DNA of 64,000 nt from Myxococcales bacterium. Its GTDB lineage: Bacteria; Myxococcota; Myxococcia; Myxococcales; UBA5297. The notes below the pieces were generated by a model, which worked only from the letters and a program-made list of their open reading frames with translations, was not told the DNA's origin and did not search any database. Numbering within the stretch: position 1 is the first letter of the stretch; every line of letters begins with the position of its first letter. Of the stretch, positions 1 to 64,000 are shown in pieces. A program made the position numbers and the translations under genes. The stretch is taken from the NCBI GenBank assembly GCA_050942745.1, contig JBMNNX010000004.1:2004-66003 (forward strand). Reading direction: 5' to 3'.

Positions 1-3000
1 CGTTGGCGAAGTCCGGGCTCGGCGTCAGCCGATCGTCGTTCAGCGCCGCGGCGGTGCCGGGCGGCAGGGCGGGCTCGGGGACGACGCACAGCGGCTTCGA
101 GCCGCGGTAGAGCTCGAGGCGGCGCTCTCCGCAGATCAGCGCGACCTCGCCCGCGATCGCGCGACGGGACACGCGCCGGCGCGCGAGGGCCTCGCCGCGC
201 AGCGCGATCTCCGCGACCGCCGCCGTCGCCTCGTAGCGGCGGCGCGCCTCGAGCTCGGCCTCGAGGGCTCGGGTCACGTCCGCGCGCGCGCTCCAGCGCT
301 CGAGCGCGGCGAGCGACGCAGGATCGACGGCCAGCAGCGCCGGCTCGCGCGACGCCAGAGCGCCCTCGAGCGGCTCGGTCACGAAGGAGACGTTCGGCAG
401 CAGGTCGAGGTCGGCCGCGGAGAAGCTCCTGCCGTCGGTCGTCGCGAAGAGCCGCGCGTCGAGCAGCCGCTGCGAGATCTCGGGCGGGAGCTCGGCGTCG
501 AGCCGCCGGCCGAGCGCGTGCAGCAGGGCCTTGCGCGCGCCCGGCTTGGAGAGGTCGTGCAGCGCCGTGCTCACGAGGCGCTTCATGCCCTCGGCGAGCA
601 GCGACACGAGATCTTGCTCGAGGTGCGGCAGCTCGAACCTCAGCTCGCCCTCGGCCGAGACGGCGGCGGTGGCGACGTCGAAGCCGGGGGCGGTGAGCTC
701 TACTGCGCCGCGCAGCGGCAGGGCGCAGGGGAGCGTCCAGCTCTGGAGCGGCCGACCTTCGAAGAGGACGTCGATCCGGGCGCTCTGGCCGCGCTGCTCC
801 TCGAGGCCAAGGAGGCCGCGGAGGACCACGCCGTCCACCGGGATCTGTGGCCGGACCTCGTCCGGCAGCGCCAGGGCCTGCTCGGGCAGGGCGCGGAACG
901 CGCGGCGGATGTCGATCCTCGCCAGCTCGTTCCGCGCATCGCGCGCCGGGACCTGAAGGATTTCGCTGAGCAGCGCTGCGAGCTCGGGCGAAGCGGCGAC
1001 GACGGTGAGCTGTGGTGCGACCTGCGCAGGGAGTGCCTCCAACACCCAGAGCGGACCCTCGCCCACGGCCTTCGAGAGCTGGGAGAGCGAGAGGATCCCG
1101 CTCGAGGTGCGGAGCAGCGGAGCCTCGAGGACGGCCCGCTGGATCTCGTCAGGCTCGTCGAGCCGGCGCGCCCCGGCGAGCTCGTGTCGCAGGAAGGCCT
1201 CGAGGAAGTCGCGCGGCCCTGGCGCGAGTTGATCGAGGGTCCTGCCGGCCGACTGCTTCACCAGATCGGCGACGACGCGGCGCTCTCCCTTTCGCACCGC
1301 GCCGACGACCGCGTCGAAGGCCTCGTCGCGGACGGCGCTGCGACAGTCGTCGTCGGCCGGCTTCAGGCTCGGGCATTCGACGGCGGCGACGGCCGGTCCG
1401 AAGCGCGGCGGCAGCGCGCAGGTCTCGAGCGCGAACCCGTCGCGCAGCAAGAGCAGCTCGAGGCCGGGGCGCGGCTCGGCCGGCACCGCCACCTCGCCTC
1501 GGATGTCGCTGGCCTCTATCGGCGCGGACGCCGCCTTGCGCGCGAGCACGCGGGGCTCTTCGCGCGGGCCGGCGAGCCGCACGCGGATTTCGAGCTCGCG
1601 CGCGAGCTGCTCGACGCAGGGGACGAGGCGGCGCCGCCCGAGCAACCGGGCGAGCAGCGCCGGCTCGCCTTCGCGCAGGACGACGACCGGGCGCCCGTCG
1701 AGCGCAGGGTGGGGCCAGGGCTGCAGGACATAGCGGCAGACCGGCGCCTCGAGCAGCTCGCCGAGCGAGACGCGCCGCTGGTCGCCGGCGAGGGCGAAGA
1801 GCTTGGCGTCCCTCATTGCCGCCGGGAGTCCCGGCGCGGGGGCGCGCTTGAGGATCAGCGGCAGCAGGTCCCGGGCGTGCGCGAGCAGCGCCTCGGGCGG
1901 CGGCGACGAGCGCTCCAGCGCCTCGAGAATCGCCCGCGCGCAGGTTTCGGCCAGGACGCGCGCGTGCCGGGCCTTCAGCTCGATCGGGTACTGAATCCAC
2001 GCCCGCTCCGGCAGCGGCTGCTTCAGGTCGAGCACCGCCCGAGGGCGCAGCGCGCCCAGCTCGAGCCTCGCCTGCTGCACGAAGCGGCCCTTGCAGAGCA
2101 GGCGCAGCTCCCCGGCGCCGCCGCCCGCGCAGAAGGCGACCTCTCCGGCCACCTGGTCATCGGCGAAGGCGGCGCGTGCGACCACGTCGTCGCGCTGCGG
2201 GAGCGCCGCCTCCTCGACCGGATTGCGCGCCCAGGCCTCCAGGCGCGCCTGTGCCCGGCGAAGCGCGCGCGCCTCATCGGCCACGTCGAGCCGGGGCTCG
2301 CCGGGCAGCAGCCGCGCGAGCGGCGTCGATCCGGCGAGGAGAATCGCCGGTCCCGTGTAGCTCCCCGCGGGCAGCGGGCGGGTGGCGAAGCGAAGCCTGC
2401 GCCCAGCCTTCGCCTCGGCGCGAAAGGCCGCCACCGAAGTCCACTCGCCGGCGGGACCCGGCAGGATCGGGGCCGAATCGAGGACCTGGCGCGCTCTCGG
2501 ATCGAGGGGCGGGGCGCCGTCCGCGGCGGCGCGCAAAGCAGCCTCGGCCAAGAGCGCCCGGACCCGCTCGTCGGGGCCGCGAGCCAGGCCCGTGGCCAGA
2601 TCTGCGAGCAGCTCGACGCACAGCGAGCGCAGGCCCGAGAGGAGCGCCTCGTACCGCGGATCGCTCTCGGCGATGTCCGAGCCCGACGCGTTGCGCTGGA
2701 GCTGGTCGTCGCGCGCCCAGGCCACCACCTGCACCAACGGCAGCTCGAGCTCGCGGGTGATGACCGTCGCTCCGAGCACCTCGAGCGTCAGCCGCGAGAG
2801 CGCGAGCGGCGCGGCGGGGACGGCGGCGACGATGCGCACCGGTCCGAAGGTCGCCTCCTCTTGCAGCAGGGTGGGCAGATCGAAGGTGATCGTGCCCTGG
2901 TCGATGCGCTCGCCGTTGACCGTGAGCCGGGCCGGGAACTGGCGGGCGCAGCGGGCGATCACCTCGGCCTCGGCCGGCCCGGTGAGGCCCTTCTTCAGGA

Positions 3001-3481
3001 CCCGCCAGCCGAGCCGCTCGCGCACGTGCAGCTCGGTTCCCTTCACCGGCGTCGGAAGCTTGCGGAGCTCGGCGCGTCCGCCCTGGCGCAGCTCGAGCTC
3101 GACCTCGCCCGAGCGGATGCGGATCCAGGCCGGTTTCAGCGCGAGCGCGCCGGCGGTGCCCAGCGCGAGCAGGCGCAGCCGTACGCCGTCCTCGCCGGCG
3201 TCGCTGCCGAGCGCGTGGCCGAGCAGGTCGCGCATCGCCGCGGCGGGGAACGGCGCGCCGTCGAAGGAGAGCTCGAAGTCGTCGGCGTCGGCGCGCACCG
3301 CGACCTTGCGGGCGCCCGAGGCGGCTGCGGCCCGCAGCAGCTCGAGGACGTAGTGGCTCGGGTCGGCGAGCCGGTGGTCGCGTAGCTTGGCGAGGGCTCG
3401 CTCGCCGTCGATGCGGATGTGGCCTTCGTCCACCCTCTCGGTCGAGGCGCGCAGGCGGGCGGTGAGGTCGCGGAGGGTCAT
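1..3481 (-). CDS. Large hypothetical protein (>1160 aa, 3' end outside window) with a degenerate GHKL/Hsp90-like N-terminus
   Basis: Absent from the ORF track because its stop lies left of the window. My manual reverse-strand translation from ATG 3481..3479 (MTLRDLTARLRASTERVDEGHIRIDGERALAKLRDHRLADPSHYVLELLRAAAASGARKVAVRADADDFELSFDG...) found no stop down to position 1. The start overlaps the upstream stop (ATGA at 3478-3481). The 955-aa plus-strand ORF 518..3385 is its antisense shadow. Confidence 0.75.
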   Translation of the reverse strand, partial: MTLRDLTARLRASTERVDEGHIRIDGERALAKLRDHRLADPSHYVLELLRAAAASGARKVAVRADADDFELSFDGAPFPAAAMRDLLGHALGSDAGEDGVRLRLLALGTAGALALKPAWIRIRSGEVELELRQGGRAELRKLPTPVKGTELHVRERLGWRVLKKGLTGPAEAEVIARCARQFPARLTVNGERIDQGTITFDLPTLLQEEATFGPVRIVAAVPAAPLALSRLTLEVLGATVITRELELPLVQVVAWARDDQLQRNASGSDIAESDPRYEALLSGLRSLCVELLADLATGLARGPDERVRALLAEAALRAAADGAPPLDPRARQVLDSAPILPGPAGEWTSVAAFRAEAKAGRRLRFATRPLPAGSYTGPAILLAGSTPLARLLPGEPRLDVADEARALRRAQARLEAWARNPVEEAALPQRDDVVARAAFADDQVAGEVAFCAGGGAGELRLLCKGRFVQQARLELGALRPRAVLDLKQPLPERAWIQYPIELKARHARVLAETCARAILEALERSSPPPEALLAHARDLLPLILKRAPAPGLPAAMRDAKLFALAGDQRRVSLGELLEAPVCRYVLQPWPHPALDGRPVVVLREGEPALLARLLGRRRLVPCVEQLARELEIRVRLAGPREEPRVLARKAASAPIEASDIRGEVAVPAEPRPGLELLLLRDGFALETCALPPRFGPAVAAVECPSLKPADDDCRSAVRDEAFDAVVGAVRKGERRVVADLVKQSAGRTLDQLAPGPRDFLEAFLRHELAGARRLDEPDEIQRAVLEAPLLRTSSGILSLSQLSKAVGEGPLWVLEALPAQVAPQLTVVAASPELAALLSEILQVPARDARNELARIDIRRAFRALPEQALALPDEVRPQIPVDGVVLRGLLGLEEQRGQSARIDVLFEGRPLQSWTLPCALPLRGAVELTAPGFDVATAAVSAEGELRFELPHLEQDLVSLLAEGMKRLVSTALHDLSKPGARKALLHALGRRLDAELPPEISQRLLDARLFATTDGRSFSAADLDLLPNVSFVTEPLEGALASREPALLAVDPASLAALERWSARADVTRALEAELEARRRYEATAAVAEIALRGEALARRRVSRRAIAGEVALICGERRLELYRGSKPLCVVPEPALPPGTAAALNDDRLTPSPDFAN

Positions 3482-5067
3482 GACAGGAGCACGGTCTCGG
3501 TTGCCTTCCAGTACGTGTGCTCGTCGAGGCGGCCGAAGCGCAGCGCGAGGAGCCGGAAGACGAGGAGCGCGGCGAGGTGCGGGCCTGTCGCCGCGAGTTG
3601 GATGGCGCGCGCGACGCGCCGGTCGGCGCCGTTGAGGCACAGCAGCGCGGGCGCGGGCGAGGCGAACGGCGAGCGCAGCGCGTCGGCGGCCGCCGCGGGC
3701 CGGCCGAAGTCCTCGACGCAGACGCAGAGGCGGCGGGCTCCGGCGCCGAGCACCTCGCCCACCTGGACGCGCCCGGCGCGGCACCCGGCGGCGTCGAGCA
3801 GCGACTGCAGCGCCAGGCAGAGCACGGGCGCCGCGTCGTCGCGCGAGCGGCGGAGCGCCATCGCGAAGGCGTCCGAGACGCGAAGCGCCTCGGGCAGCTC
3901 GAGGCTCTCGCGGGCGCGCTCGATCGGCCGCAGGGAGGAGTCGGCGAGCAGCACGTTGGTGCCCTGCGCGAGGAGCGCGTCAACGAGCGGGTCGCGCCCG
4001 TGGGCGAAGAGTAGTGCTCGCCGCGCTCGGCGCAGGGCCTTGCCCTGGACTCCGGGGCCGCTCGGTTGGCGCAGCCACAGCTTGTCGGGCGGCAGGCGCG
4101 TGCGCGCGAAGCTCAGCAGGGTCAGGTAGTCGTCCCACGAGCCTTCGCCGTCGGCCGACCGCCGCAGCTCTCCGGGCAGCCGGCGCATCAGCGGACCGTC
4201 GATGAGCTTGCGTGCCGAGGCGAGGACGCGCTCGAAGCTCGCGTCGCGGCGCACGTTGTCGCGGGTCAGCGTGTGCTCGAGCCGCGAGGAGATGACCTTG
4301 AGGGTGACGCCGGGGAAGAAGGGCTCCTGCGTCTCGAGGAGGGTCAGGCCGCGGTTGTAGAAGCCGTAGGTGGGCGGATCGATGCGCGAGGGCCCGGCGA
4401 GGATCTGCGTGTGGCGGTCGCGGTACTCGACGGCGAAGGGCGCGTCGAGGGTGAAGGGCTCGCGCACGAGCCTAGCGGCGTCCGGAGGCGAGCCGTCGGC
4501 GCCGCCGGCGGCGAAGCTGATCTCGACATCCGAGTGCCGGCACCCCCGGCGCAGCGCGTCGAAGGAGCTCTTCACGAAGGCGGAGTAGTCCGGGGCGCTC
4601 AGCTCCTTGTGGAGCACGACGCGGGTCCCGCGCATCGCCTCGGGGCGGCGCAGCAGCTCGTAGCGGTGATCGGGGTGGAGCAGCAGCCGCCAGGCCTCGT
4701 CGCCGCGGCCGGTCTCGACGACCACGAGCTCCGGACCGGGAGCGAAGACGCTCATGAAGCCGATGCCGAACTTGCCGATCTTGGTCGGATCCTTCTCCTT
4801 GCTCGAGCGGAACTTGGTCAGCAGGAACCTCTCGATGACCTCGCGGTTCATGCCCTCGCCCCAGTCCTGGACCTGGACGGTGGCCAGGCCGCGGGGCAGG
4901 GCGGGCTCGAAACGGAGCGAGATCTCGACGCGCTCCGAGCCCGCGTCGATCGCGTTCTGGACGAGCTCCCGATAGAAGGCGAACGGGTCCGAGAACTGGT
5001 GGACCAGCTCCTGGAGCATCTCTCGGGTCGCCGCGGGCACCGGCTGGGACATGGCGCGCGCCATCAT
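3478..5067 (-). CDS. Hsp90/HtpG-like GHKL ATPase domain protein
   Basis: ORF 3478..5190 trimmed to the ATGATG at 5067. GHKL motifs: YRELVQNAIDAG (motif I), QDWGEGM (motif II), KIGKFGIGFMSVF (G2 box). Translationally coupled to the downstream large gene. Confidence 0.85.
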   Translation of the reverse strand: MMARAMSQPVPAATREMLQELVHQFSDPFAFYRELVQNAIDAGSERVEISLRFEPALPRGLATVQVQDWGEGMNREVIERFLLTKFRSSKEKDPTKIGKFGIGFMSVFAPGPELVVVETGRGDEAWRLLLHPDHRYELLRRPEAMRGTRVVLHKELSAPDYSAFVKSSFDALRRGCRHSDVEISFAAGGADGSPPDAARLVREPFTLDAPFAVEYRDRHTQILAGPSRIDPPTYGFYNRGLTLLETQEPFFPGVTLKVISSRLEHTLTRDNVRRDASFERVLASARKLIDGPLMRRLPGELRRSADGEGSWDDYLTLLSFARTRLPPDKLWLRQPSGPGVQGKALRRARRALLFAHGRDPLVDALLAQGTNVLLADSSLRPIERARESLELPEALRVSDAFAMALRRSRDDAAPVLCLALQSLLDAAGCRAGRVQVGEVLGAGARRLCVCVEDFGRPAAAADALRSPFASPAPALLCLNGADRRVARAIQLAATGPHLAALLVFRLLALRFGRLDEHTYWKATETVLLS

Positions 5068-5284
5068 TGACGAGCATCCGGTTCGGCCAGGGCGAAGGCT
5101 CGGCCGCGCGCCCCCTTCCCCGGCCGGTCGCGCTCGACGCCGTCGCGCTCCTGCCGGCCTTGCCGCGCGAGGAGCGCTGCCCACCCGCACCCGCCGCGCC
5201 TCGCGCCCGCGCGCCGGCCTTGTCGCCCGGATTCGGCGACGGTCGAGTCTATCGGCGGCGCTTCGCGCGCGGGGCTTGTCTTTG

Positions 5285-5305
5285 TTAGTGTATGCGGTAC
5301 ACTAA
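5285..5305. promoter_or_regulatory. Predicted NrtR operator (21-bp palindrome TTAGTGTA-tgcgg-TACACTAA)
   Basis: Perfect 8+5+8 inverted repeat with a GTGT-N7-ACAC core. It ends 23 bp upstream of the pncB ATG at 5328. Related sites lie upstream of nrtR at 15993-16035. Confidence 0.6.
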
Positions 5306-5327
5306 GGTCGAGCCCAAGGAGGCCCCG

Positions 5328-6803
5328 ATGCGCATCCCGACCGAGCTTTACCGACCCTCGCTGGCGCTGCTGACCGACCTTTACCAGCTCACCATGGCTC
5401 ACGCGGCCTGGCGCGCGGGAGTCGCCGAGCAGGAGGCGGTCTTCCACCTCTTCTTCCGCAAGAACCCCTTCGGCGGCGGCTTTGCGCTCGCCTGCGGGCT
5501 CGACCCCGCGCTGGATCTCCTCGGCGGCCTCCGCTTCGACGAGGACGACCTCGGCTACCTGGGCAGCTTGACCGGCTCCGACGGCAAGCCGCTCTTCGCG
5601 CCCGAGTTCCTCGACTACCTGCGCGACACGCCGCTCGCGCTCGACGTCGATGCGCTGCCCGAGGGGACGGCCGTCTTCCCCCAGGAGCCGCTGATGCGCG
5701 TGCGCGGCCCCATCGTCGCCTGCATGCTCGCCGAGACCCCGCTGCTCAACCTGGTCAACTTCCAGACCCTGACCGCCACCAAGGCCGCGCGTATCCACCT
5801 CGCCGCCGGCGGCGAGCCGGTGCTCGAGTTCGGGCTGCGTCGCGCCCAGGGCATCGACGGCGCGCTCGCCGCGAGCCGCGCGGCCTACGTCGGCGGCTGC
5901 GCGGCGACCTCCAACGTCCTCGCCGGCCGGCTCTTCGGCATCCCGGTGCGAGGCACCCACGCGCATAGCTGGGTGATGCTCTTCGACGACGAGCGCGAAG
6001 CGTTCGATGCCTACGCGCGGGCGATGCCCAACAACTGCGTCTTCTTGGTCGATACCTACGACTCGCTCGAAGGCGTGCGCCGCGCGGTCGAGGTCGGGCG
6101 CTGGCTGCGCGAGCACGGCCACCAGCTCCACGGCATCCGCCTCGACTCGGGCGATCTCGCACAGCTCAGCGTCGAGGCCCGGCGCATCCTCGACGAGGGC
6201 GGCTTCCCCGAGGCGCGCGTCTACGCCAGCAACGATCTCGATGAGGAGGTCATCGCCAGCCTCAAGAGCCAGGGCGCGGCCATCGCGGTCTGGGGCGTGG
6301 GCACCCGGCTCGTCACCGCGCACGGCGATCCTGCGCTCGGCGGCGTCTACAAGCTGGCCGCCGTGCGCCGGCCCGGCGAGCAGTGGCGCTACCGAATCAA
6401 GGTGTCCGAGCAGGCGATCAAGACCTCGACCCCGGGCATCCTGCAGGTGCGCCGCTTCGAGCTCGGCGGCCGGTGCGTCGCCGACGGGATCTTCGACGAG
6501 CAGCAGGGCTGGTGCCCGGGGCCCGAGCGCGTCGTCGTCGATCCGCTGGAGCCGACGCGGCGCACGCGGATTCCCGCCGAGGCCGAGGCGCGAGACCTGC
6601 TCGTCCCCGCGCTGCGAGCCGGCCGGCGCGTGCTCGCGCCCGAGCCGCTCGCCGAGACCCGGCGCCGCGCCCAGACCGAGCTCGCCGCGCTGCCGGTCGG
6701 GGTGAAGCGCTTCCTCAACCCTCACCTCTACCCGGTCGGCCTCGAGCCGGGGCTCCACGAGCTGAAGACGAGGATGATCCTCGAGGCCAGGAGGCCCGCA
6801 TGA
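5328..6803 (+). CDS. pncB: Nicotinate phosphoribosyltransferase
   Basis: ORF 5292..6803. Family-typical LLTDLYQLTMAHAAW, FGLRRAQG, GTHAHSW, FLVDTYD, GIRLDSGD. I prefer the start at M13 (5328) because AAGGAGG lies at 5316-5322 and the ATG at 5292 sits inside the palindrome. Confidence 0.93.
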   Translation: MRIPTELYRPSLALLTDLYQLTMAHAAWRAGVAEQEAVFHLFFRKNPFGGGFALACGLDPALDLLGGLRFDEDDLGYLGSLTGSDGKPLFAPEFLDYLRDTPLALDVDALPEGTAVFPQEPLMRVRGPIVACMLAETPLLNLVNFQTLTATKAARIHLAAGGEPVLEFGLRRAQGIDGALAASRAAYVGGCAATSNVLAGRLFGIPVRGTHAHSWVMLFDDEREAFDAYARAMPNNCVFLVDTYDSLEGVRRAVEVGRWLREHGHQLHGIRLDSGDLAQLSVEARRILDEGGFPEARVYASNDLDEEVIASLKSQGAAIAVWGVGTRLVTAHGDPALGGVYKLAAVRRPGEQWRYRIKVSEQAIKTSTPGILQVRRFELGGRCVADGIFDEQQGWCPGPERVVVDPLEPTRRTRIPAEAEARDLLVPALRAGRRVLAPEPLAETRRRAQTELAALPVGVKRFLNPHLYPVGLEPGLHELKTRMILEARRPA

Positions 6804-8767
6804 AGCTCGTCAAAATCGCCGCCGCCGCGCTCAACACCCCCCCGCTCGACTGGAAGGGAAACCTCGACAAGGCGCTCGCGTGCATCGAGGAGGCCCGCGC
6901 GCAGGGCGCGAGCCTGCTGTGCCTGCCCGAGCTGTGCCTGCCCGGCTACGGCTGCGAGGACGCCTTCCACGCCCGCGGGGTCCAGGAGCGCGCGCTGCGC
7001 TCGCTCGAACAGATTCTGCCCGCGACGCGCGGGATGGTCGTCTCGCTCGGCCTGCCGCTGGCGTACCAGAACGCGCTGCTCGACGCCGCTTGCCTCATCG
7101 CCGACGGCCGGCTGCTCGGGTTCGTGCCCAAGCAGCACCTCGCCGGCGACGGCATCCACTACGAGCCGCGGTGGTTCAAGCCCTGGCCGGCCGGCCGGCG
7201 CGCGAGCGTGACGTTCGCCGGCGAGCGGGTGCCGCTGGGCGACCTCGTCTTCGAGGTCGGCGGGGTGCGCCTCGGCTTCGAGATCTGCGAGGACGCCTGG
7301 GTCGCCCAGCGCCCCGGCGCCGCGCTGGCGCGGCATGGCGTAGACATCATCCTCAACCCCAGCGCGAGCCACTTCGCCTTCGGCAAGCGGGCCATCCGCG
7401 AGCGCCTGGTGGTCGAGGGCTCGCGCGCCTTCGGCGTCAGCTACGTCTACTCGAACCTGCTCGGCAACGAGGCGGGGCGTGTGGTCTACGACGGCGGCAC
7501 GCTCCTCGCCTCCGGCGGACGGATCATCGCGCGCGGCCCGCGCTTCTCCTTCCTGCCGACGCGGGTGACGAGCGCGGTCATCGACGTGGACGCCACGCGG
7601 ACGGTGCAGGTCCGCACCGCCAGCTTCGAGCCGGACTTCGCCGCCGACGAGGGTTGCGTGCGCGCGCACTTCGGGTGGCCGAAGGTGGCGCTCGAGGCCT
7701 CGCGGCCGGCGCCCGAGCCGATGGACACCAAGGAGGAGGAGCTCGCCCGCGCCGTCGCGCTCGGCCTCTTCGACTATCTGCGCAAGAGCCACGCCGAGGG
7801 CTTCGTCGTCTCGCTGAGCGGCGGTGCCGACTCCTCGGCGGTCGCCTCGCTCTGCGCGCTGACGGTGCAGCTCGCCTGGGCCGAGCTCGGGCGCGAAGGC
7901 TTCGCCGCAGCGCTCTCGCACGTGCGCGGGATAGGCGAGGCGGCGAGCGCGCGCGATGCGGTCCGCCGGCTGCTCACCTGCGTCTATCAGGCGACACGCA
8001 ACAGCACCGACACCACGCGCAACGCCGCCCGCACCCTCGCCGAGGCGCTCGGCGCCGAGCACATCGAGCTCGACGTTGAGGCGATGGTCGCCGGCTACCG
8101 GGCGCTGGTGGAGAAGGGAATCGGCAGGTCGTTCGACTGGGCGACCGACGACCTGACGCTGCAGAACATCCAAGCTCGGGCGCGCGGGCCGAGCGTCTGG
8201 ATGATCGCCAACGCCCGCAACGCGCTGCTGCTCGCCACCAGCAACCGCTCCGAGGCCGCGGTCGGCTACGCCACGATGGACGGTGACACCTGCGGCGGCC
8301 TGAGCCCCATCGCCGGCGTGGACAAGGCCTACCTGCGCCACTGGCTGCGCTGGCTCGAGAAGACCGGGCCCAAGGGGCTGCACCCCATCCCCGAGCTCGA
8401 GGCGGTCAGCGCCCAGGCGCCGACCGCCGAGCTGCGCCCGCCCGACAGCAATCAGACCGACGAGGCGGACCTCATGCCGTACGAGGTCCTCGACGCCATC
8501 GAGCGCTTCGCCAGCCGCGACAAGCAGCTACCGCTCGAGGTCTACGCGCGGCTCGTGGCTGAGTTCCCCGCCCGCGAGCCGCGGCAGCTCGCCGCCTGGG
8601 TGGTTCGCTTCTTCAGGCTCTGGTGCCGCAACCAGTGGAAGCGCGAGCGCTACGCGCCCTCGTTCCACCTCGACGACGAGAACCTCGACCCGCGCTCCTG
8701 GTGCCGCTTCCCGATCCTGTCGAGCGGGTTCGAGGAGGAGCTCGAAGAGCTAACGAAGAACATATAA
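6800..8767 (+). CDS. nadE: Glutamine-dependent NAD+ synthetase (CN-hydrolase plus NAD synthase domains)
   Basis: In frame within ORF 6383..8767. Starts MKLVKIAAAALNTPPLDWKGN...LPELCLPGYGCED (nitrilase-like domain), then SLSGGADSS (PP-loop). The ATG at 6800 overlaps the pncB TGA (ATGA). Confidence 0.93.
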   Translation: MKLVKIAAAALNTPPLDWKGNLDKALACIEEARAQGASLLCLPELCLPGYGCEDAFHARGVQERALRSLEQILPATRGMVVSLGLPLAYQNALLDAACLIADGRLLGFVPKQHLAGDGIHYEPRWFKPWPAGRRASVTFAGERVPLGDLVFEVGGVRLGFEICEDAWVAQRPGAALARHGVDIILNPSASHFAFGKRAIRERLVVEGSRAFGVSYVYSNLLGNEAGRVVYDGGTLLASGGRIIARGPRFSFLPTRVTSAVIDVDATRTVQVRTASFEPDFAADEGCVRAHFGWPKVALEASRPAPEPMDTKEEELARAVALGLFDYLRKSHAEGFVVSLSGGADSSAVASLCALTVQLAWAELGREGFAAALSHVRGIGEAASARDAVRRLLTCVYQATRNSTDTTRNAARTLAEALGAEHIELDVEAMVAGYRALVEKGIGRSFDWATDDLTLQNIQARARGPSVWMIANARNALLLATSNRSEAAVGYATMDGDTCGGLSPIAGVDKAYLRHWLRWLEKTGPKGLHPIPELEAVSAQAPTAELRPPDSNQTDEADLMPYEVLDAIERFASRDKQLPLEVYARLVAEFPAREPRQLAAWVVRFFRLWCRNQWKRERYAPSFHLDDENLDPRSWCRFPILSSGFEEELEELTKNI

Positions 8768-8780
8768 ACGAGTGCGGTTG

Positions 8781-8823
8781 GTAGGGGCGCATGGCAATGC
8801 GCCCGGCCTCGCAGGCCTCGGGT
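8781..8823. repeat. REP-like palindromic element (family D), core hairpin gggcgcat-ggca-atgcgccc at 8785-8804
   Basis: Perfect 8-bp stem with a 4-nt loop, 18 nt after the nadE stop. The whole ~43-bp element recurs in reverse orientation at 38053-38097. Confidence 0.7.
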
Positions 8824-9111
8824 CCGAAAAGGTGCACGGCCGTGCGTCAGGTCGAACCGGCCGCAGAGACGGTCCGTCCTCAATTCGCGTTCCGCGCAAC
8901 GAGATCGCGAGCGCCGCCACCGAACGTCGGAGGGCCCTTACGTGAAACGACCTGCGCAATCGAGGGCCGGAGGTCCGGCGTCCTGCCGGCCAGCCTTCGC
9001 GTAGTGGTTGCCATGTTGACGCGTGACCGGGCCGTCGAGAAGGCGGCTCTCCCACCTCGTCGCTGCGCGCGGCCTGTCTCGGCTGGCAGCGCGCGTGCGC
9101 TGGAACGAGGC

Positions 9112-9480
9112 GGCCCTTCGACTCCGCCCCCGCCGCTAGCGCGTCGGGAGCTACGCTCAGGGCGAACGGAGCAGGGCCCAAGCTCGGTGGCGCGGCCCTT
9201 CGACTCCGCTCCCGCCGCTGTCGCATCGGGAGCTGCGCTCGGCGAACGGAGTAGGGCCCGAGCTCGGGCGGCCCTTCGACTCCGTTCCCGCCGCTGTCGC
9301 GTCGGGAGCTACGCTCAGGGCGAACGGAGCAGGGCCCGAGCTCGGGGTGGCCCTTCGACTCCGCTCCTGCCGCTGACGCGCCGGGAGCTACGCTCAGGGC
9401 GAACGGAGTAGGGCCCGAGCTCGGGATTGCCCTTCGATCCCGCCGCCGCCGCATCGAGCGCCGCGCTCAGGGCGAAGGGG
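9112..9480. repeat. Tandem array of a 76-82 bp hairpin-forming intergenic repeat (family A), about 4.7 copies
   Basis: Units start at 9112, 9194, 9270, 9349 and 9429 (ggcccttcgactccg...cgggagctacgctcagggcgaacggag...gggcccgagctcgg). Each has an imperfect inverted repeat (ctccgttcccgc / gggcgaacggag). The last copy contains the stop and final codons of the RND gene. Confidence 0.85.
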
Positions 9481-12400
9481 CGAGGCCCTCCTGCTGAGCC
9501 TTGCGCTCCGCGGTAAGCACGTAGAGCGCCGGCAGCAGTACCAGCGTGACCAAGGTCGAGACCACCAGCCCGCCGACGATCACCCGCGCCAGCGGCGCCT
9601 GGATCTCGGCGCCCTCGCCGATAGCCAGCGCGATGGGGAGCATCGCCAGGACCGTCGTCAGTGTCGTCATCAAGATGGGCCGCAAGCGCTCGCGGCCGGC
9701 GCCGACGATGGCCTCCAGGACGCCCAGGCCCTTCTCGCGTCGCAGGAAGTTGGCCGCGTCGACCAGCACGATGGCGTTGTTGACCGCGATGCCCACCAGC
9801 ACGATGGCGCCGAGGAAGGCGTTCAGGCTGAAGGTCGTGCCGGTCGCCAGCAGGATGAGCACCACGCCGACGAGGCCGAAGGGCACCGCCGACATCACGA
9901 TGAGCGGGTCGCGCAGCGACTCGAACTGCACGGCCATCACCGCGAAGACGAGCAGCACCGCCAACAGCAGCCCCGTCCCCAGCCCGCTGAAGGTGCTCTG
10001 CTGCTCGCGGGCCTCGCCGCCGATCTCGACGCTGAAGCCGGGCGGCAGCTCGATTCCCGCCAGCGCGGCCTCGAGGTCGGCGACGACCGCGCTCAGCTCC
10101 CGGTCGCCCAGCCCGCCGACGATGGAGACCATGCGCTCCTGGCCAGACCGCTCGATGGAGGCCGGGCCGCGCCGCTTGCCAATCTGCGCCACCGCCGACA
10201 GCGGCACGACCCCGCGCGACGAGAGGATGGGCAGGCCGCCGAGCTGCTCGGTCCGCTCGCGGTCGGCCTCGCGAAGCACGACGCGCAGGTCGTACTCGTC
10301 GCCCGCCTGCCGAAAGCGCGTCGCCACCCGGCCCAGCAGATAGGTCTCGAGCGTCTGCGCGATCTCCGGCCGGGTGAGCCCCAGGTCCGCGGCGCGCGCG
10401 GTGTCCACGACGACCGTGCGCTCCTCGAGCCCCTCCTCGCGGCTGATACGCACGTCGGCGATCCCCGGGACGGTGCCCATCAGCGCCTCTATCCGCCGCG
10501 CCAGGCGCGCCGCGTCGTCGAGGTCGTGCCCGCGCAGCTCTACCACCAGCCGCTCGCCCTGCCTGCCGCGCATGAAGCGCTGCAGCGGATTGGTGGTGCG
10601 CTGGCGCAGGCGGATGCGCACGTCGGGGATGCCGCTGGTCGCCTTGCGCATCGCATCGAGGATCTCGGCGCTGCCGCGCTCGCGCTGCGACACCGGGACC
10701 AGCGTCAGCTCGACCTCGCCTTCGTGGCCGCCGCCAGGCCGGTAGGGGTTATCCGGGCCCGCCGAGCTGACGACGTTGGCTATCTCCTCGGGCCGGCAGA
10801 CCGAGCGCATCCGCCGCTCGATCTCGCGGACCACCTCGCGCGTGCGCTCGACCGGTGTGCCGACCGGCAGCTCGAGATCGAGGTCGATGACGCCCTCGTC
10901 GGTCTGCGGCATCAGCTCGAGCGGCACGGCGGGCAGCAGCCGCAGCGCGAGCAGCAGCATCGCCAAGGAGCCGGCGATCGTCAGCCACGGCTGGCGCAGG
11001 GCGGCGCGCAGCGCGCGGGCGTAGAGGCTCTCCATCGCGTGCTGCCAGCGCTCGAGCCGCTGCGCCAGCCGGGCCAGGAGCCCGCCGCCTTTGCCGAATG
11101 GACGATCGAGCAGGCGCGCGGCCAGCGACGGCACGAGGGTGACGGCGACGACCAGCGAGCAGGCGAGCGCGAAGACCACGACCATCGCCAGCTCGGCGAA
11201 GAAGATGCCGGCGAAGCCGCCGAGGAACACCACCGGCGCGAAGGCCACCACGGTGGTGAGCGTGCCCGCGATGATGGCCCCGGCGACCTCGTGGGCGCCC
11301 TCGATGGCCGCCCGCACGGCAGGCAGGCCCTCCTCGCGCTTCCGGTAGATCTTCTCGAGGATGACGATCGAGTTGTCGACGAGCATCCCGACCCCGAGCG
11401 CGAGCCCGCCGAACGAGATGAGGTTGAGCGAGTAGCCGGCGAAGTACATCAGCGCGAAGGTCGCCATCATCGAGAAAGGAATGGAGAGCGCGATGACGAA
11501 GGTCGCGCGCAGGTTGCGCAGAAAGAAGAGCAGCACCAGGACCGCGAGCAGCGCCCCGCTGAGCGCCGAGTCGCGCACGTTGGTGATCGAGGCGCGGATG
11601 TAGCTCGCGGTGTCCTGGACGACGATGACCCGAAGGCGCCCCTGGTACTCCTCGTTGATGCGCTTGATCTCCTCCTTGAGCGTCTCGACCACCTCGACGG
11701 TGTTCGCGCCCGACTGCTTGGAGACGCGCATCACGATGCCCGGCGCCTTGTCGACCCACTGCTCGCTGCGAATCTCCTGGAAGGTGTCGCTCACGGTGGC
11801 GACGTCGCGCACGTAGACCGGGCGCGCGCGCCCGGCGTCGCCGTCGCGGGCGGGCAGGCGGGTGACGAGGACGTTCTCTATCTCTTCGACCGAGGAGAGC
11901 TCTCCGAGCGTTCGCACCAGCACCTCGCGCCCGGACTCGCCGAGGTCGCCGGCGGCGACGTTGCGGTTGTCATTCGCGAGCGCCTGCACGACCTGCTCGC
12001 CAGTGACGCCCAGCGCGACGAGCCGGGCGAGGTCGAGCTCGACGCGCAGCTCGCGGACGCGGCCTCCGTTGACCCTCACCGCGGCGATGCCCGGCAGGCG
12101 CTCGAGCCGGCGGGTGAGGACCTCGTCGGCCAGGTAGCGCAGGCGGCGCGGGTCGCCGCCGCCGCTCAGGCCCAGGGTCGCGATGGGAGTCGCCGAAATG
12201 TCGAACTTGAGGACTGTCGGCGAATCTGCGTCTTCGGGCAGCCGCGCCCGCAGCCGGTCGAGCGCCTCGCGCACGTCGCTGGCGGCACCGTCGAGATCGG
12301 TGCGCCACTCGAACTGGAGCTGCACCCGCGACAGGCCCTCGGAGGACTCGGCCTCGAGCGCGGTGACCCCTGAAACCGTCGAGACCGCCTGCTCGATAGG

Positions 12401-12595
12401 GCGAGTGATGAGGTTCTCGATCTCCTCCGGCCCCACGCCCTCGTAGCGGGTGACGACGTTGATGCGCGGGAAGTCGACCTCAGGCAGCAGATCGACCGGC
12501 AGGCGGGCCATGCCCACCGCGCCGAGGATGCAGACCGTCGCCGCGAAAACCCCGACGCCGATGGGCCTGCGGACCGAGGTCGAGATTAGGCTCAT
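9467..12595 (-). CDS. RND efflux transporter permease (AcrB/HAE family)
   Basis: 1042-aa ORF with typical RND architecture and sequence (MSLISTSVRRPIGVGVFA..., 12-TM pattern, two large periplasmic loops). Confidence 0.95.
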   Translation of the reverse strand: MSLISTSVRRPIGVGVFAATVCILGAVGMARLPVDLLPEVDFPRINVVTRYEGVGPEEIENLITRPIEQAVSTVSGVTALEAESSEGLSRVQLQFEWRTDLDGAASDVREALDRLRARLPEDADSPTVLKFDISATPIATLGLSGGGDPRRLRYLADEVLTRRLERLPGIAAVRVNGGRVRELRVELDLARLVALGVTGEQVVQALANDNRNVAAGDLGESGREVLVRTLGELSSVEEIENVLVTRLPARDGDAGRARPVYVRDVATVSDTFQEIRSEQWVDKAPGIVMRVSKQSGANTVEVVETLKEEIKRINEEYQGRLRVIVVQDTASYIRASITNVRDSALSGALLAVLVLLFFLRNLRATFVIALSIPFSMMATFALMYFAGYSLNLISFGGLALGVGMLVDNSIVILEKIYRKREEGLPAVRAAIEGAHEVAGAIIAGTLTTVVAFAPVVFLGGFAGIFFAELAMVVVFALACSLVVAVTLVPSLAARLLDRPFGKGGGLLARLAQRLERWQHAMESLYARALRAALRQPWLTIAGSLAMLLLALRLLPAVPLELMPQTDEGVIDLDLELPVGTPVERTREVVREIERRMRSVCRPEEIANVVSSAGPDNPYRPGGGHEGEVELTLVPVSQRERGSAEILDAMRKATSGIPDVRIRLRQRTTNPLQRFMRGRQGERLVVELRGHDLDDAARLARRIEALMGTVPGIADVRISREEGLEERTVVVDTARAADLGLTRPEIAQTLETYLLGRVATRFRQAGDEYDLRVVLREADRERTEQLGGLPILSSRGVVPLSAVAQIGKRRGPASIERSGQERMVSIVGGLGDRELSAVVADLEAALAGIELPPGFSVEIGGEAREQQSTFSGLGTGLLLAVLLVFAVMAVQFESLRDPLIVMSAVPFGLVGVVLILLATGTTFSLNAFLGAIVLVGIAVNNAIVLVDAANFLRREKGLGVLEAIVGAGRERLRPILMTTLTTVLAMLPIALAIGEGAEIQAPLARVIVGGLVVSTLVTLVLLPALYVLTAERKAQQEGLAPSP

Positions 12596-13839
12596 CGCCC
12601 CGCCTCCGCGCCCGGCGGCGACTCGGCGATTCGAACCGGTGCGCCGTCGGCGAGGTCGGTGTGGCCGGCGACGAGGACGCGCGCCGCGTCGGGGAGCTTC
12701 GCCTCGATCGCCGCGCGGTCGCCGTCGCGGGCGACGACGACGGCCGGGACCCAGCGGGCCACTCCATCGACCATGACGAACAGGCCGCTCTCGACCTTGC
12801 CTGTCGGTTGCAGCCGGGTCAGCACGGCGATGCCCGGGACGACGGTGGCCTGCGCGAGCTCGCGCCGCACGACGACGACCTCGGCGTATCTGCCCGGCAG
12901 CCAGGAGGGCGGCGGCGACTCGACGAGCGCCTCCACGGTGACGATCCGCTGCTCGCGGCTGACCTCGCCGGCGATGCCGGTGATCTTCGCGGGCAGGCCT
13001 TCGCCCGACTCGAGCGCTGCGCCCTGCGTGTGGCCGGCGGCAGCTCCGGCGAACACGCGCACCGTCGCGCTGACCTCGAGGCCGCCGATGTCCATCTCGG
13101 GCACCTGGAAGCGCACGCGCAGCGGCGAGGTCGCCACCAGGCGCACCAGCCGCGCGCCGGCCTGCACGATAGCGCCGGGATCGACGTAGCGATCGGCGAT
13201 GCGCCCGGCGAACGGCGCGCGCACCTTGCTCTCGACGCTGCGCTTGTCGAGCAGGCGCACCCGCGCGCGGGCCTCGGCGCCGCTGGCGGCCGCGGCGTCG
13301 GCTGCTGCCGCCAACGCCGCCACCTTTGCCCGCTGCTGCGCGAGCTCTTGGTCGCTGACCAAGCGCTTGGCGGCGAGCGGCTCGAGGCGCGCGGCCTCCT
13401 CGGCGGCGAGGTCGTGCTCGACGCGGGCCCGCTGCTCCTCGGCCGCCCGGGCGGCCACCTGAGCCTCGGCTTCGGCTATCTGCTCGCGAGCGTCTACGGG
13501 GTCGAGCTCGGCGAGGACCTGGCCGGCGCGGACGGTGTCGCCGACGCGGACGTGCACCGCGACCAGGCGGCCCGGGTAGAAGGCCGAGATGTCGGCGGCG
13601 TCGGCGTCGAGCTCGCCGGGATAGCTGCGCCGCTCGGTGATCGAGGCGCGGGTCACCTCGGCGACGGCGACCGGGATGACCCGCGGGCCTGCGCCTCCTT
13701 GGCCGCCCGGAGCGCGCTCTTTCGAGGAGAAGGCGAACGACGCGCCGATGGCCGCGACGCCCAGGGCCACGACGGCCCAGCCGAGCCGCGAGCGCAAGCG
13801 TGAGGGTTCAGGTGCGGTGTCGATCGAGGAGACGGGCAT
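12592..13839 (-). CDS. RND efflux periplasmic adaptor (membrane fusion protein, HlyD family)
   Basis: 415-aa ORF with an N-terminal TM anchor, a coiled-coil hairpin (AEAEAQVAARAAEEQRARVEHDLAAEEAARLE) and beta-barrel regions. Its TGA overlaps the RND ATG (12592-12595). Confidence 0.9.
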   Translation of the reverse strand: MPVSSIDTAPEPSRLRSRLGWAVVALGVAAIGASFAFSSKERAPGGQGGAGPRVIPVAVAEVTRASITERRSYPGELDADAADISAFYPGRLVAVHVRVGDTVRAGQVLAELDPVDAREQIAEAEAQVAARAAEEQRARVEHDLAAEEAARLEPLAAKRLVSDQELAQQRAKVAALAAAADAAAASGAEARARVRLLDKRSVESKVRAPFAGRIADRYVDPGAIVQAGARLVRLVATSPLRVRFQVPEMDIGGLEVSATVRVFAGAAAGHTQGAALESGEGLPAKITGIAGEVSREQRIVTVEALVESPPPSWLPGRYAEVVVVRRELAQATVVPGIAVLTRLQPTGKVESGLFVMVDGVARWVPAVVVARDGDRAAIEAKLPDAARVLVAGHTDLADGAPVRIAESPPGAEAGR

Positions 13840-14046
13840 CGAGTTGCGCCGGAGTGTCGATGATGGGGCCGCTGGATGCGACGGGCCGGCGGTGAGAGCC
13901 GAAGCGCCCGCGCGTGGGCGTCACCGTAGCACAAGGGGGGCGGGCGCGAGGCGCCTGAAGTCGACTCGGCAAGGACGCTCCGGGCCTCTCGGCGGGCAAG
14001 CAGCAGACCGAATTCTTGGCATGGCGGTCAGATCGGCGGCTCGCGG

Positions 14047-14270
14047 CCACTAATTTAGTTCCGAACGGGGTGGGCACCCTCCGCTGGGAACTAATTTAGT
14101 CCCGGAGCGAGGCTCCCTCGCCCGTTCGAGAACCAAAACTGATAGAAATCGGGCGTTCAGGCCGCCCGCTCGAACGAAATTAGTTCCCGAGTGGCCTCGG
14201 CTATCTCGGTCTCGAACTAAATTAGTTCGCGGCAGGTCAGCCCCCCTTCGACTCGAACTAATTTGGTTCC
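14047..14270. repeat. Periodic array of 15-16 bp AT-rich palindromes (consensus GAACTAATTTAGTTC)
   Basis: Copies at 14047-14062, 14087-14102, 14172-14187, 14214-14228 and 14255-14270. A degenerate candidate lies at 14130-14145. Centre-to-centre spacing is about 40-42 bp. The array lies between the efflux operon start (13839) and the upstream gene end (14497). Confidence 0.8.
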
Positions 14271-14496
14271 CCGCGGCGTGGACCGATGAGCCCCAGTCTT
14301 CGGCAAAGCAGCGGACCGGACGGCGCTTCGTCCCTCCTGCCTCGGGTTTCCTCCAGGAGAAAAATGGACGGCGGAGCTCCAGCTGGACGGCGGAGCTCGC
14401 CAGCCTAAGCTCGCTCGTAGAGACCCGCAGGCGGCTCGTTGCCGAGCTCAGCGAAGGCGAAACGAATCGGGCACTGCGGAGCTGGGCGGCGCCGCT

Positions 14497-15891
14497 TCAA
14501 GTCGGCTCGAGCGGCGTGTCGAACGTTCCCCAAGCGCGTAGCGTCTGGCCTGCCCGGATCCCGGCGCCTTGGATGACGATCTCGAATTGTCCGGAGACTC
14601 GGGACGACGAGTAGGTCGCCTCCAGCCACCAGCGAGTGACCTCATCGCCGCTCTCGGCGATGCCGCAACGCCGGAAGTACAGACTCTGCCAAGCCAGGGG
14701 GAGGCTCGCCGCGAAAGTGCTCCAACCGTTGTCGTGGGTGTCGAAACGCAGAATTGCGCCCGGCGGGTCTTGGCAGTTGATGGTGATTGTGCCTCCTGCC
14801 GAGGCGCCGCTGACGCCGAACTCCAGGTTGGGTGCCCAGTACGGCATTTGGATGGCTGCAAAATCGGACGAGACCCCGTATTGCGCGAGAATGCTCGTGC
14901 CCTGAGCGAGCACCGTCCCGTCGAGCGCCCAGGTCATGAGGTTGGGCGAGTCGACGCATTGGCCCTGGTCCGAGCATACATAGGGCGCGTTGCAGGAGCC
15001 GCAGTTGCCCCCACAGGCGCTCATGCCGCACTCCCTCCCTCCGCACGAGCAGCACTCGTCGCCCTGGCAGCCACGCTCGCCGCAGCTCTCCTTGATTTCC
15101 ACTCTCGAGCCGCGGCAGTCGAACCACCAGACGTCGCCGAGCTCGCATGCGTACGTCACGTGCGCGTCCTCGTCGCAGGTGCAGAACCCGTTGCGGCAGG
15201 TCGTGCCGGGGCCCACGCAGGAAGCGCCCTCACAGCAGAGCTGCCCGGCGTTGCCGCAGGGCTGACAGTAGCCCGCAACGCAGGCGAGGCCCGTGTTGCA
15301 GGTCAAGCCTACGCAGCAAGGCTGTTCGCGGGCGCCGCAGGAGGTGGTCGCTTGGCAGACCCCGCCGACGCAGGAGAGGCCTGTGTTGCAGGCTGAGCCT
15401 GCGCAGCACGGCTGCCCGCTGGAGCCGCAGGAGGTGGTCGCTTGGCAATACCCGCCGACGCAGGAGAGACCCGTGCTGCAGGCTGAGCCTGCGCAGCAGG
15501 GCTGCCCGCTGGAGCCGCAGGCGGTGGTCGCTTGGCAAAACCCGCCGACACAGGAGAGGCCCGTGTTGCAGGCCGAGCCGCTGCAGCACGGCTGCCCGCT
15601 GGCGCCGCAGTCGGTGGCGCCTTGGCAAGTCCCGCCGATGCAATCGAGGCCCGAATTGCACGCGGTGCCGTTGCAGCAGTCCTCGCCACTTCCGCCACAA
15701 GAGCCTTCGGCCTGGCACCTGCCAAAGGAGTCACAGGTCTCGCCGGGATTGCAGCCCGGTGAGCACTCACCGCCGCAGCCGTCGTGGCCGCAAACGCGCT
15801 CATCGCAGTGCGGGACGCATGCGTCCGCCAAGTCAGAGGTCGAGTCGCACGCCGCGAGGGCCAGCGCGAGCAGGAAAACGCTGTGCTTCAT
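14497..15891 (-). CDS. Secreted cysteine-rich repeat lipoprotein
   Basis: ORF 14497..16032 trimmed to M48 (15891), which has the RBS aagggggaccgcccATG. Signal/lipobox MKHSVFLLALALAAC. About six tandem 33-aa units CG.SGQPCC.GSAC.TGLSCVGG.CQATT (roughly nt 15105-15702). C-terminal non-repeat domain. Confidence 0.8.
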   Translation of the reverse strand: MKHSVFLLALALAACDSTSDLADACVPHCDERVCGHDGCGGECSPGCNPGETCDSFGRCQAEGSCGGSGEDCCNGTACNSGLDCIGGTCQGATDCGASGQPCCSGSACNTGLSCVGGFCQATTACGSSGQPCCAGSACSTGLSCVGGYCQATTSCGSSGQPCCAGSACNTGLSCVGGVCQATTSCGAREQPCCVGLTCNTGLACVAGYCQPCGNAGQLCCEGASCVGPGTTCRNGFCTCDEDAHVTYACELGDVWWFDCRGSRVEIKESCGERGCQGDECCSCGGRECGMSACGGNCGSCNAPYVCSDQGQCVDSPNLMTWALDGTVLAQGTSILAQYGVSSDFAAIQMPYWAPNLEFGVSGASAGGTITINCQDPPGAILRFDTHDNGWSTFAASLPLAWQSLYFRRCGIAESGDEVTRWWLEATYSSSRVSGQFEIVIQGAGIRAGQTLRAWGTFDTPLEPT

Positions 15892-15992
15892 GGGCGGTCC
15901 CCCTTCTGTCAAAAGGCGGCGAGGATACCCGACGGCCCACCGCCGAGACCAGGGCCGAGGCCTACCCTCCGCCGCTGCCCTGGCCACTTTAC

Positions 15993-16035
15993 ATCGTGTC
16001 GTGATGACACTAAGATGGTGTCGAAAAAACACGAA
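15993..16035. promoter_or_regulatory. Two adjacent predicted NrtR operators (ATCGTGTC-gtgat-GACACTAA and ATGGTGTC-gaaaa-AACACGAA)
   Basis: Sites at 15993-16013 and 16015-16035, each with a GTGT-N7-ACAC core like the pncB site. They lie directly upstream of the nrtR RBS and ATG (16047). Confidence 0.6.
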
Positions 16036-16046
16036 GGAGCGAGCGG

Positions 16047-16736
16047 ATGAGCTACACCTACGAACACCCCCGCCCCGCGCTGACGGTCGACTGCGTCGTC
16101 TTCGGCATGGACGACGAGGACCTGAAGGTCCTGCTCATCGAGCGCGGCGTCGAGCCCTTCAAGGGACGCTGGGCGCTGCCCGGCGGCTTCGTGCAGCTCG
16201 ACGAGAGCCTCGAGGACGCGGCGCGCCGCGAGCTGAAGGAGGAGACCGGGCTCGAGAAGGTCTTCCTCGAGCAGCTCTACACCTTCGGCGAGCCCGGGCG
16301 CGATCCGCGCGGGCGCGTCGTCTCGGTCGCCTACTACGCGCTGGTGAAGCTGGCCGACTACACGGTTCAGGCGGCTACCGACGCCAGCGGCGCGGCCTGG
16401 TTCCCGGTCTGGGACACGCCCTCGCTCGCCTTCGACCACGGGCGCGTCCTCGAGACCGCGCTCGAGCGGCTGCGCGGCAAGGTGCGCTACAAGCCCTTGG
16501 GCTTCGAGCTGCTGCCGCCGAAGTTCACGCTCACGCAGCTCCAGCGGCTCTACGAGAAGATCCTCGAGCGCCCGCTCGACAAGCGGAACTTCCGCAAGAA
16601 GGTGCTCGCGATGGACCTGCTCATCGAGACCGACGAGGTCGAGCAGGACGTCGCCCACCGCGCGGCGCGCCTCTATCGCTTCGACCAGAAGAAGTACCGG
16701 GCCCTGGAGAAGAAGGGCTTCAACTTCGAGCTGTAG
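16047..16736 (+). CDS. nrtR: NrtR-family Nudix-related transcriptional regulator (Nudix domain plus C-terminal winged helix)
   Basis: 229 aa. Intact Nudix box [24 protein letters not shown]. The C-terminal part ([27 protein letters not shown]...RLYRFD) is typical of the NrtR wHTH domain. Palindromic operators lie upstream of it and of pncB-nadE. Confidence 0.85.
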
Positions 16737-16849
16737 CGAAGGGCGCGCGTCGGTGCGCCCTCGGTGAATCGGTCTGGCCTCGACCGCTCGCTGCAACGCG
16801 AGCAGGGCGCCCTCGGCACGAAGCGGAGCGGCGACACGGGAGGTGCGTC

Positions 16850-17602
16850 TTGAAGAGCGGGTGCGCGAGCTTCGACGTCGCCGGCGGCTCGGTCGCGGGG
16901 CGCCACCACGCGCGCGCTGGCCGCAACTGCCAGGACGCGTTCGCTTGGCGGGTTACCGAGGCCGGCCTCGTCGCCGCGGTCTGCGACGGCTGCAGCGCCG
17001 GCGCGCACAGCGAGGTCGGCGCCAGGCTCGGGGCCGAGCTGCTCTGCGAGCAGGTCGCGCGCGGGCTCGATGGCGCCGAGCCGCTCGCCGCGCTCGTCGA
17101 ACGCGCGCGCTGCGGGCTGCTCGACCACCTGGCGCGGCTCGTCGACGGCGCCGCCGCGCCGGGCGCGCGCGCCGCCTTCGTTCACGACCACCTGCTCTTC
17201 GCCTGCGTGCTCGCGGTCGTGCGCGCCGACGAATTCGCCGTCTTCCACGCCGGCGACGGCGTCTTCACCATCAACGGCGAGGCCCGTGCCCTCGGCCCGT
17301 TCCCGGACAACGAGCCGCCCTACCTCGGCTACGCGATGCTCGACGGCGAGGACGAGCGCTGGCGGTTCGAGCTCGCGCGCGAAGGCTCGACCTCCGCGAT
17401 CGGCGCCCTCGCGCTGGGGACCGACGGCGCTCTCGATCTCGTCGTCGGCGCCGGGGCGCCGGTCGCGGCGTGGCTCGCCGAGGAGCTCGTCTTCCGCAAC
17501 CGCGACGTCGCGCGCCGCCGGCTGTGGGCCTGGGGCCGCGACCACCTGCTCGACGACGACGCGACGCTCGTGCTGCTGCGCCGCGCGCGAGGGGAGGGCT
17601 AG
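16850..17602 (+). CDS. PP2C-family protein phosphatase (PP2C_2-like)
   Basis: 3' part of ORF 15293..17602 (KSGCASFDVAGGSVAGRHHARAGRNCQDAFAW...VCDGCSAG...GTDG). Probable TTG start at 16850, 6 nt after GGGAGG. The rest of that 769-aa ORF is antisense to the Cys-rich gene. Confidence 0.75.
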   Translation: MKSGCASFDVAGGSVAGRHHARAGRNCQDAFAWRVTEAGLVAAVCDGCSAGAHSEVGARLGAELLCEQVARGLDGAEPLAALVERARCGLLDHLARLVDGAAAPGARAAFVHDHLLFACVLAVVRADEFAVFHAGDGVFTINGEARALGPFPDNEPPYLGYAMLDGEDERWRFELAREGSTSAIGALALGTDGALDLVVGAGAPVAAWLAEELVFRNRDVARRRLWAWGRDHLLDDDATLVLLRRARGEG

Positions 17603-17604
17603 CG

Positions 17605-19484
17605 ATGCAGGTCTTCCTCAACGGCAAGCGCGTCAAGCTCGACCCCGCGCGCTCGCTCGGGAAAGGCGGCGAGGCCGACGTCTTCGACATCGGCGGCGAC
17701 CGTGCCCTCAAGCTCTTCAAGACGCCCGACCACCCCGACTACCAAGGCCAGCCGCACGAGCAGCAGGCGGCCGAGGCGCGCCTCGCCGAGCAGCAGCGCA
17801 AGCTGCGCGCTTTTCCAGCGCGGCTCCCCGCCGCGGTCGTCGCGCCGGAGGAGCTCGCGACGGACAAGGCCGGGCGCCGAATCCTCGGCTACGCGATGCG
17901 CCGCGTCGCCTCGACCGAGCCGCTGCTGCGCTTCGCCGACCCCGCCTTCCGCCGCGCCGGCGTCCCCGGCAACCAGGTCGTGCGCGTCTTCGAGCGCCTG
18001 CACCGCGCCGTCGAGGAGCTGCACCGCGCCCAGGTCGTCATCGGCGACTTCAACGATCGCAACGTGCTCGTCTGCGGCGAAAAGCCCTTCCTCATCGACG
18101 CGACAGCTTCCAATTCGCGGGCTTTCTGTGCGGCGTCTTTACCGATCGCTTCGTTGATCCACTGCTGTGCGATTCACAGGCGCCGGCGCTGATCCTCGAG
18201 CGGCCGCACACCGCGGAGTCCGACTGGTACGCCTTCGCCGTGCTGCTGATGCAGTCGCTGCTCTTCGTCGGGCCCTACGGCGGAGTCCACAAGCCGAAGG
18301 ACCCCGCGCGCCGGGTGCCGCCGTCGGCGCGGCCGCTGCGCCGGCTCACAGTCTTCCACCCCGAGGTCGTCTACCCCAAGCCCGCGGCGCGCCTCGACAC
18401 CCTGCCCGACGAGCTGCTGCAGGTCTTCCACCGCGTCTTCGAGCACGACGAGCGCGCCGCCTTTCCGCTGCCGATCCTTCAATCGCTGCGCTTCGAGGCC
18501 TGCCCGCGCTGCGGAGTCGAGCACGCCCGGCTCGTCTGTCCTGCCTGCAGCCCGAGCGCGGCGATGCGGCCGAGCGTGGCTATCGAGGTGCGCGGCGAGG
18601 TCGTCTGCCGCCGCCTCCTCCAGACGCGCGGGCTCATCGTCCACGCCGCCGCCGATTCCGGGAAGCTGCGCTGGATAGTCCACGAAGCCGGCGCCTATCG
18701 CCGTGAGGACGGGCGCGAGGTGCTGCGCGCGCCGCTCGATCCGCGCCTGCGCTTCGGCACCCTCGGCGACCGGACGCTCATCGGGCGCGGCGCCGAGCTG
18801 CTCACCGTCTCGGCGAGCGGCGAGGAGCGCCTCGCCGTCGACGCCGGGCGCGGGCCGGTCTTCGGCGCCGACGGCGAGCGTCGGCTCTGGGTGTGCGACG
18901 GGCGCCTGTGGCGCGACGGCGACGTGCGGCTCGCGGGCAGGGCCGAGCCCGAGTGCGTCGGCGAGGTGCTCGCTGGCCAGACGCGGATCTGGGCCGGGCC
19001 GCGCTTCGGCCTCGGCCTCTACCGCGCCGGCGCGCTCTCGGTCGCCTTCCTCTTCGAGGGCCGGCGGCGCGGCCTGAACGACTCGCTGCGCCTGCCTGCG
19101 CTGCGCGGCGAGCTGCTCGACGCCGAGTGCTTCCTCGACGAGCAGCGCGCGTGGCTCCTGCTCGCCCTGAGCGCCGGCGGCCGCACCCGCAACCTCTGCC
19201 TGGTCTGGTCGCGCGCCGGCGAGCTCGAGGCGTGCGCCGAAGCCGAAGCGGGCGACGGCGGCTGGCTCGGGACGCTGGGGGCCAAGGTCGCCACCGCCGG
19301 GATGCTGCTGGCCGCGACCGACGCCGGCCTGGTGCGCCTGGAGGTGCGCGGCGGCCGCGTCGAGAAGACCCGCGAGTTCCCCGACACCGAGCCCTTCGTC
19401 AGCGCCGACTGCCGGTTGCTGATCGGCCCAGACGGCCTGGCCGTGGTGAAGCCCCGAGAGATCGCAGTCCTGCAGATGAAGTGA
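17605..19484 (+). pseudogene. YegI/TerY-P-type atypical Ser/Thr kinase with C-terminal zinc ribbon; reading frame broken by a 1-nt deletion near 18100-18101
   Basis: N-terminal part sits in the frame of ORF 16843..18192 (MQVFLNGKRV...GKGGEADVF...ALKLF...VIGDFNDRNVLVCGEKPFLIDA). It continues in the frame of ORF 17070..19484 (DSFQFAGFLCGVFTDRFVDPLL...CPRCGVEHARLVCPAC...). Restoring one base gives LIDADSFQF. Confidence 0.75.
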
Positions 19485-19502
19485 ACCGAAAGGAGAGGAA
19501 CG

Positions 19503-20561
19503 ATGCCCGCCAAGACGCTGCCCTTGCCGCCCTTCTTCGAGCCGAAAAGCGCCGAGCGCTATGACTACAACCCCGACCAGCAGCGCCTCTTCGTCGAGGC
19601 GGCGCGCTGGCGCCGTGCCCACGGGATAAGGCCTTCGGGCTCGGACAAGCGCAACATCCACCTGCTGCTCATCGACCTGCAGAAGGACTTCTGCTTCCCC
19701 GAGGGCACGCTGTACGTCGGCGGGCGCAGCGGCCGCGGCGCGCTCGAGGACAACCGGCGCATCGCGGAGCTCATCTACCGCAACCTCGCGCACCTCACGC
19801 AGATCACGGCCACGATGGACACGCACTTCGCCTTCCAGATCTTCTTCCCGTCGTTCTGGGTTGACGCGAACGAGCAGCCGCTCGCGCCGTACCGCGAGGT
19901 GACGGTGGAGCAGATCGACCGCGGCGAGGTGCGCCCGAACCCGGCCGTCGCCGCGTGGCTGTGCAACGGCAACTACCCGTGGCTGCTCAAGCAGGCGCGC
20001 CACTACTGCGCCGAGCTGGAGAGGAGCGGCAAGTACCGGCTCTACCTCTGGCCGCCGCACTGCATCCTCGGCAGCGCCGGGCACGCGCTGGCCGGCGTGG
20101 TCCACGAGGCGCGCATGTTCCACTACTACGCGCGCGGCGCGCAGTCCTGGGTCGAGGTCAAAGGCGGGAACGCGCTCACCGAGAACTACTCGGTGCTGCG
20201 GCCCGAGGTGCTCACGCGGCACGACGGCGCGCCGCTCGCTCAGCGCAACACCGCGTTCGTCAAGACGCTGCTCCAGTCCGACGCGGTGATCATCGCCGGC
20301 CAGGCCGCCAGCCACTGCGTCAAGTCGACCATCGAGGACCTGCTCAACGAGATCGCCGCGCAGGACGCGGCCCTCGCGCGCAAGGTCTACATCCTGGCCG
20401 ACTGCATGTCGGCGGTGGCCATCCCCGACGGCAAGGGCGGCTTCACCGCCGACTTCACCCCGGAGGCGGAGCGGGCGTTGCAGACCTTCGCGGCCGCGGG
20501 AATGCACGTGGTGCGCTCGACCGACCCGATGGGGAGCTGGCCGGACATGCGGCTGGATTGA
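19503..20561 (+). CDS. Isochorismatase-family hydrolase, nicotinamidase-like (long form)
   Basis: 352 aa. Catalytic-triad context LLLIDLQKDF (Asp), ASHCVKST (Cys) and an MDTH metal-site-like motif. RBS aaaggagagg. Starts 18 nt after the kinase stop. Confidence 0.8.
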   Translation: MPAKTLPLPPFFEPKSAERYDYNPDQQRLFVEAARWRRAHGIRPSGSDKRNIHLLLIDLQKDFCFPEGTLYVGGRSGRGALEDNRRIAELIYRNLAHLTQITATMDTHFAFQIFFPSFWVDANEQPLAPYREVTVEQIDRGEVRPNPAVAAWLCNGNYPWLLKQARHYCAELERSGKYRLYLWPPHCILGSAGHALAGVVHEARMFHYYARGAQSWVEVKGGNALTENYSVLRPEVLTRHDGAPLAQRNTAFVKTLLQSDAVIIAGQAASHCVKSTIEDLLNEIAAQDAALARKVYILADCMSAVAIPDGKGGFTADFTPEAERALQTFAAAGMHVVRSTDPMGSWPDMRLD

Positions 20562-20589
20562 CGGGCCGGCGAGACGCCGAGTCTCCCAA

Positions 20590-20881
20590 CCTCGGCGGCG
20601 GTCGACGGGAGGAAAGAACGAAGGGGAGGCGAGCAAACCGACTGGAGGGCGGAGCTCCAGGTGCGCCACCGCCGGTGCCCGGCGCGAGCGCTCGAGCAGC
20701 GTGGGCGGGACGGAGGCGGTCGCAGGCTGGGCCGGCGGGACCTCGGTGGCGTTCGACGGGCGGAGGAGAAGCAAGGGGAGGCGACCAAACCGATGGAGGG
20801 CGGAGCTCCGACTCCGCCACCGCCGGTGCCCGGCGCGAGCGCTCGAGCAACGTGAGCAAGACCGAGGCGGTCCCAGGCTGG
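20590..20881. repeat. Tandem duplication of a ~140-bp intergenic unit (copies 20590-20729 and 20741-20881)
   Basis: Both copies read cctcgg.ggcg.tcgacggg...aaggggaggcga.caaaccga.tggagggcggagctcc...gccaccgccggtgcccggcgcgagcgctcgagca...aggcggtc.caggctgg. Related motifs occur at 14364-14400 and 24326-24385. Confidence 0.8.
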
Positions 20882-20997
20882 AGCGGCAAACGCCCGCCCC
20901 CCTTACCTCGCGTCCGGCGGTCGCGGGTTGGAGACGGCGGTCGAGAGGCTGGCGGTCCTGAGAGGGCTGAAGTGCAAATCGAACGGAGGAGCAGCAA

Positions 20998-21791
20998 ATG
21001 AGCTCAAAAGCGAAGAAGCCGGAAGTCGTGAAGCTGTTCGAAGAAGCCGAGGCCGAAGGTGTGCTGTCGCCCGAGTCGATGCAGGTGCTGGGCGCGGTCG
21101 ATCTCGGCGCGCAGATCCAGGCGGGCCTGGGAATCGGCGTTGACGACGTCGAGGCGAGCGAGGTGCTGCTGCTGACGGTGATGCCCGACGACTCGGGCTC
21201 CATCGCCGCGGCCGGCAACGAGCAGGCGGTGCGCGACGGGCACAACCTGGTGCTCGACGCGCTGCTCGAGTCGAAGCAGCGCGACTGCATCCTCGCCCAC
21301 ACCCGCTACCTCAATGGCGAGGTGCTCTTCCCGTACCGGCCCATCCTCGAGGCGGTGCGGATGACGCGGCAGAACTACCAGGCGAACCTGGGCACGCCGC
21401 TCTACGACCAGGCGGTCGTGCTGCTCGGCTCGGTGCTCGCCAAGACGCAGGAGTTCAGCTCGAACGGGGTCGCCGTGCGGTCGGTGACCCTGCTCATCAC
21501 CGACGGCGCCGATCAGCACTCGGTGCGCTCGAAGCCGCGCGACGTCGCCGCGCTCGTGCGCGATCTGCAGCGGGCCGAGAGCCCATCGTCGCCGCGATGG
21601 GCATCGCCGACGGGTTCACCGACTTGCGGCGCGCGTTCCGCGAGATGGGAATCGAGGACCGCTGGATCCTCACGCCCGGCAACAGCCCGAGCGAGATCCG
21701 CGGGGCGTTCCAGGTCTTCTCGCAGTCGGCCGTGCGCGCGAGCCAGGCCGCCTGTTTCAAGCAGGCTGCGCTGGGCGGCTTCGTCAACTGA
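20998..21791 (+). pseudogene. von Willebrand factor A domain protein (TerY/YegL-like); frame broken by a 1-nt deletion near 21583-21584
   Basis: ORF 20998..21876 is vWA-like up to VTLLITDGADQHSVRSKPRDVAALVRDLQRAES, then turns to junk. The natural C-terminus (IVAAMGIADGFTDLRRAFREMGIEDRWILTPGNSPSEIRGAFQVF...) is in ORF 21597..21791. The break is at a C-run (agcccatc). Confidence 0.7.
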
Positions 21792-21865
21792 CGTCCGGCT
21801 AGCCCGCGGCGCCGGCGAGGGCGGCGCCGCGGCGAGCTCGGGTACAAGGCTCCGAGGAGCGCATC

Positions 21866-22944
21866 ATGAGCCCTGAAGCCGTGAGCGCCGCCGGAAGCGC
21901 GGCGCGGGAGCGCGACCCCGAAGACTTGGTCACCGGAACCCTGCTCGGGACCGCGCTCGGCGACGCCCTCGGTCTTTCGGCCGAGGGGATGAGCGCGGCG
22001 GCGCTGCAGCGGCCTTTCGGGACGCTCGACCGCTTCCGGCTCCTCGGGCGCACCGGGTTCGTCTCCGACGACACGGAGCAGAGCGCGCTGGTCGCCCAGT
22101 GCCTCGTCCGCGCGCGGACGGCTTCGGCCGAGGTCGACGCGCGAGCGCTGTGTCCGACTGTTTCGGCGCGCGCTGGCCGGCTGGCTCCTGCGGCTGCCCT
22201 TCGGCATCGGCCTGGCGACCGCGCGTGCCTGTCTTCGCGCCCTGACCGGCGCGCGGGTGACCGGAATGCGGAGCGCGGGCGCCGGCGCCGCGATGCGCGC
22301 GCCCATCGTCGGCGCTGCGCTGCGCGATTCTCCCGACCTTCGGCGCGAGCTGAGCCGGCGGCTGGCGCAGGTGACGCACCTCGCTCCGCGCGCGGTAGAC
22401 GGAGCGGTCTACGCGTCCGATCTCGCGGCCCTTGCCGCCTCGGCCTCGAACGGTGCCGCGCCGCTCGAGCTCGCCGAAGGAGCCGCGCGCGCTGTCGCAG
22501 GGGGCGAGCTCGCGCGAGCGATCGCGCGGTCGGCGACGGCTGACCCGCGATTCGGCGGAGCTGCCGCAGGCCGCGGCCGAGCTCGGGACGTCGGCGTTCG
22601 TCATGCACACCGTGCCGCTTGCGGTCTTCTGCTTTGCGCGCTGGGGACGCGAGGCGCTCGTCGCCATCCAGCGCGCAATCGCCGCCGGTGGGGACACCGA
22701 CAAGACCGCGGCTATCGTCTGCGCGTGGGGCGGGGCTTTGGGCGGCGCGGGCTCGCTGCCGGGCGCGCTCATCGCGCGGATCAACGACGGACCTTTCGGT
22801 CCGTCGCATCTGCGCGCCCTGGGGCGGGCGATTGCACTCGGAGGACCTGCGCCGCGCTATTCAGAGGCCTGCGCGTTCGCGCGCAACCTCGCGCTCCACC
22901 CGGTCGTCCTCGCGCACGGTCTGGGGAGGCTGGTGCCCTGGTAG
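21866..22944 (+). pseudogene. ADP-ribosylglycohydrolase (DraG/ARH family) with two apparent +1 frameshifts
   Basis: Three ORF pieces in three frames. 21866.. carries LGTALGDALGLSAEG and SDDTEQSALVAQCL. 22257.. carries FRRALAGWLLRLPFGIGLAT and SAGAGAAMRAPIVG. 22432..22944 carries GTSAFVMHTVPLAVFCF and AGGDTDKTAAIVCAWGGALGG. The breaks lie at about 22105-22155 and 22530-22560. Confidence 0.7.
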
Positions 22945-23056
22945 CACTGCGTCGCCACACACCTCCAGTGCGCCGACAGCCTTGTCGCTGAGTAAGCGCG
23001 CTGCCACAATCGGCCCGTCAGGAATTGGGGGCCGGACAAAACAAGGGTTCCAGCAC

Positions 23057-24169
23057 ATGAATCTCTTTCGAGTTGTCGCCGCCAGCGCTGCCATCGCCGT
23101 TGTCTCGGGGTGCGCCACCGTGAAGGTCGATCCCGGCCGCTGCGACAGCGTCTCGTCGGTCGCGGTCGTCGGCTACGACGTCGATTTCCTGCGCAATGCC
23201 CAGGAGAGCCCCAACGAGATCGTCAACATCATCAATACGGCCAAGGCCATCACGCAGCTCGCCTCCGGCGACTACGCGCGTCAGGAGGAGGAGCAGTCGG
23301 TCATCGCCTACGGCGTCATCGTCGAGGGCCTCGCGAAGGAGTTCGGCTGGAAGATCGTGCCGTACGAGCAGGTGGTCGCGAACCCGGTCTATCGGCGGCT
23401 GCACGAGAGATACAAGAACCGTATGTCGAACGGCATCCCGCGGATGACGGACCTGCTCGGCGGAGGCGCGTCACGCTCCTTGGAGCCGGCCGAGCAGGCG
23501 GAGCTGGCCCAGGCGCTCGGAGTGGAGGGGCTCGTCGCGCTGGAGGTCTCGTACCGGCGGACCCGGTGTGCCGAGTTCCACGTCAACTACGCGGACGTCG
23601 GCCACGACCACCTCCAGGCGCGCATCCAGCTCACCGTCATGGACGGAAACGAGAAGCCTGCCTGGCGCGACACCAACGCGGTCGGCGATCCGTCGGTGAC
23701 GCGGATGCCGGTGGTGATGGGGGTCGAGACGGATTCGAACCTGAGCCAGGCGATGCGAGAGGCCACCGTATCTGCGGTCGGCACGCTGTTCGGCCGCTTC
23801 GAGTTCGCGCGCGCCGACGCGCAGAGGCGGGCCGCTGCTCAAGCGGCTGCAGGCCAACCGGCGGACGCGCAGTCGCCCGAAGCTGCGACCGCGGCGACTG
23901 CGCCGGCTCCGGCAACTCCGGCGACCGCGCCCGAGGCGGCGCCGGTCACGACTCCGGCGGTCGAAGCCGCGCCGGCTGCGGCTCCTGTGGCCGAAGCCAC
24001 GCAGGATGCGGCTCCTGCGGCCGAAGCCACGCAGGATGCGGTGCCTGCGGCCGAGTCGCAGGCGCCCGAGGCTGCGCCGGCCACAGCTCCCGCCGGCGAG
24101 CCGCCCGTGCCCGAGGCCGCGCCTGCGGCCGCTCCGGCGACCGAAGCGCCTGCGCCGCAGGCCGAATAG
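23057..24169 (+). CDS. Lipoprotein of unknown function with an Ala/Pro-rich low-complexity C-terminal tail
   Basis: In frame in ORF 22619..24169. Signal/lipobox MNLFRVVAASAAIAVVSGC. About 260 aa of globular sequence, then an APAPATPATAPEAAP... tail. Confidence 0.75.
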   Translation: MNLFRVVAASAAIAVVSGCATVKVDPGRCDSVSSVAVVGYDVDFLRNAQESPNEIVNIINTAKAITQLASGDYARQEEEQSVIAYGVIVEGLAKEFGWKIVPYEQVVANPVYRRLHERYKNRMSNGIPRMTDLLGGGASRSLEPAEQAELAQALGVEGLVALEVSYRRTRCAEFHVNYADVGHDHLQARIQLTVMDGNEKPAWRDTNAVGDPSVTRMPVVMGVETDSNLSQAMREATVSAVGTLFGRFEFARADAQRRAAAQAAAGQPADAQSPEAATAATAPAPATPATAPEAAPVTTPAVEAAPAAAPVAEATQDAAPAAEATQDAVPAAESQAPEAAPATAPAGEPPVPEAAPAAAPATEAPAPQAE

Positions 24170-24568
24170 CCGCAGGACCTCCGAACCGCGGGCTCGCTTC
24201 GAGGCCGCAAGCAATCGCAAACGAGGCGCCGGCCCTGAGTCGTGGGGCCGGCGCTCCTGTTCTTGGCGCTCGCCGTCTTGTTCGTCCGGCCACGTTCGCT
24301 GGCGCCGGCACGAAGTGCGCCGATCCGACCGATGGACGGGGCTCCAGCTCTGCCACCGCCTCGGGCCCAGCGCTCGGTCAGGTGCCCACACCGTGAGTTG
24401 GCGGCCGCGCGAAGGGAAAGTGGTGGGGAGCGCGGGATCGCCCCTCACTTCGGGGCGACCGATGGTCGCCCCTACGCTCCTAATTAACACCTTCATCTGT
24501 GCGAGGTCGTAGCTGCCCAAGAGCCCGCGAAGAGCTCGGCGTGGCCGCGACGGGCTCTCGCCCCCGGC

Positions 24569-24642
24569 CTCGCAAGCTCGGCCTGCTGCGCCTGTCGAAG
24601 GGGCTCGGGCTGACGGGTGTTGGTTCAAGGCCACAGCCGGCC
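24569..24642. repeat. 74-bp dispersed repeat, family B, copy 1
   Basis: cgcaagctcggcctgctgcgcctgtcgaaggggctcgggctgacgggtgttggttcaaggccacagccggcc. By eye about 85-90% identical to 25464-25537, same orientation. Confidence 0.8.
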
Positions 24643-24769
24643 AACGGACCGGAGACAAGCTCGGAGTGTCCGGGCGGCGCGAGGTCCGAGGAGCGCACGG
24701 GCGCGCGCTGCTTGGTTGCGTCGCGTCGGCACGTCTCAACCTTTGATGGAGGAGGGCGAGTGCGACGCT

Positions 24770-25171
24770 ATGGGCGAGCGGACGATGATCGACCTCAGGC
24801 GCCTGCCGGACCTGGACTGCACGCTGGTCCTCGCCGGGACGGAACAGGAGGTGATGCACGCGGCGGGCACGCACCTGAGGACGATCCACGGCATGGACGA
24901 GGAGCCCGATCTCGCCGAGCTCCTGCGAGGCGCGCTGGAGGAAGCGCGTCCGATTCCTGCGGCGCCCGGCCGCAAGGTCTTCGACTTTCGCGACTTCGCT
25001 GGCGGAGCGGGCTCGCTCACTATCGAGGGTGGCGAAGAGGAGGTGTTGGAGGTCGCCTCCGCGCACGCAGTCTCGGCGCTCGGCTATCCCTACACCGCGC
25101 GGCTCATCGGCGCGCTGCACGAGCGGATTCGCGAGCGGGCGCCGGGTGAGATCCAGCCCGAGGCGCCTTGA
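24770..25171 (+). CDS. Small DUF1059-like protein (two degenerate repeats)
   Basis: In frame in ORF 24617..25171. DLDCTLVLAGTEQEVMHAAGTHLRTIHGMD resembles the DUF1059 pattern, and a second similar half follows (LTIEGGEEEVLEVASAHAVSALG). The start is uncertain (24746, 24770 or 24785). Confidence 0.5.
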   Translation: MGERTMIDLRRLPDLDCTLVLAGTEQEVMHAAGTHLRTIHGMDEEPDLAELLRGALEEARPIPAAPGRKVFDFRDFAGGAGSLTIEGGEEEVLEVASAHAVSALGYPYTARLIGALHERIRERAPGEIQPEAP

Positions 25172-25172
25172 G

Positions 25173-25235
25173 GCGCCCTTCGACTCCGTTCCTGGCGCTC
25201 GCCCGTCGGGAGCTGCGCTCCTGGCCAAGAACAGG
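25173..25235. repeat. Solo copy of the family A hairpin repeat
   Basis: gcgcccttcgactccgttcctggcgctcgcccgtcgggagctgcgctc... matches the 9112-9480 units. It lies immediately after the DUF1059-like stop. Confidence 0.7.
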
Positions 25236-25463
25236 CCGCCGGGACGGCGGCCTTCCCTCCTCAATCGCGACCTCTCTTCACAAATCCCGTCGCCGGATGT
25301 GACCTCGCCGCGAATGGATGCGTGTGTGGCGGCAAGATTGCCGCAGGTGGGGAAGGTGGAGCAACACCAGATCCGCCACTCGTCGTTCGGGCGACCGCAA
25401 GAGACCTGTCGCCGCGACACGACGCGGAGCTGGAGCTCCGCGGTCCATCCGTTCGGTCGAGGC

Positions 25464-25537
25464 GTCGCAAGCTCGGCCTCCTGAGCCTGTCGCTGTGGCT
25501 CGGGCTGACCGGTGTTGGTTCAAGGTCACAGCCGGCC
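25464..25537. repeat. 74-bp dispersed repeat, family B, copy 2
   Basis: cgtcgcaagctcggcctcctgagcctgtcgctgtggctcgggctgaccggtgttggttcaaggtcacagccggcc. Direct repeat of 24569-24642. Confidence 0.8.
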
Positions 25538-25547
25538 CGGCCTGCGC

Positions 25548-25868
25548 TCAGTGGCGAAGCTGGGAGAGGTCGAAGAAGAGGTCTACGTCCTCTTCGCAGA
25601 TGACGCAGGCGCAGCGCACGACGCGCAGGCCGGGGCGGCTGCCTTCGCCGATTCGGTCGAGCAGCCCTCCACAGGGGCAGCGGAAGGTGTCTACGGCCTC
25701 GTCCATCTCGGTGAACGAGGCGATGGTCAGCGGGTTGTCCGGGCTCATGCCAGGCTGCTGCTCGAGCGCGTGCGCGTGGCGCTTGGCGGACCTGCGAGCG
25801 GCGAACGCACGCCACCCGGTGAAGGCGAGGGCGGCGAGCAGGGCGACGGCGATGAGCAGACCGGACAC
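25548..25868 (-). CDS. Small membrane-anchored zinc-ribbon-like protein (hypothetical)
   Basis: 3' part of ORF 25548..26051. GTG at 25868 is preceded by GGAGG-N8. One TM helix (SGLLIAVALLAALAFTGW), then CPCG...CACVIC cysteine pairs. Confidence 0.45.
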   Translation of the reverse strand: MSGLLIAVALLAALAFTGWRAFAARRSAKRHAHALEQQPGMSPDNPLTIASFTEMDEAVDTFRCPCGGLLDRIGEGSRPGLRVVRCACVICEEDVDLFFDLSQLRH

Positions 25869-26022
25869 GTCGTTGGCCTCCGGAGGCTTACCAGAACAGC
25901 GCGCCGACCTTATCCCTTCTCGACTCGAGGGTGTGTGCGCCGCAGGCCGGCGAGCGCCGGAGCGCTCGCTTTGCCCCGCGCCGCGAGCGGGTGGAGACCC
26001 AGGCAAGAGGAGCGGGCAGCCC

Positions 26023-26493
26023 GTGGACATTCTCGTCTTCGAGGTCGGCAAGCAGCGCTACGGAATCTCGACGCAAGACGTGCAGGAGATCGTGCGCGTG
26101 GTGGCCATCACGCCGCTGCCCAACGCCCCCGCCATCGTCGAGGGCGTCATCAACCTGCGTGGCGCGGTAGTGCCGGTGCTTGACGTCCGGGCGCGGTTCG
26201 GCCTGCCTGCCAAGGCGCCTATGCCCTCGGACCAGCTCGTCATCGCCTACGCCGGCTCGCGCCGCGTCGCCCTTCGGGTGGACCGCGCGCTCGAGCTGAT
26301 TTCGATCGATCCGGCGGAGGTGACCCCCGCGCACCTGCTCGCCCGCAGGGTCCAGTACCTCGCCGGCGTCGCGCGGCTCCCCGACGGCCTGCTGCTCATC
26401 CACGACCTGAACACCTTCCTGTCGCACGCCGAGGCCGAGAAGCTCGACGCGGCCAGCGCGCGAGGGGGGCGGCATGCAGACGAGGTGGAGTGA
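26023..26493 (+). CDS. cheW: CheW-like coupling protein
   Basis: In frame in ORF 25318..26493. VDILVFEVGKQRYGISTQDVQEIV...IVEGVINLRGAVVPVLDVRARFGL. GTG start at 26023 after GAGGAG. Confidence 0.85.
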   Translation: MDILVFEVGKQRYGISTQDVQEIVRVVAITPLPNAPAIVEGVINLRGAVVPVLDVRARFGLPAKAPMPSDQLVIAYAGSRRVALRVDRALELISIDPAEVTPAHLLARRVQYLAGVARLPDGLLLIHDLNTFLSHAEAEKLDAASARGGRHADEVE

Positions 26494-27901
26494 TCCCGCC
26501 TTCGAGAAGGTCGCTGCAATCGTCACCCGGCACGCCGGCCTGAAGCTCCCCGAGTACCGCTACCACGCGATCGAGCTCGCGGTTCGCAAGGAGCTGTCCG
26601 CGCGGGGCCTGCGCACCGTGGACGAGTACGCGGCGCTCCTCGAGCGCGACGGGGTCGCCCTGTCAGACCTGGTGAGCGCTCTCACGGTGGGCGAGAGCTA
26701 CTTTTTTCGCGACGAGGGCCAGTTCGCTCTCATCCGCGAGCGCATCGTGCCCGAGCTGCTGCGCGCCAGGCCGCACGGCCACGTCCTCAGGGTCTGGAGC
26801 GCGGGGTGCGCCGGCGGCGAGGAGCCCTATTCGCTGGCGATGCTGTTCGAGAAGATGGGCCTGGCGCGCCGCGCGTCCATCCTCGCGACCGACATCTCGC
26901 GCCCGGCGCTCGAGAAGGCCCTTCGCGCGGTCTACAGCGCCTGGTCGCTGCGCGGGGCGAGCATGGAGCTCGCCCGCAACTACGTGCGCCCGGTGGGCAA
27001 GGGCTACCAGGTGCTGCCGCGGTTTCGCGACCGGGTGCGGTTCGAGTACCTCAACCTCGCCGAAGACGCCTACCCGTCGATAGCCAGCGGCGTCTTCGGC
27101 ATGGACCTCATCCTCTGCCGCAACGTGCTCATCTACTTCGAGCGGCCGGTGGTCGCCTCGGTCGCGCGCCGTCTCTTCGACTCGCTCGCCGAGGGCGGGT
27201 GGCTGCTGCTCGGCGTCTCCGATCCGCGCCTCGGCCAGCTCGCGCCGTTCGAGGTGATCACCACCGGCGCGGGACTCGCCTACCGGCGGCCGGCGCGCGA
27301 AGAGCTCGCGCGGCGCGAGAAGCGGGCCGCGCGCGGGCGGCCCGCTCCCGCCCAGCGGCCGAAAGCGCCCGAGCCCCAGGCGGTCTCCGCCGAGGCGGCG
27401 GCGCCGCCCGACGCGCTGCAGAGGGCGCAGCAGGCCTACGGGCGCGGCAACTACCTCGCGGTCATCGACGCCCTGCGCGACGAGGTTGACTCGCCGGAGG
27501 CGGCCGCCCTGTTCGTGCACGCCTCGGCCAATGCCGGCGACTTTGAGGAGGCGGAGAAGGCGACGGCCATCGCCGCCGAGCGCCACCCGCTCACGCCGGA
27601 GCTGCACTTGTTGTGCGGCTTCGTGCTCGCCGAGCTGGGCCGGGACGAGGAGGCCATTCGAGCGGCTCGCCGAGCGCTCTACCTCGACCGCGGCCTGGTG
27701 GTCGCCCATTTCACGCTCGGGCACTTGTTCGCGCGCCGCGGCGACAGGGCGGCCGCCCGGCGCGCCTTCAAGAACGCCCTGCGCATCGTGCAATCGATGC
27801 CCGAGGACGCGCTTGTCCGCATGGGTGATGGCGAGCGAGCCGGCAGGCTCGCACAGGTACTTTCGGCGCAGCTCTCACTCTTGGACTCAGGACGCGGGTA
27901 G
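26474..27901 (+). CDS. cheR: CheR-type MCP methyltransferase with C-terminal TPR region
   Basis: 475 aa. [38 protein letters not shown]-like C-terminus. Overlaps cheW by 20 nt. Confidence 0.9.
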
Positions 27902-27904
27902 TCG

Positions 27905-28540
27905 ATGGCAGCGAGCGACGAGCGCTCGAGCAACCCAGTCGATTGGCGGGCGGTCCACGAACGTCTGCGGCGGGCGACCGAGCGGCAGGCGGAACGCCTC
28001 TCGCCGGCGCGCGTCCAGGAGATCCTGGACGAGCGGGCGCGCGCCTTGGCGCGGGTGCCGGCGCCGCGGCGCGCTGCGGGTCGGCTCGAGCTGGTCGCCT
28101 TTCGACTCGGGCAGGAGCGCTACGCGCTCGAGTCGGCCTACGTGCGGCGGCTGCTGCGGCGGGCTCGGCTGACCGAGACCCCGGGCGCGCCCGCGCCGCT
28201 GCGCGGCCTCATCAACCTGCAGGGCGAGGTGGTCGCCGTCTTCGACCTGGCGGCCGTGCTGCAAGGGCGCAGGCTCGAATGGACCGACCACACCGCCGCG
28301 CTCGTGCTCGGAGCCCAGCGCCCCGAGCTCGCGGTGCCCGTCGAAGTCGGTGTCGACATCGTGACGCTCGACCCGGCCGAGATCCACGCGCCCGGCCCGT
28401 CCGTCGTGCCCCTCGCACAGGATCTCGTCGCGGGCGTGACGCGGGACGCGCTCGTCGTGCTCAAAGCCACGGCCTTGCTGCACGGCCCGCGCTTCGTCGT
28501 CGACGCTGGCAGCGAGGCCCAGCCTGGGGAGATGAGATGA
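27905..28540 (+). CDS. Second CheW-like protein with an N-terminal extension
   Basis: 211 aa. [23 protein letters not shown]...[21 protein letters not shown]. Confidence 0.85.
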
Positions 28541-30180
28541 AGTGGCCCAGCTCGATAGGGTTCAAGCTCAGCGTCGTCATCGCCTCGCTGGCGATCGCCG
28601 TCTCGGCGCTGCTCGCGTCCAACCTCGTGCTGCTCGGCCAGCTCGAGGGCGAGGTCATCTGGACCGACACGCTCGTCGAGGGCGGGCTGGTTCGCTACCG
28701 CATCCTCGACCATGCCGAGCAGCTCTTCGACGTCCCTCCGGCCGAGAGAGCCGCGAACGCGCAGGACCTGCGCGACGACCTCACAAGGATGGACGAGCGC
28801 TTCGAGGTGCTGCTGGGGGGAGATCCGGCGCGGGGCGTGCCCCCTGGGACCAGCCCTCAGCTCGCCTCGGCCATCGAGAGCCGCCAGACCGAGTGGCAGC
28901 GCGAGGTCCGGCCGCTCGTCGAGCAGATCCTACGCGCCGAGAGCCGCGATCAGGTCGCCCCCGCGCTCCGGACGCTGCGCGCGACGACCGAGAGCTTTGT
29001 CGCCGAGCTGACGCAGAACATCGCCAGGGCCGAGCGCGAGTACCACGACAAGCTGAGCACGCTCCAGTGGCTGCAGATTGGCTTCTTCATCTTCGTGCTG
29101 CTGCTGCTCGGGCTGACCGCCTCGATCTTTCGCAGCAGCGTGCGCCGGGTGCGCGCTCTCGCCGGGACCGCCGAGCGCATCGCGGCCGGCAGCCTCGACG
29201 AGCGGGCCGCGGTGAGCGGCGACGACGAGGTCGCCCAGCTCGGCAGCGCCTTCGACGCGATGACCGAGAAGCTGCGCTCGAGTCTCGCCAGCGAGCGCGA
29301 GGCGCGCGGGCGCACCGAGGAGCTGCTGCAGACGGTGCGCGAGACGGCCACCCGCCTCGCCACGGCGACCAGCGAGATCGCCGCGAGCACCAACGAGCAG
29401 GCCTCCGGCGCCCGCGAGCAGGCGGGTTCGGTCTCCGAGACGGTGAGCATCGTCGAGCAGCTCAGCGCCATGTCAGGCCAGGCCACCGAGCGCGCCCGCT
29501 CAGCGGCGGAGACCTCGCGCCGCTCGGAGGAGAGCGCCGAGAAGGGCCGCGGCGCGGTCGAGCGCGCGGTGAGCACCATGGCCGCGGCCAAGGAGCAGGC
29601 CGACTCGGTCGCCGAGCGCATCGTGCGCCTTGCCGAGCAGATCCAGACGGTCGGCGAGATCATCTCGCTCGTCGACGACATCTCCGACCAGACGAACATG
29701 CTCGCCCTCAACGCGGCCATCGAGGCCTCGCGTGCCGGCGAGCAGGGCAAGGGCTTCTCGGTGGTCGCCGCCGAGGTCAAATCGCTCGCCGAGCGGGTCA
29801 AGCGGGCGACCGTGGAGACCACGCGCATCCTCAACGAGATCCAGCGCATGGCGAGCAGCTCGGTGGTCGCCACCGAGCAATACTCGCGCAGCGTCAACGA
29901 GGCGATGCAGGCCGCGCGGGTCTCGGGCGAGACCCTCGGGTGGCTCACCGACGCCATCGGCGAGATAGCGCGCACCTCGGCCAACGCCGCCTCGGCGGCC
30001 GACCAGCAGGCGCAGGGCCTGGCGCAGATCAACCGGGCGATGCGCGACATGAAGCAGACCGCCGATCAGTCGGTGGCCGCGGTCGGGCAGACCGAGCGCG
30101 CGGTCCAGGACCTCAACACCCTCGCGGTGCGGCTGACCGAGCTGCTCTCCGAGCCGGCGGAGTGGTCGTCGCGCGGGTAA
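28537..30180 (+). CDS. Methyl-accepting chemotaxis protein (2 TM, helical periplasmic sensor, HAMP)
   Basis: In frame in ORF 27943..30180. The ATG at 28537 overlaps the upstream TGA. Highly conserved signalling tip [38 protein letters not shown]. Confidence 0.92.
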
Positions 30181-30208
30181 TGCAGGGCCCGCGGCGACGG
30201 AGGGCAGG

Positions 30209-32425
30209 ATGGACAGGGACGAGCTGCTCGAGCGCCTGAGCCAGGCCTTCGTCGCCGAGCTCGACGAGCACGTGCGCGTCCTCAACGAGAGCCTTCTCGC
30301 CCTGGAGAAGCAGGCCGACGAGGCGGGGCGCGCCGCGCTCATCGAGCGGCTGTTCCGCGAGGCGCACAGCATCAAGGGCTCGGCGCGCGCGGCCAGCGTC
30401 GAGCTCGTCGAGCGGGCGAGCAGCCGGATAGAGGAGATCCTCTCGGCGCTGCGCGACGGGCGCCGCCCGCTCGACACCGAGCTCATCGACCTGCTCTTCC
30501 AGGCGACCGACGCCATCGAGGAGGCGGGAGCGCGCCTCAAGGCGAGGCAAGGCCTCGAGGGCACGGCGCTCGAGGGGCTCGTGGCGCGGCTCGAACAGGT
30601 CGCCGCGGGCGCTTCGCGAGGGGCGCCTGCGCCGCTGCCCGCGCTCGCCGCCGCGCCGGCGCCGGGCGCTCTCGAGACGGTGCGGACCCCGACCGAGCGG
30701 CTCGACCGGCTGCTCGCCCTTGGCGGCGAGCTGCTCGCGGCGCGGCGGGTCGGCGAGGAGCTCGAGGAGCAGATCGCCGGGCTTCAGCTCGAGCTTCGCC
30801 GCTTCGTGCGCGAGAGCGCGTCGGTCGAGAAGCTGCTCGCGCCGCTGCTGCAGGATGGGCAGGCTCCGCGGCGCGGCCCGCGCCGAGGCGCGTGCGACGA
30901 GGCGCTCGACTCGCTGCGCCGACAGCACGCCAGCCTGCGCCGGCTCGAGGCGCGCGTAGCGGCGCTCTTGGCCGAGGCCGGGGCGGGCAGGCGGCGGGTC
31001 GCGCATGCCATCGAGCCGATGGTCGACGAGGTCCGGGCGCTGCGGATGGTGCCCTTCTTCGAAGCCTGCCGCTCGCTCGAGCGCGCCGTGCGCGACCTGG
31101 CGCACCAGGAGGGCAAGCAGGCCGAGCTCGAGATCTTGGGGGCGGACGTCGAGCTCGATCGGTCGATCATCGAGACGCTGCGCAACCCGCTGCTCCACCT
31201 CGTTCGCAACGCGGTCGCCCACGGCATCGAGCCGAGCGCCGAGCGCGAGGCGGCCGGCAAGAGTCCGGCCGGGCGGGTCGAGGTGACGGCGACGCTGCGC
31301 GGCTCGCAGGTCGAGGTCGCCGTCGGCGACGACGGCCGCGGCCTCGACATCGAGCGCATCCGCCAGCGCGCGCGCAAGCGCGGCCTGCCGGCTCCGGCCG
31401 ACGAGGCGGGCGCAGCCCGGCTCATCTTCCGCCCCGGCTTCTCGACCTTGGCGCTCGTCACCGACCTGGCCGGCCGCGGCGTCGGGCTCGACGTCGTGCG
31501 CCGGGCCGCCGAGTCTCTGCAGGGCTCGGTCGAGGTCGAGTCGCGCCGGGGGCAGGGCGCGCGCTTTGTCATGCGGATGCCGCTCACGCTGGTGAGCATC
31601 CGCGCGCTGCTCGTCGAGGCCGGCGGCCAGGTCTTCGCCTTCCCGAGCAACCACCTGCAGCGCGTGCTCGCGGCGCGGCCTGGCGACCTGCGGCTGGTCG
31701 AGGGGCGCCAGACGCTGCCCGTCGAGGGCGCGCCCATCCCGGTCGCCTCGCTCGCGGGGCTGCTCGGGCTGCGCGAGCCGGCGCGCCGCGGCGAGACGGT
31801 CTCGCTGGTGATCGCCGGGACAGCCGATCGGCCGGTGGCCTTCGGGATCGACCGGACGCTCGCCGAGCGGGAGATCCTCGTCAAAGGGCTCGGCCCGCGG
31901 ATCAAGCGGCTGCGCCACTTCTCGGGGGCGACCACGCTGCCGAGCGGCGAGCTCGCCCTCATCCTCCAGGTGCCGGATCTGCTGGCGAGCGTGGCCGGCG
32001 CGCCCGCCGCGGTGGCCGCGCCCTATCGAGGGGAGGCGCCTGCCAAGAAGCGGCGCATCGTGCTGGCCGACGATTCGGTGACCACCCGGACGCTCGAGCG
32101 CGGCATCCTCGAGGGGGCCGGCTACGAGGTGCGCGTCGCGGCCGACGGCGTCCAGGCGTGGCGCCTGCTGCAGGCCGAGGGGGCCGACCTGCTCGTCGTC
32201 GACGTGGACATGCCGGCGATGAGCGGGCTCGAGCTGACCGAGAAGGTCCGCGCTTCCGAACAGTTCCGAGAGCTGCCGGTGATCCTCGTGACGGCCCTCG
32301 AGACCGAGGATGATAGGTTGCGCGGCCTGCGAGCCGGGGCGAGCGCCTACCTCACCAAGAGCACCTTCGACCAGCGCAACCTTCTCGAGACCATCGAACA
32401 GCTCCTCGGGGAGCCGGGGGAATAG
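30209..32425 (+). CDS. cheA: CheA histidine kinase fused to a C-terminal receiver domain (Hpt-dimerization-HATPase-CheW-REC)
   Basis: 738 aa. Hpt site [13 protein letters not shown]. HATPase motifs [16 protein letters not shown] and DDGRGLD. REC domain [12 protein letters not shown]...[14 protein letters not shown]...AYLTKSTF. Confidence 0.93.
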
Positions 32426-32428
32426 CCG

Positions 32429-33460
32429 ATGATCCGCGTCGTCGTCGCCGAGGACTTGCCCACCGCGCGCCAGCTCTTGGTCGCGCTGCTAGAGTCGGAC
32501 CCGGAGATCGAGGTGGTCGGCGAGGCCGCCGACGGGCTCGAGGCGGTCGAGCTGACGAGCCGGCTCGGGCCCGACCTGGTGACGATGGACATCCTGATGC
32601 CGCGCCTCGACGGCTTCGAGGCGACCCGGCGCATCATGGCCGAGCGGCCCACGCCCATCGTCATCGTCTCGAGCCTCGACGTGCAGGAGGTCGGCTTCAC
32701 GATGCAGGCCCTGCAGGCCGGCGCGCTCGCCGCGCTGCCCAAGCCCCGCGGGCCCGGCTCTCCGGGCTTCGAAGAGGACTCGCGGCGCCTGCTCACGACG
32801 GTCAAGGCGATGTCCAAGGTGACCCTGCTTCAGCACCGCGGGCAGCCCGAGGCCGCGCCTGCCCGGCCTCCCGCGCCGCCGAGGCTGCGCGGGGTGGTGA
32901 AGGTCCGGGTCGTGGCCATGGCCGGCTCGGCCGGCGGGCCGGCCGCCTTCAAGGAGATCCTGTCGCAGTTGCCGGCCGACTACGGCCCCTCGATCCTGCT
33001 CGTCCAGCACATCGCGCTCGGCTTCGCCGAGGGCTTCGCGCGCTGGCTCGACTCGAGCAGCCCGCTGCGGGTCAAGGTCGCCGAGCAGGGCGAGCCGCTC
33101 GCCGCCGCCACCGTCTACGTCGCTCCCGACGACCGGCACCTCGGGCTGGCCGCGGGCGGCGCCGCGATAGAGCTGTCGGACGATGCGCCCGTCGAAGGGT
33201 TTCGGCCCGCGGCCAGCCACCTCTTCAAGTCGGTCGCCGGGCGGCTCGGTCCGTATGCCGCCGCCGTCATCCTCAGCGGCGCAGGCCACGACGGGGTCGA
33301 GGGCCTCAAGGCCGCGCGGCAGGCCGGCTGCTTCGTCATCGCGCAGGACGAGGCGACCTCGCTCGTCTTCGGGATGCCCGGCGCCGCGATAGAGGCGGGC
33401 GTGGTGGACGAGGTGCTGGCTCTGCCCGCGGTGGCCGAGCGGCTCAAGGACATAGGTTGA
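32429..33460 (+). CDS. cheB: CheB protein-glutamate methylesterase (REC plus esterase)
   Basis: 343 aa. [14 protein letters not shown]...[12 protein letters not shown]. Esterase part [14 protein letters not shown]...[10 protein letters not shown]...[14 protein letters not shown]. Confidence 0.92.
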
Positions 33461-33507
33461 GCGGGGGTCGAAGGGAACCCGCCGACCTTCCAGCGAGGGA
33501 GGGAGTC

Positions 33508-35070
33508 ATGCCCGACGCGCGCGACACTCCGCGCCTCGAAGCATTTTGCGAGGTTGACGACCAGGGCCGCGTCTGCCGCTGGAGCGAGGGCTTCCGGGCG
33601 CTGGTGGGCGAGCCTTCGGGACGCCGCCTTGGCGAGCTGCTGGGGCGCGAGCCTTTGGCGGGCGAGATCGAGCTGCAGGGCAGGCTCTACCGAATCGTCC
33701 CCGAGCGGCTCGAAGGCCCGGAGGGAGCGGGCACGCGAGAGCTCTATCGCCTGGAGCCCGCCGCACTCGGCCTTGAGATCGAGCGCGAGAGCGTCGCCCG
33801 CGCGCGGGCCGAAGAGGCGCAGCGCCGGCTCTCGTTCCTGTACGAGACGGCGACCGCGCTCTTCGAGGGCGCCTTCGAGAGGCGGCAGACGCTGAGCAAG
33901 CTCGCCCAGCTGCTCGTCCCGAACCTGGCCGACTGGTGCATGCTCGACATGGTCGAAGGCCGAAAGGTCGAGCGGGTTGCCGCCGCGCACTGGAACCCAG
34001 ATCTCGACGAGAAGGCGGCCGAGCTGTTGCGACCGCTGCGCGTCGATCGGTCCGGGCAGGCGGGGCTGGCGCGAGTGCTGTGCACCGGAAAGACACACCT
34101 CGAGCGGGACTGGTTCCTTGCGCCGGGCGAGGAGGCGGCCGAGGACCTGGCCATCCTTGCGAGCTTGGGCGTGCGCACCTGGATGGCCGTGCCCATCCGC
34201 GCCCGCGGGGGGATCGTGGCGCTGCTGACGCTGGCGATCTCCGAGACGACGCGCACCTACGCCAGCGAGGACGTGCGGCTCGTCGAGGACCTCGCCGCGC
34301 GCGCCGCGCTGGCGGTGGAGAACGCGCTGCTCTTCGAGGACGTGCGCCGCGCCGTGCGCGTGCGCGACGACACCATCTCGATCGTCTCGCACGACCTGCG
34401 CAGCCCGATGAACGCGTTCATGCTGCAGATCCAGCGCCTCGAGCGGCTCGTCACCCGGCGTACGGCTACCAGCGAGGCGCAGGCGCGCGAGCTGCTCGAG
34501 AAGATGCGGCACACCGTCGGCAGCATGGACCGCCTCATCAGCAATCTGCTCGACATGGCGCGCATCGAAGGCGGCAGGCTGCAGCTCGACAGGCGCGCGC
34601 ACGAGCCTCTCAAGGTGGTCACTCGCGCGCTCGAGCCGCTCGAGCTGCTAGCGGGCCAGAAGAAGCAGGCGCTCGAGATCGACGTGCCGCCGGACCTGCC
34701 GAGGATCTGGAGCGACTCCGACCGCCTCGCGCAGGTGCTCTCGAACCTGGTGGGCAACGCCATCAAGTTCACGCACGAGGGCGGGCGGATTTCGGTGCGG
34801 GCGGAGGCGTCCGCCGGGGAGGTGCGGTTCGTGGTCGAGGACAACGGGCCGGGGATTTCGCCCGAGGTTCTGCCGCACGTCTTCGACCGGTACTGGCAGC
34901 CCAAGGAGAGCGCGCGGCGCGGGTTCGGGCTCGGGCTGTTCATCGTCAAGGGGCTCGTCGAGGCGCACGACGGGCGGGTGTGGGTCGAGAGCGCGCTGGG
35001 GAAGGGGAGTCGGTTCTTCTTTACCATCCCGATCGCGGGGCAGGAGGGGGAGTGGACGCGGGGCGCTTGA
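33508..35070 (+). CDS. GAF-domain sensor histidine kinase (HisKA plus HATPase_c, no receiver)
   Basis: ORF 33457..35070. H-box [17 protein letters not shown] boxes [31 protein letters not shown]. The ATG at 33508 follows GGGAGGGAG. An alternative TTG at 33457 overlaps the cheB stop. Confidence 0.88.
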
Positions 35071-35888
35071 GGCTTGGTCCTCTTCGAGAATCGGTCCCAT
35101 CCGCTCATCGCTGAAGGCGGCCCGCCGTCCGTCGAAGCCCAGAAGCTGTGTCAGAACCTTCGTGCGCTGGCCCAGGGGCGACCTCCCATCGTTCTAGCGT
35201 TCGACGGAAGGAAGCCCTCGCAATGGTGCGAGGGTCAAGTCTCTGAGGCCAGCGCTTCCTTTACCCCTCGCAGCCGAGGCATCAGCTCATACTGGGCAGT
35301 GGATTGCCGCATCCCGCGATCTGACGAAGAGCGAAGAGAATCCCACGGAGTCGAGTCACCGCACTCGGGTTGTCAGACGCTCCGGCCGGAGCTTGGATGT
35401 TGCCGTGCCCGCCGTCTTTCGGACGCCCGCGCCAGCCGCGCGGAGGCAGGATCCGAGGCCTTTTCCGGCCAAAGAGGCCCAGGAAGGTGCCTGGCTGGCC
35501 CGCTGAGCGATTTCGACCCCTCCAGGCCTACTTCAATACGGCCAGGGCTCGATCGGCGCTCCTGGGGCCATCCTAGCGCCTTCTAGGGGCCTTCTCGCGC
35601 GATCGCTAACCATTCGTGCTGATTGAGGAAATTCACCCGCTCGCCCGCCAGGCATGTCCGAAACCAGACGAGGCGCCCCGAAGAGCCGTGGCGTGCCAGG
35701 ACTGGGCACCGGCGCCCTGGAGTCCGGCCCCACCCAGCGCGCCAACCCGTTTTGGCCGCTCGCGGCATCATCGCCCTCCGTGTCGGCTTCCGCCCCCACG
35801 CCTCCCGGGGCGCCAGCCCCCGCCCGTCTCCCCGCCGTCCGCTGCCTAAGCCGCCGTTCGATGAAGACCTTGTCGGCTCGGGGGCGCG

Positions 35889-37436
35889 ATGGCAGCGCGA
35901 GGCAACAAGTGGTGGGTCCTGGCGGTCGTCATCCTGCCGCTGTTCATGGCGCTGCTCGACCGCAGCCTCGTGGTCATTGCCATCCCACGCATCACTGAAG
36001 AGCTCGGCGGAGGACTCTCCGAGGCGTCCTGGATCGTCAACGGCTACATCCTCGCCTTCGTGGCGGCCATCGTCATCGGCGGGCGCATGGGCGATCTCTG
36101 GGGCCGTCGCCGGCTCTTCCTCGTCGGCGTCGTCGCCTTCACCGTCGGCTCGCTTGCCTGCGCCATCGCCACCGAGATGCCGATGCTCGTCGGCTCGCGC
36201 GTGGTGCAGGGGCTTGGCGGCGCGGTGATGCTGCCCCAGACCCTCGCGCTGCTGACGGTCGCTTTCCCGCCCGGCCAACGGGGCCTCGCGCTCGGACTGT
36301 GGAGCGCGGCCTCGGGCTTGGGCACGGCGCTGGGGCCTATCGTCGGCGGCCTGGTGCTCACCGTGGCGAGCTGGCGATGGGTGTTTCTCGTCAACGTGCC
36401 GGTCGCCTTCGTCGCCTTCCTCGGCGCGCTGTGCTTTGTCCCCGAGTCGCACGCTGAGAACGTCGACCGGCGCCTCGACTGGCTCGGGATGGCGCTCATC
36501 ATGGTGAGCACCGCATCGGTCACCGGCGCGGTCATCGAAGGCCAGGGCCTGGGGTGGCGCTCCCCGGTCATCGTCGGGCTGTTCGCGCTCTCGGCGGCAT
36601 CGACGGTGCTCCTCTACTTCGTCGAGCGCGGGCGCCCGAACGCGCTCATCCCGCCCTCGCTGTTCCACGCACGCGCCTTCACGGCGGCGAACTTTGACGG
36701 CCTTCTCTCGTTCTTCGGCTTCGTCGGGGTCACCTTCCTCGTTCCCATCTTTCTCCAGGGACAGGGCGAGCGCGACGCGCTGACCGCGGGCCTCCTGCTC
36801 ACCCCCTTGCCCGTGGCGCTGATGCTCGCGAGCGCGGGCGCGGGGCGGCTGACTGACTACCTCGGCGGTCGCTGGCTCATCTTCGCGGGCATGGCCATCG
36901 CGGCCGCGGGCATCTTCATACTCGTCGGACTGACGCCCGAGATCGCATACCTAGACCTGCTCGTGCCGCTGGCGATTGCGGGATTCGGCATGGGCACGGC
37001 GCTTGCGCCGACGGCGACCGTGGTGATGACCAGCGTCAGCCCGGCGCGGTTGGGCAATGCCTCGGGGATTCTCGGCACCTTCCGCATGTTCGGCGCCGTG
37101 CTCGGGGTCGCGGTGATGTCGGCCGTCCTCGAGAACCGCTTTCTCGCGGGGCTGCGCGCCGCGCTCGAGGGCGCGCGCATCGATCCCGTCGAAAAGCAGC
37201 GCCTGCTCGCCCAGGCCGGCGAAGGGGCGCGCCAGATGCTGTTCGCGGGGACGAGCAGCGGCTCTGCGGAGGTGAATGCGCTCGTCTCGCGCGAGCTCAT
37301 GGCTGCGCTCGCTACCGCCTTCGTCGTCGCCGCCGGGCTCTCGCTGCTCGGAGCGATCATCGCGCTCGCCATTCCTGCGAGCGCCGGGAAGCACCAACCC
37401 TCCCGCGGGGACCCGCAAAGGCCGTCGAGGGGGTAG
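35889..37436 (+). CDS. MFS transporter, DHA2 (EmrB/QacA-like, 14-TM type)
   Basis: 515 aa. LDRSLVVIAIPRITEELGG, GRMGDLWGRRRLFLVG. Multiple hydrophobic helices. Confidence 0.9.
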   Translation: MAARGNKWWVLAVVILPLFMALLDRSLVVIAIPRITEELGGGLSEASWIVNGYILAFVAAIVIGGRMGDLWGRRRLFLVGVVAFTVGSLACAIATEMPMLVGSRVVQGLGGAVMLPQTLALLTVAFPPGQRGLALGLWSAASGLGTALGPIVGGLVLTVASWRWVFLVNVPVAFVAFLGALCFVPESHAENVDRRLDWLGMALIMVSTASVTGAVIEGQGLGWRSPVIVGLFALSAASTVLLYFVERGRPNALIPPSLFHARAFTAANFDGLLSFFGFVGVTFLVPIFLQGQGERDALTAGLLLTPLPVALMLASAGAGRLTDYLGGRWLIFAGMAIAAAGIFILVGLTPEIAYLDLLVPLAIAGFGMGTALAPTATVVMTSVSPARLGNASGILGTFRMFGAVLGVAVMSAVLENRFLAGLRAALEGARIDPVEKQRLLAQAGEGARQMLFAGTSSGSAEVNALVSRELMAALATAFVVAAGLSLLGAIIALAIPASAGKHQPSRGDPQRPSRG

Positions 37437-37470
37437 CGGCGTCGGCGGCGACCGGGAGAACGGAGATGCG

Positions 37471-37953
37471 ATGAACCGCATGCGCTCGATTCTGGGACTG
37501 CTCGGCTTTCTGGCCGTGACCTTCGCGATAGGGTTTGGAGGAGCGGCGCTTGCACCCGGGGCGGGCGTGGGGACCTGGTACGAGAGCCTGCCCAAAGCGC
37601 CTTGGAACCCGCCGGGCTGGATCTTCGGACCTGTCTGGACGGCGCTCTACGTCTTGATGTCCGTCGCCGCCTGGCTCGTGTGGCGCGCTCGCGGCAGCCT
37701 CCGGGCGGTGTCCTTCCCTCTCTCGCTCTACGCGCTGCAGCTCGTGCTCAACGGCCTGTGGACCTTGCTCTTCTTCGGCCAGCAACTGGTCGTCGCCGCC
37801 CTGGTCGACATCGTCGCGCTGCTCGTCGCCATCGCGGTCACGCTCGGCGCCTTCTGGCGTGTCCGACGCGCGGCCGGAGCGCTGCTGGTCCCGTACTTGG
37901 CGTGGGTCGCCTTCGCGACGAGCCTCAACGCTTACATCGCCGCCAAGCTGTGA
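37471..37953 (+). CDS. tspO: TspO/MBR family tryptophan-rich sensory protein
   Basis: In frame in ORF 37276..37953. WYESLPKAPWNPPGWIFGPVWTALYVLMSVAAWLVW...PYLAWVAFATSLN. Confidence 0.88.
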   Translation: MNRMRSILGLLGFLAVTFAIGFGGAALAPGAGVGTWYESLPKAPWNPPGWIFGPVWTALYVLMSVAAWLVWRARGSLRAVSFPLSLYALQLVLNGLWTLLFFGQQLVVAALVDIVALLVAIAVTLGAFWRVRRAAGALLVPYLAWVAFATSLNAYIAAKL

Positions 37954-38013
37954 CTCGGGCCGGATGCCCTACCGCATGCGATCGATGGTCGGCGGGGCGC
38001 GCTCGGGGCGCGC

Positions 38014-38097
38014 GGGCGCACTGCCACGCACTGCCATGCGCCCCTGCCGATCCCCGGGGCCTGCGGGGACGGGCGCATTGCCATGCGCCCCTACCGA
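38014..38097. repeat. REP-like palindromic elements (family D): a variant copy (38014-38044) and a full copy with hairpin gggcgcat-tgcc-atgcgccc (38071-38090)
   Basis: ccccggggcctgcggggacgggcgcattgccatgcgcccctacc is the reverse complement of 8781-8823, with a few mismatches. It lies between the convergent tspO and methyltransferase genes. Confidence 0.7.
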
Positions 38098-38132
38098 CGA
38101 TGCTCGCCCCATCCCAGGCCGACCGAGAGAGC

Positions 38133-38909
38133 TCACTCCTTTTGAGCCAACAGGCCGATGCGCCCGCCCATGTCGAAGCCCTCGGCGCGGAAGGGCTCGG
38201 GGCTACAGCCCTTGAATGCGGCCTGAAAGCGCAGGCCGACGCTCTCGAGCATTCGAACGAGCTCGGTCACCGTGTAGATGCGCAGCGACGCTGGCTTGCT
38301 TCCCGAGCCGCCGGGGCCAGCCCAGTGCCAGACGGTGTCGATGCGACCTGCGACCGCGTCGAGGCGCGGCTCTTCGATCATCAGCGTTCCGTCGGGAAAG
38401 CGGTGCGCCGGTTTCGAGCCCCGCGAGAGCATGGCCGCTATCGCGTCGCGGTGCATCGTGTCGATGAAGACCCTGCCTCCCGGGCGAATCGCGCGGGCGA
38501 GCGTCGAGAGGATGGCGCGGTCGTCGTTTTCCGAGCCGTAGCCGAGCGAGCTGAGGATGTTGATGACCGCGTCGAAGCCGTCCTCGGTCAGGGGCGCGCG
38601 CAGATCGTGTCGGAGCAGTCGCAGCGCGGACGGCGGGAGATCGCCGCGGCGCCGCTCGGCCTCTGCGAGGAGCACGGCCGACTGATCGACGCCGAGGACG
38701 AGCGCGCCTCGACGCGCCAGCGGCACCGAGAGCCGGCCATAGCCACACGGCGCGTCGAGGAGGCGCGAGCCCTCGCGCAGGCCGAGGATCGACCAGAGCG
38801 CCTCGGCCTCCTGCTCGCTGCGCTGCTCGGGCGTGAAGGTGCCCCAGAGGCGCAGATAGCTTTCGTCGAAGAAGCTCTCCCACCAGGCCTGCGCAGGCCG
38901 CTCGCTCAA
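38133..38909 (-). CDS. Class I SAM-dependent methyltransferase
   Basis: 3' part of ORF 38133..39635. Motif I LLDAPCGYGRLSVPLARRG; also FDAVINILSSLGY and PGGRVFID. TTG start at 38909 after GAGGAGG, overlapping the upstream TGA (TTGA). Confidence 0.8.
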   Translation of the reverse strand: MSERPAQAWWESFFDESYLRLWGTFTPEQRSEQEAEALWSILGLREGSRLLDAPCGYGRLSVPLARRGALVLGVDQSAVLLAEAERRRGDLPPSALRLLRHDLRAPLTEDGFDAVINILSSLGYGSENDDRAILSTLARAIRPGGRVFIDTMHRDAIAAMLSRGSKPAHRFPDGTLMIEEPRLDAVAGRIDTVWHWAGPGGSGSKPASLRIYTVTELVRMLESVGLRFQAAFKGCSPEPFRAEGFDMGGRIGLLAQKE

Positions 38910-39487
38910 GGTGCCTCCTCTTCGGCAGGCAGGCCGAGCTCGGCCGGGTCGAAGGGGAGCTCGGCCGCGTCGAGCGGCAGCTCCTTGCCGGACGCGTCGA
39001 AGAGCGCGACGCACTCCGGGTCGTCGCGCGGCCCGCTCTGGACCGCGACGAGGAACACCTCCTGTGGACGCGCGGCCTCGAGGTAGGTCCGCGAGACCTC
39101 GGCACAGGTCGGCTTCCGGTTGGAACGCCTGCCTATCGAGCAGGTCACCGTCAGCAGATCGGGAAGCGGCCCGTTGGACTTCATCTTGGCCTGGTCTATC
39201 AGCGCCCTGAGCTCCTTGAAGTCGAGGACCATGGCCTGCTCGCAGCCCAGCTTTCGGAGCTCGGCCGTGCCGGGCGCGGTCGTGGCCTTCTGGAGTATCG
39301 AGACCGAGCCGCCGATGAGCTTCATCGCCTTCTGCCCCTCTTCGCTCGCCGCGACCCGCCAGATGAGGATGCCGACCGCGAGCAGCCCGAGGAGGAAGAC
39401 CCCGCCGACGACGCCGAGGGCGATGAGGCAGCCGTTGGTCTTCTTCTTCTGCGGGGCGCCAGGGGTCGAGGCTTGGACAGGCGGCAT
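38906..39487 (-). CDS. Membrane-anchored hypothetical protein
   Basis: 193 aa. Strong RBS aaggagccacacATG. Lys-rich N-terminus then a TM helix (CLIALGVVGGVFLLGLLAVGILIW). Soluble domain with 4 Cys. Coupled to the methyltransferase. Confidence 0.7.
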   Translation of the reverse strand: MPPVQASTPGAPQKKKTNGCLIALGVVGGVFLLGLLAVGILIWRVAASEEGQKAMKLIGGSVSILQKATTAPGTAELRKLGCEQAMVLDFKELRALIDQAKMKSNGPLPDLLTVTCSIGRRSNRKPTCAEVSRTYLEAARPQEVFLVAVQSGPRDDPECVALFDASGKELPLDAAELPFDPAELGLPAEEEAP

Positions 39488-39974
39488 GTGTGGCTCCTTT
39501 GTGGTCGCGCGATCGGCACGCTAGCACGGCCCGCGGGACAGGCTTTCGTCCGGATGGCGTCTCGGACTTGCGGCTATAGGTGAATTCGGCGAACTGCTCA
39601 GTCCGCACAATTCCCGGAGCCTGCGACCATCGCAAGGCCGCCTCGAATTTTGGCTGCGCGCCGGGAGGGGCGGGGTCGGGCGGCGGTCGCGACGAAGGGC
39701 GGCAGGCGAGACTCCCGACTCATGGTCTGCAGCAGTGCAGGGCCACTGTTGATCGCGCAAGGCAGAAGGGTTCGGCGCGGCGCACGGGCTCTCGCGTCGA
39801 ACCCCGAAGAAGCAGGCCGGGCCTGCGATTGCTGCACGCTCGCGCGCGGCCCTGAGACCTCTCGCGCGGGCGGGCGCGCCGGCTGGGGCGAGAACGTCGC
39901 CGACAGGGCCTCTCCTACTCGAATGCTTGGCGCATCGTCGGCCGGCGCCCACGTTCTCGTGCGGAGGGATGCCC

Positions 39975-40403
39975 ATGACCGCAATAAGCGAGCTGTTGAA
40001 GACTCATCCGCAGAAGCCCACGCACCACTTCGACGTGATCACCGCCTGCATCGAGGCCTGCTTCGAGTGCGAGCAGGTCTGCATCGGCTGCGCGGATGCC
40101 TGCCTTGCCGAACAGCAGGTGGCCGAGCTGCGCGAGTGCATCCGCTACAACCTCGACTGCGCCGATCTATGCGCGGCGACCGGCCGGCTCATCGCACGGC
40201 AGGCGCGGCCCGACCCCTCGCTGTGGCGGGCGACGCTGGAAGCCTGCGCCCAGGCTTGCAGAAGCTGTGGCGCCGAGTGCGCCAAGCATCAGGACCGGCA
40301 CGAGCACTGCCGGGTCTGCAAGGAGGCTTGCGAGCGCTGTGAACAGGCGTGCATGCGGGCCCTGCAGGAAATGCCGACCGGCGGCGCTGAGAGCCGGCAC
40401 TGA
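39975..40403 (+). CDS. Cysteine-rich four-helix-bundle protein (DUF326 / copper-storage-like)
   Basis: ORF 39927..40403. Repeated C..C....C..C helices (ACIEACFECEQVCIGCADACL, CADLCAATG, ACAQACRSCGAECAKH, CRVCKEACERCEQAC). The ATG at 39975 lies 6 nt after GGAGGG. Confidence 0.75.
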   Translation: MTAISELLKTHPQKPTHHFDVITACIEACFECEQVCIGCADACLAEQQVAELRECIRYNLDCADLCAATGRLIARQARPDPSLWRATLEACAQACRSCGAECAKHQDRHEHCRVCKEACERCEQACMRALQEMPTGGAESRH

Positions 40404-40661
40404 GACGCAGGGCGAGTCGTCGAATACGAGCCTCTCGGCGCTGCCTGGCCGGTCGAAGCGACGCCAGGCCAGCGCCGGCCCTTCCTTATGTAGAAGCGTG
40501 CAGCCGCTCGCCTCTACGGTGTGCCTGCCCGAGCTTCTCGAGCATGCCTGCCGGGCGGGCCAACGGGCGTCAGCGCGACTGGTGGCGCCTTGCCTCCCGG
40601 CTTGCGCCCCTCGCGGCCCTTGCCAGCGTTGGCACTCTGCCGCGTTCGAAAGCAGAAATCC

Positions 40662-40898
40662 GTGGTCGCGACGCTTGAGCTGGCCGAGGCCGGCGCGCGC
40701 GGACTCTCACGCCGAGGAAGCGACGTCTATTGGAACATCGCCGATTGCACCTTGAGCGCGAACTGGCAGTTCGACTGCACGGCCGCGAATTCGACGGTGA
40801 AGCGGATCGGCGTCGTCGTGCGCTTCTTCCAGGGTGGGCGCTGGTATCGGGTCGGCGTCCAATCCGCGCTCTACGACCCATCCAACATCGGAGAGTGA
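40662..40898 (+). CDS. Small hypothetical ORF abutting pilW (possible minor-pilin remnant)
   Basis: Only the 3' ~60 codons of ORF 40521..40898 look coding (DVYWNIADCTLSANWQFDCTAANSTVKRIGVVVRFFQGGRWYRVGVQSALYDP). No prepilin leader in any frame. GTG at 40662 is a guess. The stop is 2 nt before the pilW ATG. Confidence 0.3.
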   Translation: MVATLELAEAGARGLSRRGSDVYWNIADCTLSANWQFDCTAANSTVKRIGVVVRFFQGGRWYRVGVQSALYDPSNIGE

Positions 40899-40900
40899 CG

Positions 40901-42271
40901 ATGAGGCGTGGCTTGGGCGCTCTGCGCGCGAGGCTGGGCATGACTCTGATGGAGCTGATGGTCGGCGTGGCCGTCGGCTCGATCGTGCTCGTGGCGGTGG
41001 CGGCAATCTCGGTTTCGCAGAGCAGGAGCTTCAGCAACGGGCGTCGCCTGCGCGAGCGGCAGAGCAGCGCGCGGTTTGCGCTCGACTACCTCGAGCGCAC
41101 GGTCCGCCAGGCTGGCTTCGCCATCGACCCCCAGTTCGCGTTCGACTTCGACTTCTACAACTGCCAGTCGCCTGAAGGGACGAACCTCATCTACGCGAGC
41201 GCGGCGTGCGCCCAGGCAAACCCCATCCGCGATCCGGGCGCAGCGCCCGACGAGCTGGTGACGGTGTCGCGCAGCCTCCACTACCGGGTCGGCACGACGA
41301 TCGACCAGGCGAACGTCCTCGGCGACGCCTGGGTGATAGCGAGCGCGGCGGAAGACCACCTGATGCTGCGGATGCACGCCGGCGACTCGCTGCCGATGGG
41401 CCAGGTGCTGCACCTGATGTGCACTGGGGGGAGAATCTACACCTACGTGACCGTCGCCGAGAGCGTCACCGCCTCGGCCGAGGGGGAACAGCGGGTCGAG
41501 TTGGCCGCCGCCGCCGAGACACCCTTCCGCCAGAACGGCGTGGCCAAGGCGGCGTGCCTCGATGCCGGGACGGCGATCGCCTACAAGGTGAACCGGTCGC
41601 ACTTCTTCATCTTCTCGGACACCAACGCGAACCTGCCGGCCGAAGCCAAGAACACGACGGGCCTGCCGCGAACCTACCTGGTTCTCGACACCGGGACCGA
41701 CCGCAACCTCGACAACGCGATCGACGAGGCCGACCTGATCCCCATAGCGCCGGACATCATCGACCTGCAGCTCGCCTACGTGCTGAACAACGGCACCGTC
41801 GTCGGCGACGACGAGGGCGAAGCCGAGCTGACCGCGATCTTCGATAACGAGCCGCTCAAATCCGACTGGAGCAAGCTCACCCTGGACGAGAGGCAGCGGA
41901 GTACCCGGCCCTTCCCCGTTGAGCTGCGGAGCGACCAGTCGTTCGGGTTTTTCGACACGCCGGTCCTGTTCGACACAACGCCGACGAGCCAGTTTCGCCA
42001 GTTGACCTATCCGGGCAACATCCGCGCGGTGCGCATCACGCTCATCGCGCGCACCTCGACGCCGATGCCCGAAGGGCCGAGGACCGAGGAGTTCCCGCCC
42101 GGTCCCGAGGCCTGGTTCGAGAACCGAAAGGGCTTCCTGCTCTCGGCCGCGCCGGACGGCTACAAGCCGTTCCTGCCGGCGGCCCCGCTACGCGAGCGCT
42201 ACGGCTACGAGGTGGTCCAGACCACCGTCAACATTCCGAACCTGCAGACGAGCGGGCACTTCATGTTCTGA
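40901..42271 (+). CDS. pilW: Type IV pilus minor pilin, PilW-like
   Basis: In frame in ORF 40730..42271. Prepilin-type N-terminus RLGMTLMELMVGVAVGSIVLVAVAAI followed by SARFALDYLERTVRQAGF. Confidence 0.8.
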   Translation: MRRGLGALRARLGMTLMELMVGVAVGSIVLVAVAAISVSQSRSFSNGRRLRERQSSARFALDYLERTVRQAGFAIDPQFAFDFDFYNCQSPEGTNLIYASAACAQANPIRDPGAAPDELVTVSRSLHYRVGTTIDQANVLGDAWVIASAAEDHLMLRMHAGDSLPMGQVLHLMCTGGRIYTYVTVAESVTASAEGEQRVELAAAAETPFRQNGVAKAACLDAGTAIAYKVNRSHFFIFSDTNANLPAEAKNTTGLPRTYLVLDTGTDRNLDNAIDEADLIPIAPDIIDLQLAYVLNNGTVVGDDEGEAELTAIFDNEPLKSDWSKLTLDERQRSTRPFPVELRSDQSFGFFDTPVLFDTTPTSQFRQLTYPGNIRAVRITLIARTSTPMPEGPRTEEFPPGPEAWFENRKGFLLSAAPDGYKPFLPAAPLRERYGYEVVQTTVNIPNLQTSGHFMF

Positions 42272-42293
42272 GCGTCGCTGCCGGAGGCAACCG

Positions 42294-42794
42294 ATGGGAG
42301 AGGTTTCGATGGTCGGGCACCAGGTTGGCCGGGCGCGTTTGGCCCGAGGCAGCACGCTGCTGGTGGTGTTGATCGTGCTCTTGCTGCTGGCGCTGCTTGC
42401 CGGCGGCGCGATGACGCTGTCGGGCCTCGAGCTCGGCTCGGCGCAGTCGAAGAAGAACGCCGACGTGCTGGTCGCCTGCGCGCGCGCCGGCAAGAATCTG
42501 CTGCTCTCGCAGTTCCGCTACGGCAGCCAGATGCCGACCACGATCAATGCTCGGCTCACGGGCACCGACGGTGACCTGCTCGTCGCCTCGGGGCACTACG
42601 ACTCGACGCAGCTTCCCGAGGTGACGATGGAGTTCAAGCCGACCGACCAGGCCGGCTCCTCCCGTGGACCCGAGGACATCGCCAACAAGATGTCCGGCGG
42701 TGGCGCGACGCAGCCGACCCAGTACGTCATCGTTTGCGAGGACCGGAGCGGTCGGCGCTACGAGCTCGAATTCACCTTGCAGTTTGGTTTCTAG
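42294..42794 (+). CDS. pilX: PilX-like minor pilin/assembly protein
   Basis: 166 aa. PilX N-terminal pattern ARGSTLLVVLIVLLLLALLAGGAMTLSGLELGSAQ. RBS ggaggcaaccgATG. Confidence 0.7.
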   Translation: MGEVSMVGHQVGRARLARGSTLLVVLIVLLLLALLAGGAMTLSGLELGSAQSKKNADVLVACARAGKNLLLSQFRYGSQMPTTINARLTGTDGDLLVASGHYDSTQLPEVTMEFKPTDQAGSSRGPEDIANKMSGGGATQPTQYVIVCEDRSGRRYELEFTLQFGF

Positions 42795-42812
42795 CCCGCA
42801 CGAGGAGGTCGC

Positions 42813-45800
42813 ATGAAACGCACCACCCTGCCCATGCCAATGGCGCTGGCCGTACTCGTGGCGCTGAGCCTGGGGAGCCTCCCCGCGACGAGTTGGGCGG
42901 CCAAGGATCCCTGCAAGAAGGAGAAAGACAAGAGGCAGAACGGCCAAGACTGCATCAACTTCTTGGACAAATGCTGCATCAGCGGGCACTGCGATCTCGC
43001 CTCCGGCATCTGTGGGAAGCCGGCGGGAGCGCCGTGCACCGCGGGCACCGAATGCGCCTCGAACGTCTGCAACACGGCCAGCACGCCGAGCGTCTGCTGC
43101 GGCATGGGCGAGCAGCTATGCGGCTCGGCCTGCTGCACAGCCCCGCAGTGCTGCTCGCTTGAGGACGGCGGGCAGGCCTGCCTGGGAACGGCCTTGGCCT
43201 GCGGTACGACCTGCGCGAACGCCCAGACCTGCGAGGGCGGGGAGTCGGCCCTCTGCATCGGCGGCACGGAGTGCAAGGTGCCCTGCGCCTCGGGCGAGCA
43301 GGAGTGCCTGAACGCTTGCGTGCCCCTGGACGACAACAACAACTGCGGTGGCTGCGGGGCGGCCTGTTCTGAGGGGACCGCATGCCAGACCGTAGGAACG
43401 GGTTACGGGTGCGTCTGCACGTCTTCGTTGTGCGGGTCGGGGTGCTGCGGAAAGAGCATCCCCTCCGCGCCGAGCGCCGACGTCTGCTACTCGGACATCG
43501 GCTGGAATGCGGATCTCCAAGACGGAGCGAGCCTTTGCCCCATTTGCTCGGTGCCCGCTTGCGGCGACGTGGGGTGCACCTTCTCCGCGGCGCGGACTTC
43601 AAGCAAGCCCTACGGAGACTTCGCGCGCAAGAAGGACACGACATCGTCCGAATGCGGATACGACTGCGTGCGCATCGATTACAGCGACTCCGGATATGGA
43701 ACAGGCAACGCGCTCGCGTGGTTTCGCCGCACCGACGGCTCCCTCGTCACCATGGTCCATTTCCCGAGACCGGGGAACTACACCTTCACGATTCGTGGCC
43801 GCTCCTCGCGCAGTTGTACGGGCCCGAAGGTGGGCCTCTGGATAGCAGACGCCCAGACTGGGGCGAGGACGAACGTGGGGACCGTGAGGGTCGCCCCCAA
43901 TAATTCGAGCAATTCGCTGGGTGACTACTCGCTCGCCTACGACGTTTTGGAAGCGGGCACCTACTACGTCGGCGTCTGGTTCACCGACAACCGCAACTGC
44001 AGTCACAACAACGACCTCGACTTTGGGTTCGCCTCGCTCAGTGTCAAGGCGACGGATACTTCGTCGGACCTGACGCTCTGTTCGAACGTCTGCGTGGACC
44101 TGGAAACCGACCGCAACAACTGCGGCGTATGCGGCAACGTGTGCGCCCCCAGCTACACCTGCTACCGCGGTACCTGCACGCCCTCCAGTTGCCTGGCGAG
44201 CTTGCCCGGAGGGACGTTGCCGGAGGTGACTCTGGCACAAAGCAACGACGTGGCCTGCCGCCTCTCCGCAGCTTCTCTCGCGCAGAGCACCATCGACAAC
44301 CAGAGGGGCGAGGACCAGTCCTTCTTCTTCCTCGAGGCAAGCCTGCCGTCGATGGTCATCGTCATCGACAACGGCGCCTCGATGCGCCAGTTGCCGATGG
44401 ATCCTGGTTGTTCGGTGACCGAGCCCGGGTGCGACAGCGAGATAATCGACGCGATCTACGACATGAACGGCTCGGGGCCGATGCAGGGGCTCGAAAAGCC
44501 GGATCCGGACTCGGACAAGCTGTTCGACCACACGAAGTTCTACCTCGGCACGGGCGCAGACATCGGGCTCAAGTCGGGCTGCGACGATGTGGCGAAGGCG
44601 CCGATCGCCGGCGTGTCCGCGGCCTGCAAGGACTCGCTGGGCAGCGAAAGCGATCCGACCTTTGCGACATGCACGAGCTGCCTCAATTCCAAGGGCTACT
44701 TCCTGAGCCCGGACGGCAAGCGCATCTGGAAGGGCGGGCTGCTCAACCGCTACCCGCCGAAGTGCGTGCTCGCGCGAAACCTCGCCAAGAGCAAGACCCT
44801 GCTCTCCCAGACCAAGGTGCGCTACAGCGTCCTGCGGACCGAGGACGCCTCGAGCAGCTCGGGAGCGCGCCAGCGGATCTCGCCGATCCTCTCGGGTTTC
44901 TGGCCCAACCAGTGCAACCGAATCCCGAACCACCCGCCGCCGCAGTACATCAACAACATCAACAACGGGAACAAGTTCGCCTTCGACAGCACGACCAAGC
45001 CGCTGGCCGAGGCTATCTACAACGCCGGGCAGTTGCTGCAGAACGAGGGCTCGTTCTACGAATCCAAGTTCACCTCCACTTGGGTCGTCTCGAGCAACGA
45101 CCTCAAGACGAACACCTACGTCGAAGGCGGCAATAACAACAAGGTCTCGGTCTGCAGCACCTGCCAGAAGAGCGCGATTATCCTGCTTACCGACGGCAAG
45201 CCCAAGGACGACGGCCAAGTCCCGACCACGCTCAGCCCGCTTTCGGGTTGGAGCCCGGTGGACGGCAGCGGCAACTGCAAACCCGGTTTCGTGGGCTGCA
45301 AGGAGACCGCCGACGGCTCGGTGAGCTGGGCGGCTTCGGTGGCGGCGATGCTCAACTCCGAGGATCTGCGCACTGAGAGCGGTTTGCCCGGCAAGCAGAC
45401 CGCCCAGACCTTCGTCATCGCCCTCGGCACCGACAGCCTGCTGCTCAAGTCGGTCGCTCAGCAGGGCGGCGGCGGCTACTTCACCGCCTACAACGGCGAA
45501 CAGCTCGAGAAGGCGCTGCGCGACGTCATCGAGACGGTGGGCCGCAGAGCCATGAGCGTCTCGGCGCCGTCTCTGAGCACCGTGCAGACAAAGTCCGGGT
45601 CGGCGGTCGTCGTGCCGCGGTTCATCCCCTCGCGCGACCCGATGTGGCAGGGCGAGCTCTACAAGTTCAGGATGTTCAGCGAGTTCGCCGTGGACTGCGC
45701 CGAGAAGGGCAAGAAGCGCGACAAGACCGGCCAGCTCGTCAGCGAGCCGCTGTGCATCTGCCGCGAAGGCATCTGCGACGGCCTCTGGATCGTCGACGCC

Positions 45801-48662
45801 GACGGCGACATCATCGCGACCGACCCGAACGACGGGGCGATGGTGAAGGCGAACCTGAATGTTTGGGACGACGACACCGACTACTTCGCCATTAAGGAGA
45901 CCGAAAGCGGGGCGCCGATACCCGCCGTGCCGGTCTGGGCTGCGGGCGAGATGCTGGCCTCAAGAACGCCGATGACCCGCACGATCTACACCGTTATCGA
46001 CTCGAACAACGACGGACAGATCGACGGGGAGGACAGCCTCATCTCGATCAGACCGGACATGAAGTCGGACGATCTCAAAAAGCTCGTTCCCTACCTGGCG
46101 CTGGGGTATCGCGACGCAGGTCAGCCCGCGGTTTGCCAGAAGATCCAGGAGAAGTTGCGCGGAGGGGGCATCGGCTCGACGGTCGACGAGATGACCTGCG
46201 CGCGGATCATCCTCGGGTTTATCCACGGTCTGGACGTCTTCAACTCCTCGGGGATGATCGATCCGACGACGTACGACAACACCCTCGAAACACTACCCGG
46301 CAGCCTGCCCAACCGCGACTTCGTGCTCGGCGACATCTTCCACGCGAGCGCGGTGCGCGTCGATCCGCCGGTCTCCCGGATGCCGCTGTGCGAGCGCGGC
46401 TTCCATAACCAGTGCCTGCGCGCCCTCTATTCGACTCCGACCCCGGCCGACGAGGAGGTCGTCTGTGGCGACTATGACTCGGGGCATCCCTACGAAAGGT
46501 ACGTGAATTACCAGACCTTCGAGAAGAAGCGCCCCGCGGTCACCCTCATCGGCGCCAACGACGGGATGGTCCACGCCTTCCAGTACTCTTGCTACAAGGG
46601 CGTCGATCCGATCACGAATATGGCGGTCTACGACGAGGAACCGGACACCGTCTGCGACCAGACCAACCAGAAGAACGGCACCGAGCTTTGGGCGTTCGTG
46701 CCGCCCGACCTGCTGCACCGACTCTCGCAGCTCATCGTCCGCACCGCCCACCCGTACATGATCGACTCGACCGCGATGATCCGCGACATCTGGACCGACG
46801 TCGCGCGGGAGGTTGACGAGAGCCAGGTCAAGGACGGCAAGAAGGCGTGCGACGAGTACCGCACCGTCGCCATCATCGGCGAGCGGCGCGGCGGCACCCG
46901 CTACACCGCGCTCGACGTGACCGATCCCACGGCTCCGGTCTTCTTGTGGATGTTCCCGAAGCTGGGCACGCCCGAAGAGCTGACGATGGGCGAGACCTGG
47001 GCCGACTACCTGCCGGGCGCGCCTCCTATCGGCCCGGTGAAGCTCAAGAAGGAGAACGACTCCTTCGAAGAGCGGTGGATAGTCATGCTGCCTGGCGGCT
47101 ACGACCCGGCGCGCATCCGCGGCAACCAGCTCTACATGCTCGACGCCTACACCGGGGAGAAGCTCTGGGAAGCGAGGATGAAGGCGGGCACCACGACCGA
47201 GGAGATGAAGTACCCCATCGTGGCGACGCCGGCGCTGGTGGCTTGGGGAGCGAGCGAGACGACGCAGAACCTCGACTTCAACGGAGGGTTCTTCGACACG
47301 GCGATCGTCGGGGATCTCGGCGGCCAGGTCTGGGTCGCCCGCTTCCACGAGCCTGGGGAGCTGGGGACGAACCCCTACAACAGCGCCGATGTCAGGATCA
47401 TGACCAACTGGCACATCGCTCGCGGCTTCCAGGAGGCGAAGGCGGGCAACGCGCTCAGTCGGCCTCCGTTCTTCTCGATGGCCGCCGCGATCCGCATGCC
47501 GCACAGCGGCGGTCTGCAGGCCTACCTGGGGTCGGGCGATCGCTTCAACCTGAAGAACCCGACACTGGGCCTCTGCACGATCGACAACCCCTTGGCCTGT
47601 GCTCGCCAGGGGCTCAGCTTTGAGGCTACGACCGGCACGCTTCAATTCAGCTCGGACGCCGACGGGAACCTGACCCCGGAGGTCGTCGCGGCGCCCTACA
47701 CGCTGGCCAACAACAGCCTGTCCGTCACCTGGAAACTGGCCGCCGACGGCACGGTGGATCGGACAGAGAGCCTGACGTTCGCGGGGACGCCCAGTAGCTG
47801 CGTCAGCCTCGAAAATCCGGTCAACGTCGGCGCGGCGATCACCATCGGCCCGGCTTCGGATACCGACCAGACGATCGGCTACTTCTCGAGCGGGCTCCAA
47901 TGCACCGGCGGAAGCGGTTCGGCGCTGGGATGCGTGGCGACCATCACCGATCGAGAAACGCTCACCAACGGCTTCACCGGGTCGTCGATCAAGACAACGC
48001 TTGAAGACAAGAGCGAATGGTACAACCGCTTCATCGCTTTCCGGGTCTTCCGACAGGCACCTTTCAAGACCAAGACCGAAGCGGAGACCTACGACACGGC
48101 GCGGCTGACGGAGTCCGACCTTACCAAGCTCGAGCCCTTCTCGACCGGTACGCCCACTCTTGCCTCGGAGACCGACCTGGGTTGGTACTTCACCTACCCG
48201 GCAGTCGACGAGGCCACGGCGACCAACACCACCATCTACAACGGCTGCGTCCTCTGGAGCACGCTGCAGCCGACCGAGCCGTGCACTGGCGACGGGGAAT
48301 GTAGCGAGTCTTGCATCGGCGGCGGCTGTTTCGAGGAGAGGCGCGACGCCTGCATGATTGAGCAGAGCTTGACGGCCTCGTTCCTCTACCAGGCCAATGC
48401 GACGACCGGCGGCCCGGACTGCGGCCTTACGGGCAATACCACGCAGCGCAGCCAGACTCGCGTGCTGGTGCCCCCGCCTCCACCGCAGGAGATCATCCAG
48501 GTCAACACCTACGGCCAGTACAAGACCTCGATAGCGCCGGCGCCCGGCATGGAGGCTCCTCCGGCGAGCATCGAGACCTTCAACATGCTGCAGCAGTTCG
48601 GCACCGTCGAGGTGCCGCGCAATGTCCACGAGTGCCGCCACCGCGGTCGGTGTGATCAGTAG
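42813..48662 (+). CDS. pilY1: Giant PilY1-like pilus tip protein (signal peptide, Cys-rich module, beta-sandwich-like region, vWA-like domain, PilY1 beta-propeller)
   Basis: 1949 aa. Signal MKRTTLPMPMALAVLVALSLGSLPATSWA. About 200 aa are Cys-rich. vWA-like MVIVIDNGASM, AIILLTDGKPKDD, TFVIALG. PilY1 signature TLIGANDGMVHAF...GTELWAFVPPDLL. RBS gaggaggtcgcATG. Confidence 0.85.
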   Translation: MKRTTLPMPMALAVLVALSLGSLPATSWAAKDPCKKEKDKRQNGQDCINFLDKCCISGHCDLASGICGKPAGAPCTAGTECASNVCNTASTPSVCCGMGEQLCGSACCTAPQCCSLEDGGQACLGTALACGTTCANAQTCEGGESALCIGGTECKVPCASGEQECLNACVPLDDNNNCGGCGAACSEGTACQTVGTGYGCVCTSSLCGSGCCGKSIPSAPSADVCYSDIGWNADLQDGASLCPICSVPACGDVGCTFSAARTSSKPYGDFARKKDTTSSECGYDCVRIDYSDSGYGTGNALAWFRRTDGSLVTMVHFPRPGNYTFTIRGRSSRSCTGPKVGLWIADAQTGARTNVGTVRVAPNNSSNSLGDYSLAYDVLEAGTYYVGVWFTDNRNCSHNNDLDFGFASLSVKATDTSSDLTLCSNVCVDLETDRNNCGVCGNVCAPSYTCYRGTCTPSSCLASLPGGTLPEVTLAQSNDVACRLSAASLAQSTIDNQRGEDQSFFFLEASLPSMVIVIDNGASMRQLPMDPGCSVTEPGCDSEIIDAIYDMNGSGPMQGLEKPDPDSDKLFDHTKFYLGTGADIGLKSGCDDVAKAPIAGVSAACKDSLGSESDPTFATCTSCLNSKGYFLSPDGKRIWKGGLLNRYPPKCVLARNLAKSKTLLSQTKVRYSVLRTEDASSSSGARQRISPILSGFWPNQCNRIPNHPPPQYINNINNGNKFAFDSTTKPLAEAIYNAGQLLQNEGSFYESKFTSTWVVSSNDLKTNTYVEGGNNNKVSVCSTCQKSAIILLTDGKPKDDGQVPTTLSPLSGWSPVDGSGNCKPGFVGCKETADGSVSWAASVAAMLNSEDLRTESGLPGKQTAQTFVIALGTDSLLLKSVAQQGGGGYFTAYNGEQLEKALRDVIETVGRRAMSVSAPSLSTVQTKSGSAVVVPRFIPSRDPMWQGELYKFRMFSEFAVDCAEKGKKRDKTGQLVSEPLCICREGICDGLWIVDADGDIIATDPNDGAMVKANLNVWDDDTDYFAIKETESGAPIPAVPVWAAGEMLASRTPMTRTIYTVIDSNNDGQIDGEDSLISIRPDMKSDDLKKLVPYLALGYRDAGQPAVCQKIQEKLRGGGIGSTVDEMTCARIILGFIHGLDVFNSSGMIDPTTYDNTLETLPGSLPNRDFVLGDIFHASAVRVDPPVSRMPLCERGFHNQCLRALYSTPTPADEEVVCGDYDSGHPYERYVNYQTFEKKRPAVTLIGANDGMVHAFQYSCYKGVDPITNMAVYDEEPDTVCDQTNQKNGTELWAFVPPDLLHRLSQLIVRTAHPYMIDSTAMIRDIWTDVAREVDESQVKDGKKACDEYRTVAIIGERRGGTRYTALDVTDPTAPVFLWMFPKLGTPEELTMGETWADYLPGAPPIGPVKLKKENDSFEERWIVMLPGGYDPARIRGNQLYMLDAYTGEKLWEARMKAGTTTEEMKYPIVATPALVAWGASETTQNLDFNGGFFDTAIVGDLGGQVWVARFHEPGELGTNPYNSADVRIMTNWHIARGFQEAKAGNALSRPPFFSMAAAIRMPHSGGLQAYLGSGDRFNLKNPTLGLCTIDNPLACARQGLSFEATTGTLQFSSDADGNLTPEVVAAPYTLANNSLSVTWKLAADGTVDRTESLTFAGTPSSCVSLENPVNVGAAITIGPASDTDQTIGYFSSGLQCTGGSGSALGCVATITDRETLTNGFTGSSIKTTLEDKSEWYNRFIAFRVFRQAPFKTKTEAETYDTARLTESDLTKLEPFSTGTPTLASETDLGWYFTYPAVDEATATNTTIYNGCVLWSTLQPTEPCTGDGECSESCIGGGCFEERRDACMIEQSLTASFLYQANATTGGPDCGLTGNTTQRSQTRVLVPPPPPQEIIQVNTYGQYKTSIAPAPGMEAPPASIETFNMLQQFGTVEVPRNVHECRHRGRCDQ

Positions 48663-49189
48663 CGGGCGGGCTCGAAGCGAACGATGAACGAAGGCCGCCG
48701 CGGGGAGGCTCGCTCGAGGTCGGGAAGGCCCGCTTCGAAGACTGCTCGAGCTCGTCGCCGGTCGACTTCGCGCGTATGTAACGGCGCCAAAGCCCGGACG
48801 TTTGCCGCCAGGCCGCTGTTGCGAGGCCGCGTCTTGCGATTGGCTGCCGTCAAACCTGCGAGGCGAATCTTCACTTCGCTCGGCGTCCCGGGGGCCCGCT
48901 GGCCGCGTTGAGACTCGGTGCGCCCGCTACTCGCCCCCATCGCTTGAAGAAGCGCGAGCGAAGAGTCTTCGCACGCTCTCCGGGTACAGCGCGCGGCCAC
49001 GCCGTCGCCGCGCGCTCGTGCTGCTGCGAGCCGCGAGAAGCAAAAAGTGAGGCCCCAGAAATCTGGGCCGGCGCAAGGGCCCTGCTCTGCGCGCGCCGCG
49101 CCGCGGGCTCGTTCGTCGGGGGAGCCTTCGGTTTGCGGCAAAGGCGAGCGACCGAGAGGAGCGACTCTCGAGCAGCCCAGAAACGAGGT

Positions 49190-49220
49190 CGCCCGGCCAG
49201 CAGAAAGGACTGGCCGGGCG
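49190..49220 (-). terminator. Candidate hairpin terminator downstream of the esterase gene
   Basis: 11-bp perfect stem cgcccggccag / ctggccgggcg with a 9-nt loop, about 50 nt after the stop at 49272. On the minus strand it is followed by acctcgtttct, a weak T tract. Confidence 0.35.
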
Positions 49221-49271
49221 AGTCGGTTTCGGTGGCGAGAGCACGGAGGCGCTCGAGCCGATTCCTTGTTG

Positions 49272-50429
49272 CTACGGGCTCAGATCGCAGTAGCTCGGGA
49301 AGCTAGCGGGCAGTCCGTTCGCGTAGGGAGACGGCCTGACGCCGAACGGGTGGGCCTTGAAGAACTCCCAGACGCTGGCTCGGGCGTCGGTGGGGATCGA
49401 GTGCGAGCGGCCGTGGTTGCAGATGGCCGCGAAGTGGCCTCGCGAGCTCAGGTCCTGCCAATACCTCTCGCTCGCCTGCAGGAAGTTGATGAAGACTTGG
49501 TCGTTCGTGCCGCCGTGGAAGATGAGCGCCGCAAAGCGGTTGCTCGAGTCCTGCGTGGCGGGCGCGCTCAGGTTCAGCCCGCCCGAGTAGGTCGCCACGC
49601 TCGCGATGTAGCCGGAGCGTCGGTAGCTCATCTGCGTGGTCTGAAGGCCGCCAGCGCTCATGCCGAGGCTGTGGACCCGGCGGACGTCGATGCCGATGCG
49701 CTCCTTCGCGCAGGCGACCACTTCGTCGGCGAGCACGAGGTCGTCGAGCCGAGTCCGCGAGGTGACCAGGAACCAGGGGAACAGGCCCGCATCGGGGTCC
49801 GAATAGGGCGCGGCGACAATGCCGCCGAGCGCGGTGATCTGGTCGATGACGCCCTGGCCCAGACCACTCAGCGCCTCGGAGGGCGAGCTGCCGGTGCCGT
49901 GCCAGTAGAAGACGACCGGGCCGTCGAGGCTCGCCGCGGCCGAAGGGTTCATCCAGATGCGCACCTTGCGAGCAGGAATTCCGGCAGGCGAGAAGGTCAA
50001 GTCGCCCGTCGCGAAGTTCGGGCAAGCGCCGCTCGGGCGCGGAAGGAGCGTCGGGCTCGGACCAGACGGATCGTTCGTGCCCGGATCAGTCGTGCCTGGA
50101 TCGTCGGTGCCGGGATCGGTTGTCCCCGGATCAGTGGTGCCCGGATCGGTCGTGCCAGGGTCGGTACCAGGATCGGTGGTACCCGGATCCGTGGTGCCCG
50201 GTCTGCGCCAGTTCCATCGGTCGAATTGCTTGCACCACTTCCAGATGCAGAACCGCAGATCGTCCTTGGCGGAAGCGTGCTCGTCGTCGATGGCTGCCAT
50301 CTCTTCGTCAGAGGGGAGCTCGTTCTCGTCGGTCGGGCCGCATGCCGCTGTGATCAACGCGAACGAAACCAGCGCCGCGACAGGCAGCCAGCCCGCCGAG
50401 GCTCCAACACCCCGAACAGCTCTCTTCAT
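49272..50429 (-). CDS. Secreted alpha/beta-hydrolase (esterase/depolymerase-like), probable lipoprotein, with a PGTTD-repeat linker
   Basis: ORF 49272..50441 trimmed to MKRAV (50429; RBS aaggatggaggacaccATG). Signal ...FALITAAC. PGTTD x9 linker at about 50067-50201. Nucleophile elbow GMSAGG. Confidence 0.8.
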   Translation of the reverse strand: MKRAVRGVGASAGWLPVAALVSFALITAACGPTDENELPSDEEMAAIDDEHASAKDDLRFCIWKWCKQFDRWNWRRPGTTDPGTTDPGTDPGTTDPGTTDPGTTDPGTDDPGTTDPGTNDPSGPSPTLLPRPSGACPNFATGDLTFSPAGIPARKVRIWMNPSAAASLDGPVVFYWHGTGSSPSEALSGLGQGVIDQITALGGIVAAPYSDPDAGLFPWFLVTSRTRLDDLVLADEVVACAKERIGIDVRRVHSLGMSAGGLQTTQMSYRRSGYIASVATYSGGLNLSAPATQDSSNRFAALIFHGGTNDQVFINFLQASERYWQDLSSRGHFAAICNHGRSHSIPTDARASVWEFFKAHPFGVRPSPYANGLPASFPSYCDLSP

Positions 50430-50786
50430 GGTGTCCTCCATCCTTCAGCCTGCCCCAATTTGAGGTGTTCTCTTGTTTTCAGAGAGCATGTGGCTCGTCA
50501 ACAAGCACCCCGGCCTTTGCTTGCTTGGTTCTTGTGAGCGAATCAGAGTAAGGCGTCGACGCGGGCCATTCTCGGGAGGTCTCGGCCGGGGGCGCGCCTG
50601 GTCTTGGGCACGAGCTGCCGTCTCGACGGTGTGAGCTGCCGAGGCCGCTGCCGGGGTGCGTGATGATTTGCGACACCATGGCGGGCACCCTAGCCGAAAC
50701 TGCACCAGCCCCACGAAAAAGTGTGACGGGCGGCGAAAGGCGGGGAGCCCCGCGCAGTACTTCGCGATCCGGTTTCTCGCCGCGCG

Positions 50787-51623
50787 ATGCCCCTGGCCCA
50801 TAACGACGACTTCCTCGCAGTGAGCCTCCTGATCGCGAAGTACGGAGCGCCTGTCTTCAGGCGTGCGCCGACCCAGGCCGAGCGCCTGGATCCGAAGGTC
50901 TGCGTGGTGGACGTGGGCGATGAGCACTGCGCCGAGCGGATGTGCTTCGACCACCACCAGCTCCCGCGCGACCACGTTCCGACCTGCTCAATCAGCCTGG
51001 TGCTGAAGCACCTGGGGCTCTACGAGGACGCCCGGCTCCTGTGTGGCTGGCTCGAGGTCGCCGAGTGGCTCGACGTGCGCGGGCCGCAGAAGACGGCCGA
51101 ATGGCTCGGCGTCGCTCGCGCGGTCATCGACCGCCTCTCCTCTCCGGTCGAAGGCTCGTTGCTGCGCCGCTTCAGCGGCTGTTCGGAGCTGTTTCCGGGC
51201 GAACCGCTCTACGAGGTGATGCGCTTCGTCGGCGAGGACCTCATCGACCATCTGACGACCGGACGCGCGCGGATAGACCGCATCGCCGAGCGCGCCACGC
51301 TCTGGAGGCTGGAGGCGCGCGGCGAGGTCTTCGAGGCGCTCTTCGTGCCCAGGACCGAGCCTCTCCCTGCCGATCCCGCGGCGGACACCGAGCAGTACGT
51401 CCGCGTCGCGGGCTTGAGCGGACGCGTCGCGGCCATCGTCTACCCGGACCGCCGCTCGACCGGCTTCGGCATCGCCCGGTTCGATGACCACCCCAAGCTC
51501 GACTTCTGCCGCGTTGCGGCCGAGCCGGACGTCCTGTTTGCCCACAAGAGCGGGTTTCTCTGCAAGACCTCGGCGACGGCGCCGGAGAGGCTGCAGGCGC
51601 TGCTCTGCGCGGCGTGGGGCTGA
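50787..51623 (+). CDS. MYG1/UPF0160-like metal-dependent hydrolase (divergent)
   Basis: 278 aa. AHNDDFLAVSLL...VVDVGDEH...CFDHHQ resembles the MYG1 H..FH.DE / DVG / DHHQ pattern. No clear RBS. Confidence 0.5.
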   Translation: MPLAHNDDFLAVSLLIAKYGAPVFRRAPTQAERLDPKVCVVDVGDEHCAERMCFDHHQLPRDHVPTCSISLVLKHLGLYEDARLLCGWLEVAEWLDVRGPQKTAEWLGVARAVIDRLSSPVEGSLLRRFSGCSELFPGEPLYEVMRFVGEDLIDHLTTGRARIDRIAERATLWRLEARGEVFEALFVPRTEPLPADPAADTEQYVRVAGLSGRVAAIVYPDRRSTGFGIARFDDHPKLDFCRVAAEPDVLFAHKSGFLCKTSATAPERLQALLCAAWG

Positions 51624-51767
51624 GGCGAGCCGCCTCCCGCGGTTCGAATCCCTTGCCCCAGGCAAAGGCGCGGCGACTGCGGGCGCCCGAGGTCGCGGCG
51701 GCAGGATAGTCACACTCTCCGCGGTAGCTCGCCTGGGCTTGGCGCTCCTCCCCGCCGGCGCTGCGCT

Positions 51768-54700
51768 CTAGGTACCCGTCAGCCGCCTCTCGACCTGGCG
51801 CACCTCTTGGAGCTCGACGCTCAAGCCGCGGGCGCTCGCGAGCCTCTTCGCCTCGTCGAGCAGCTTTCGAGCCCGCTCTCGCTCGCTCTCCCAGAGCGCC
51901 TCGGCGAGGTAGGCCCTGCCGCAGACCGCCGCGTGGTGCGCGAGCGTCGTCTCGGCGAGCTCGATCGCCTGCTCGAGCGCGTGGATCGCGCGCCGGGTGT
52001 CGCGCAGCAGCCAGCGCGCCCGGCCGATGCCGCACAGCGCCGCGGCCTCGACCGGCCCGGCCGAAAAGTGCCGGCTCGTCTCGAGCACGGCCTCGAGCTG
52101 TTCGAGCGCCTTGGCGGGCATCGCCTGCGCGAGCGCTACCTCGGCGACGTGCAGCGCGGCCGAGGCCGCGTCCATCGGCTGGTGCAGGCCGGTGTAGAGC
52201 CGCTGCGCCTGCAGGTGCTTCTCGCGCGCGCCGTCGAGATCGCCCGCGGCGTAGAGCGCGCGCCCGAGGTAGGTGAGCGCGAGCGCCTGCTGCCCGCGGT
52301 GGCGCTGCTTCTCGGCGAGGTCGAAGGCCGACTCGGCCCAGGACACGGCCTCCCTGGTGCGCCCCAGCTCGGCGAGCACGCTCGAGAGCATGCCCTCGAT
52401 GAGCGGCGCGAGCTCCTCGGTCGCCATCATCCGCGCCGCCGACAGCTCGTCGAGCGCCTCGCGAAGCTGCCCGAGCGAGAAGCGGTGCTGGGCGCAGGTC
52501 ATCATCAGGCTCGCCCGCAGCGCCGGGGGCGCGTCTTCGGGGATCTCGGCGCGCGCCTGCTCGGTCAGCTCGGCGGCGAGCTCGGGGTTGCCCTCGCAGC
52601 TCGCGCAGCGCGCCGCGGCGATGTGCGCCCGAAGCCTGGCCAAGGGATCGCGCACCTTCTTCGCCAGCTTGACCGCGAGCTCCCGCGCCTCGGCCCAGGC
52701 CGCCAGCGCGCTCAGACACTCGACCTCGGCGACCCGGCACTCGGTCGCGTCCCCTCCCATCGCCTCGAGGTGGCGGGCGGCCGCGCGGTGGAGCCGCAGC
52801 GCGTCTGAGAAGGCTCCGCGCCGCTGGGCGAGGCGCGCGGCGGCCAGGCATGTGCTCGAGGCGTTGGGGTGGTCGTCGGCCGCGTCGTAGTGCAGCGCGG
52901 GCTCGGCGAGCCCGGTGCCGGCGCGCTGCGCGAGGACGGCGGCGACCCGCGCGTGCAGCGCCCGCCGCTGCTCGACCGGGAGGCCCGAGTAGATCACCTC
53001 GCGGTCGGAGACGCGGGCGAAGAGGTAGACGGGCTCGTCGCCGCCGGCGGCCATCAACAGGCCGACCCGCGCCAGGTGCTCGAGCGCGTCGGCGGTCGTC
53101 TCGCGGGCGACTCCGCAGAGCTCGCAGAGCCGGAAGGCGAGCTCGGCGCCCGACTCGTGGCCGAGCACGCTGAGCGCGCGCAGCACCTCGCGCATCGGCG
53201 CCGGGAGCTGGTCGATCTCGGCGAGCACGAGCGTCTCGAGGTCGGGCGGCAGGCTGCCCGCCGGATCGGAGGCGGCCTCGAAGGACAGGGAGGCCGTGCC
53301 GCCGACGATCTCGACGAGCCCGCGCGCCGACAGCCAGCGCGCCAGCCGCTGGATGAAGAGCGGGTTGCCGCCCGCGCGCGTCTCGACCGCGTCGGCGAGC
53401 AGCAGGCTAACCTCGCGCACCCCGAGGCCGCGCGCGAGCAGGGCGCGTCCCGCGTCAGAGGGCAGCGGGCGCAGCTCCAGCGTCCCGTCGCGCGGCAGGC
53501 GCGAGCGCGCCCGGAGGCGAGCGTCGTGCGCGTCGTGGCGACGACGAACAGGGCCGCGCGCTCGATGAGCTCGGGCAGCGAGCGGAACAGCTCGACCGAG
53601 GCGTCGTCGGCGTTGTGGGCGTCCTCGACGACCACCATCAGCGGCGCCTCGCGCGTCATCTGCCGGACCAGGTGCGCGGTGAAGAGCCGGGCCGCGCCGC
53701 GGTCGGCCGAGCTGGGATCGAGCACGTGCGTCGCCAGGCGCGCCAGGCTCTCGTCGTGAATCGACATACGTTCGAGCGCCCCGCGGACGGCGGCGAGCGA
53801 AGGTCTCGGCTCGAGCGGCAGGCCGAGCCAGGCCGCGGCGAGCGCGCGCATCGGCGCGTAGGGCTGGCTGCGGCGCTCGTAGTCGCAGCGGACGCCGAAT
53901 GCGACGCCGCCTTCGTCGATCCAGCGATCAATGGCAACCCCAACCAGCGCGCTCTTGCCTATCCCCGCCGGCCCCGCGACGGTGAGCATGCTCAGGCGGC
54001 CGGAGAGCGGGCGGCGCGAGGCATCGGCGAGCAGCGACAGCTCGCGGTCGCGGCCGAGCAGCGGCGGCCTGCCGATGCGGCGCACCAGGCGGCTCGCCGC
54101 GAAGCGGCGCGGCGCGGTCACGGCGATGGGGGTGATGGGCAGGCTCTTGCCCTTGAGCGGCAGCGGCGCCTTGGGGCGGCCGAGGAAGGAGTCGACCCGC
54201 GCCCAGCACGAGGGGCCGCAGAGCACCTCGCCCGGCTCGGCCGCGTGCGCGAGGCGCGCGGCGACGTTGACGGTGTCGCCGAGCACGGTCAGCTCGCGCT
54301 TGAGCACCGAGCCGAGCTCGCCCGAGAAGATGGGGCCGGCCTCGAGGCCGATGCGCGCCGGCGTGCCGGCGAGCTTGTCGCGCAGCTCGAGCGCGAAGGC
54401 GACCGCGCGCCGCTCGTCGTCGCCGCGGGTCGAGGGGATGCCAAAGGTGGCGAGGATGCGCGGGCCGCGGCGCGTCCCGTCGATCTTGTTGAGTAGCCCG
54501 CCGTGGCGCGCCGCGCACTCGCAGGCGAGCGCATAGTGCTCGCACAGCCGCTCGAGCGCGATGTCCCAGCCGTCGATCTCGGCGAACACCGCGCAGGCGT
54601 GCCGGCGCTCGGAGGGGACCGCGTCGGCCGAGAGGCTGCCGACGATGCGCTCCCAGAGCTCGGGGGCGACGAACCTTCGGAGCTGCGCGATGGCGTGCTC

Positions 54701-55361
54701 GACGCGCTCGTCGCTCAGGCCGCCGAGGACGTAGGCGATGGGCTGGCGCTTGGCGACCAGGCCGTTGCAGACCCGCTCGAGCAGGTTGGACCCGGCGCGG
54801 AACGGCCCGCGCGGCTTGCCGGGCGCGTCGACGAGGATGTTCGCGCGGCCCGACGTGGTCGGCGGAGAGCACCGCGCGCACCGCGGCGTCGCCAGCGAGG
54901 AAGCAGTCGAGCCGGCCGGTGGGCGCGCCTACGGTGATCAGGTGGAACGTCCCGCTGGCGACGCCGACGCGGATGGCGAGGTGGCGCAGGCTCGCCTCGG
55001 CCTTGGGCAGCTCGGCCATCACCTCCTGAGCCGCGAGCGCGGCGGCGCAGGCGCGGGCGAGGTGGTTGCGGCCCTCGAAGTAGACGAGCAGCGAGTCGCC
55101 CGCAAACTTCACGAGGAAGCCCTCGTAGGGAAAGATCGCGTCCTCGAGCAGGACCGAGAAGATGCGGTTGAGCAGCCGGGTCAGCTCGTCGGTGCCGTCG
55201 CGCCCGCGGGCGACGTAGGCCTCCGAGAGCGCGGTGAAGCCCGAGAGGTCGGCGGAGAGGACGGTGCCGCGGATGGCCCGGCGCCCTGGCCCGAGGGAGC
55301 CGCCGTTGACCGCGGTGAGCACCGCGTCGAACGGCACGTAGGTGATGAGTCGCGCGAGCAC
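51768..55361 (-). pseudogene. Tandem class III adenylate/guanylate cyclase - AAA ATPase - TPR signalling protein (~1190 aa) with two apparent frameshifts
   Basis: Three ORF pieces. 53928..55361 is cyclase 1 (RGTVLSADLSGFTALSE...VKFAGDSLLVYF). 53054..54589 is cyclase 2 plus a P-loop (AVFAEIDGWD...LGDTVNVAARL...VAGPAGIGKS). 51768..53420 holds GGNPLFI and TPR repeats. The breaks are a 1-nt insertion in a G/C run at 54849-54851 and a 1-nt deletion at about 53526-53527. Confidence 0.75.
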
Positions 55362-55795
55362 CGTGCGGCGGTCGCCGACGGCCTGTTCGGCGAGGTGTGC
55401 CGCCAGAGGAGCTTTCGGTAGAGCTCTTCGCGACTTGTTGGCTGGCAGGGGCGCCTCCGCGCTCTCCGAATTGCGTCGTCTGAGGGACGGCGAACACGAA
55501 CGTCAAGACGCTATCAGAATCGAGGCGGCCGGCGGGGGAGGGGCCGAGGTTGGCACAGAGGGGTCCGCCGGGCGCATGGACCGGTGCTTCGGTAGGTGCG
55601 ATCGCTTCTCCGAGGGGGTGCGGTCGATTAGTCGAGGGAGTGCGATTGCCTATATGGGTAGTCGCGGTCGGTTGGTCGAGTGGGCGGCGCCGGCGAGACT
55701 CCCGGAAAGCCTGTCGGCCCGAGGTTTCCAACAGCACCGGCTTTGGCACAGAGGGTGACGGCGGCGAACCCTTTCGGCCGGGACGGTCTGCCGCC

Positions 55796-57748
55796 TCAGC
55801 GGCGGAATTCGTCTACCGGCACCTTCGGAAACCGCACGCGGAAGACGGTGCCCTCGGACGCGGTCGATCGCACTTCGATGGCGCCCCCGTGCGCGCGCAG
55901 GATCTGCTGGACGATGTAGAGGCCAAGCCCCAGTCCGCTGCCCGGATGGTCGGCGCCGACCCGGTGAAAGGGATCGAAGAGCCGCGACAGCACGTCCGCG
56001 GGAATGGGCGTCCCCTGGTTCCTCACTTCGATAAGGGCTTGGTTCGCCTGGTTGTGCAGCACCAGCTCGACGGGCATCCCCTCGGCGCCGTGCTCGAGCG
56101 CGTTGCTCACGAGGTTCGACAGCACCTGGAAGAGCCGCTCCGGATCCCATTCGCCGCGCACGCCGACGGTCGGGCACGACAGCTCAATCTGGCCGGGGTG
56201 GAGCACGGCGAGCTCGTCGACGACGGCGCGGGCAATCTCGCAAAGGTTCGTCGGCCGCCGCGCGATAGGCAGGCCGCCTGGCATGCGCGCGCGCGTGAAG
56301 TCGTGGAGCTGCCCGATCATGCGCGCCATCCGGTCGGCGCTCGTGGAGATGCGCCGCGCGGCTGCCAGCGCGAAGGCTGGGAGCGTCTCGCCGCGCTGGA
56401 GCATCAGGTTGGCCGAGAGCGTGATGGCGCCCAGCGGGCTGCGCAGGTCGCGTCCGACGATGCCGGCGAGGCGCTCGCAGAGCTGCTCGCACCGCTTGCG
56501 TTCGGTGATGTCGGCGAGCAGCACCGCGACCCCGCCTTCCTGCGTCGGGCGGGCGCGCACTTCGGCCCAGAGGTCGGGGGCGAGGTTGTGCTCGAACCGG
56601 GCCTCGACCCGCTTGCGCAGGACCTCGTGCAGCCTCTGCCAGCACTCGGACCCCGGTCGGACGGACGACGGCAGCAGCTCCCAGAAGCTGTGGCCGATCG
56701 CCTGTTCGCCCGAAACGCGGGTGATGCGCTCCTGGGCGCGGTTGGCGAGGACCACGCGGAAGTCCTTGTCGAGCACGAAGCAGGGGTCGAGCTCATCGAA
56801 GGCCTCGACGGCTCGCCCGCGCTCGCGCCGCGCCGCGCGCAGCTCCTCGGACTGCGCCACCTGCTCGGTGACATCGAGGACGACAGCGCTCGCGCCGAGC
56901 AACTCGCCGCCGGGGCCGATCACCGGGGAGCAGTGGACCTGCCATTCACGCCGCTCGCGCGGGCGCGTGGGGACGGGCATTGAGACGCGGTGGTTGCGCA
57001 GCGACTCGCGGCTGCGGAGCACGTGCTCGAAGTCGCGGGCCATCCGGAAGCCGAGGTCGCCAGGCAGCACTTCGGCGATCTCCCTGCCGCCATGCTCGCG
57101 CGCGGAGACGCCGTCCATGCGCGCGAGCTCGTCGTTGACCTGCTCGAAGCGCAGCCTCTCGTCCAGTACGCCGACGCCCCCGGGCACTGCGTCGAGCACG
57201 GCGGCGAGTTGAGCGCGCGCGCGGTCTGCGGCGTCGCGCGCCTCCTTCGCCTGGCGGCGCAGCTCCTCGACGGTTGCCTGGGGCACCTCGCGGCCGACGA
57301 GAGGTCGTCGCTCCGCCTCGCGCTCGACCGAGGGCCCGAGGTAGTCGGCGGCGACCTGATCGAGCGCCCGGCCGAGCGCCTGGGCCTCGGGAATCGGGAT
57401 GGCCGGCTGCACCTCGCGGCCCCACACGATCAGCACGGCCTCTCGGATGGTCGAGAGGAGCGCCCATGCTCGGCCGGCGTCGAGCGCGCCATCGAGTGCT
57501 CGAGCCCCCGGTTCGACAGTCGGGCGGGCGAGCGGGCCAGGCGCCGACTCTCGCTCGGCCGCGACGGTTGAGGAGATCCGCTCGAGCAGCCTGCGCGTGG
57601 ACTCGAGCACCTCGCGGCGGCTCAGGCCCGCGGTCGCCGGGTGCCGGCGGACGAGACGCGCGGCCTCGCTAGCGATTTGCGTGGCTCGCAGTCGCAGGAG
57701 CTCGTCGAGATTGACGGGCTCCCCGACGGATGCGGTCGGCCCCGGCAT
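55796..57748 (-). CDS. PAS-domain sensor histidine kinase
   Basis: 650 aa. Two PAS-like regions. H-box region IVGRDLRSPLGAITLSANLM. HATPase motifs LSNLVSNALEHG, NQGTPI, GSGLGLGLYIVQQI. Confidence 0.9.
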   Translation of the reverse strand: MPGPTASVGEPVNLDELLRLRATQIASEAARLVRRHPATAGLSRREVLESTRRLLERISSTVAAERESAPGPLARPTVEPGARALDGALDAGRAWALLSTIREAVLIVWGREVQPAIPIPEAQALGRALDQVAADYLGPSVEREAERRPLVGREVPQATVEELRRQAKEARDAADRARAQLAAVLDAVPGGVGVLDERLRFEQVNDELARMDGVSAREHGGREIAEVLPGDLGFRMARDFEHVLRSRESLRNHRVSMPVPTRPRERREWQVHCSPVIGPGGELLGASAVVLDVTEQVAQSEELRAARRERGRAVEAFDELDPCFVLDKDFRVVLANRAQERITRVSGEQAIGHSFWELLPSSVRPGSECWQRLHEVLRKRVEARFEHNLAPDLWAEVRARPTQEGGVAVLLADITERKRCEQLCERLAGIVGRDLRSPLGAITLSANLMLQRGETLPAFALAAARRISTSADRMARMIGQLHDFTRARMPGGLPIARRPTNLCEIARAVVDELAVLHPGQIELSCPTVGVRGEWDPERLFQVLSNLVSNALEHGAEGMPVELVLHNQANQALIEVRNQGTPIPADVLSRLFDPFHRVGADHPGSGLGLGLYIVQQILRAHGGAIEVRSTASEGTVFRVRFPKVPVDEFRR

Positions 57749-58107
57749 GTCACAAAGGTAGGGGTCCGATGGATGTGCGCGAAGGCTTGCTCGCGCCCGG
57801 CCCGCGGTGCGGAGAGCCGCTCATCGGCCTGAACGCGCGGGCGGGGAAGGGGCGGCGAAGGCCGTTCTGCGGTCGGTCGGAGGGACGGCTCTACGAACGA
57901 GCCGCCGTCGGCAGCGACGCACGCAGCGCGGGCGGACGCGCGCGCCGCAGTGAGCCGGAAGGGCTCGCGATCAGCAGGGTCCAAGCTTCAGCCCGCCGGC
58001 GCCTTTTGCGGGCGGGCATCTTCTTGCCTGATCGCGCGCCTGCGGTATGGACTGTCAGTGGCGCAACAACGGGTTCAAACAGCCAAGAAGCGCGCCGGAG
58101 ACAGTGG

Positions 58108-59406
58108 ATGACCGAGTACGAGCCCTTCCTCTCGATAGGCCTGGCCTTGTCCGCGGGCTTGCTCATCGGCCTCGAGCGCGAGCAGTCCGCGCCGCCGGAG
58201 GTGAAGTCCGACGGCAGCTTCCTCGGCGGGGCGCGCACCTTTCCGATCTTCGCGCTCGTCGGCGCCTGCACGATGCTGCTCGCGCGGCAGGTCGGGCTCG
58301 CGGTGGTCGCCTTCGGGTTCCTGGCGACGCTCGCCTTCCTCATCATCTCCTACGCCCACGACGTGCGAAGCGGCGGCGACCGCGGGCTCACCTCCGAGGC
58401 CTCGCTGCTGCTCTGCTTCCTGCTCGGAGCGCTCGCGCTCACCGAGGGCGTCATTGAGCCGCTGCAACGGAAGGTCTTCGTCGTCGCCTCGGTCGCGGTC
58501 GTCTCGACCCTGCTGCTGTCGATAAAGCCCTCGCTGCACGCCTTCGTGCGCAAGGCCTCGAAGGAAGACGTCTACGCGACGCTCAAGTTCCTGGTGGTCG
58601 CGGTGGTCATCCTGCCGCTGCTGCCCGACCAGAGCGCCGGCCCGCTCGATGTGCTCAACCCCTACAAGCTCGGGCTGATGGTGGTCCTCATCGCCGGCAT
58701 CAGCTTTGTGGGCTACGTTGCCATCCGCGTGCTCGGGCCCGAGCGCGGGATCGGGCTGACCGGGTTCGTCGGCGGCATCGTCTCGTCTACCGCGGTGACG
58801 CTCTCGTTCTCGGCGCGCGCCAAGCAGGAGCCGCGGCTGGCCGCCTCGTGCGCGCTGGCGGTGGTGCTCGCCTCCTCGATCATGTTCGGGCGCATCGTGC
58901 TCGAGGTCGCGGTGGTCAACCCGTCGCTGGTCGCGCCGCTCGCGGTGCCGATGGTCACGATGATGGCCGCCGGAGTAGTGGCGAGCATCCTCTTCTATCG
59001 GCGCGCCAGGAGCCTGGGTAAGACCGCGGCCAACCTCCAGTTCTCCAATCCGTTCGAGCTCTCCTCGGCGCTCAAGTTCGCGCTGCTCGTCTCGGCGGTG
59101 CTGCTGATCTCCAAGGCGGCGACGACCTACCTGGGCACCGGGGCCACCTACCTCGCCGGTCTGCTCGCCGGCGCCGCGGACGGCGACGCCATCGCGCTGT
59201 CGATGGCCGACCTGGCCAGGCAGGGGCAGATAGGGACCGAGGTAGCGGTGACTACCATCCTGCTCGGCGCGGCGTCGAACACCGCGGCCAAGGCCGTGCT
59301 CGCGGCGGTCGTCGGCGGCTGGGGCTTCGCCAAGCGGATTGCGCTCGCCTTCACCGGGATCCTGGCGACGGGCGGGGTCGGGCTCGCTTTCGTCTGGATC
59401 GTGTAG
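58108..59406 (+). CDS. MgtC/SapB-family membrane protein with a DUF4010-type C-terminal domain
   Basis: In frame in ORF 57730..59406. MTEYEPFLSIGLALSAGLLIGLEREQS... Polytopic membrane protein. RBS ggagacagtggATG. Confidence 0.8.
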   Translation: MTEYEPFLSIGLALSAGLLIGLEREQSAPPEVKSDGSFLGGARTFPIFALVGACTMLLARQVGLAVVAFGFLATLAFLIISYAHDVRSGGDRGLTSEASLLLCFLLGALALTEGVIEPLQRKVFVVASVAVVSTLLLSIKPSLHAFVRKASKEDVYATLKFLVVAVVILPLLPDQSAGPLDVLNPYKLGLMVVLIAGISFVGYVAIRVLGPERGIGLTGFVGGIVSSTAVTLSFSARAKQEPRLAASCALAVVLASSIMFGRIVLEVAVVNPSLVAPLAVPMVTMMAAGVVASILFYRRARSLGKTAANLQFSNPFELSSALKFALLVSAVLLISKAATTYLGTGATYLAGLLAGAADGDAIALSMADLARQGQIGTEVAVTTILLGAASNTAAKAVLAAVVGGWGFAKRIALAFTGILATGGVGLAFVWIV

Positions 59407-59488
59407 CGAGGGTCCGCGTCAGGCGGACGAAGGCGGGAGGCGAGGGCCTCGCTTCGCTCCTTCCAATTGTCGCGCGAGGGCCATCTCG

Positions 59489-60031
59489 TCAGCTTGCCTT
59501 CCCGTCGAACACGCTCTCGAGGCTTGGCGCATCGATTCCCCGGTCGAACCAACTGTCGAGCTGGTCCGTGTCGGCCGACTCGACACGGAGGCGAGCGTCC
59601 TCTGGCAGGCCGCCAAAGCGGCGCTCGAGTAGGCGCAATAGGGTCTCGCGCTTGGTCGTGATTGCGGCCTCCGCCATCAACTCTTCGGCAGCCTTTGAGA
59701 GCACCACGTCCTCCTTCCCGGGAACAATCCGTCCCAGCGCGCCCCTGAGGGCTTGCTTGTCCACGGTCTCGTGCGACTTGAGGATATGGCTCACGGCGAA
59801 CTGCAGAAAATCCGGCCTGTCGGCGAAGCCCTCGAGCAGCCAGGCGAGCACTTCGACGCAGTCGCCCTTGGGGAGCACGAACGCGTGCTTGAGCAGTCGC
59901 AAGCCCGCCCGGAGGTGCGGCCCGTCTGATAGCGCGTCGTCCGGTTCTCTGCCGAGATCGATCACCTGGAATGGGAAGTCGAGCAGGTGAGGCTTCTGCT
60001 CAGGCGTGGCCTCGACTTGGTCGCAGACCAC
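59489..60031 (-). pseudogene. Truncated Rpn/YhgA-like (PD-(D/E)XK transposase-like) protein retaining only the C-terminal half with a DUF4351-like tail
   Basis: 180 aa. The tail TLLRLLERRFGGLPEDARLRVESADTDQLDSWFDRGIDAPSLESVF matches the DUF4351 pattern. The N-terminal nuclease half is absent, and the ORF begins 34 nt after the upstream stop. Confidence 0.5.
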
Positions 60032-60064
60032 GGCCGACAGAAGCCGCCGCGCCCCCGCCCAACC

Positions 60065-60976
60065 CTACTCCGGCTCGATGCGCAGCTCGCCGGTCCTCGC
60101 CACTCGATACCCGGGAATCCCCGCGAGCGCCTCGCGCAGCGGCGCGCTCTGCGCCACCTCGCACAGCCGCACGATGTGCGGGTCCCCGAGCCTGGAGGCG
60201 GGCACGAGCAGCTCGTAGGTCTCGTACCCGAGGCTGAAGAACTCGAGCCCGAATCGCTCGGCCCAGGTGCGCGGGGCGAGGCCGAGGTCCGCCTCTCCGC
60301 GCACGATCGCGGCGGCGACCTCGAGGTTCGACGCGAGGAGCGCGGCCGTCCCGAGCGCGGCGCGCTCGAGCCCCGCGCTGCGGAGCGCGGCGTCGAGCAC
60401 TTCGTGCAGACCCGACGTGGGCGGCCGCCCGGCGACGCGCAAACCGGGCGCCTCCTCGATCCGCGACAGCCGCAGCCCGCTCCGAAGCAGGAACCCGACC
60501 TCGCGCTCGGCGAGGTGAAGCCGCGCCAGCCTCACCCCGAGCCGCGGCGGCGGCGCGCGGCCGTGCCAGCCGGCGACCAGGATGTCGGCCATCGCGACCA
60601 GCTCGATGCCCACAGCGCGGTCTGCCCGCAGGAAGCCGAGCAACGGCTGCCCGCGCTGGCGAAGCTGTTCGATCAGCACCTCGACGACAAGGTCGTCGTC
60701 GCCCGCGAGCACGGGCAAGGGCTCGGTGGTCCCCGTCCAGCTCGCCTGCGCCGGAGGCGCGACCGTGGGCGCGGCGCCCGCGCGCCCGTCCGAGCCCTCG
60801 GCCCAGCGCAGCACCTCCTCGCGCGAGAAGAGCCACTTGCCGCCCGCCCGGCGCGCGGGCATCCCGCGGCGCAGCAGCCGATAGATGTGCTTGGGATGGA
60901 CGCGCAGCAGCTCGGCCACCTCGGTCGAGGTGAGCAAGCGGTCGGTCGCTCCGGCCTTACGCGGCGGACTTCGCAT
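60065..60976 (-). CDS. Excisionase/MerR-type HTH DNA-binding protein fused to a periplasmic-binding-protein-like domain
   Basis: ORF 60065..61042 trimmed to M23. HTH LLTSTEVAELLRVHPKHIYRLLRRGMPARRAGGKWLFSREEVLRW. C-terminal PBP-like fold (GFLRADRAVGIELV...DLGLAPRTWAERFGLEFFSLGYETYELLV). Confidence 0.75.
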   Translation of the reverse strand: MRSPPRKAGATDRLLTSTEVAELLRVHPKHIYRLLRRGMPARRAGGKWLFSREEVLRWAEGSDGRAGAAPTVAPPAQASWTGTTEPLPVLAGDDDLVVEVLIEQLRQRGQPLLGFLRADRAVGIELVAMADILVAGWHGRAPPPRLGVRLARLHLAEREVGFLLRSGLRLSRIEEAPGLRVAGRPPTSGLHEVLDAALRSAGLERAALGTAALLASNLEVAAAIVRGEADLGLAPRTWAERFGLEFFSLGYETYELLVPASRLGDPHIVRLCEVAQSAPLREALAGIPGYRVARTGELRIEPE

Positions 60977-61796
60977 CGCGCACCTCGCTCGGCTCGACCT
61001 TCGCCTCGAAGCTCTCGGCCCAGCGCCCGGGCTCGTCGGCAACGCCGCTCTCCTTGCTCCGCAGCACGAGCGCGCACCCTTCGTACTCGAAGCGCAGGGT
61101 CAGCGGACCTTCCCCGAGGCGAAGCCGCAGACGGCCGTTGGAGAAGGAGGCGCCCATCAGGCCGATGAGCGCGTCGGCGCTGCCGTCGCAGCGGTTACTC
61201 GTCGCCGACAGCGCCGGGGCGCGGGCGTCGACGCCGAAGTAGCGCACCGCCTGGAAGACCGCGGCGAGCCCGAGCCGGGCCTCGGGCGTGCGCGCGGCGT
61301 CGCCGAGGTGGTTCTCGAGCCCGCGCTCGAGCAGCGAGGCGAGGATGTCCGGCTCGAGCGCCGTGACCCGCGCCCGCCGCTCGCGGGTCGCGCAGAAGAT
61401 GCTGTCCCACCCCGGGCTGTAGGACTTGAGATCGACTATCGGCGTGCCGTCGAGCATGTCGAGGTGGTCGACGTACAGGCGCAGCCCCTCGCGGCGCAGC
61501 AGGGGCACCACGGTCACCGCCAGCGGGTTGGGGCGCGCCGGCGAGCGGGTGCCGAAGACTCCGCGCGGCGGGGCCTCGGGATCGATGCGCTTGGGGCGGG
61601 CGGAGAGCCGGGTGCGGTCGGCCTGGTGGAACATGGCGACCACGATGAGGTGCGAGGTCAGCTCGATGTCCTGCAGCCCCTCGGCGAATGGCTCGAAGAT
61701 CTCGATCTGCGCCTCGCCGCCGCCCGCGGGGATCTCATCGCAGGCGCGGTGGGGCGAGCGCACCACGCCGATCGGGACGATCTCGAAGGCGGTCAT
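60957..61796 (-). CDS. TsaA/TrmO (YaeB)-like domain protein with a ~140-aa C-terminal extension
   Basis: 3' part of ORF 60957..63011. MTAFEIVPIGVVRSPH...FEPFAEGLQDIELTSHLIVV...GVFGTRSPARPNPLAVTVV...LDGTPIVDLKSYSPGWD. The ATG at 61796 overlaps the receptor TGA (ATGA). Confidence 0.8.
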   Translation of the reverse strand: MTAFEIVPIGVVRSPHRACDEIPAGGGEAQIEIFEPFAEGLQDIELTSHLIVVAMFHQADRTRLSARPKRIDPEAPPRGVFGTRSPARPNPLAVTVVPLLRREGLRLYVDHLDMLDGTPIVDLKSYSPGWDSIFCATRERRARVTALEPDILASLLERGLENHLGDAARTPEARLGLAAVFQAVRYFGVDARAPALSATSNRCDGSADALIGLMGASFSNGRLRLRLGEGPLTLRFEYEGCALVLRSKESGVADEPGRWAESFEAKVEPSEVRDAKSAA

Positions 61797-63793
61797 CCTT
61801 CCTCCCCAGGCCAGCCGGCCTCGAGCCCGAGCCAGATCTGCCGGCCGGGGTCGGGGTAGCCGAACTCGGTCTGGTAGCTGGCGTCGAGCAGGTTGGTGGC
61901 GCGGGCGAGCAGCGTCGCGAAGGGCAGGGCCCGCACCTTCAGTTGCGCGTCCCAGACCGCGTAGGCGCCCAAGCGCCCCCAGGCGCCGGTGTTCGGGTTG
62001 CGGAAGCTCTGCGGGCCGACGACGCGCACGAACGAGGAGATCTCGACCCGCGAGTGCGGCAGCGCGATGACGCCGGCGGTCAGCTTGTGCGCCGGCCGGT
62101 ACTCGAGGTGGTCCTCGTCGGCGTCGAGCCGGCGCGCGTGTAGGAAGGCGTAGCTCGCGTCGAGGCGGAGGTGGGGCAGGGGCCGCAGCCGCGCCGACAG
62201 CTCCGCGCCGGCGAGCCGCGCCCGCCCCACGTTCTCGATGCGCGTCATCCCGCCGCCGACCGCCACCTGCTCGATGAGGTCCTCGACCTCGGCGTCGAAG
62301 AGGCTCGCCTCGAGCGACAGCCAGTCGGCGGCGCGCCAGGCGATCTCGGCGTCGAAGTGCCAGGCCGCCTCGGGCTGCAGGTCGGGGTTGAGGAGCTGAT
62401 ACCCGTTGGCGCGAGAGAAGCGCTCGCGCAGCGTGGGGAAGCGGTGGCGGCGCGCCGCGGTGGCCCCGAGGCCCAGCGCCTCCGTCAGCTCGAGGTGCAG
62501 CGAGGCGAGCGGCCCGACTCCGACGGCCGGGCGCGAGTCCTCGCCGGGCAGATCGACCGGCAGCTCGGCTTCGACCTGGCAGGCCAAGGTCGCCGTTAGC
62601 GGCGCCGCCAGCCGCGCGCTCGCCTCGGGCGCGGCCATCAGCAGCACCCGCTGGTAGGCCGTCTCCTCCTCGTCGGTGTGGCGGTCGTATTCGGCGCCCG
62701 CCCAGGCGCTCAGGTGCGTGCGGCCCCACGGCGCGTCGAGCGAGAGCCGCGGCCGGGTGCGCAGGCCAAAGGCGCGGTCGTGGTACCAGGAGTGGAAGGC
62801 GCTCGGCGAGAGCTGGGTCGAGAAGCTCGCGTCGTCGTAGGCGTCCACGAGGTTGTCGTACAGCCGCGCGTAGGCCGTCGTCTCCACCTGCGCCGCGCCG
62901 CTGAAGCGGTGGCTCGCCTGGAGCATCAGCCCGCGCCAGGTGGTGAAGCGCCAGAAGCGCGCCGGCCGCGCCTCGGTGCTCGGCGGGATGCCGCGCGAGG
63001 AGTCGGTCCACAGCGCCGAGGCGCTCGCCTCATGGGCGCCCTCGGGCGCGTAGCGGACGGTGGCGCCGAGGTGGTAGCCGCGCCGGTCGCTGCCGACGCG
63101 CAGCCCCTCGCCCTGGAGCGCGGTCGGCGCGAAGCCCGAGGGGAGCGCGAAGCCCTCGCTGTGCTCGCCGCCGGCGAAGAGCGAGTAGCCGAGCGCGCCG
63201 CTCTGCGCCGAGTGGCTCAGCTCGGCGCGCCCGTGCAGCGGCAGGCTGCCTTCGAGCCGGGCCTCGATCGCGGGTCCTTGGCCTGGGCGGCGCGAGACGA
63301 CCGAGATGGCGCCGCCCAGGCCCGAGGGGCCAGCGGCGACCCCCGGCGAGCGCGCCAGGGTCACCCGGGCGATCATCGCCGCGGGAAGCCGCGAGAGGTC
63401 GAGCTGGCCGTCGTAGGGCACGAAGAGCGGCGCGCCGTCGATGAGCACCGCGGTCTGGCGCTGGTCGAAGCCGCGCAGGGTGACGATGCGCTCGCCCCGG
63501 GCGCCGGTGGAGGCGTTGAGCGAGGCCTCGAGCTCAAGCACGCGGGCGAGGTCGGCCCCACCGCGCGCTTCGATGTCGGCGCGGCGGATCTGGCGCACGC
63601 TGGTGCCGCCGGATCCGTAGGGGTCGGAGGTGACCACGGTCTCGTAGGTGGGGGCGGCCTCGGCCGGCGCGCTGGCCTTGGTCGGCGCGTCGGCCTGCGG
63701 CTCGGCGGCCCCGTCGCCGGCGCGCGCGCCCGCGGGGAGCGCTGCGACGGCCGCGACGAGCAGCGCCGCGAGGGGGCGAGTGCGCGGGCTCAT
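61793..63793 (-). CDS. TonB-dependent outer-membrane receptor
   Basis: 666 aa. Signal peptide. Plug domain (ETVVTS...IVTLRGFDQRQTAVLIDGAPL). Beta-barrel ending in an aromatic-rich C-terminus. Confidence 0.9.
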   Translation of the reverse strand: MSPRTRPLAALLVAAVAALPAGARAGDGAAEPQADAPTKASAPAEAAPTYETVVTSDPYGSGGTSVRQIRRADIEARGGADLARVLELEASLNASTGARGERIVTLRGFDQRQTAVLIDGAPLFVPYDGQLDLSRLPAAMIARVTLARSPGVAAGPSGLGGAISVVSRRPGQGPAIEARLEGSLPLHGRAELSHSAQSGALGYSLFAGGEHSEGFALPSGFAPTALQGEGLRVGSDRRGYHLGATVRYAPEGAHEASASALWTDSSRGIPPSTEARPARFWRFTTWRGLMLQASHRFSGAAQVETTAYARLYDNLVDAYDDASFSTQLSPSAFHSWYHDRAFGLRTRPRLSLDAPWGRTHLSAWAGAEYDRHTDEEETAYQRVLLMAAPEASARLAAPLTATLACQVEAELPVDLPGEDSRPAVGVGPLASLHLELTEALGLGATAARRHRFPTLRERFSRANGYQLLNPDLQPEAAWHFDAEIAWRAADWLSLEASLFDAEVEDLIEQVAVGGGMTRIENVGRARLAGAELSARLRPLPHLRLDASYAFLHARRLDADEDHLEYRPAHKLTAGVIALPHSRVEISSFVRVVGPQSFRNPNTGAWGRLGAYAVWDAQLKVRALPFATLLARATNLLDASYQTEFGYPDPGRQIWLGLEAGWPGEEG

Positions 63794-64000
63794 TCGCTGA
63801 GGATGATCTCCGCGGTGTCGTTGATGTGCAGGCAGCCGGGGTACTGCAGCGACTCGTCCCAGATCAGGTGGCGGCTCTGGGGGTCGATGTAGCCCTGGGC
63901 GAGCTTGTCGCCGGGGACGGGGATGAATCCGTCGCAGGTGGACTTCGAGCCGGGCTTGAACCCGTCGGCGGCGGTGAAGTCGGCCTTCAGACCGGCGACC
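63790..64000 (-). CDS. 3' end of a hypothetical protein (start outside window)
   Basis: Manual reverse translation gives ...VAGLKADFTAADGFKPGSKSTCDGFIPVPGDKLAQGYIDPQSRHLIWDESLQYPGCLHINDTAEIILSE. Its TGA overlaps the receptor ATG (ATGA at 63790-63793). Confidence 0.55.
   Translation of the reverse strand, partial: VAGLKADFTAADGFKPGSKSTCDGFIPVPGDKLAQGYIDPQSRHLIWDESLQYPGCLHINDTAEIILSE

Follow-up and report, generated by a model that had tools for sequence, protein, structure and literature searches.

A phased array of AT-rich palindromes shared by two Myxococcales genomes, and its possible role as a docking site for a dimeric DNA-binding protein

The locus and its neighborhood

The window, meaning the whole 64,000-nucleotide stretch of DNA from a Myxococcales bacterium that was analysed here, has a GC content of 71%, and the genes scanned in it include those of chemotaxis proteins, histidine kinases, a TonB receptor, an NAD synthase and transporters. 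On the minus strand it contains an operon for an RND-type periplasmic adaptor (100% identical to NCBI MGI5860625.1, 'MAG: Myxococcales bacterium') and an RND pump. The adaptor gene starts at 13839 and the preceding gene, for a lipoprotein with Cys-rich repeats, ends at 14497, both as given in an earlier note made from the sequence of the window. The space between them, the sole long intergenic region of the operon, is occupied by six regularly spaced units, five of which carry a good 15-bp palindrome. The features of the locus are as follows.

9467-12595, minus strand: RND pump gene, after the adaptor gene (Pfam ACR_tran)
12592-13839, minus strand: gene of the RND periplasmic adaptor (Pfam HlyD_3), on the downstream side of the array and 208 bp from it
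14031-14269, minus strand: whole array, six ~42-bp units (palindrome plus GC-rich spacer) and ~16 nt past the last palindrome; homologous to positions 2107-2346 of the metagenome locus L049 described below (blastn; the nhmmer alignment spans 14269-14031)
14255-14269: unit 1 (counted along the minus strand), GAACTAATTTGGTTC, 1-2 mismatches
14214-14228: unit 2, GAACTAAATTAGTTC, a perfect palindrome with the same sequence as unit 2 of L049
14172-14186: unit 3, GAACGAAATTAGTTC, 1-2 mismatches
14130-14144: unit 4, degenerate, GAACCAAAACTGATA, with one GAAC/GTTC half-site; 8/15 positions equal those of unit 4 of L049
14088-14102: unit 5, GAACTAATTTAGTCC; the next spacer on the minus strand (14062-14087) is 85% identical to its L049 counterpart
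14047-14061: unit 6, CCACTAATTTAGTTC, 2-3 mismatches
14497-15891, minus strand: gene of the Cys-rich-repeat lipoprotein (signal MKHSVFLLALALAAC), ending 227 bp upstream of the array and co-directional with the operon

The lipoprotein gene consists in part of 90-bp (30-aa) Cys-rich coding repeats (GQPCCAGSACNTGLSCVGGxCQATTxCG), has no Pfam match, and looks atypical in its GC3 beside the neighbouring RND genes. The earlier note had stated that no TetR/MarR-type regulator is encoded next to the pump, which is correct for those two families but passes over an NrtR-type Nudix regulator (NUDIX and NrtR winged-helix domains, 16047-16736) located 2.2 kb from the array. The NrtR operator is a 21-bp palindrome with the core GT-N7-AC (PMC2330246), and directly upstream of the NrtR-type gene lies a GT-N7-AC palindrome (GTGTCGTGATGACAC, ~15997-16011) that fits the published core and is a candidate for the gene's own operator; a second similar site, GTGTCGAAAAAACAC, is found just upstream of the gene start (window 15990-16736). 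Together with a gene for glutamine-dependent NAD synthase (6383-8767), 7-10 kb away, the NrtR-type gene and its sites probably form a local NAD regulon.

Other repeats are present in the window. Immediately downstream of the RND pump stop codon, at 9109-9452, is a 79-bp tandem repeat (4.4 copies, 87% matches), each unit of which holds a GC-rich hairpin (CTCCCG...CGGGAG); it lies inside a 234-aa open reading frame that has no Pfam match and is probably spurious, the repeat being non-coding, since three does not divide a period of 79 bp. An intergenic tandem repeat with a period of 151 bp (20589-20881, 1.9 copies) bears GGAGGGCGGAGCTCC; this motif is seen again, as TGGACGGCGGAGCTC, in two copies 19 bp apart in the stretch that separates the lipoprotein gene from the array (14365-14398). 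GGAGGGCGGAGCTCC and TGGACGGCGGAGCTC may belong to a dispersed GC-rich repeat family of the window's genome.

Sites and spacing

Five copies of GAACTAAWTTAGTTC with at most 2 mismatches start at 14047, 14088, 14172, 14214 and 14255, against a chance expectation of 0.05 matches; this count was reached in none of 100 dinucleotide-preserving shuffles of the window. A search with GAACTAATTTAGTTC at up to 3 mismatches returns the same five starts and no further site in the 64 kb, each site matching on both strands because the motif is palindromic. The start-to-start distances are 41, 84 (2 x 42), 42 and 41 bp, and the 84-bp gap contains the degenerate unit (GAACCAAAACTGATA), which retains one GAAC half-site in exact 42-bp register. 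The mean unit spacing of 41.6 bp corresponds to about four turns of 10.4 bp. The earlier description of five clear copies and one degenerate candidate, with centres about four helical turns apart, thus holds throughout the array. Runs of six or more A/T are rare in the window, numbering only 12 in 64 kb, and five of them are the array centres. An independently assembled Logan contig (L076, SRR28624435) is 100% identical to the window across 13830-14510, so the array is not an assembly artefact.

A homologous array in a second Myxococcales genome

When genomes, one for each species, were scanned for pairs of ACTAAWTTAGT cores separated by 22-34 bp, at least 48 loci were listed, among which the only true relative is L001, from an uncultured Myxococcales MAG of 67% GC. 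The L001 contig is the same as metagenome locus L049, and a further locus, L050, represents a strain 99.4-99.7% identical, so that all three derive from one organism. Two-site pattern scans of genome, metagenome and viral contigs brought up nothing else of relevance among the matches listed, which otherwise comprise unrelated AT-rich repeats, IscR operator pairs, Bacteroidetes 42-bp repeats, eukaryote-like satellites and a 22-bp repeat of Treponema. These scans demanded two perfect cores, and more diverged arrays would therefore escape them. Searches with nhmmer, using one profile for the complete array and another for a single unit, found no new copies in any of the retrieved loci, and blastn found no similarity to the array in plasmid and phage collections.

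The L049 array (2107-2346) has six 42-bp units, of which the fourth is degenerate, as in the window. By blastn, window positions 14267-14031 on the minus strand align with L049 positions 2109-2346 on the plus strand at 68% identity over 240 bp (111 bits, versus 67 bits with the two arrays in opposite orientation), and the homology ends at the array edges. When the spacers are placed in register and compared ungapped, they are 49.5% identical, a value that none of 2000 shuffles of the spacers attains (29.4 +/- 3.4% after shuffling), which indicates common descent of the two arrays and not convergence. Apart from the 85% identity of spacer 5, orthology spacer by spacer is not individually significant (permutation 69/720). 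In the window the spacers have diverged too far for Tandem Repeats Finder (TRF), but in units 1-2 of L049 they are still evident tandem copies (TRF period 42, 83% matches). Judged from these alignments, the spacers of the array stem from a 42-bp tandem unit and are homologous between the two genomes, contrary to the earlier claim that they are unique.

Some of the other matches deserve description. A protein search with the translated open frame of the array gave a sole and weak match (P0121, E = 0.07), a 501-aa hypothetical protein on a 27-kb metagenome contig that carries many ~300-aa open reading frames without Pfam matches, as in giant-virus contigs. P0121 has four 14-aa repeats ERPCGTNLVSERDA and later four repeats SASLSETKLVPGGR, which, when back-translated, are compatible with 42-nt units bearing GGAACTAATTTAGTTTCC in opposite orientations. 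In Bacteroidetes/Cytophagia MAGs of 30% GC (L047, 9-320; L004, 1167-1560), 42-bp tandem repeats containing CAACTAATTTAGTTT are intergenic beside housekeeping genes; they have the same period and core as the array, but their units are near-identical and their context is AT-rich, and the resemblance is probably coincidental. Marine metagenome loci (L051, 1205-1650; L053, 43-545 and 2705-3045) contain dense 20/40-bp GAACTAAATTAGTTT arrays beside CA/GT and CT microsatellites, which look like eukaryotic satellite DNA and are unrelated to the myxobacterial array.

Conservation of the palindromes

Between the window and L049, the palindromes are identical at 65/75 positions (87%) versus 87/152 (57%) for the spacers (Fisher p = 5e-6). 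Across the ten good units, information of 1.3-2.0 bits is found solely at positions -7 to +7, and the dyad symmetry likewise stops at +/-7. The AT-rich 7-mers are retained amid DNA of ~70% GC, and the weak fourth unit keeps its register in both genomes, which suggests that the spacing itself is constrained. These observations point to selection as having kept the palindromes against the GC mutational pressure of these genomes, selection being deduced here from one pairwise comparison because just two independent occurrences of the array are known, that of the window and that of L001/L049/L050.

It is an unlikely alternative that the array is a functionless relic, left by an ancient tandem repeat of 42 bp or by a small element of the mobile or foldback kind, and received by transfer or descent. 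The persisting tandem spacers of L049, the other intergenic tandem repeats of the window's genome (79 bp and 151 bp) and the unrelated gene contexts of the two arrays would all suit such a relic, but neutral decay fails to explain why palindromes are so much more conserved than spacers, why AT-rich 7-mers are held under GC pressure, or how a 41-42 bp register is kept across a degenerate unit. A mobile or foldback element (MITE) is typically dispersed in many copies, with inverted repeats at its ends and target-site duplications; the array occurs once in the window and once in L049, with no second copy in either and none in any other retrieved locus, and neither terminal nor flanking duplications are seen.

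RNA, coding and promoter readings

It is scarcely plausible that the array acts as transcribed RNA, whether in a 5' or 3' UTR as an element of several hairpins, as a sponge for proteins or as an antitoxin of the ToxI kind. The folding z-scores of -4.2 to -6.1 and a terminator-like hairpin inside units 3/4 (14168-14150, minus strand) are in its favor, but such z-scores are obtained for both strands of both arrays: the strands fold equally because the palindromes pair among themselves, which reflects symmetry at the DNA level and no strand-specific RNA signal. Each stem is moreover a weak A/U helix of 5-6 bp, the substitutions within the palindromes are non-compensatory (for example CCAC..GTTC, GAAC..GTCC and GAACG..AGTTC), and Rfam contains no match to the array by gathering score or even at E <= 1, so a known structured RNA was rejected. 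A type III toxin-antitoxin system of the ToxI kind, in which near-identical tandem repeats precede a terminator and an endoRNase toxin gene, was likewise set aside: the units of the array share only the 15-mer, and what lies downstream is an RND adaptor gene or a restriction-modification (RM) island and no toxin-like gene.

A 130-codon open frame spans the L049 array, and 42 bp would correspond to 14 codons, but no common reading frame survives the alternation of spacings of 41 and 42 bp or the single-nucleotide indel by which L049 and L050 differ; the open frame is therefore considered a by-product of the 42-bp period, and a coding repeat was rejected. A sigma-70 scan found no promoter. A sigma-54 enhancer was dropped from consideration, as the two loci share no -24/-12 element and the matches are weak, the best candidate in the window (CGGTCTGCTGCTTGCC) having 5 mismatches. 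The non-compensatory substitutions, the lack of a frame, the symmetric folding and the empty Rfam result together suggest that the palindromes are double-stranded DNA sites for a symmetric dimer. Of the interpretations in the earlier note, it is the general one, of phased palindromes bound by a protein, that is best supported, and the specific roles it suggested (operator of the RND operon, iterons, centromere) are not supported.

Relationship of the array to the adjacent genes

That the array is a dedicated operator or enhancer of the adaptor-pump operon, controlling efflux, is quite improbable. In favor of this proposal of the earlier note are the position of the array 208 bp upstream of the adaptor start, in the operon's only long intergenic region, and the lack of an adjacent TetR or MarR gene. 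Local control of the TetR/MarR type, for which a neighbouring regulator gene would be expected, was rejected. Four homologous adaptor-pump operons (L055, the P0004 contig, L077 and L078; 61-63% identity) have only 38-73 bp of intergenic DNA upstream and upstream genes that differ from those of the window, and the motif is absent from 3/3 of those whose DNA was examined; pumps of this family thus do not have the array as a conserved operator. In the 14.5 kb of L049, moreover, no efflux genes accompany the homologous array. A local effect of the array on the pump in the window's genome, as a by-product of its position, is still conceivable.

The L049 genes are, in order, those of a Uma2 nuclease and an unknown 300-aa protein, followed after the array by HsdM, HsdS, an AAA ATPase, an unknown protein, a fusion of HsdR with peptidase S24, LarB and LarC. 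None of the proteins encoded by the 14.5 kb of L049 is shared with the window (blastp of open reading frames, E limit 1e-4). The type I restriction operon, which starts 250-450 bp from the array, belongs to an island that has been transferred widely: Dokdonella, Burkholderia, Polyangiaceae, Corallococcus and others have an HsdM 86-93% identical to that of L049, and such identity across Gammaproteobacteria, Betaproteobacteria, Myxococcota and Thermoanaerobaculia implies frequent horizontal transfer. The island (L049 2741-12735, and L073, L074 and L075) is of type I, with a C-terminal peptidase S24 (LexA-like) domain on HsdR and with variable inserts such as an AAA/AbiEii-like ATPase, an M78 peptidase with DUF4411, and RhuM. 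The array is absent from the three other copies (L073-L075), whose homology with L049 starts only at ~2590-2810, downstream of the array, which places the array outside the island; a tie between the array and the RM operon was therefore rejected.

Both arrays have the same orientation and are flanked by genes that run in one direction; the stop codon of the upstream gene precedes the array by 168-227 bp, and over 200 bp separate the array from the gene that follows. Because the downstream genes are wholly different and the L049 operon is a later island insertion, no target gene can be named. Taken together, the two loci suggest that the array is most likely an inherited block of at least two Myxococcales lineages and not an operator dedicated to the RND pump. 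The locus also illustrates that a conspicuous motif directly before an operon does not have to be a part of it; here it is the comparison of genomes that separates the array from the pump.

A putative docking array for a dimeric protein

The interpretation to which we assign the greatest weight, with a probability of roughly one half, is that the array acts in cis as a series of docking sites, to which a dimeric, sequence-specific DNA-binding protein with its gene elsewhere in the genome binds cooperatively on one face of the helix. It would provide six places for docking, of which five are good 15-bp palindromes and one, in the middle, is weak; dimers of a single protein would fill the five strong palindromes, and the weak fourth unit would serve as a spacer or as a position of low affinity. 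As the centres are 41-42 bp apart, that is four turns, the dimers would share one face of the DNA and could touch, making a cooperative nucleoprotein complex of ~240 bp possible. Since both arrays lie between co-directional genes, we infer that the complex most likely gates transcription into the downstream operon, which may arrive from the upstream gene or start in the intergenic region. Against this docking model are the lack of a candidate binder gene beside either array, the lack of a detected promoter, and a spacing of four turns, which exceeds the two or three turns of Lrp-type arrays. A tblastn search of the window and L049 detected no homologue of Rrf2, and no Lrp/AsnC gene is present among the genes scanned.

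The array might instead organise the chromosome, as a centromere-like or nucleoid-protein loading array from which a spreading or bridging protein nucleates, or as a landmark for island insertion, although we consider this improbable. In its favor are an architecture parallel to that of sopC (PMC3177203), an apparently single copy in each genome sampled, a structure kept while the flanking genes turn over, and the start of the type I restriction island within 250-450 bp of the L049 array. On the other side, no ParA, ParB, Rep, SMC-related or mobility genes are among those scanned in the window and L049, there is no plasmid or phage similarity, and GC skew reveals no replication landmark. With no Rep, ParA or ParB gene among those scanned, no plasmid or phage similarity and ordinary chromosomal surroundings, the earlier note's suggestion of iterons or a centromere finds no backing. 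A more specific version, which we regard as a long shot, is that the array is the nucleation site of an undescribed chromosomal nucleoprotein structure in Myxococcales: by analogy with SopB on sopC, an oligomerising protein would load on the six in-phase palindromes, but on a chromosome and without ParABS, and the site would pass down the lineage as a fixed landmark amid changing neighbouring genes and defence islands.

The palindromes, their phasing, their shared ancestry and their greater conservation than the spacers are shown by the two sequences, and protein binding, cooperativity and any effect on transcription at the array are proposed from them; with two known occurrences, the array is at present a well-characterised lead, not a discovery. 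Should it serve as a loading site with cooperative binding, its six repeats of a 15-bp palindrome, one every four turns, would be a clean sequence-defined bait for its binder.

Comparison with known systems

In the literature searched, the 11- to 13-mers of the array and GAAC-N7-GTTC have just a chance overlap with a Vibrio HlyU footprint oligonucleotide. Replication iterons are direct repeats of 17-22 bp with a spacing of about two turns, near a rep gene and DnaA boxes or an AT-rich unwinding region; the array was excluded from this class because it is palindromic at 41-42 bp and has neither a long AT-rich tract nor a rep or dnaA gene in its neighborhood. It is also not a CRISPR array, in which repeats of at least ~23 nt and hypervariable spacers accompany cas genes or a leader, the conserved repeat here being just 15 nt, the spacers being homologous between two genomes, and no cas genes having been found. 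The NrtR operators resemble it in that an NrtR-type regulator is encoded near the array of the window and the palindromes are of similar length, but the array reads AC-N7-GT, the inverse of the NrtR core, and L049 has no NrtR gene nearby, so that this assignment was rejected.

Operators of Lrp/AsnC proteins have the form abcdeWWWedcba, sometimes with a weak middle site (Ss-LrpB, E. coli Lrp), and resemble the array as clustered imperfect AT-centred palindromes on one face of the helix. In Lrp-type arrays the phased AT-centred palindromes are bound cooperatively on one helix face with wrapping of the DNA, but their spacing is two or three turns (PMC2995911), versus four (41-42 bp) in the array.

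The IscR type-1 operator, with a 25-bp consensus of ATASYYGACTRWWWYAGTCRRSTAT (PMC3899308), has an 11-bp core, ACTAAWTTAGT, that is identical to that of the array, is palindromic with an AT-rich centre, and also occurs in multiple sites. Its flanks differ, being YG..CR, whereas the array has GA..TC at +/-6 and +/-7 and its conservation falls short of 25 bp; and IscR sites come in twos at 35 bp, whereas the array has six at 42 bp, away from isc, suf and Rrf2 genes. Such IscR-like pairs are found among the pattern matches as TGACTAAWTTAGTCA, 35 bp apart, in Acinetobacter, Oxalobacteraceae and others, located upstream of an Rrf2 regulator and the cysteine desulfurase IscS in Acinetobacter (L011) and beside or upstream of SufB in Massilia (L032). 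Paired 27-bp palindromes of the form AATACTTGACTAAWTTAGTCAAGTATT, likewise 35 bp apart, are present in L011 (2754-2799), in L032 (5033-5078) and in about ten more loci (L005, L014, L018, L023, L028, L041, L045 and others). By motif and position, the TGACTAAWTTAGTCA/AATACTTGACTAAWTTAGTCAAGTATT pairs are IscR type-1 operators. Neither array is located at a promoter of Fe-S biogenesis or regulator genes. The exact core shared with IscR sites indicates that a winged-helix dimer can read such a core, and an Rrf2/IscR-type winged-helix dimer as the binder of the array is a motif-level lead only.

Among partition sites, parC of plasmid R1 consists of two iteron blocks around a central promoter region, made of 11-bp direct repeats at one-turn spacing beside parMR. 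Like R1 parC, the array has two blocks of sites split by a non-consensus centre (three units, the weak unit, and two units); unlike it, the array consists of palindromes at four-turn spacing, with no partition genes among those scanned. In ParB/SopB centromeres in general, tandem or clustered inverted repeats are bound by a ParB-type protein and are linked to parA/parB (sopAB) genes or located on a plasmid or near an origin; the array has repeats of such an architecture, with no ParA/ParB domains among the genes scanned in the window and L049 and no plasmid or phage similarity.

In architecture, the nearest known object is sopC of the F plasmid, in which a 43-bp direct repeat occurs 12 times and SopB binds the 16-bp inverted repeat present in every copy (PMC3177203). 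The 12 units of sopC are near-identical and lie beside sopAB on a plasmid, whereas the array is chromosomal, its six units have spacers that diverged, and no ParA/ParB genes are among those scanned. Both consist of tandem units of about four turns (43 versus 41-42 bp), each with one short inverted repeat (16 versus 15 bp), the DNA around which is less constrained. If the array of these Myxococcales is a cooperative loading site, its binder would give access to a system of regulation or chromosome organisation in a little-studied, uncultured lineage of the Myxococcota.

Follow-up and report, generated by a model that had tools for sequence, protein, structure and literature searches.

Probable recent frameshift pseudogenes in and beside a conserved NrtR, kinase and vWA-like gene cassette of an uncultured Myxococcales population

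The window (the whole stretch of DNA analysed, 64,000 nt) carries a cassette of five genes, all on the + strand, in the order NrtR-like regulator, PP2C phosphatase, kinase with a zinc ribbon and a propeller, nicotinamidase-like protein and MIDAS-type vWA-like protein. Nearly all of the ~65 related loci share this order. The cassette occurs in Myxococcota, Cyanobacteria, CPR bacteria and DPANN archaea, and culturable carriers are found in Myxococcus, Stigmatella and Cystobacter. It is conserved across very distant phyla and appears to be undescribed; a literature search returned no paper joining NrtR, nicotinamidase and vWA/PP2C and none citing the run or protein accessions given below.

Three of the five genes are intact. 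The first gene of the cassette (16047-16736) encodes a Nudix/winged-helix regulator with matches to the Pfam families NUDIX (PF00293) and NrtR_WHD (PF21906) and has full-length matches in related loci, and its score against the NCBIfam NtrR model is 182 bits, under the equivalog cut-off of 400. It is followed by a PP2C_2 phosphatase gene (16850-17602; PF13672, E 7e-21) with a 250-aa product (NCBI MGI5860628.1), in which a single SNP, at 16945, separates the window from the Logan contigs described below. The nicotinamidase-like gene (19503-20561) belongs to the isochorismatase family by a weak Pfam Isochorismatase match; NCBI names its product "nicotinamidase" (MGI5860631.1), and full-length homologues with 44-78% identity occupy the same position in related loci. 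The spacer between this gene and the vWA-like gene contains a ~151-nt repeat twice in tandem (20615-20917, + strand), which has no Rfam match and is unconnected with the frameshifts; an Rfam search of the window as a whole returned no family.

Coding phase along the window was followed with a GC3 frame plot and a codon-usage Viterbi segmentation. A GC3-only HMM was dropped in favour of the codon-usage model, having missed genes with weak bias including an ADP-ribosylglycohydrolase (ARH) gene next to the cassette. The phase switches at 18101/18102 in the kinase gene, at 21578/21579 in the vWA-like gene and at 22141/22142 and 22538/22539 in the ARH gene, and there is no stop/start pair at any of the four sites. 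Together with the split motifs and the three-frame ARH homology detailed below, these switches agree with the first-pass annotation, which had placed four frame breaks in these genes. An apparent change of frame at 37372 was rejected as mere ORF overlap; an MFS transporter stops at 37436 and the next gene, for a membrane protein, starts at ~37471.

The N-terminal part of the kinase (17605-18100, + strand; P0361, NCBI MGI5860629.1) lies in frame 0 and ends in ...EKPFLIDA. The remainder, comprising the C-lobe, a Zn-ribbon (CxxC...CxxC, residues ~300-316) and an all-beta C-terminal domain, lies in frame 2 (18102-19484, + strand). At the break (18100-18101, + strand) one C of an Ala codon (GCC) has been lost, changing GACGCCGAC to GACGCGAC and shifting the frame by -1 inside the invariant DFG-equivalent motif LIDADSFQF, so that DSFQF is read in the -1 frame relative to LIDA. 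In the family alignment the invariant (F/Y)LIDADSFQF is uninterrupted in 61 kinase homologues. Frame 0 read onward meets a stop at 18190-18192, giving a 195-aa product, and the 411/414-aa C-terminal fragment may be translated separately. GenBank lists the two pieces as separate "hypothetical protein" CDSs.

Comparison with a sister genome, which the first-pass annotation had proposed, was possible for the kinase. An intact 626-aa allele is present in run SRR25909821 (P0363, locus L086) with 97.85% nucleotide identity to the window; it reads GACGCCGACAGC where the window has GACG-CGACAGC, and the DNA alignment places a single 1-nt gap there. The broken and intact alleles differ by 22 synonymous and 11 non-synonymous substitutions (dN/dS = 0.18), which indicates that the break is recent. 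Of 115 columns conserved in at least 95% of homologues, 2 are changed, a count that lies in the range seen among intact homologues. The conserved motifs of the family are GxGGEA, K, GDFNDxN, IDADSFQ and CxxC...CxxC. Its match to Pfam Pkinase is below threshold, and the AlphaFold model for a homologue with 65% identity (pLDDT 89) retrieves Ser/Thr kinases in Foldseek with probability 1.00. GCA_002408385.1, a close relative with an intact copy of the cyclase gene discussed below, has no kinase homologue above 65% identity and is therefore unusable as a comparator for the cassette.

The vWA-like gene begins with 195 codons (20998-21582, + strand) that include the MIDAS-type residues D64, S66, S68, T133 and D169 (DxSxS...T...D), which are invariant in the family. 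The last 68 codons (IVAAMGI...GGFVN, then stop; 21585-21791, + strand) lie in the -1 frame. Homologues have an invariant E[CSN]-H-IVAAMGI at this point, and in the window just "CC" remains (21583-21584) between Ser (AGC, 21580-21582) and Ile (ATC, 21585-21587). One base of the invariant His196 codon (CAC/CAT) is therefore missing. The first-pass annotation had described one nucleotide lost from a C-run; the lost base stands, and the CCC run is probably the product of the deletion rather than its cause. The N-terminal frame read onward to 21876 gives the 292-aa product listed as NCBI MGI5860632.1; like those of the kinase, the vWA pieces stand in GenBank as separate "hypothetical protein" CDSs. 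Changes at columns conserved in at least 95% of homologues number 2 of 55, one being the junction itself, and intact homologues span this count too. Pfam VWA_CoxE matches 2 of 16 members of the vWA-like family (E 0.03), with no match to other Pfam VWA models. A PDB profile search and PADLOC gave no usable match for the protein, and a single-sequence AlphaFold model was unusable (pLDDT 38).

The ARH gene (PF03747; 21866-22944, + strand) runs through three successive frames. Homologues of 340-350 aa with 50-58% identity align across these frames in tblastn, with frame limits at ~22117, ~22143-22526 and ~22534. Both shifts are net +1. The first (22118-22143, + strand), either one extra base or two missing, falls in a variable linker, and the second (22524-22540, + strand) is located to a range by the tblastn frame boundaries. 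When repaired, the protein matches positions 1-285 of the 287 in the PF03747 model in one stretch (153 bits). Eight of 93 conserved columns are changed (homologues have at most 4, mean 1.3), and the near-invariant residues lost include N134, D168 and G238 (N134A, D168A, G238A). From the two shifts and the eight conserved-site changes, it looks like an older, separate pseudogene. The first-pass annotation had counted ARH with the kinase and vWA-like genes as one cluster, which the related loci contradict: ARH is absent within 10 kb of the cassette in all ~65.

A metagenome scan for intact sister alleles of the vWA-like and ARH genes found none above 79% identity, and the 90% clusters of their fragments have no intact member. 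Guessed repairs of the vWA-like protein, with H, P or R at the junction, had no exact match in the collection. For these two genes we infer the ancestral state from distant homologues (best 79% and 58% identity).

Frameshifts are found in a fourth gene of the window, far from the cassette. A gene for a cyclase-AAA_16-TPR regulator (51768-55361, - strand) has an extra A (+1) at ~54840 and a GC insertion (+2), lengthening a GC repeat, at ~53506-53510. Its intact 1188-aa orthologue (P0121) has 88% amino acid identity, and just these two non-3n indels separate the reading frames. The window thus holds six frameshifts in four genes, a minimum, since the screen covered the regions with sufficient codon bias. 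About 40 other genes are intact, among them, as had been noted on first reading, the 3.1-kb RND gene (ACR_tran, positions 2-1020 of 1021), the 2.2-kb CheA gene and a 5.8-kb ORF that the first-pass annotation labelled pilY1. Four of the six frameshifts fall in the 3.75 kb of 64 kb taken up by the kinase, vWA-like and ARH genes (binomial P = 1.6e-4, or about 3e-3 once the post-hoc choice of window is allowed for). The concentration of breaks claimed for these genes is thus upheld in part: it has statistical support, but the cyclase gene has two more that the first-pass annotation missed, so that decay extends beyond this cluster.

As an alternative we considered local indel errors in the deposited contig, introduced by sequencing, assembly or polishing. 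The source is a 70,544-nt metagenome-assembled contig of a MAG, also held in JGI/IMG, and two long-read comparator loci (L015 and L021) show several cassette genes split into multiple HSPs, so noise of this kind does occur in public MAGs. However, short-read-style contigs from five runs (SRR28624430, SRR28624431, SRR28624434, SRR28624435 and SRR31066179), which were assembled separately with a different assembler and are 99.97-100% identical to the window, carry every one of the six indels without gaps. Gap-free cover by these contigs extends over 13326-18826, 20820-24647 and 45658-59833. The kinase site is gap-free in Logan contigs L001 and L003, the vWA site in L006-L010 (from five runs) and the two cyclase sites in L079/L080 and L083; both ARH shifts are present in L006-L008. 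SNPs at 16945, 22642 and 49041 distinguish the run contigs from the window or among themselves, which indicates that several haplotypes have all the indels in common. The five runs may share one site or enrichment culture, and their independence rests on these SNP differences. Identical indels in independent material were what the first-pass annotation had looked to as evidence against error, and its ranking of real decay as the first explanation is borne out by these separate assemblies. It had also described some of the sites as short homopolymers; none is a real homopolymer tract, and no indel site contains a homopolymer of at least 4 nt. In addition, errors scatter, as in L015 and L021, whereas the lesions here are confined to four genes, which is the behaviour of dead genes and not of random error. 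We consider an artefact very improbable.

The shifts might instead be functional, through programmed ribosomal frameshifting, slippage during transcription or a reversible phase variation that turns the module on and off. Programmed frameshifting was already ranked last on first reading, rightly, and functional shifting of any kind is in our judgement the most improbable of the readings weighed here. In its favour, phase variation is known at some conflict and defence-type loci, and two of the six lesions, both in the cyclase gene, are of the slippage type (A to AA and (GC)2 to (GC)3). Against this, the longest runs at the sites (CC to C, an interrupted CAC, A to AA, (GC)2 to (GC)3) are too short as repeat tracts for phase variation or transcriptional slippage, and an in-frame X XXY YYZ heptamer is absent within 45 nt of both -1 sites. 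The kinase break is inside a catalytic motif, and the ARH shifts are in variable linkers of a gene with extra damage at conserved residues. For the kinase and vWA-like genes, tblastn aligns 56-61 homologues per gene as single unbroken HSPs; these ~60 intact loci and the intact sister kinase at 98% identity argue that shifting is not a conserved feature.

Taken together, the six breaks are very probably real small indels fixed in a natural uncultured Myxococcales population, which makes the affected genes recent frameshift pseudogenes. Judged from sequence, the broken proteins have probably lost their functions. One deletion of 1 nt splits the catalytic core of the kinase at its DFG-equivalent motif and leaves a 195-aa stump, another, in the His196 codon, cuts ~68 residues from the end of the MIDAS-vWA-like protein, and two net +1 indels break the adjoining ARH gene. 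Both cassette lesions are young, as the kinase and vWA-like genes, the indel aside, look to be under purifying selection, and ARH decay appears to be of longer standing. If the kinase, vWA-like protein and PP2C form a TerY-P-like phosphorylation switch within an NrtR/nicotinamidase cassette, loss of one partner could make the other dispensable, and lesions would then build up in functionally linked genes, with the NrtR, PP2C and nicotinamidase-like genes staying intact.

The mutations could be real and the loss of function an adaptation: selection would have acted against a conflict module, TerY-P-like and ADP-ribose-linked, because of its cost or toxicity, in place of neutral decay under relaxed selection. 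Two linked cassette genes were each struck once and very recently beside three intact partners, the alleles seen in the five runs are the broken ones, and broken copies are rare among the ~65 related loci, which indicates that the cassette family is normally maintained. Moreover, TerY-P-like modules can serve in anti-phage defence (Gao et al. 2020, as cited in PMC11090510). On the other hand, an unrelated regulator gene in the same 64-kb window has two frameshifts and ARH looks like an older, independent pseudogene, so a general background of gene decay suffices and counter-selection specific to a costly defence module is not needed. The cassette proteins also fit no PADLOC defence model: in PADLOC-DB v2, where TerY-P models are perhaps absent, the PP2C and vWA-like proteins have no match and the kinase has weak kinase-domain matches to MkoA and PD-T4-6. 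A plasmid collection yielded no kinase homologue, and a phage collection yielded two distant, weak and partial kinase-domain matches, both to uncultured phage records. Adaptive loss is accordingly unlikely, and a targeted switch-off of the sensor/signalling arm (kinase and MIDAS-vWA) of a widespread, undescribed cassette is less likely still. Were such a switch-off true, the cassette would be a new NAD-linked system of conflict or stress, in which a TerY-P-like phosphorylation triad is coupled to NrtR-based sensing of ADP-ribose and to NAD salvage by the nicotinamidase; the broken strain would represent its natural loss of function, with the intact sister strain as comparator.

Under the preferred reading of real, recent pseudogenisation, the four sites should be annotated as true pseudogenes and not "corrected", and the 292-aa vWA product in GenBank is false. 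The locus would record a very recent loss affecting two partner genes in a species-level population, with a sister strain that still has an intact kinase allele. As ordinary recent pseudogenisation its biological weight is modest, and the cassette is the more useful by-product.

Among known systems, the cassette resembles the TerY-P triad, which consists of a TerY-like vWA protein, a PP2C and a Ser/Thr kinase fused to a zinc ribbon at its C-terminus (Anantharaman et al. 2012, as summarised in PMC11090510). It has the PP2C_2 phosphatase, the zinc-ribbon kinase and a protein in which the MIDAS-type pattern DxSxS...T...D is perfect. It differs in that the kinase continues into another all-beta domain of ~300 aa, a nicotinamidase-like gene lies between the kinase and vWA-like genes, an NrtR-type regulator comes first, ter genes are absent nearby and the vWA-like protein matches no Pfam VWA model. 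The repaired ARH resembles the DraG/ARH family over the whole Pfam model, but the gene is broken twice and scores 52 bits against a DraG equivalog cut-off of 337. NrtR proteins are reportedly Nudix-related, ADP-ribose-responsive repressors of NAD-metabolism regulons, as Rodionov and colleagues are said to have described in 2008. The cassette is similar to such regulons in combining a NUDIX and NrtR winged-helix gene with a nicotinamidase-like NAD-salvage gene, but its operon also encodes a phosphorylation triad and the NCBIfam score of its regulator is sub-cut-off. Frameshift pseudogenes are well established in free-living bacteria with large genomes, and the window resembles known cases in its small non-3n indels within otherwise well-conserved genes, the intact alleles of relatives and the several lesions per dead gene; it stands out only in having lost two genes that are partners in a single conserved cassette.

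The window has a G+C content of ~72%, and third-codon-position G+C therefore sharply marks the coding frame. Genes and frames were called by codon-usage Viterbi segmentation. Domain searches identified four plus-strand genes: an NrtR-like Nudix regulator (16047-16736), a PP2C_2 phosphatase (16850-17602), a nicotinamidase-like gene of the isochorismatase family (19503-20561) and an ADP-ribosylglycohydrolase (ARH, start at 21866). The same strand carries a kinase gene (ATG at 17605) and a vWA-like gene (start at 20998), the latter following the nicotinamidase-like gene after a 437 nt spacer. The coding phase switches at 18101/18102 in the kinase, at 21578/21579 in the vWA-like gene, and at 22141/22142 and 22538/22539 in ARH. 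At all four switches both an old-frame stop and a new-frame start are absent, and the window's ordinary gene boundaries all show a stop and a start within a few bases. Frame segmentation and homologue alignment place all four breaks within the ranges proposed in the first-pass annotation. The spacer contains two tandem ~151-nt repeats (20615-20917, 87-89% identical) without a match to an Rfam family, each copy holding the palindrome GCGCGAGCGCTCGAGC. Directly upstream of the NrtR-like gene, G+C falls to 0.64-0.70 (14000-16000, versus ~0.72); this region, whose two ORFs (14497-15024 on the minus strand and 15147-16004 on the plus strand) have no Pfam match, may be foreign or fast-evolving DNA.

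The frame-0 translation of the kinase ends ...GDFNDRNVLVCGEKPFLIDA and the -1 frame carries on DSFQFAGFLCGVFTDRFVDP..., while (F/Y)LIDADSFQF is unbroken and nearly invariant in 61 kinase homologues. The deletion lies inside the DFG-equivalent motif, with a stop in the old frame 90 nt further on. The window's kinase fragments, of 195 aa (MGI5860629.1) and 411/414 aa (MGI5860630.1), fall in a 90%-identity cluster with a 626-aa protein from run SRR25909821. Both fragments belong to an NCBI "MAG: Myxococcales bacterium" record, on a 70,544-nt contig that is also in JGI/IMG. The sister-strain contig encoding the 626-aa protein aligns to window positions 17501-19776 with 97.85% identity and a single gap, where the intact allele has GACGCCGACAGC and the window GACG-CGACAGC. 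The two alleles differ by 22 synonymous and 11 non-synonymous changes (dS 0.046, dN/dS 0.18), which indicates that most of their divergence built up under purifying selection and hence that the deletion is recent.

The vWA-like protein reads ...LVRDLQRAES and then continues as IVAAMGIADG... in the -1 frame. In its homologues the motif is E-[C/S/N]-H-IVAAMGI, the His being invariant. Only "CC" (21583-21584) is left between AGC and ATC in the window, so one base of a CAC/CAT His codon has been lost, and the "C-run" noted there in the first pass is most likely the outcome of this deletion. The lesion is 3' of the final MIDAS residue. In place of the 68 C-terminal residues the product now has an out-of-frame tail, 97 residues long, which overlaps the start of ARH. 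With its three frames joined, ARH matches PF03747 in one stretch (model positions 1-285 of 287), and its homologues are 340-350 aa long with 50-58% identity. Alignment to them supports frame 1 to ~22117, frame 2 over ~22143-22526 and frame 3 from ~22534. Both shifts are net +1 and fall in variable linkers, for which reason each is located to a linker rather than to an exact base.

We looked for the same breaks in Logan contigs, assembled separately from five sequencing runs (SRR28624430, SRR28624431, SRR28624434, SRR28624435 and SRR31066179) and found by exact look-up of ORF products. These contigs match the window at 99.97-100% identity, without a gap across 13326-18826, 20820-24647 and 45658-59833, covering the kinase site in two runs, the vWA site in five and both ARH sites in three. 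They also differ from the window by SNPs: all four contigs covering 16945 carry C in place of the window's T, SRR31066179 carries G at 22642, and SRR28624430 carries T at 49041. The contigs are therefore not copies of the window, and several closely related haplotypes, at least three, share the indels. This comparison is between assembled contigs, produced by a different assembly program, and not between reads. Sequencing or assembly error, proposed earlier on account of short homopolymers, is effectively excluded by the gap-free recurrence of identical indels in independently assembled contigs that carry their own SNPs, and by the lack of a homopolymer of at least 4 bases at any break site. 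Such recurrence is the outcome that the first pass had named as speaking against error. All Logan contigs break at 20820, probably owing to a 35-mer common to the spacer repeats.

Searching a set with one genome for each species yielded 68 kinase loci. At almost every one, the kinase (residues 1-626) and the vWA-like protein (1-264) each align as one unbroken match; judged from these sequences, frameshifting is not a feature of the gene family. In two loci several genes break up into more than one HSP (L015: NrtR and vWA; L021: NrtR and PP2C), and the record titles of both suggest long-read assemblies. Their breaks are scattered, the pattern expected of assembly noise and in contrast to the window, and are probably indel noise. 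No slippery heptamer was found near the two -1 sites (kinase and vWA), and no break site has a repeat tract able to support phase variation or transcriptional slippage. Programmed frameshifting is effectively excluded by the uninterrupted family genes and the lack of slippery heptamers near the two -1 sites.

The same frameshift census revealed that a distant minus-strand gene (55361->51768) is read in three frames, its repaired product being a cyclase-like/AAA_16/TPR regulator. An orthologue (GCA_002408385.1, ERZ724029) is intact at 1188 aa, with 88% protein and 90.7% DNA identity. DNA alignment with it identified only two in-gene indels, an extra A at ~54840 (+1) and an extra GC at ~53506-53510 (+2), both present in the Logan contigs. 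The gene has a dN/dS of 0.33, versus 0.20-0.22 for two neighbouring genes. Logan contigs of different runs all end or start at 54396-54422, inside this pseudogene, which suggests a repeated k-mer or polymorphism there. The frameshifts in the window thus number at least six, spread over four genes, with ~40 other genes open; six is a minimum since stretches of weak codon bias (e.g., 13786-16037 and 39461-40921) lie outside the screen. All six are shared by at least three haplotypes. Four of the six lesions fall within 3.75 kb (P = 1.6e-4, about 3e-3 after correction). The concentration described in the first pass is non-random but only partly borne out, the two cyclase indels having been missed. 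The long genes cited as intact, a 5.8-kb ORF, an RND pump and CheA, are indeed all open. The 5.8-kb ORF (42813-48662), previously labelled pilY1, has no PilY1/PilC Pfam match and only a weak STIG1-like one. Most naturally, lesions pile up in genes already dead or newly dispensable, and a special process acting on the cluster is not required.

Conserved columns, defined as the same in at least 95% of homologues, were used to compare the ages of the lesions. The kinase has changed at 2 of 115 and the vWA-like gene at 2 of 55, one being the junction itself; both are within the range of intact homologues, and the counts agree with a recent kinase deletion. The intact NrtR, nicotinamidase-like and PP2C genes have 0/50, 1/83 and 2/31 changes. 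ARH has 8 of 93, including N134A, D168A and G238A, against a homologue mean of 1.3 and maximum of 4, and on these alignments looks like the oldest casualty of the cluster. The breaks amount to recent pseudogenisation of an ordinary kind in a myxobacterium with a large genome, and real decay, the reading first favoured, was right in substance. That the loss was adaptive rather than neutral seems unlikely. The kinase and vWA proteins of the window would be non-functional and the phosphorylation switch presumably off in this lineage. The intact NrtR, PP2C and nicotinamidase-like genes may keep functions of their own.

ARH is outside the conserved cassette and was not found within 10 kb at any related locus. 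The five genes NrtR, PP2C, kinase, nicotinamidase-like and vWA (16047-21791) keep their order in ~60 loci, whose hosts by record title are Myxococcota, Cyanobacteria, Patescibacteria, DPANN archaea, Gammaproteobacteria, Planctomycetota, Actinomycetota and Acidobacteriota (some are MAGs, assigned by title alone). Myxococcus xanthus and Stigmatella aurantiaca have intact copies of the cassette, and no plasmid copy was found. Five Cystobacter/Archangium (Cystobacterineae) loci (L016, L022, L028, L065 and L067) have a ~5-kb insertion between the kinase and nicotinamidase-like genes. In Spirulina and other cyanobacterial contigs (L046, L049, L050 and L054) the kinase is present, as is PP2C where upstream sequence exists, but the search downstream gave neither a nicotinamidase-like nor a vWA gene in any of the four. 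The cassette may be reduced in L049 and L050, where these genes are absent from ~10 kb and ~4 kb downstream of the kinase, respectively; L046 stops directly after the kinase and is uninformative on this point.

The kinase family conserves a glycine-loop, a lysine, GDFNDxN and IDADSFQ motifs, a CxxC...CxxC zinc ribbon and a ~300-residue all-beta domain, and when a family member with 65% identity was modelled (pLDDT 89), its structure matched Ser/Thr kinases at a probability of 1.00. The putative vWA label is based on an invariant MIDAS-type pattern, DxSxS...T...D; Pfam, PDB profile and PADLOC searches detected no vWA domain. The cassette proteins have no sequence-level membership in any PADLOC system, and we found no paper describing NrtR/nicotinamidase genes combined with a TerY-P-like triad. 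It is this conserved cassette that may deserve follow-up. The TerY-P triad consists of a TerY-like vWA protein, a PP2C phosphatase and a zinc-ribbon kinase (PMC11090510). The cassette resembles it in holding vWA-like, PP2C and zinc-ribbon kinase genes, but is unusual in its connection to a regulator of the ADP-ribose type and to a nicotinamidase-like enzyme.
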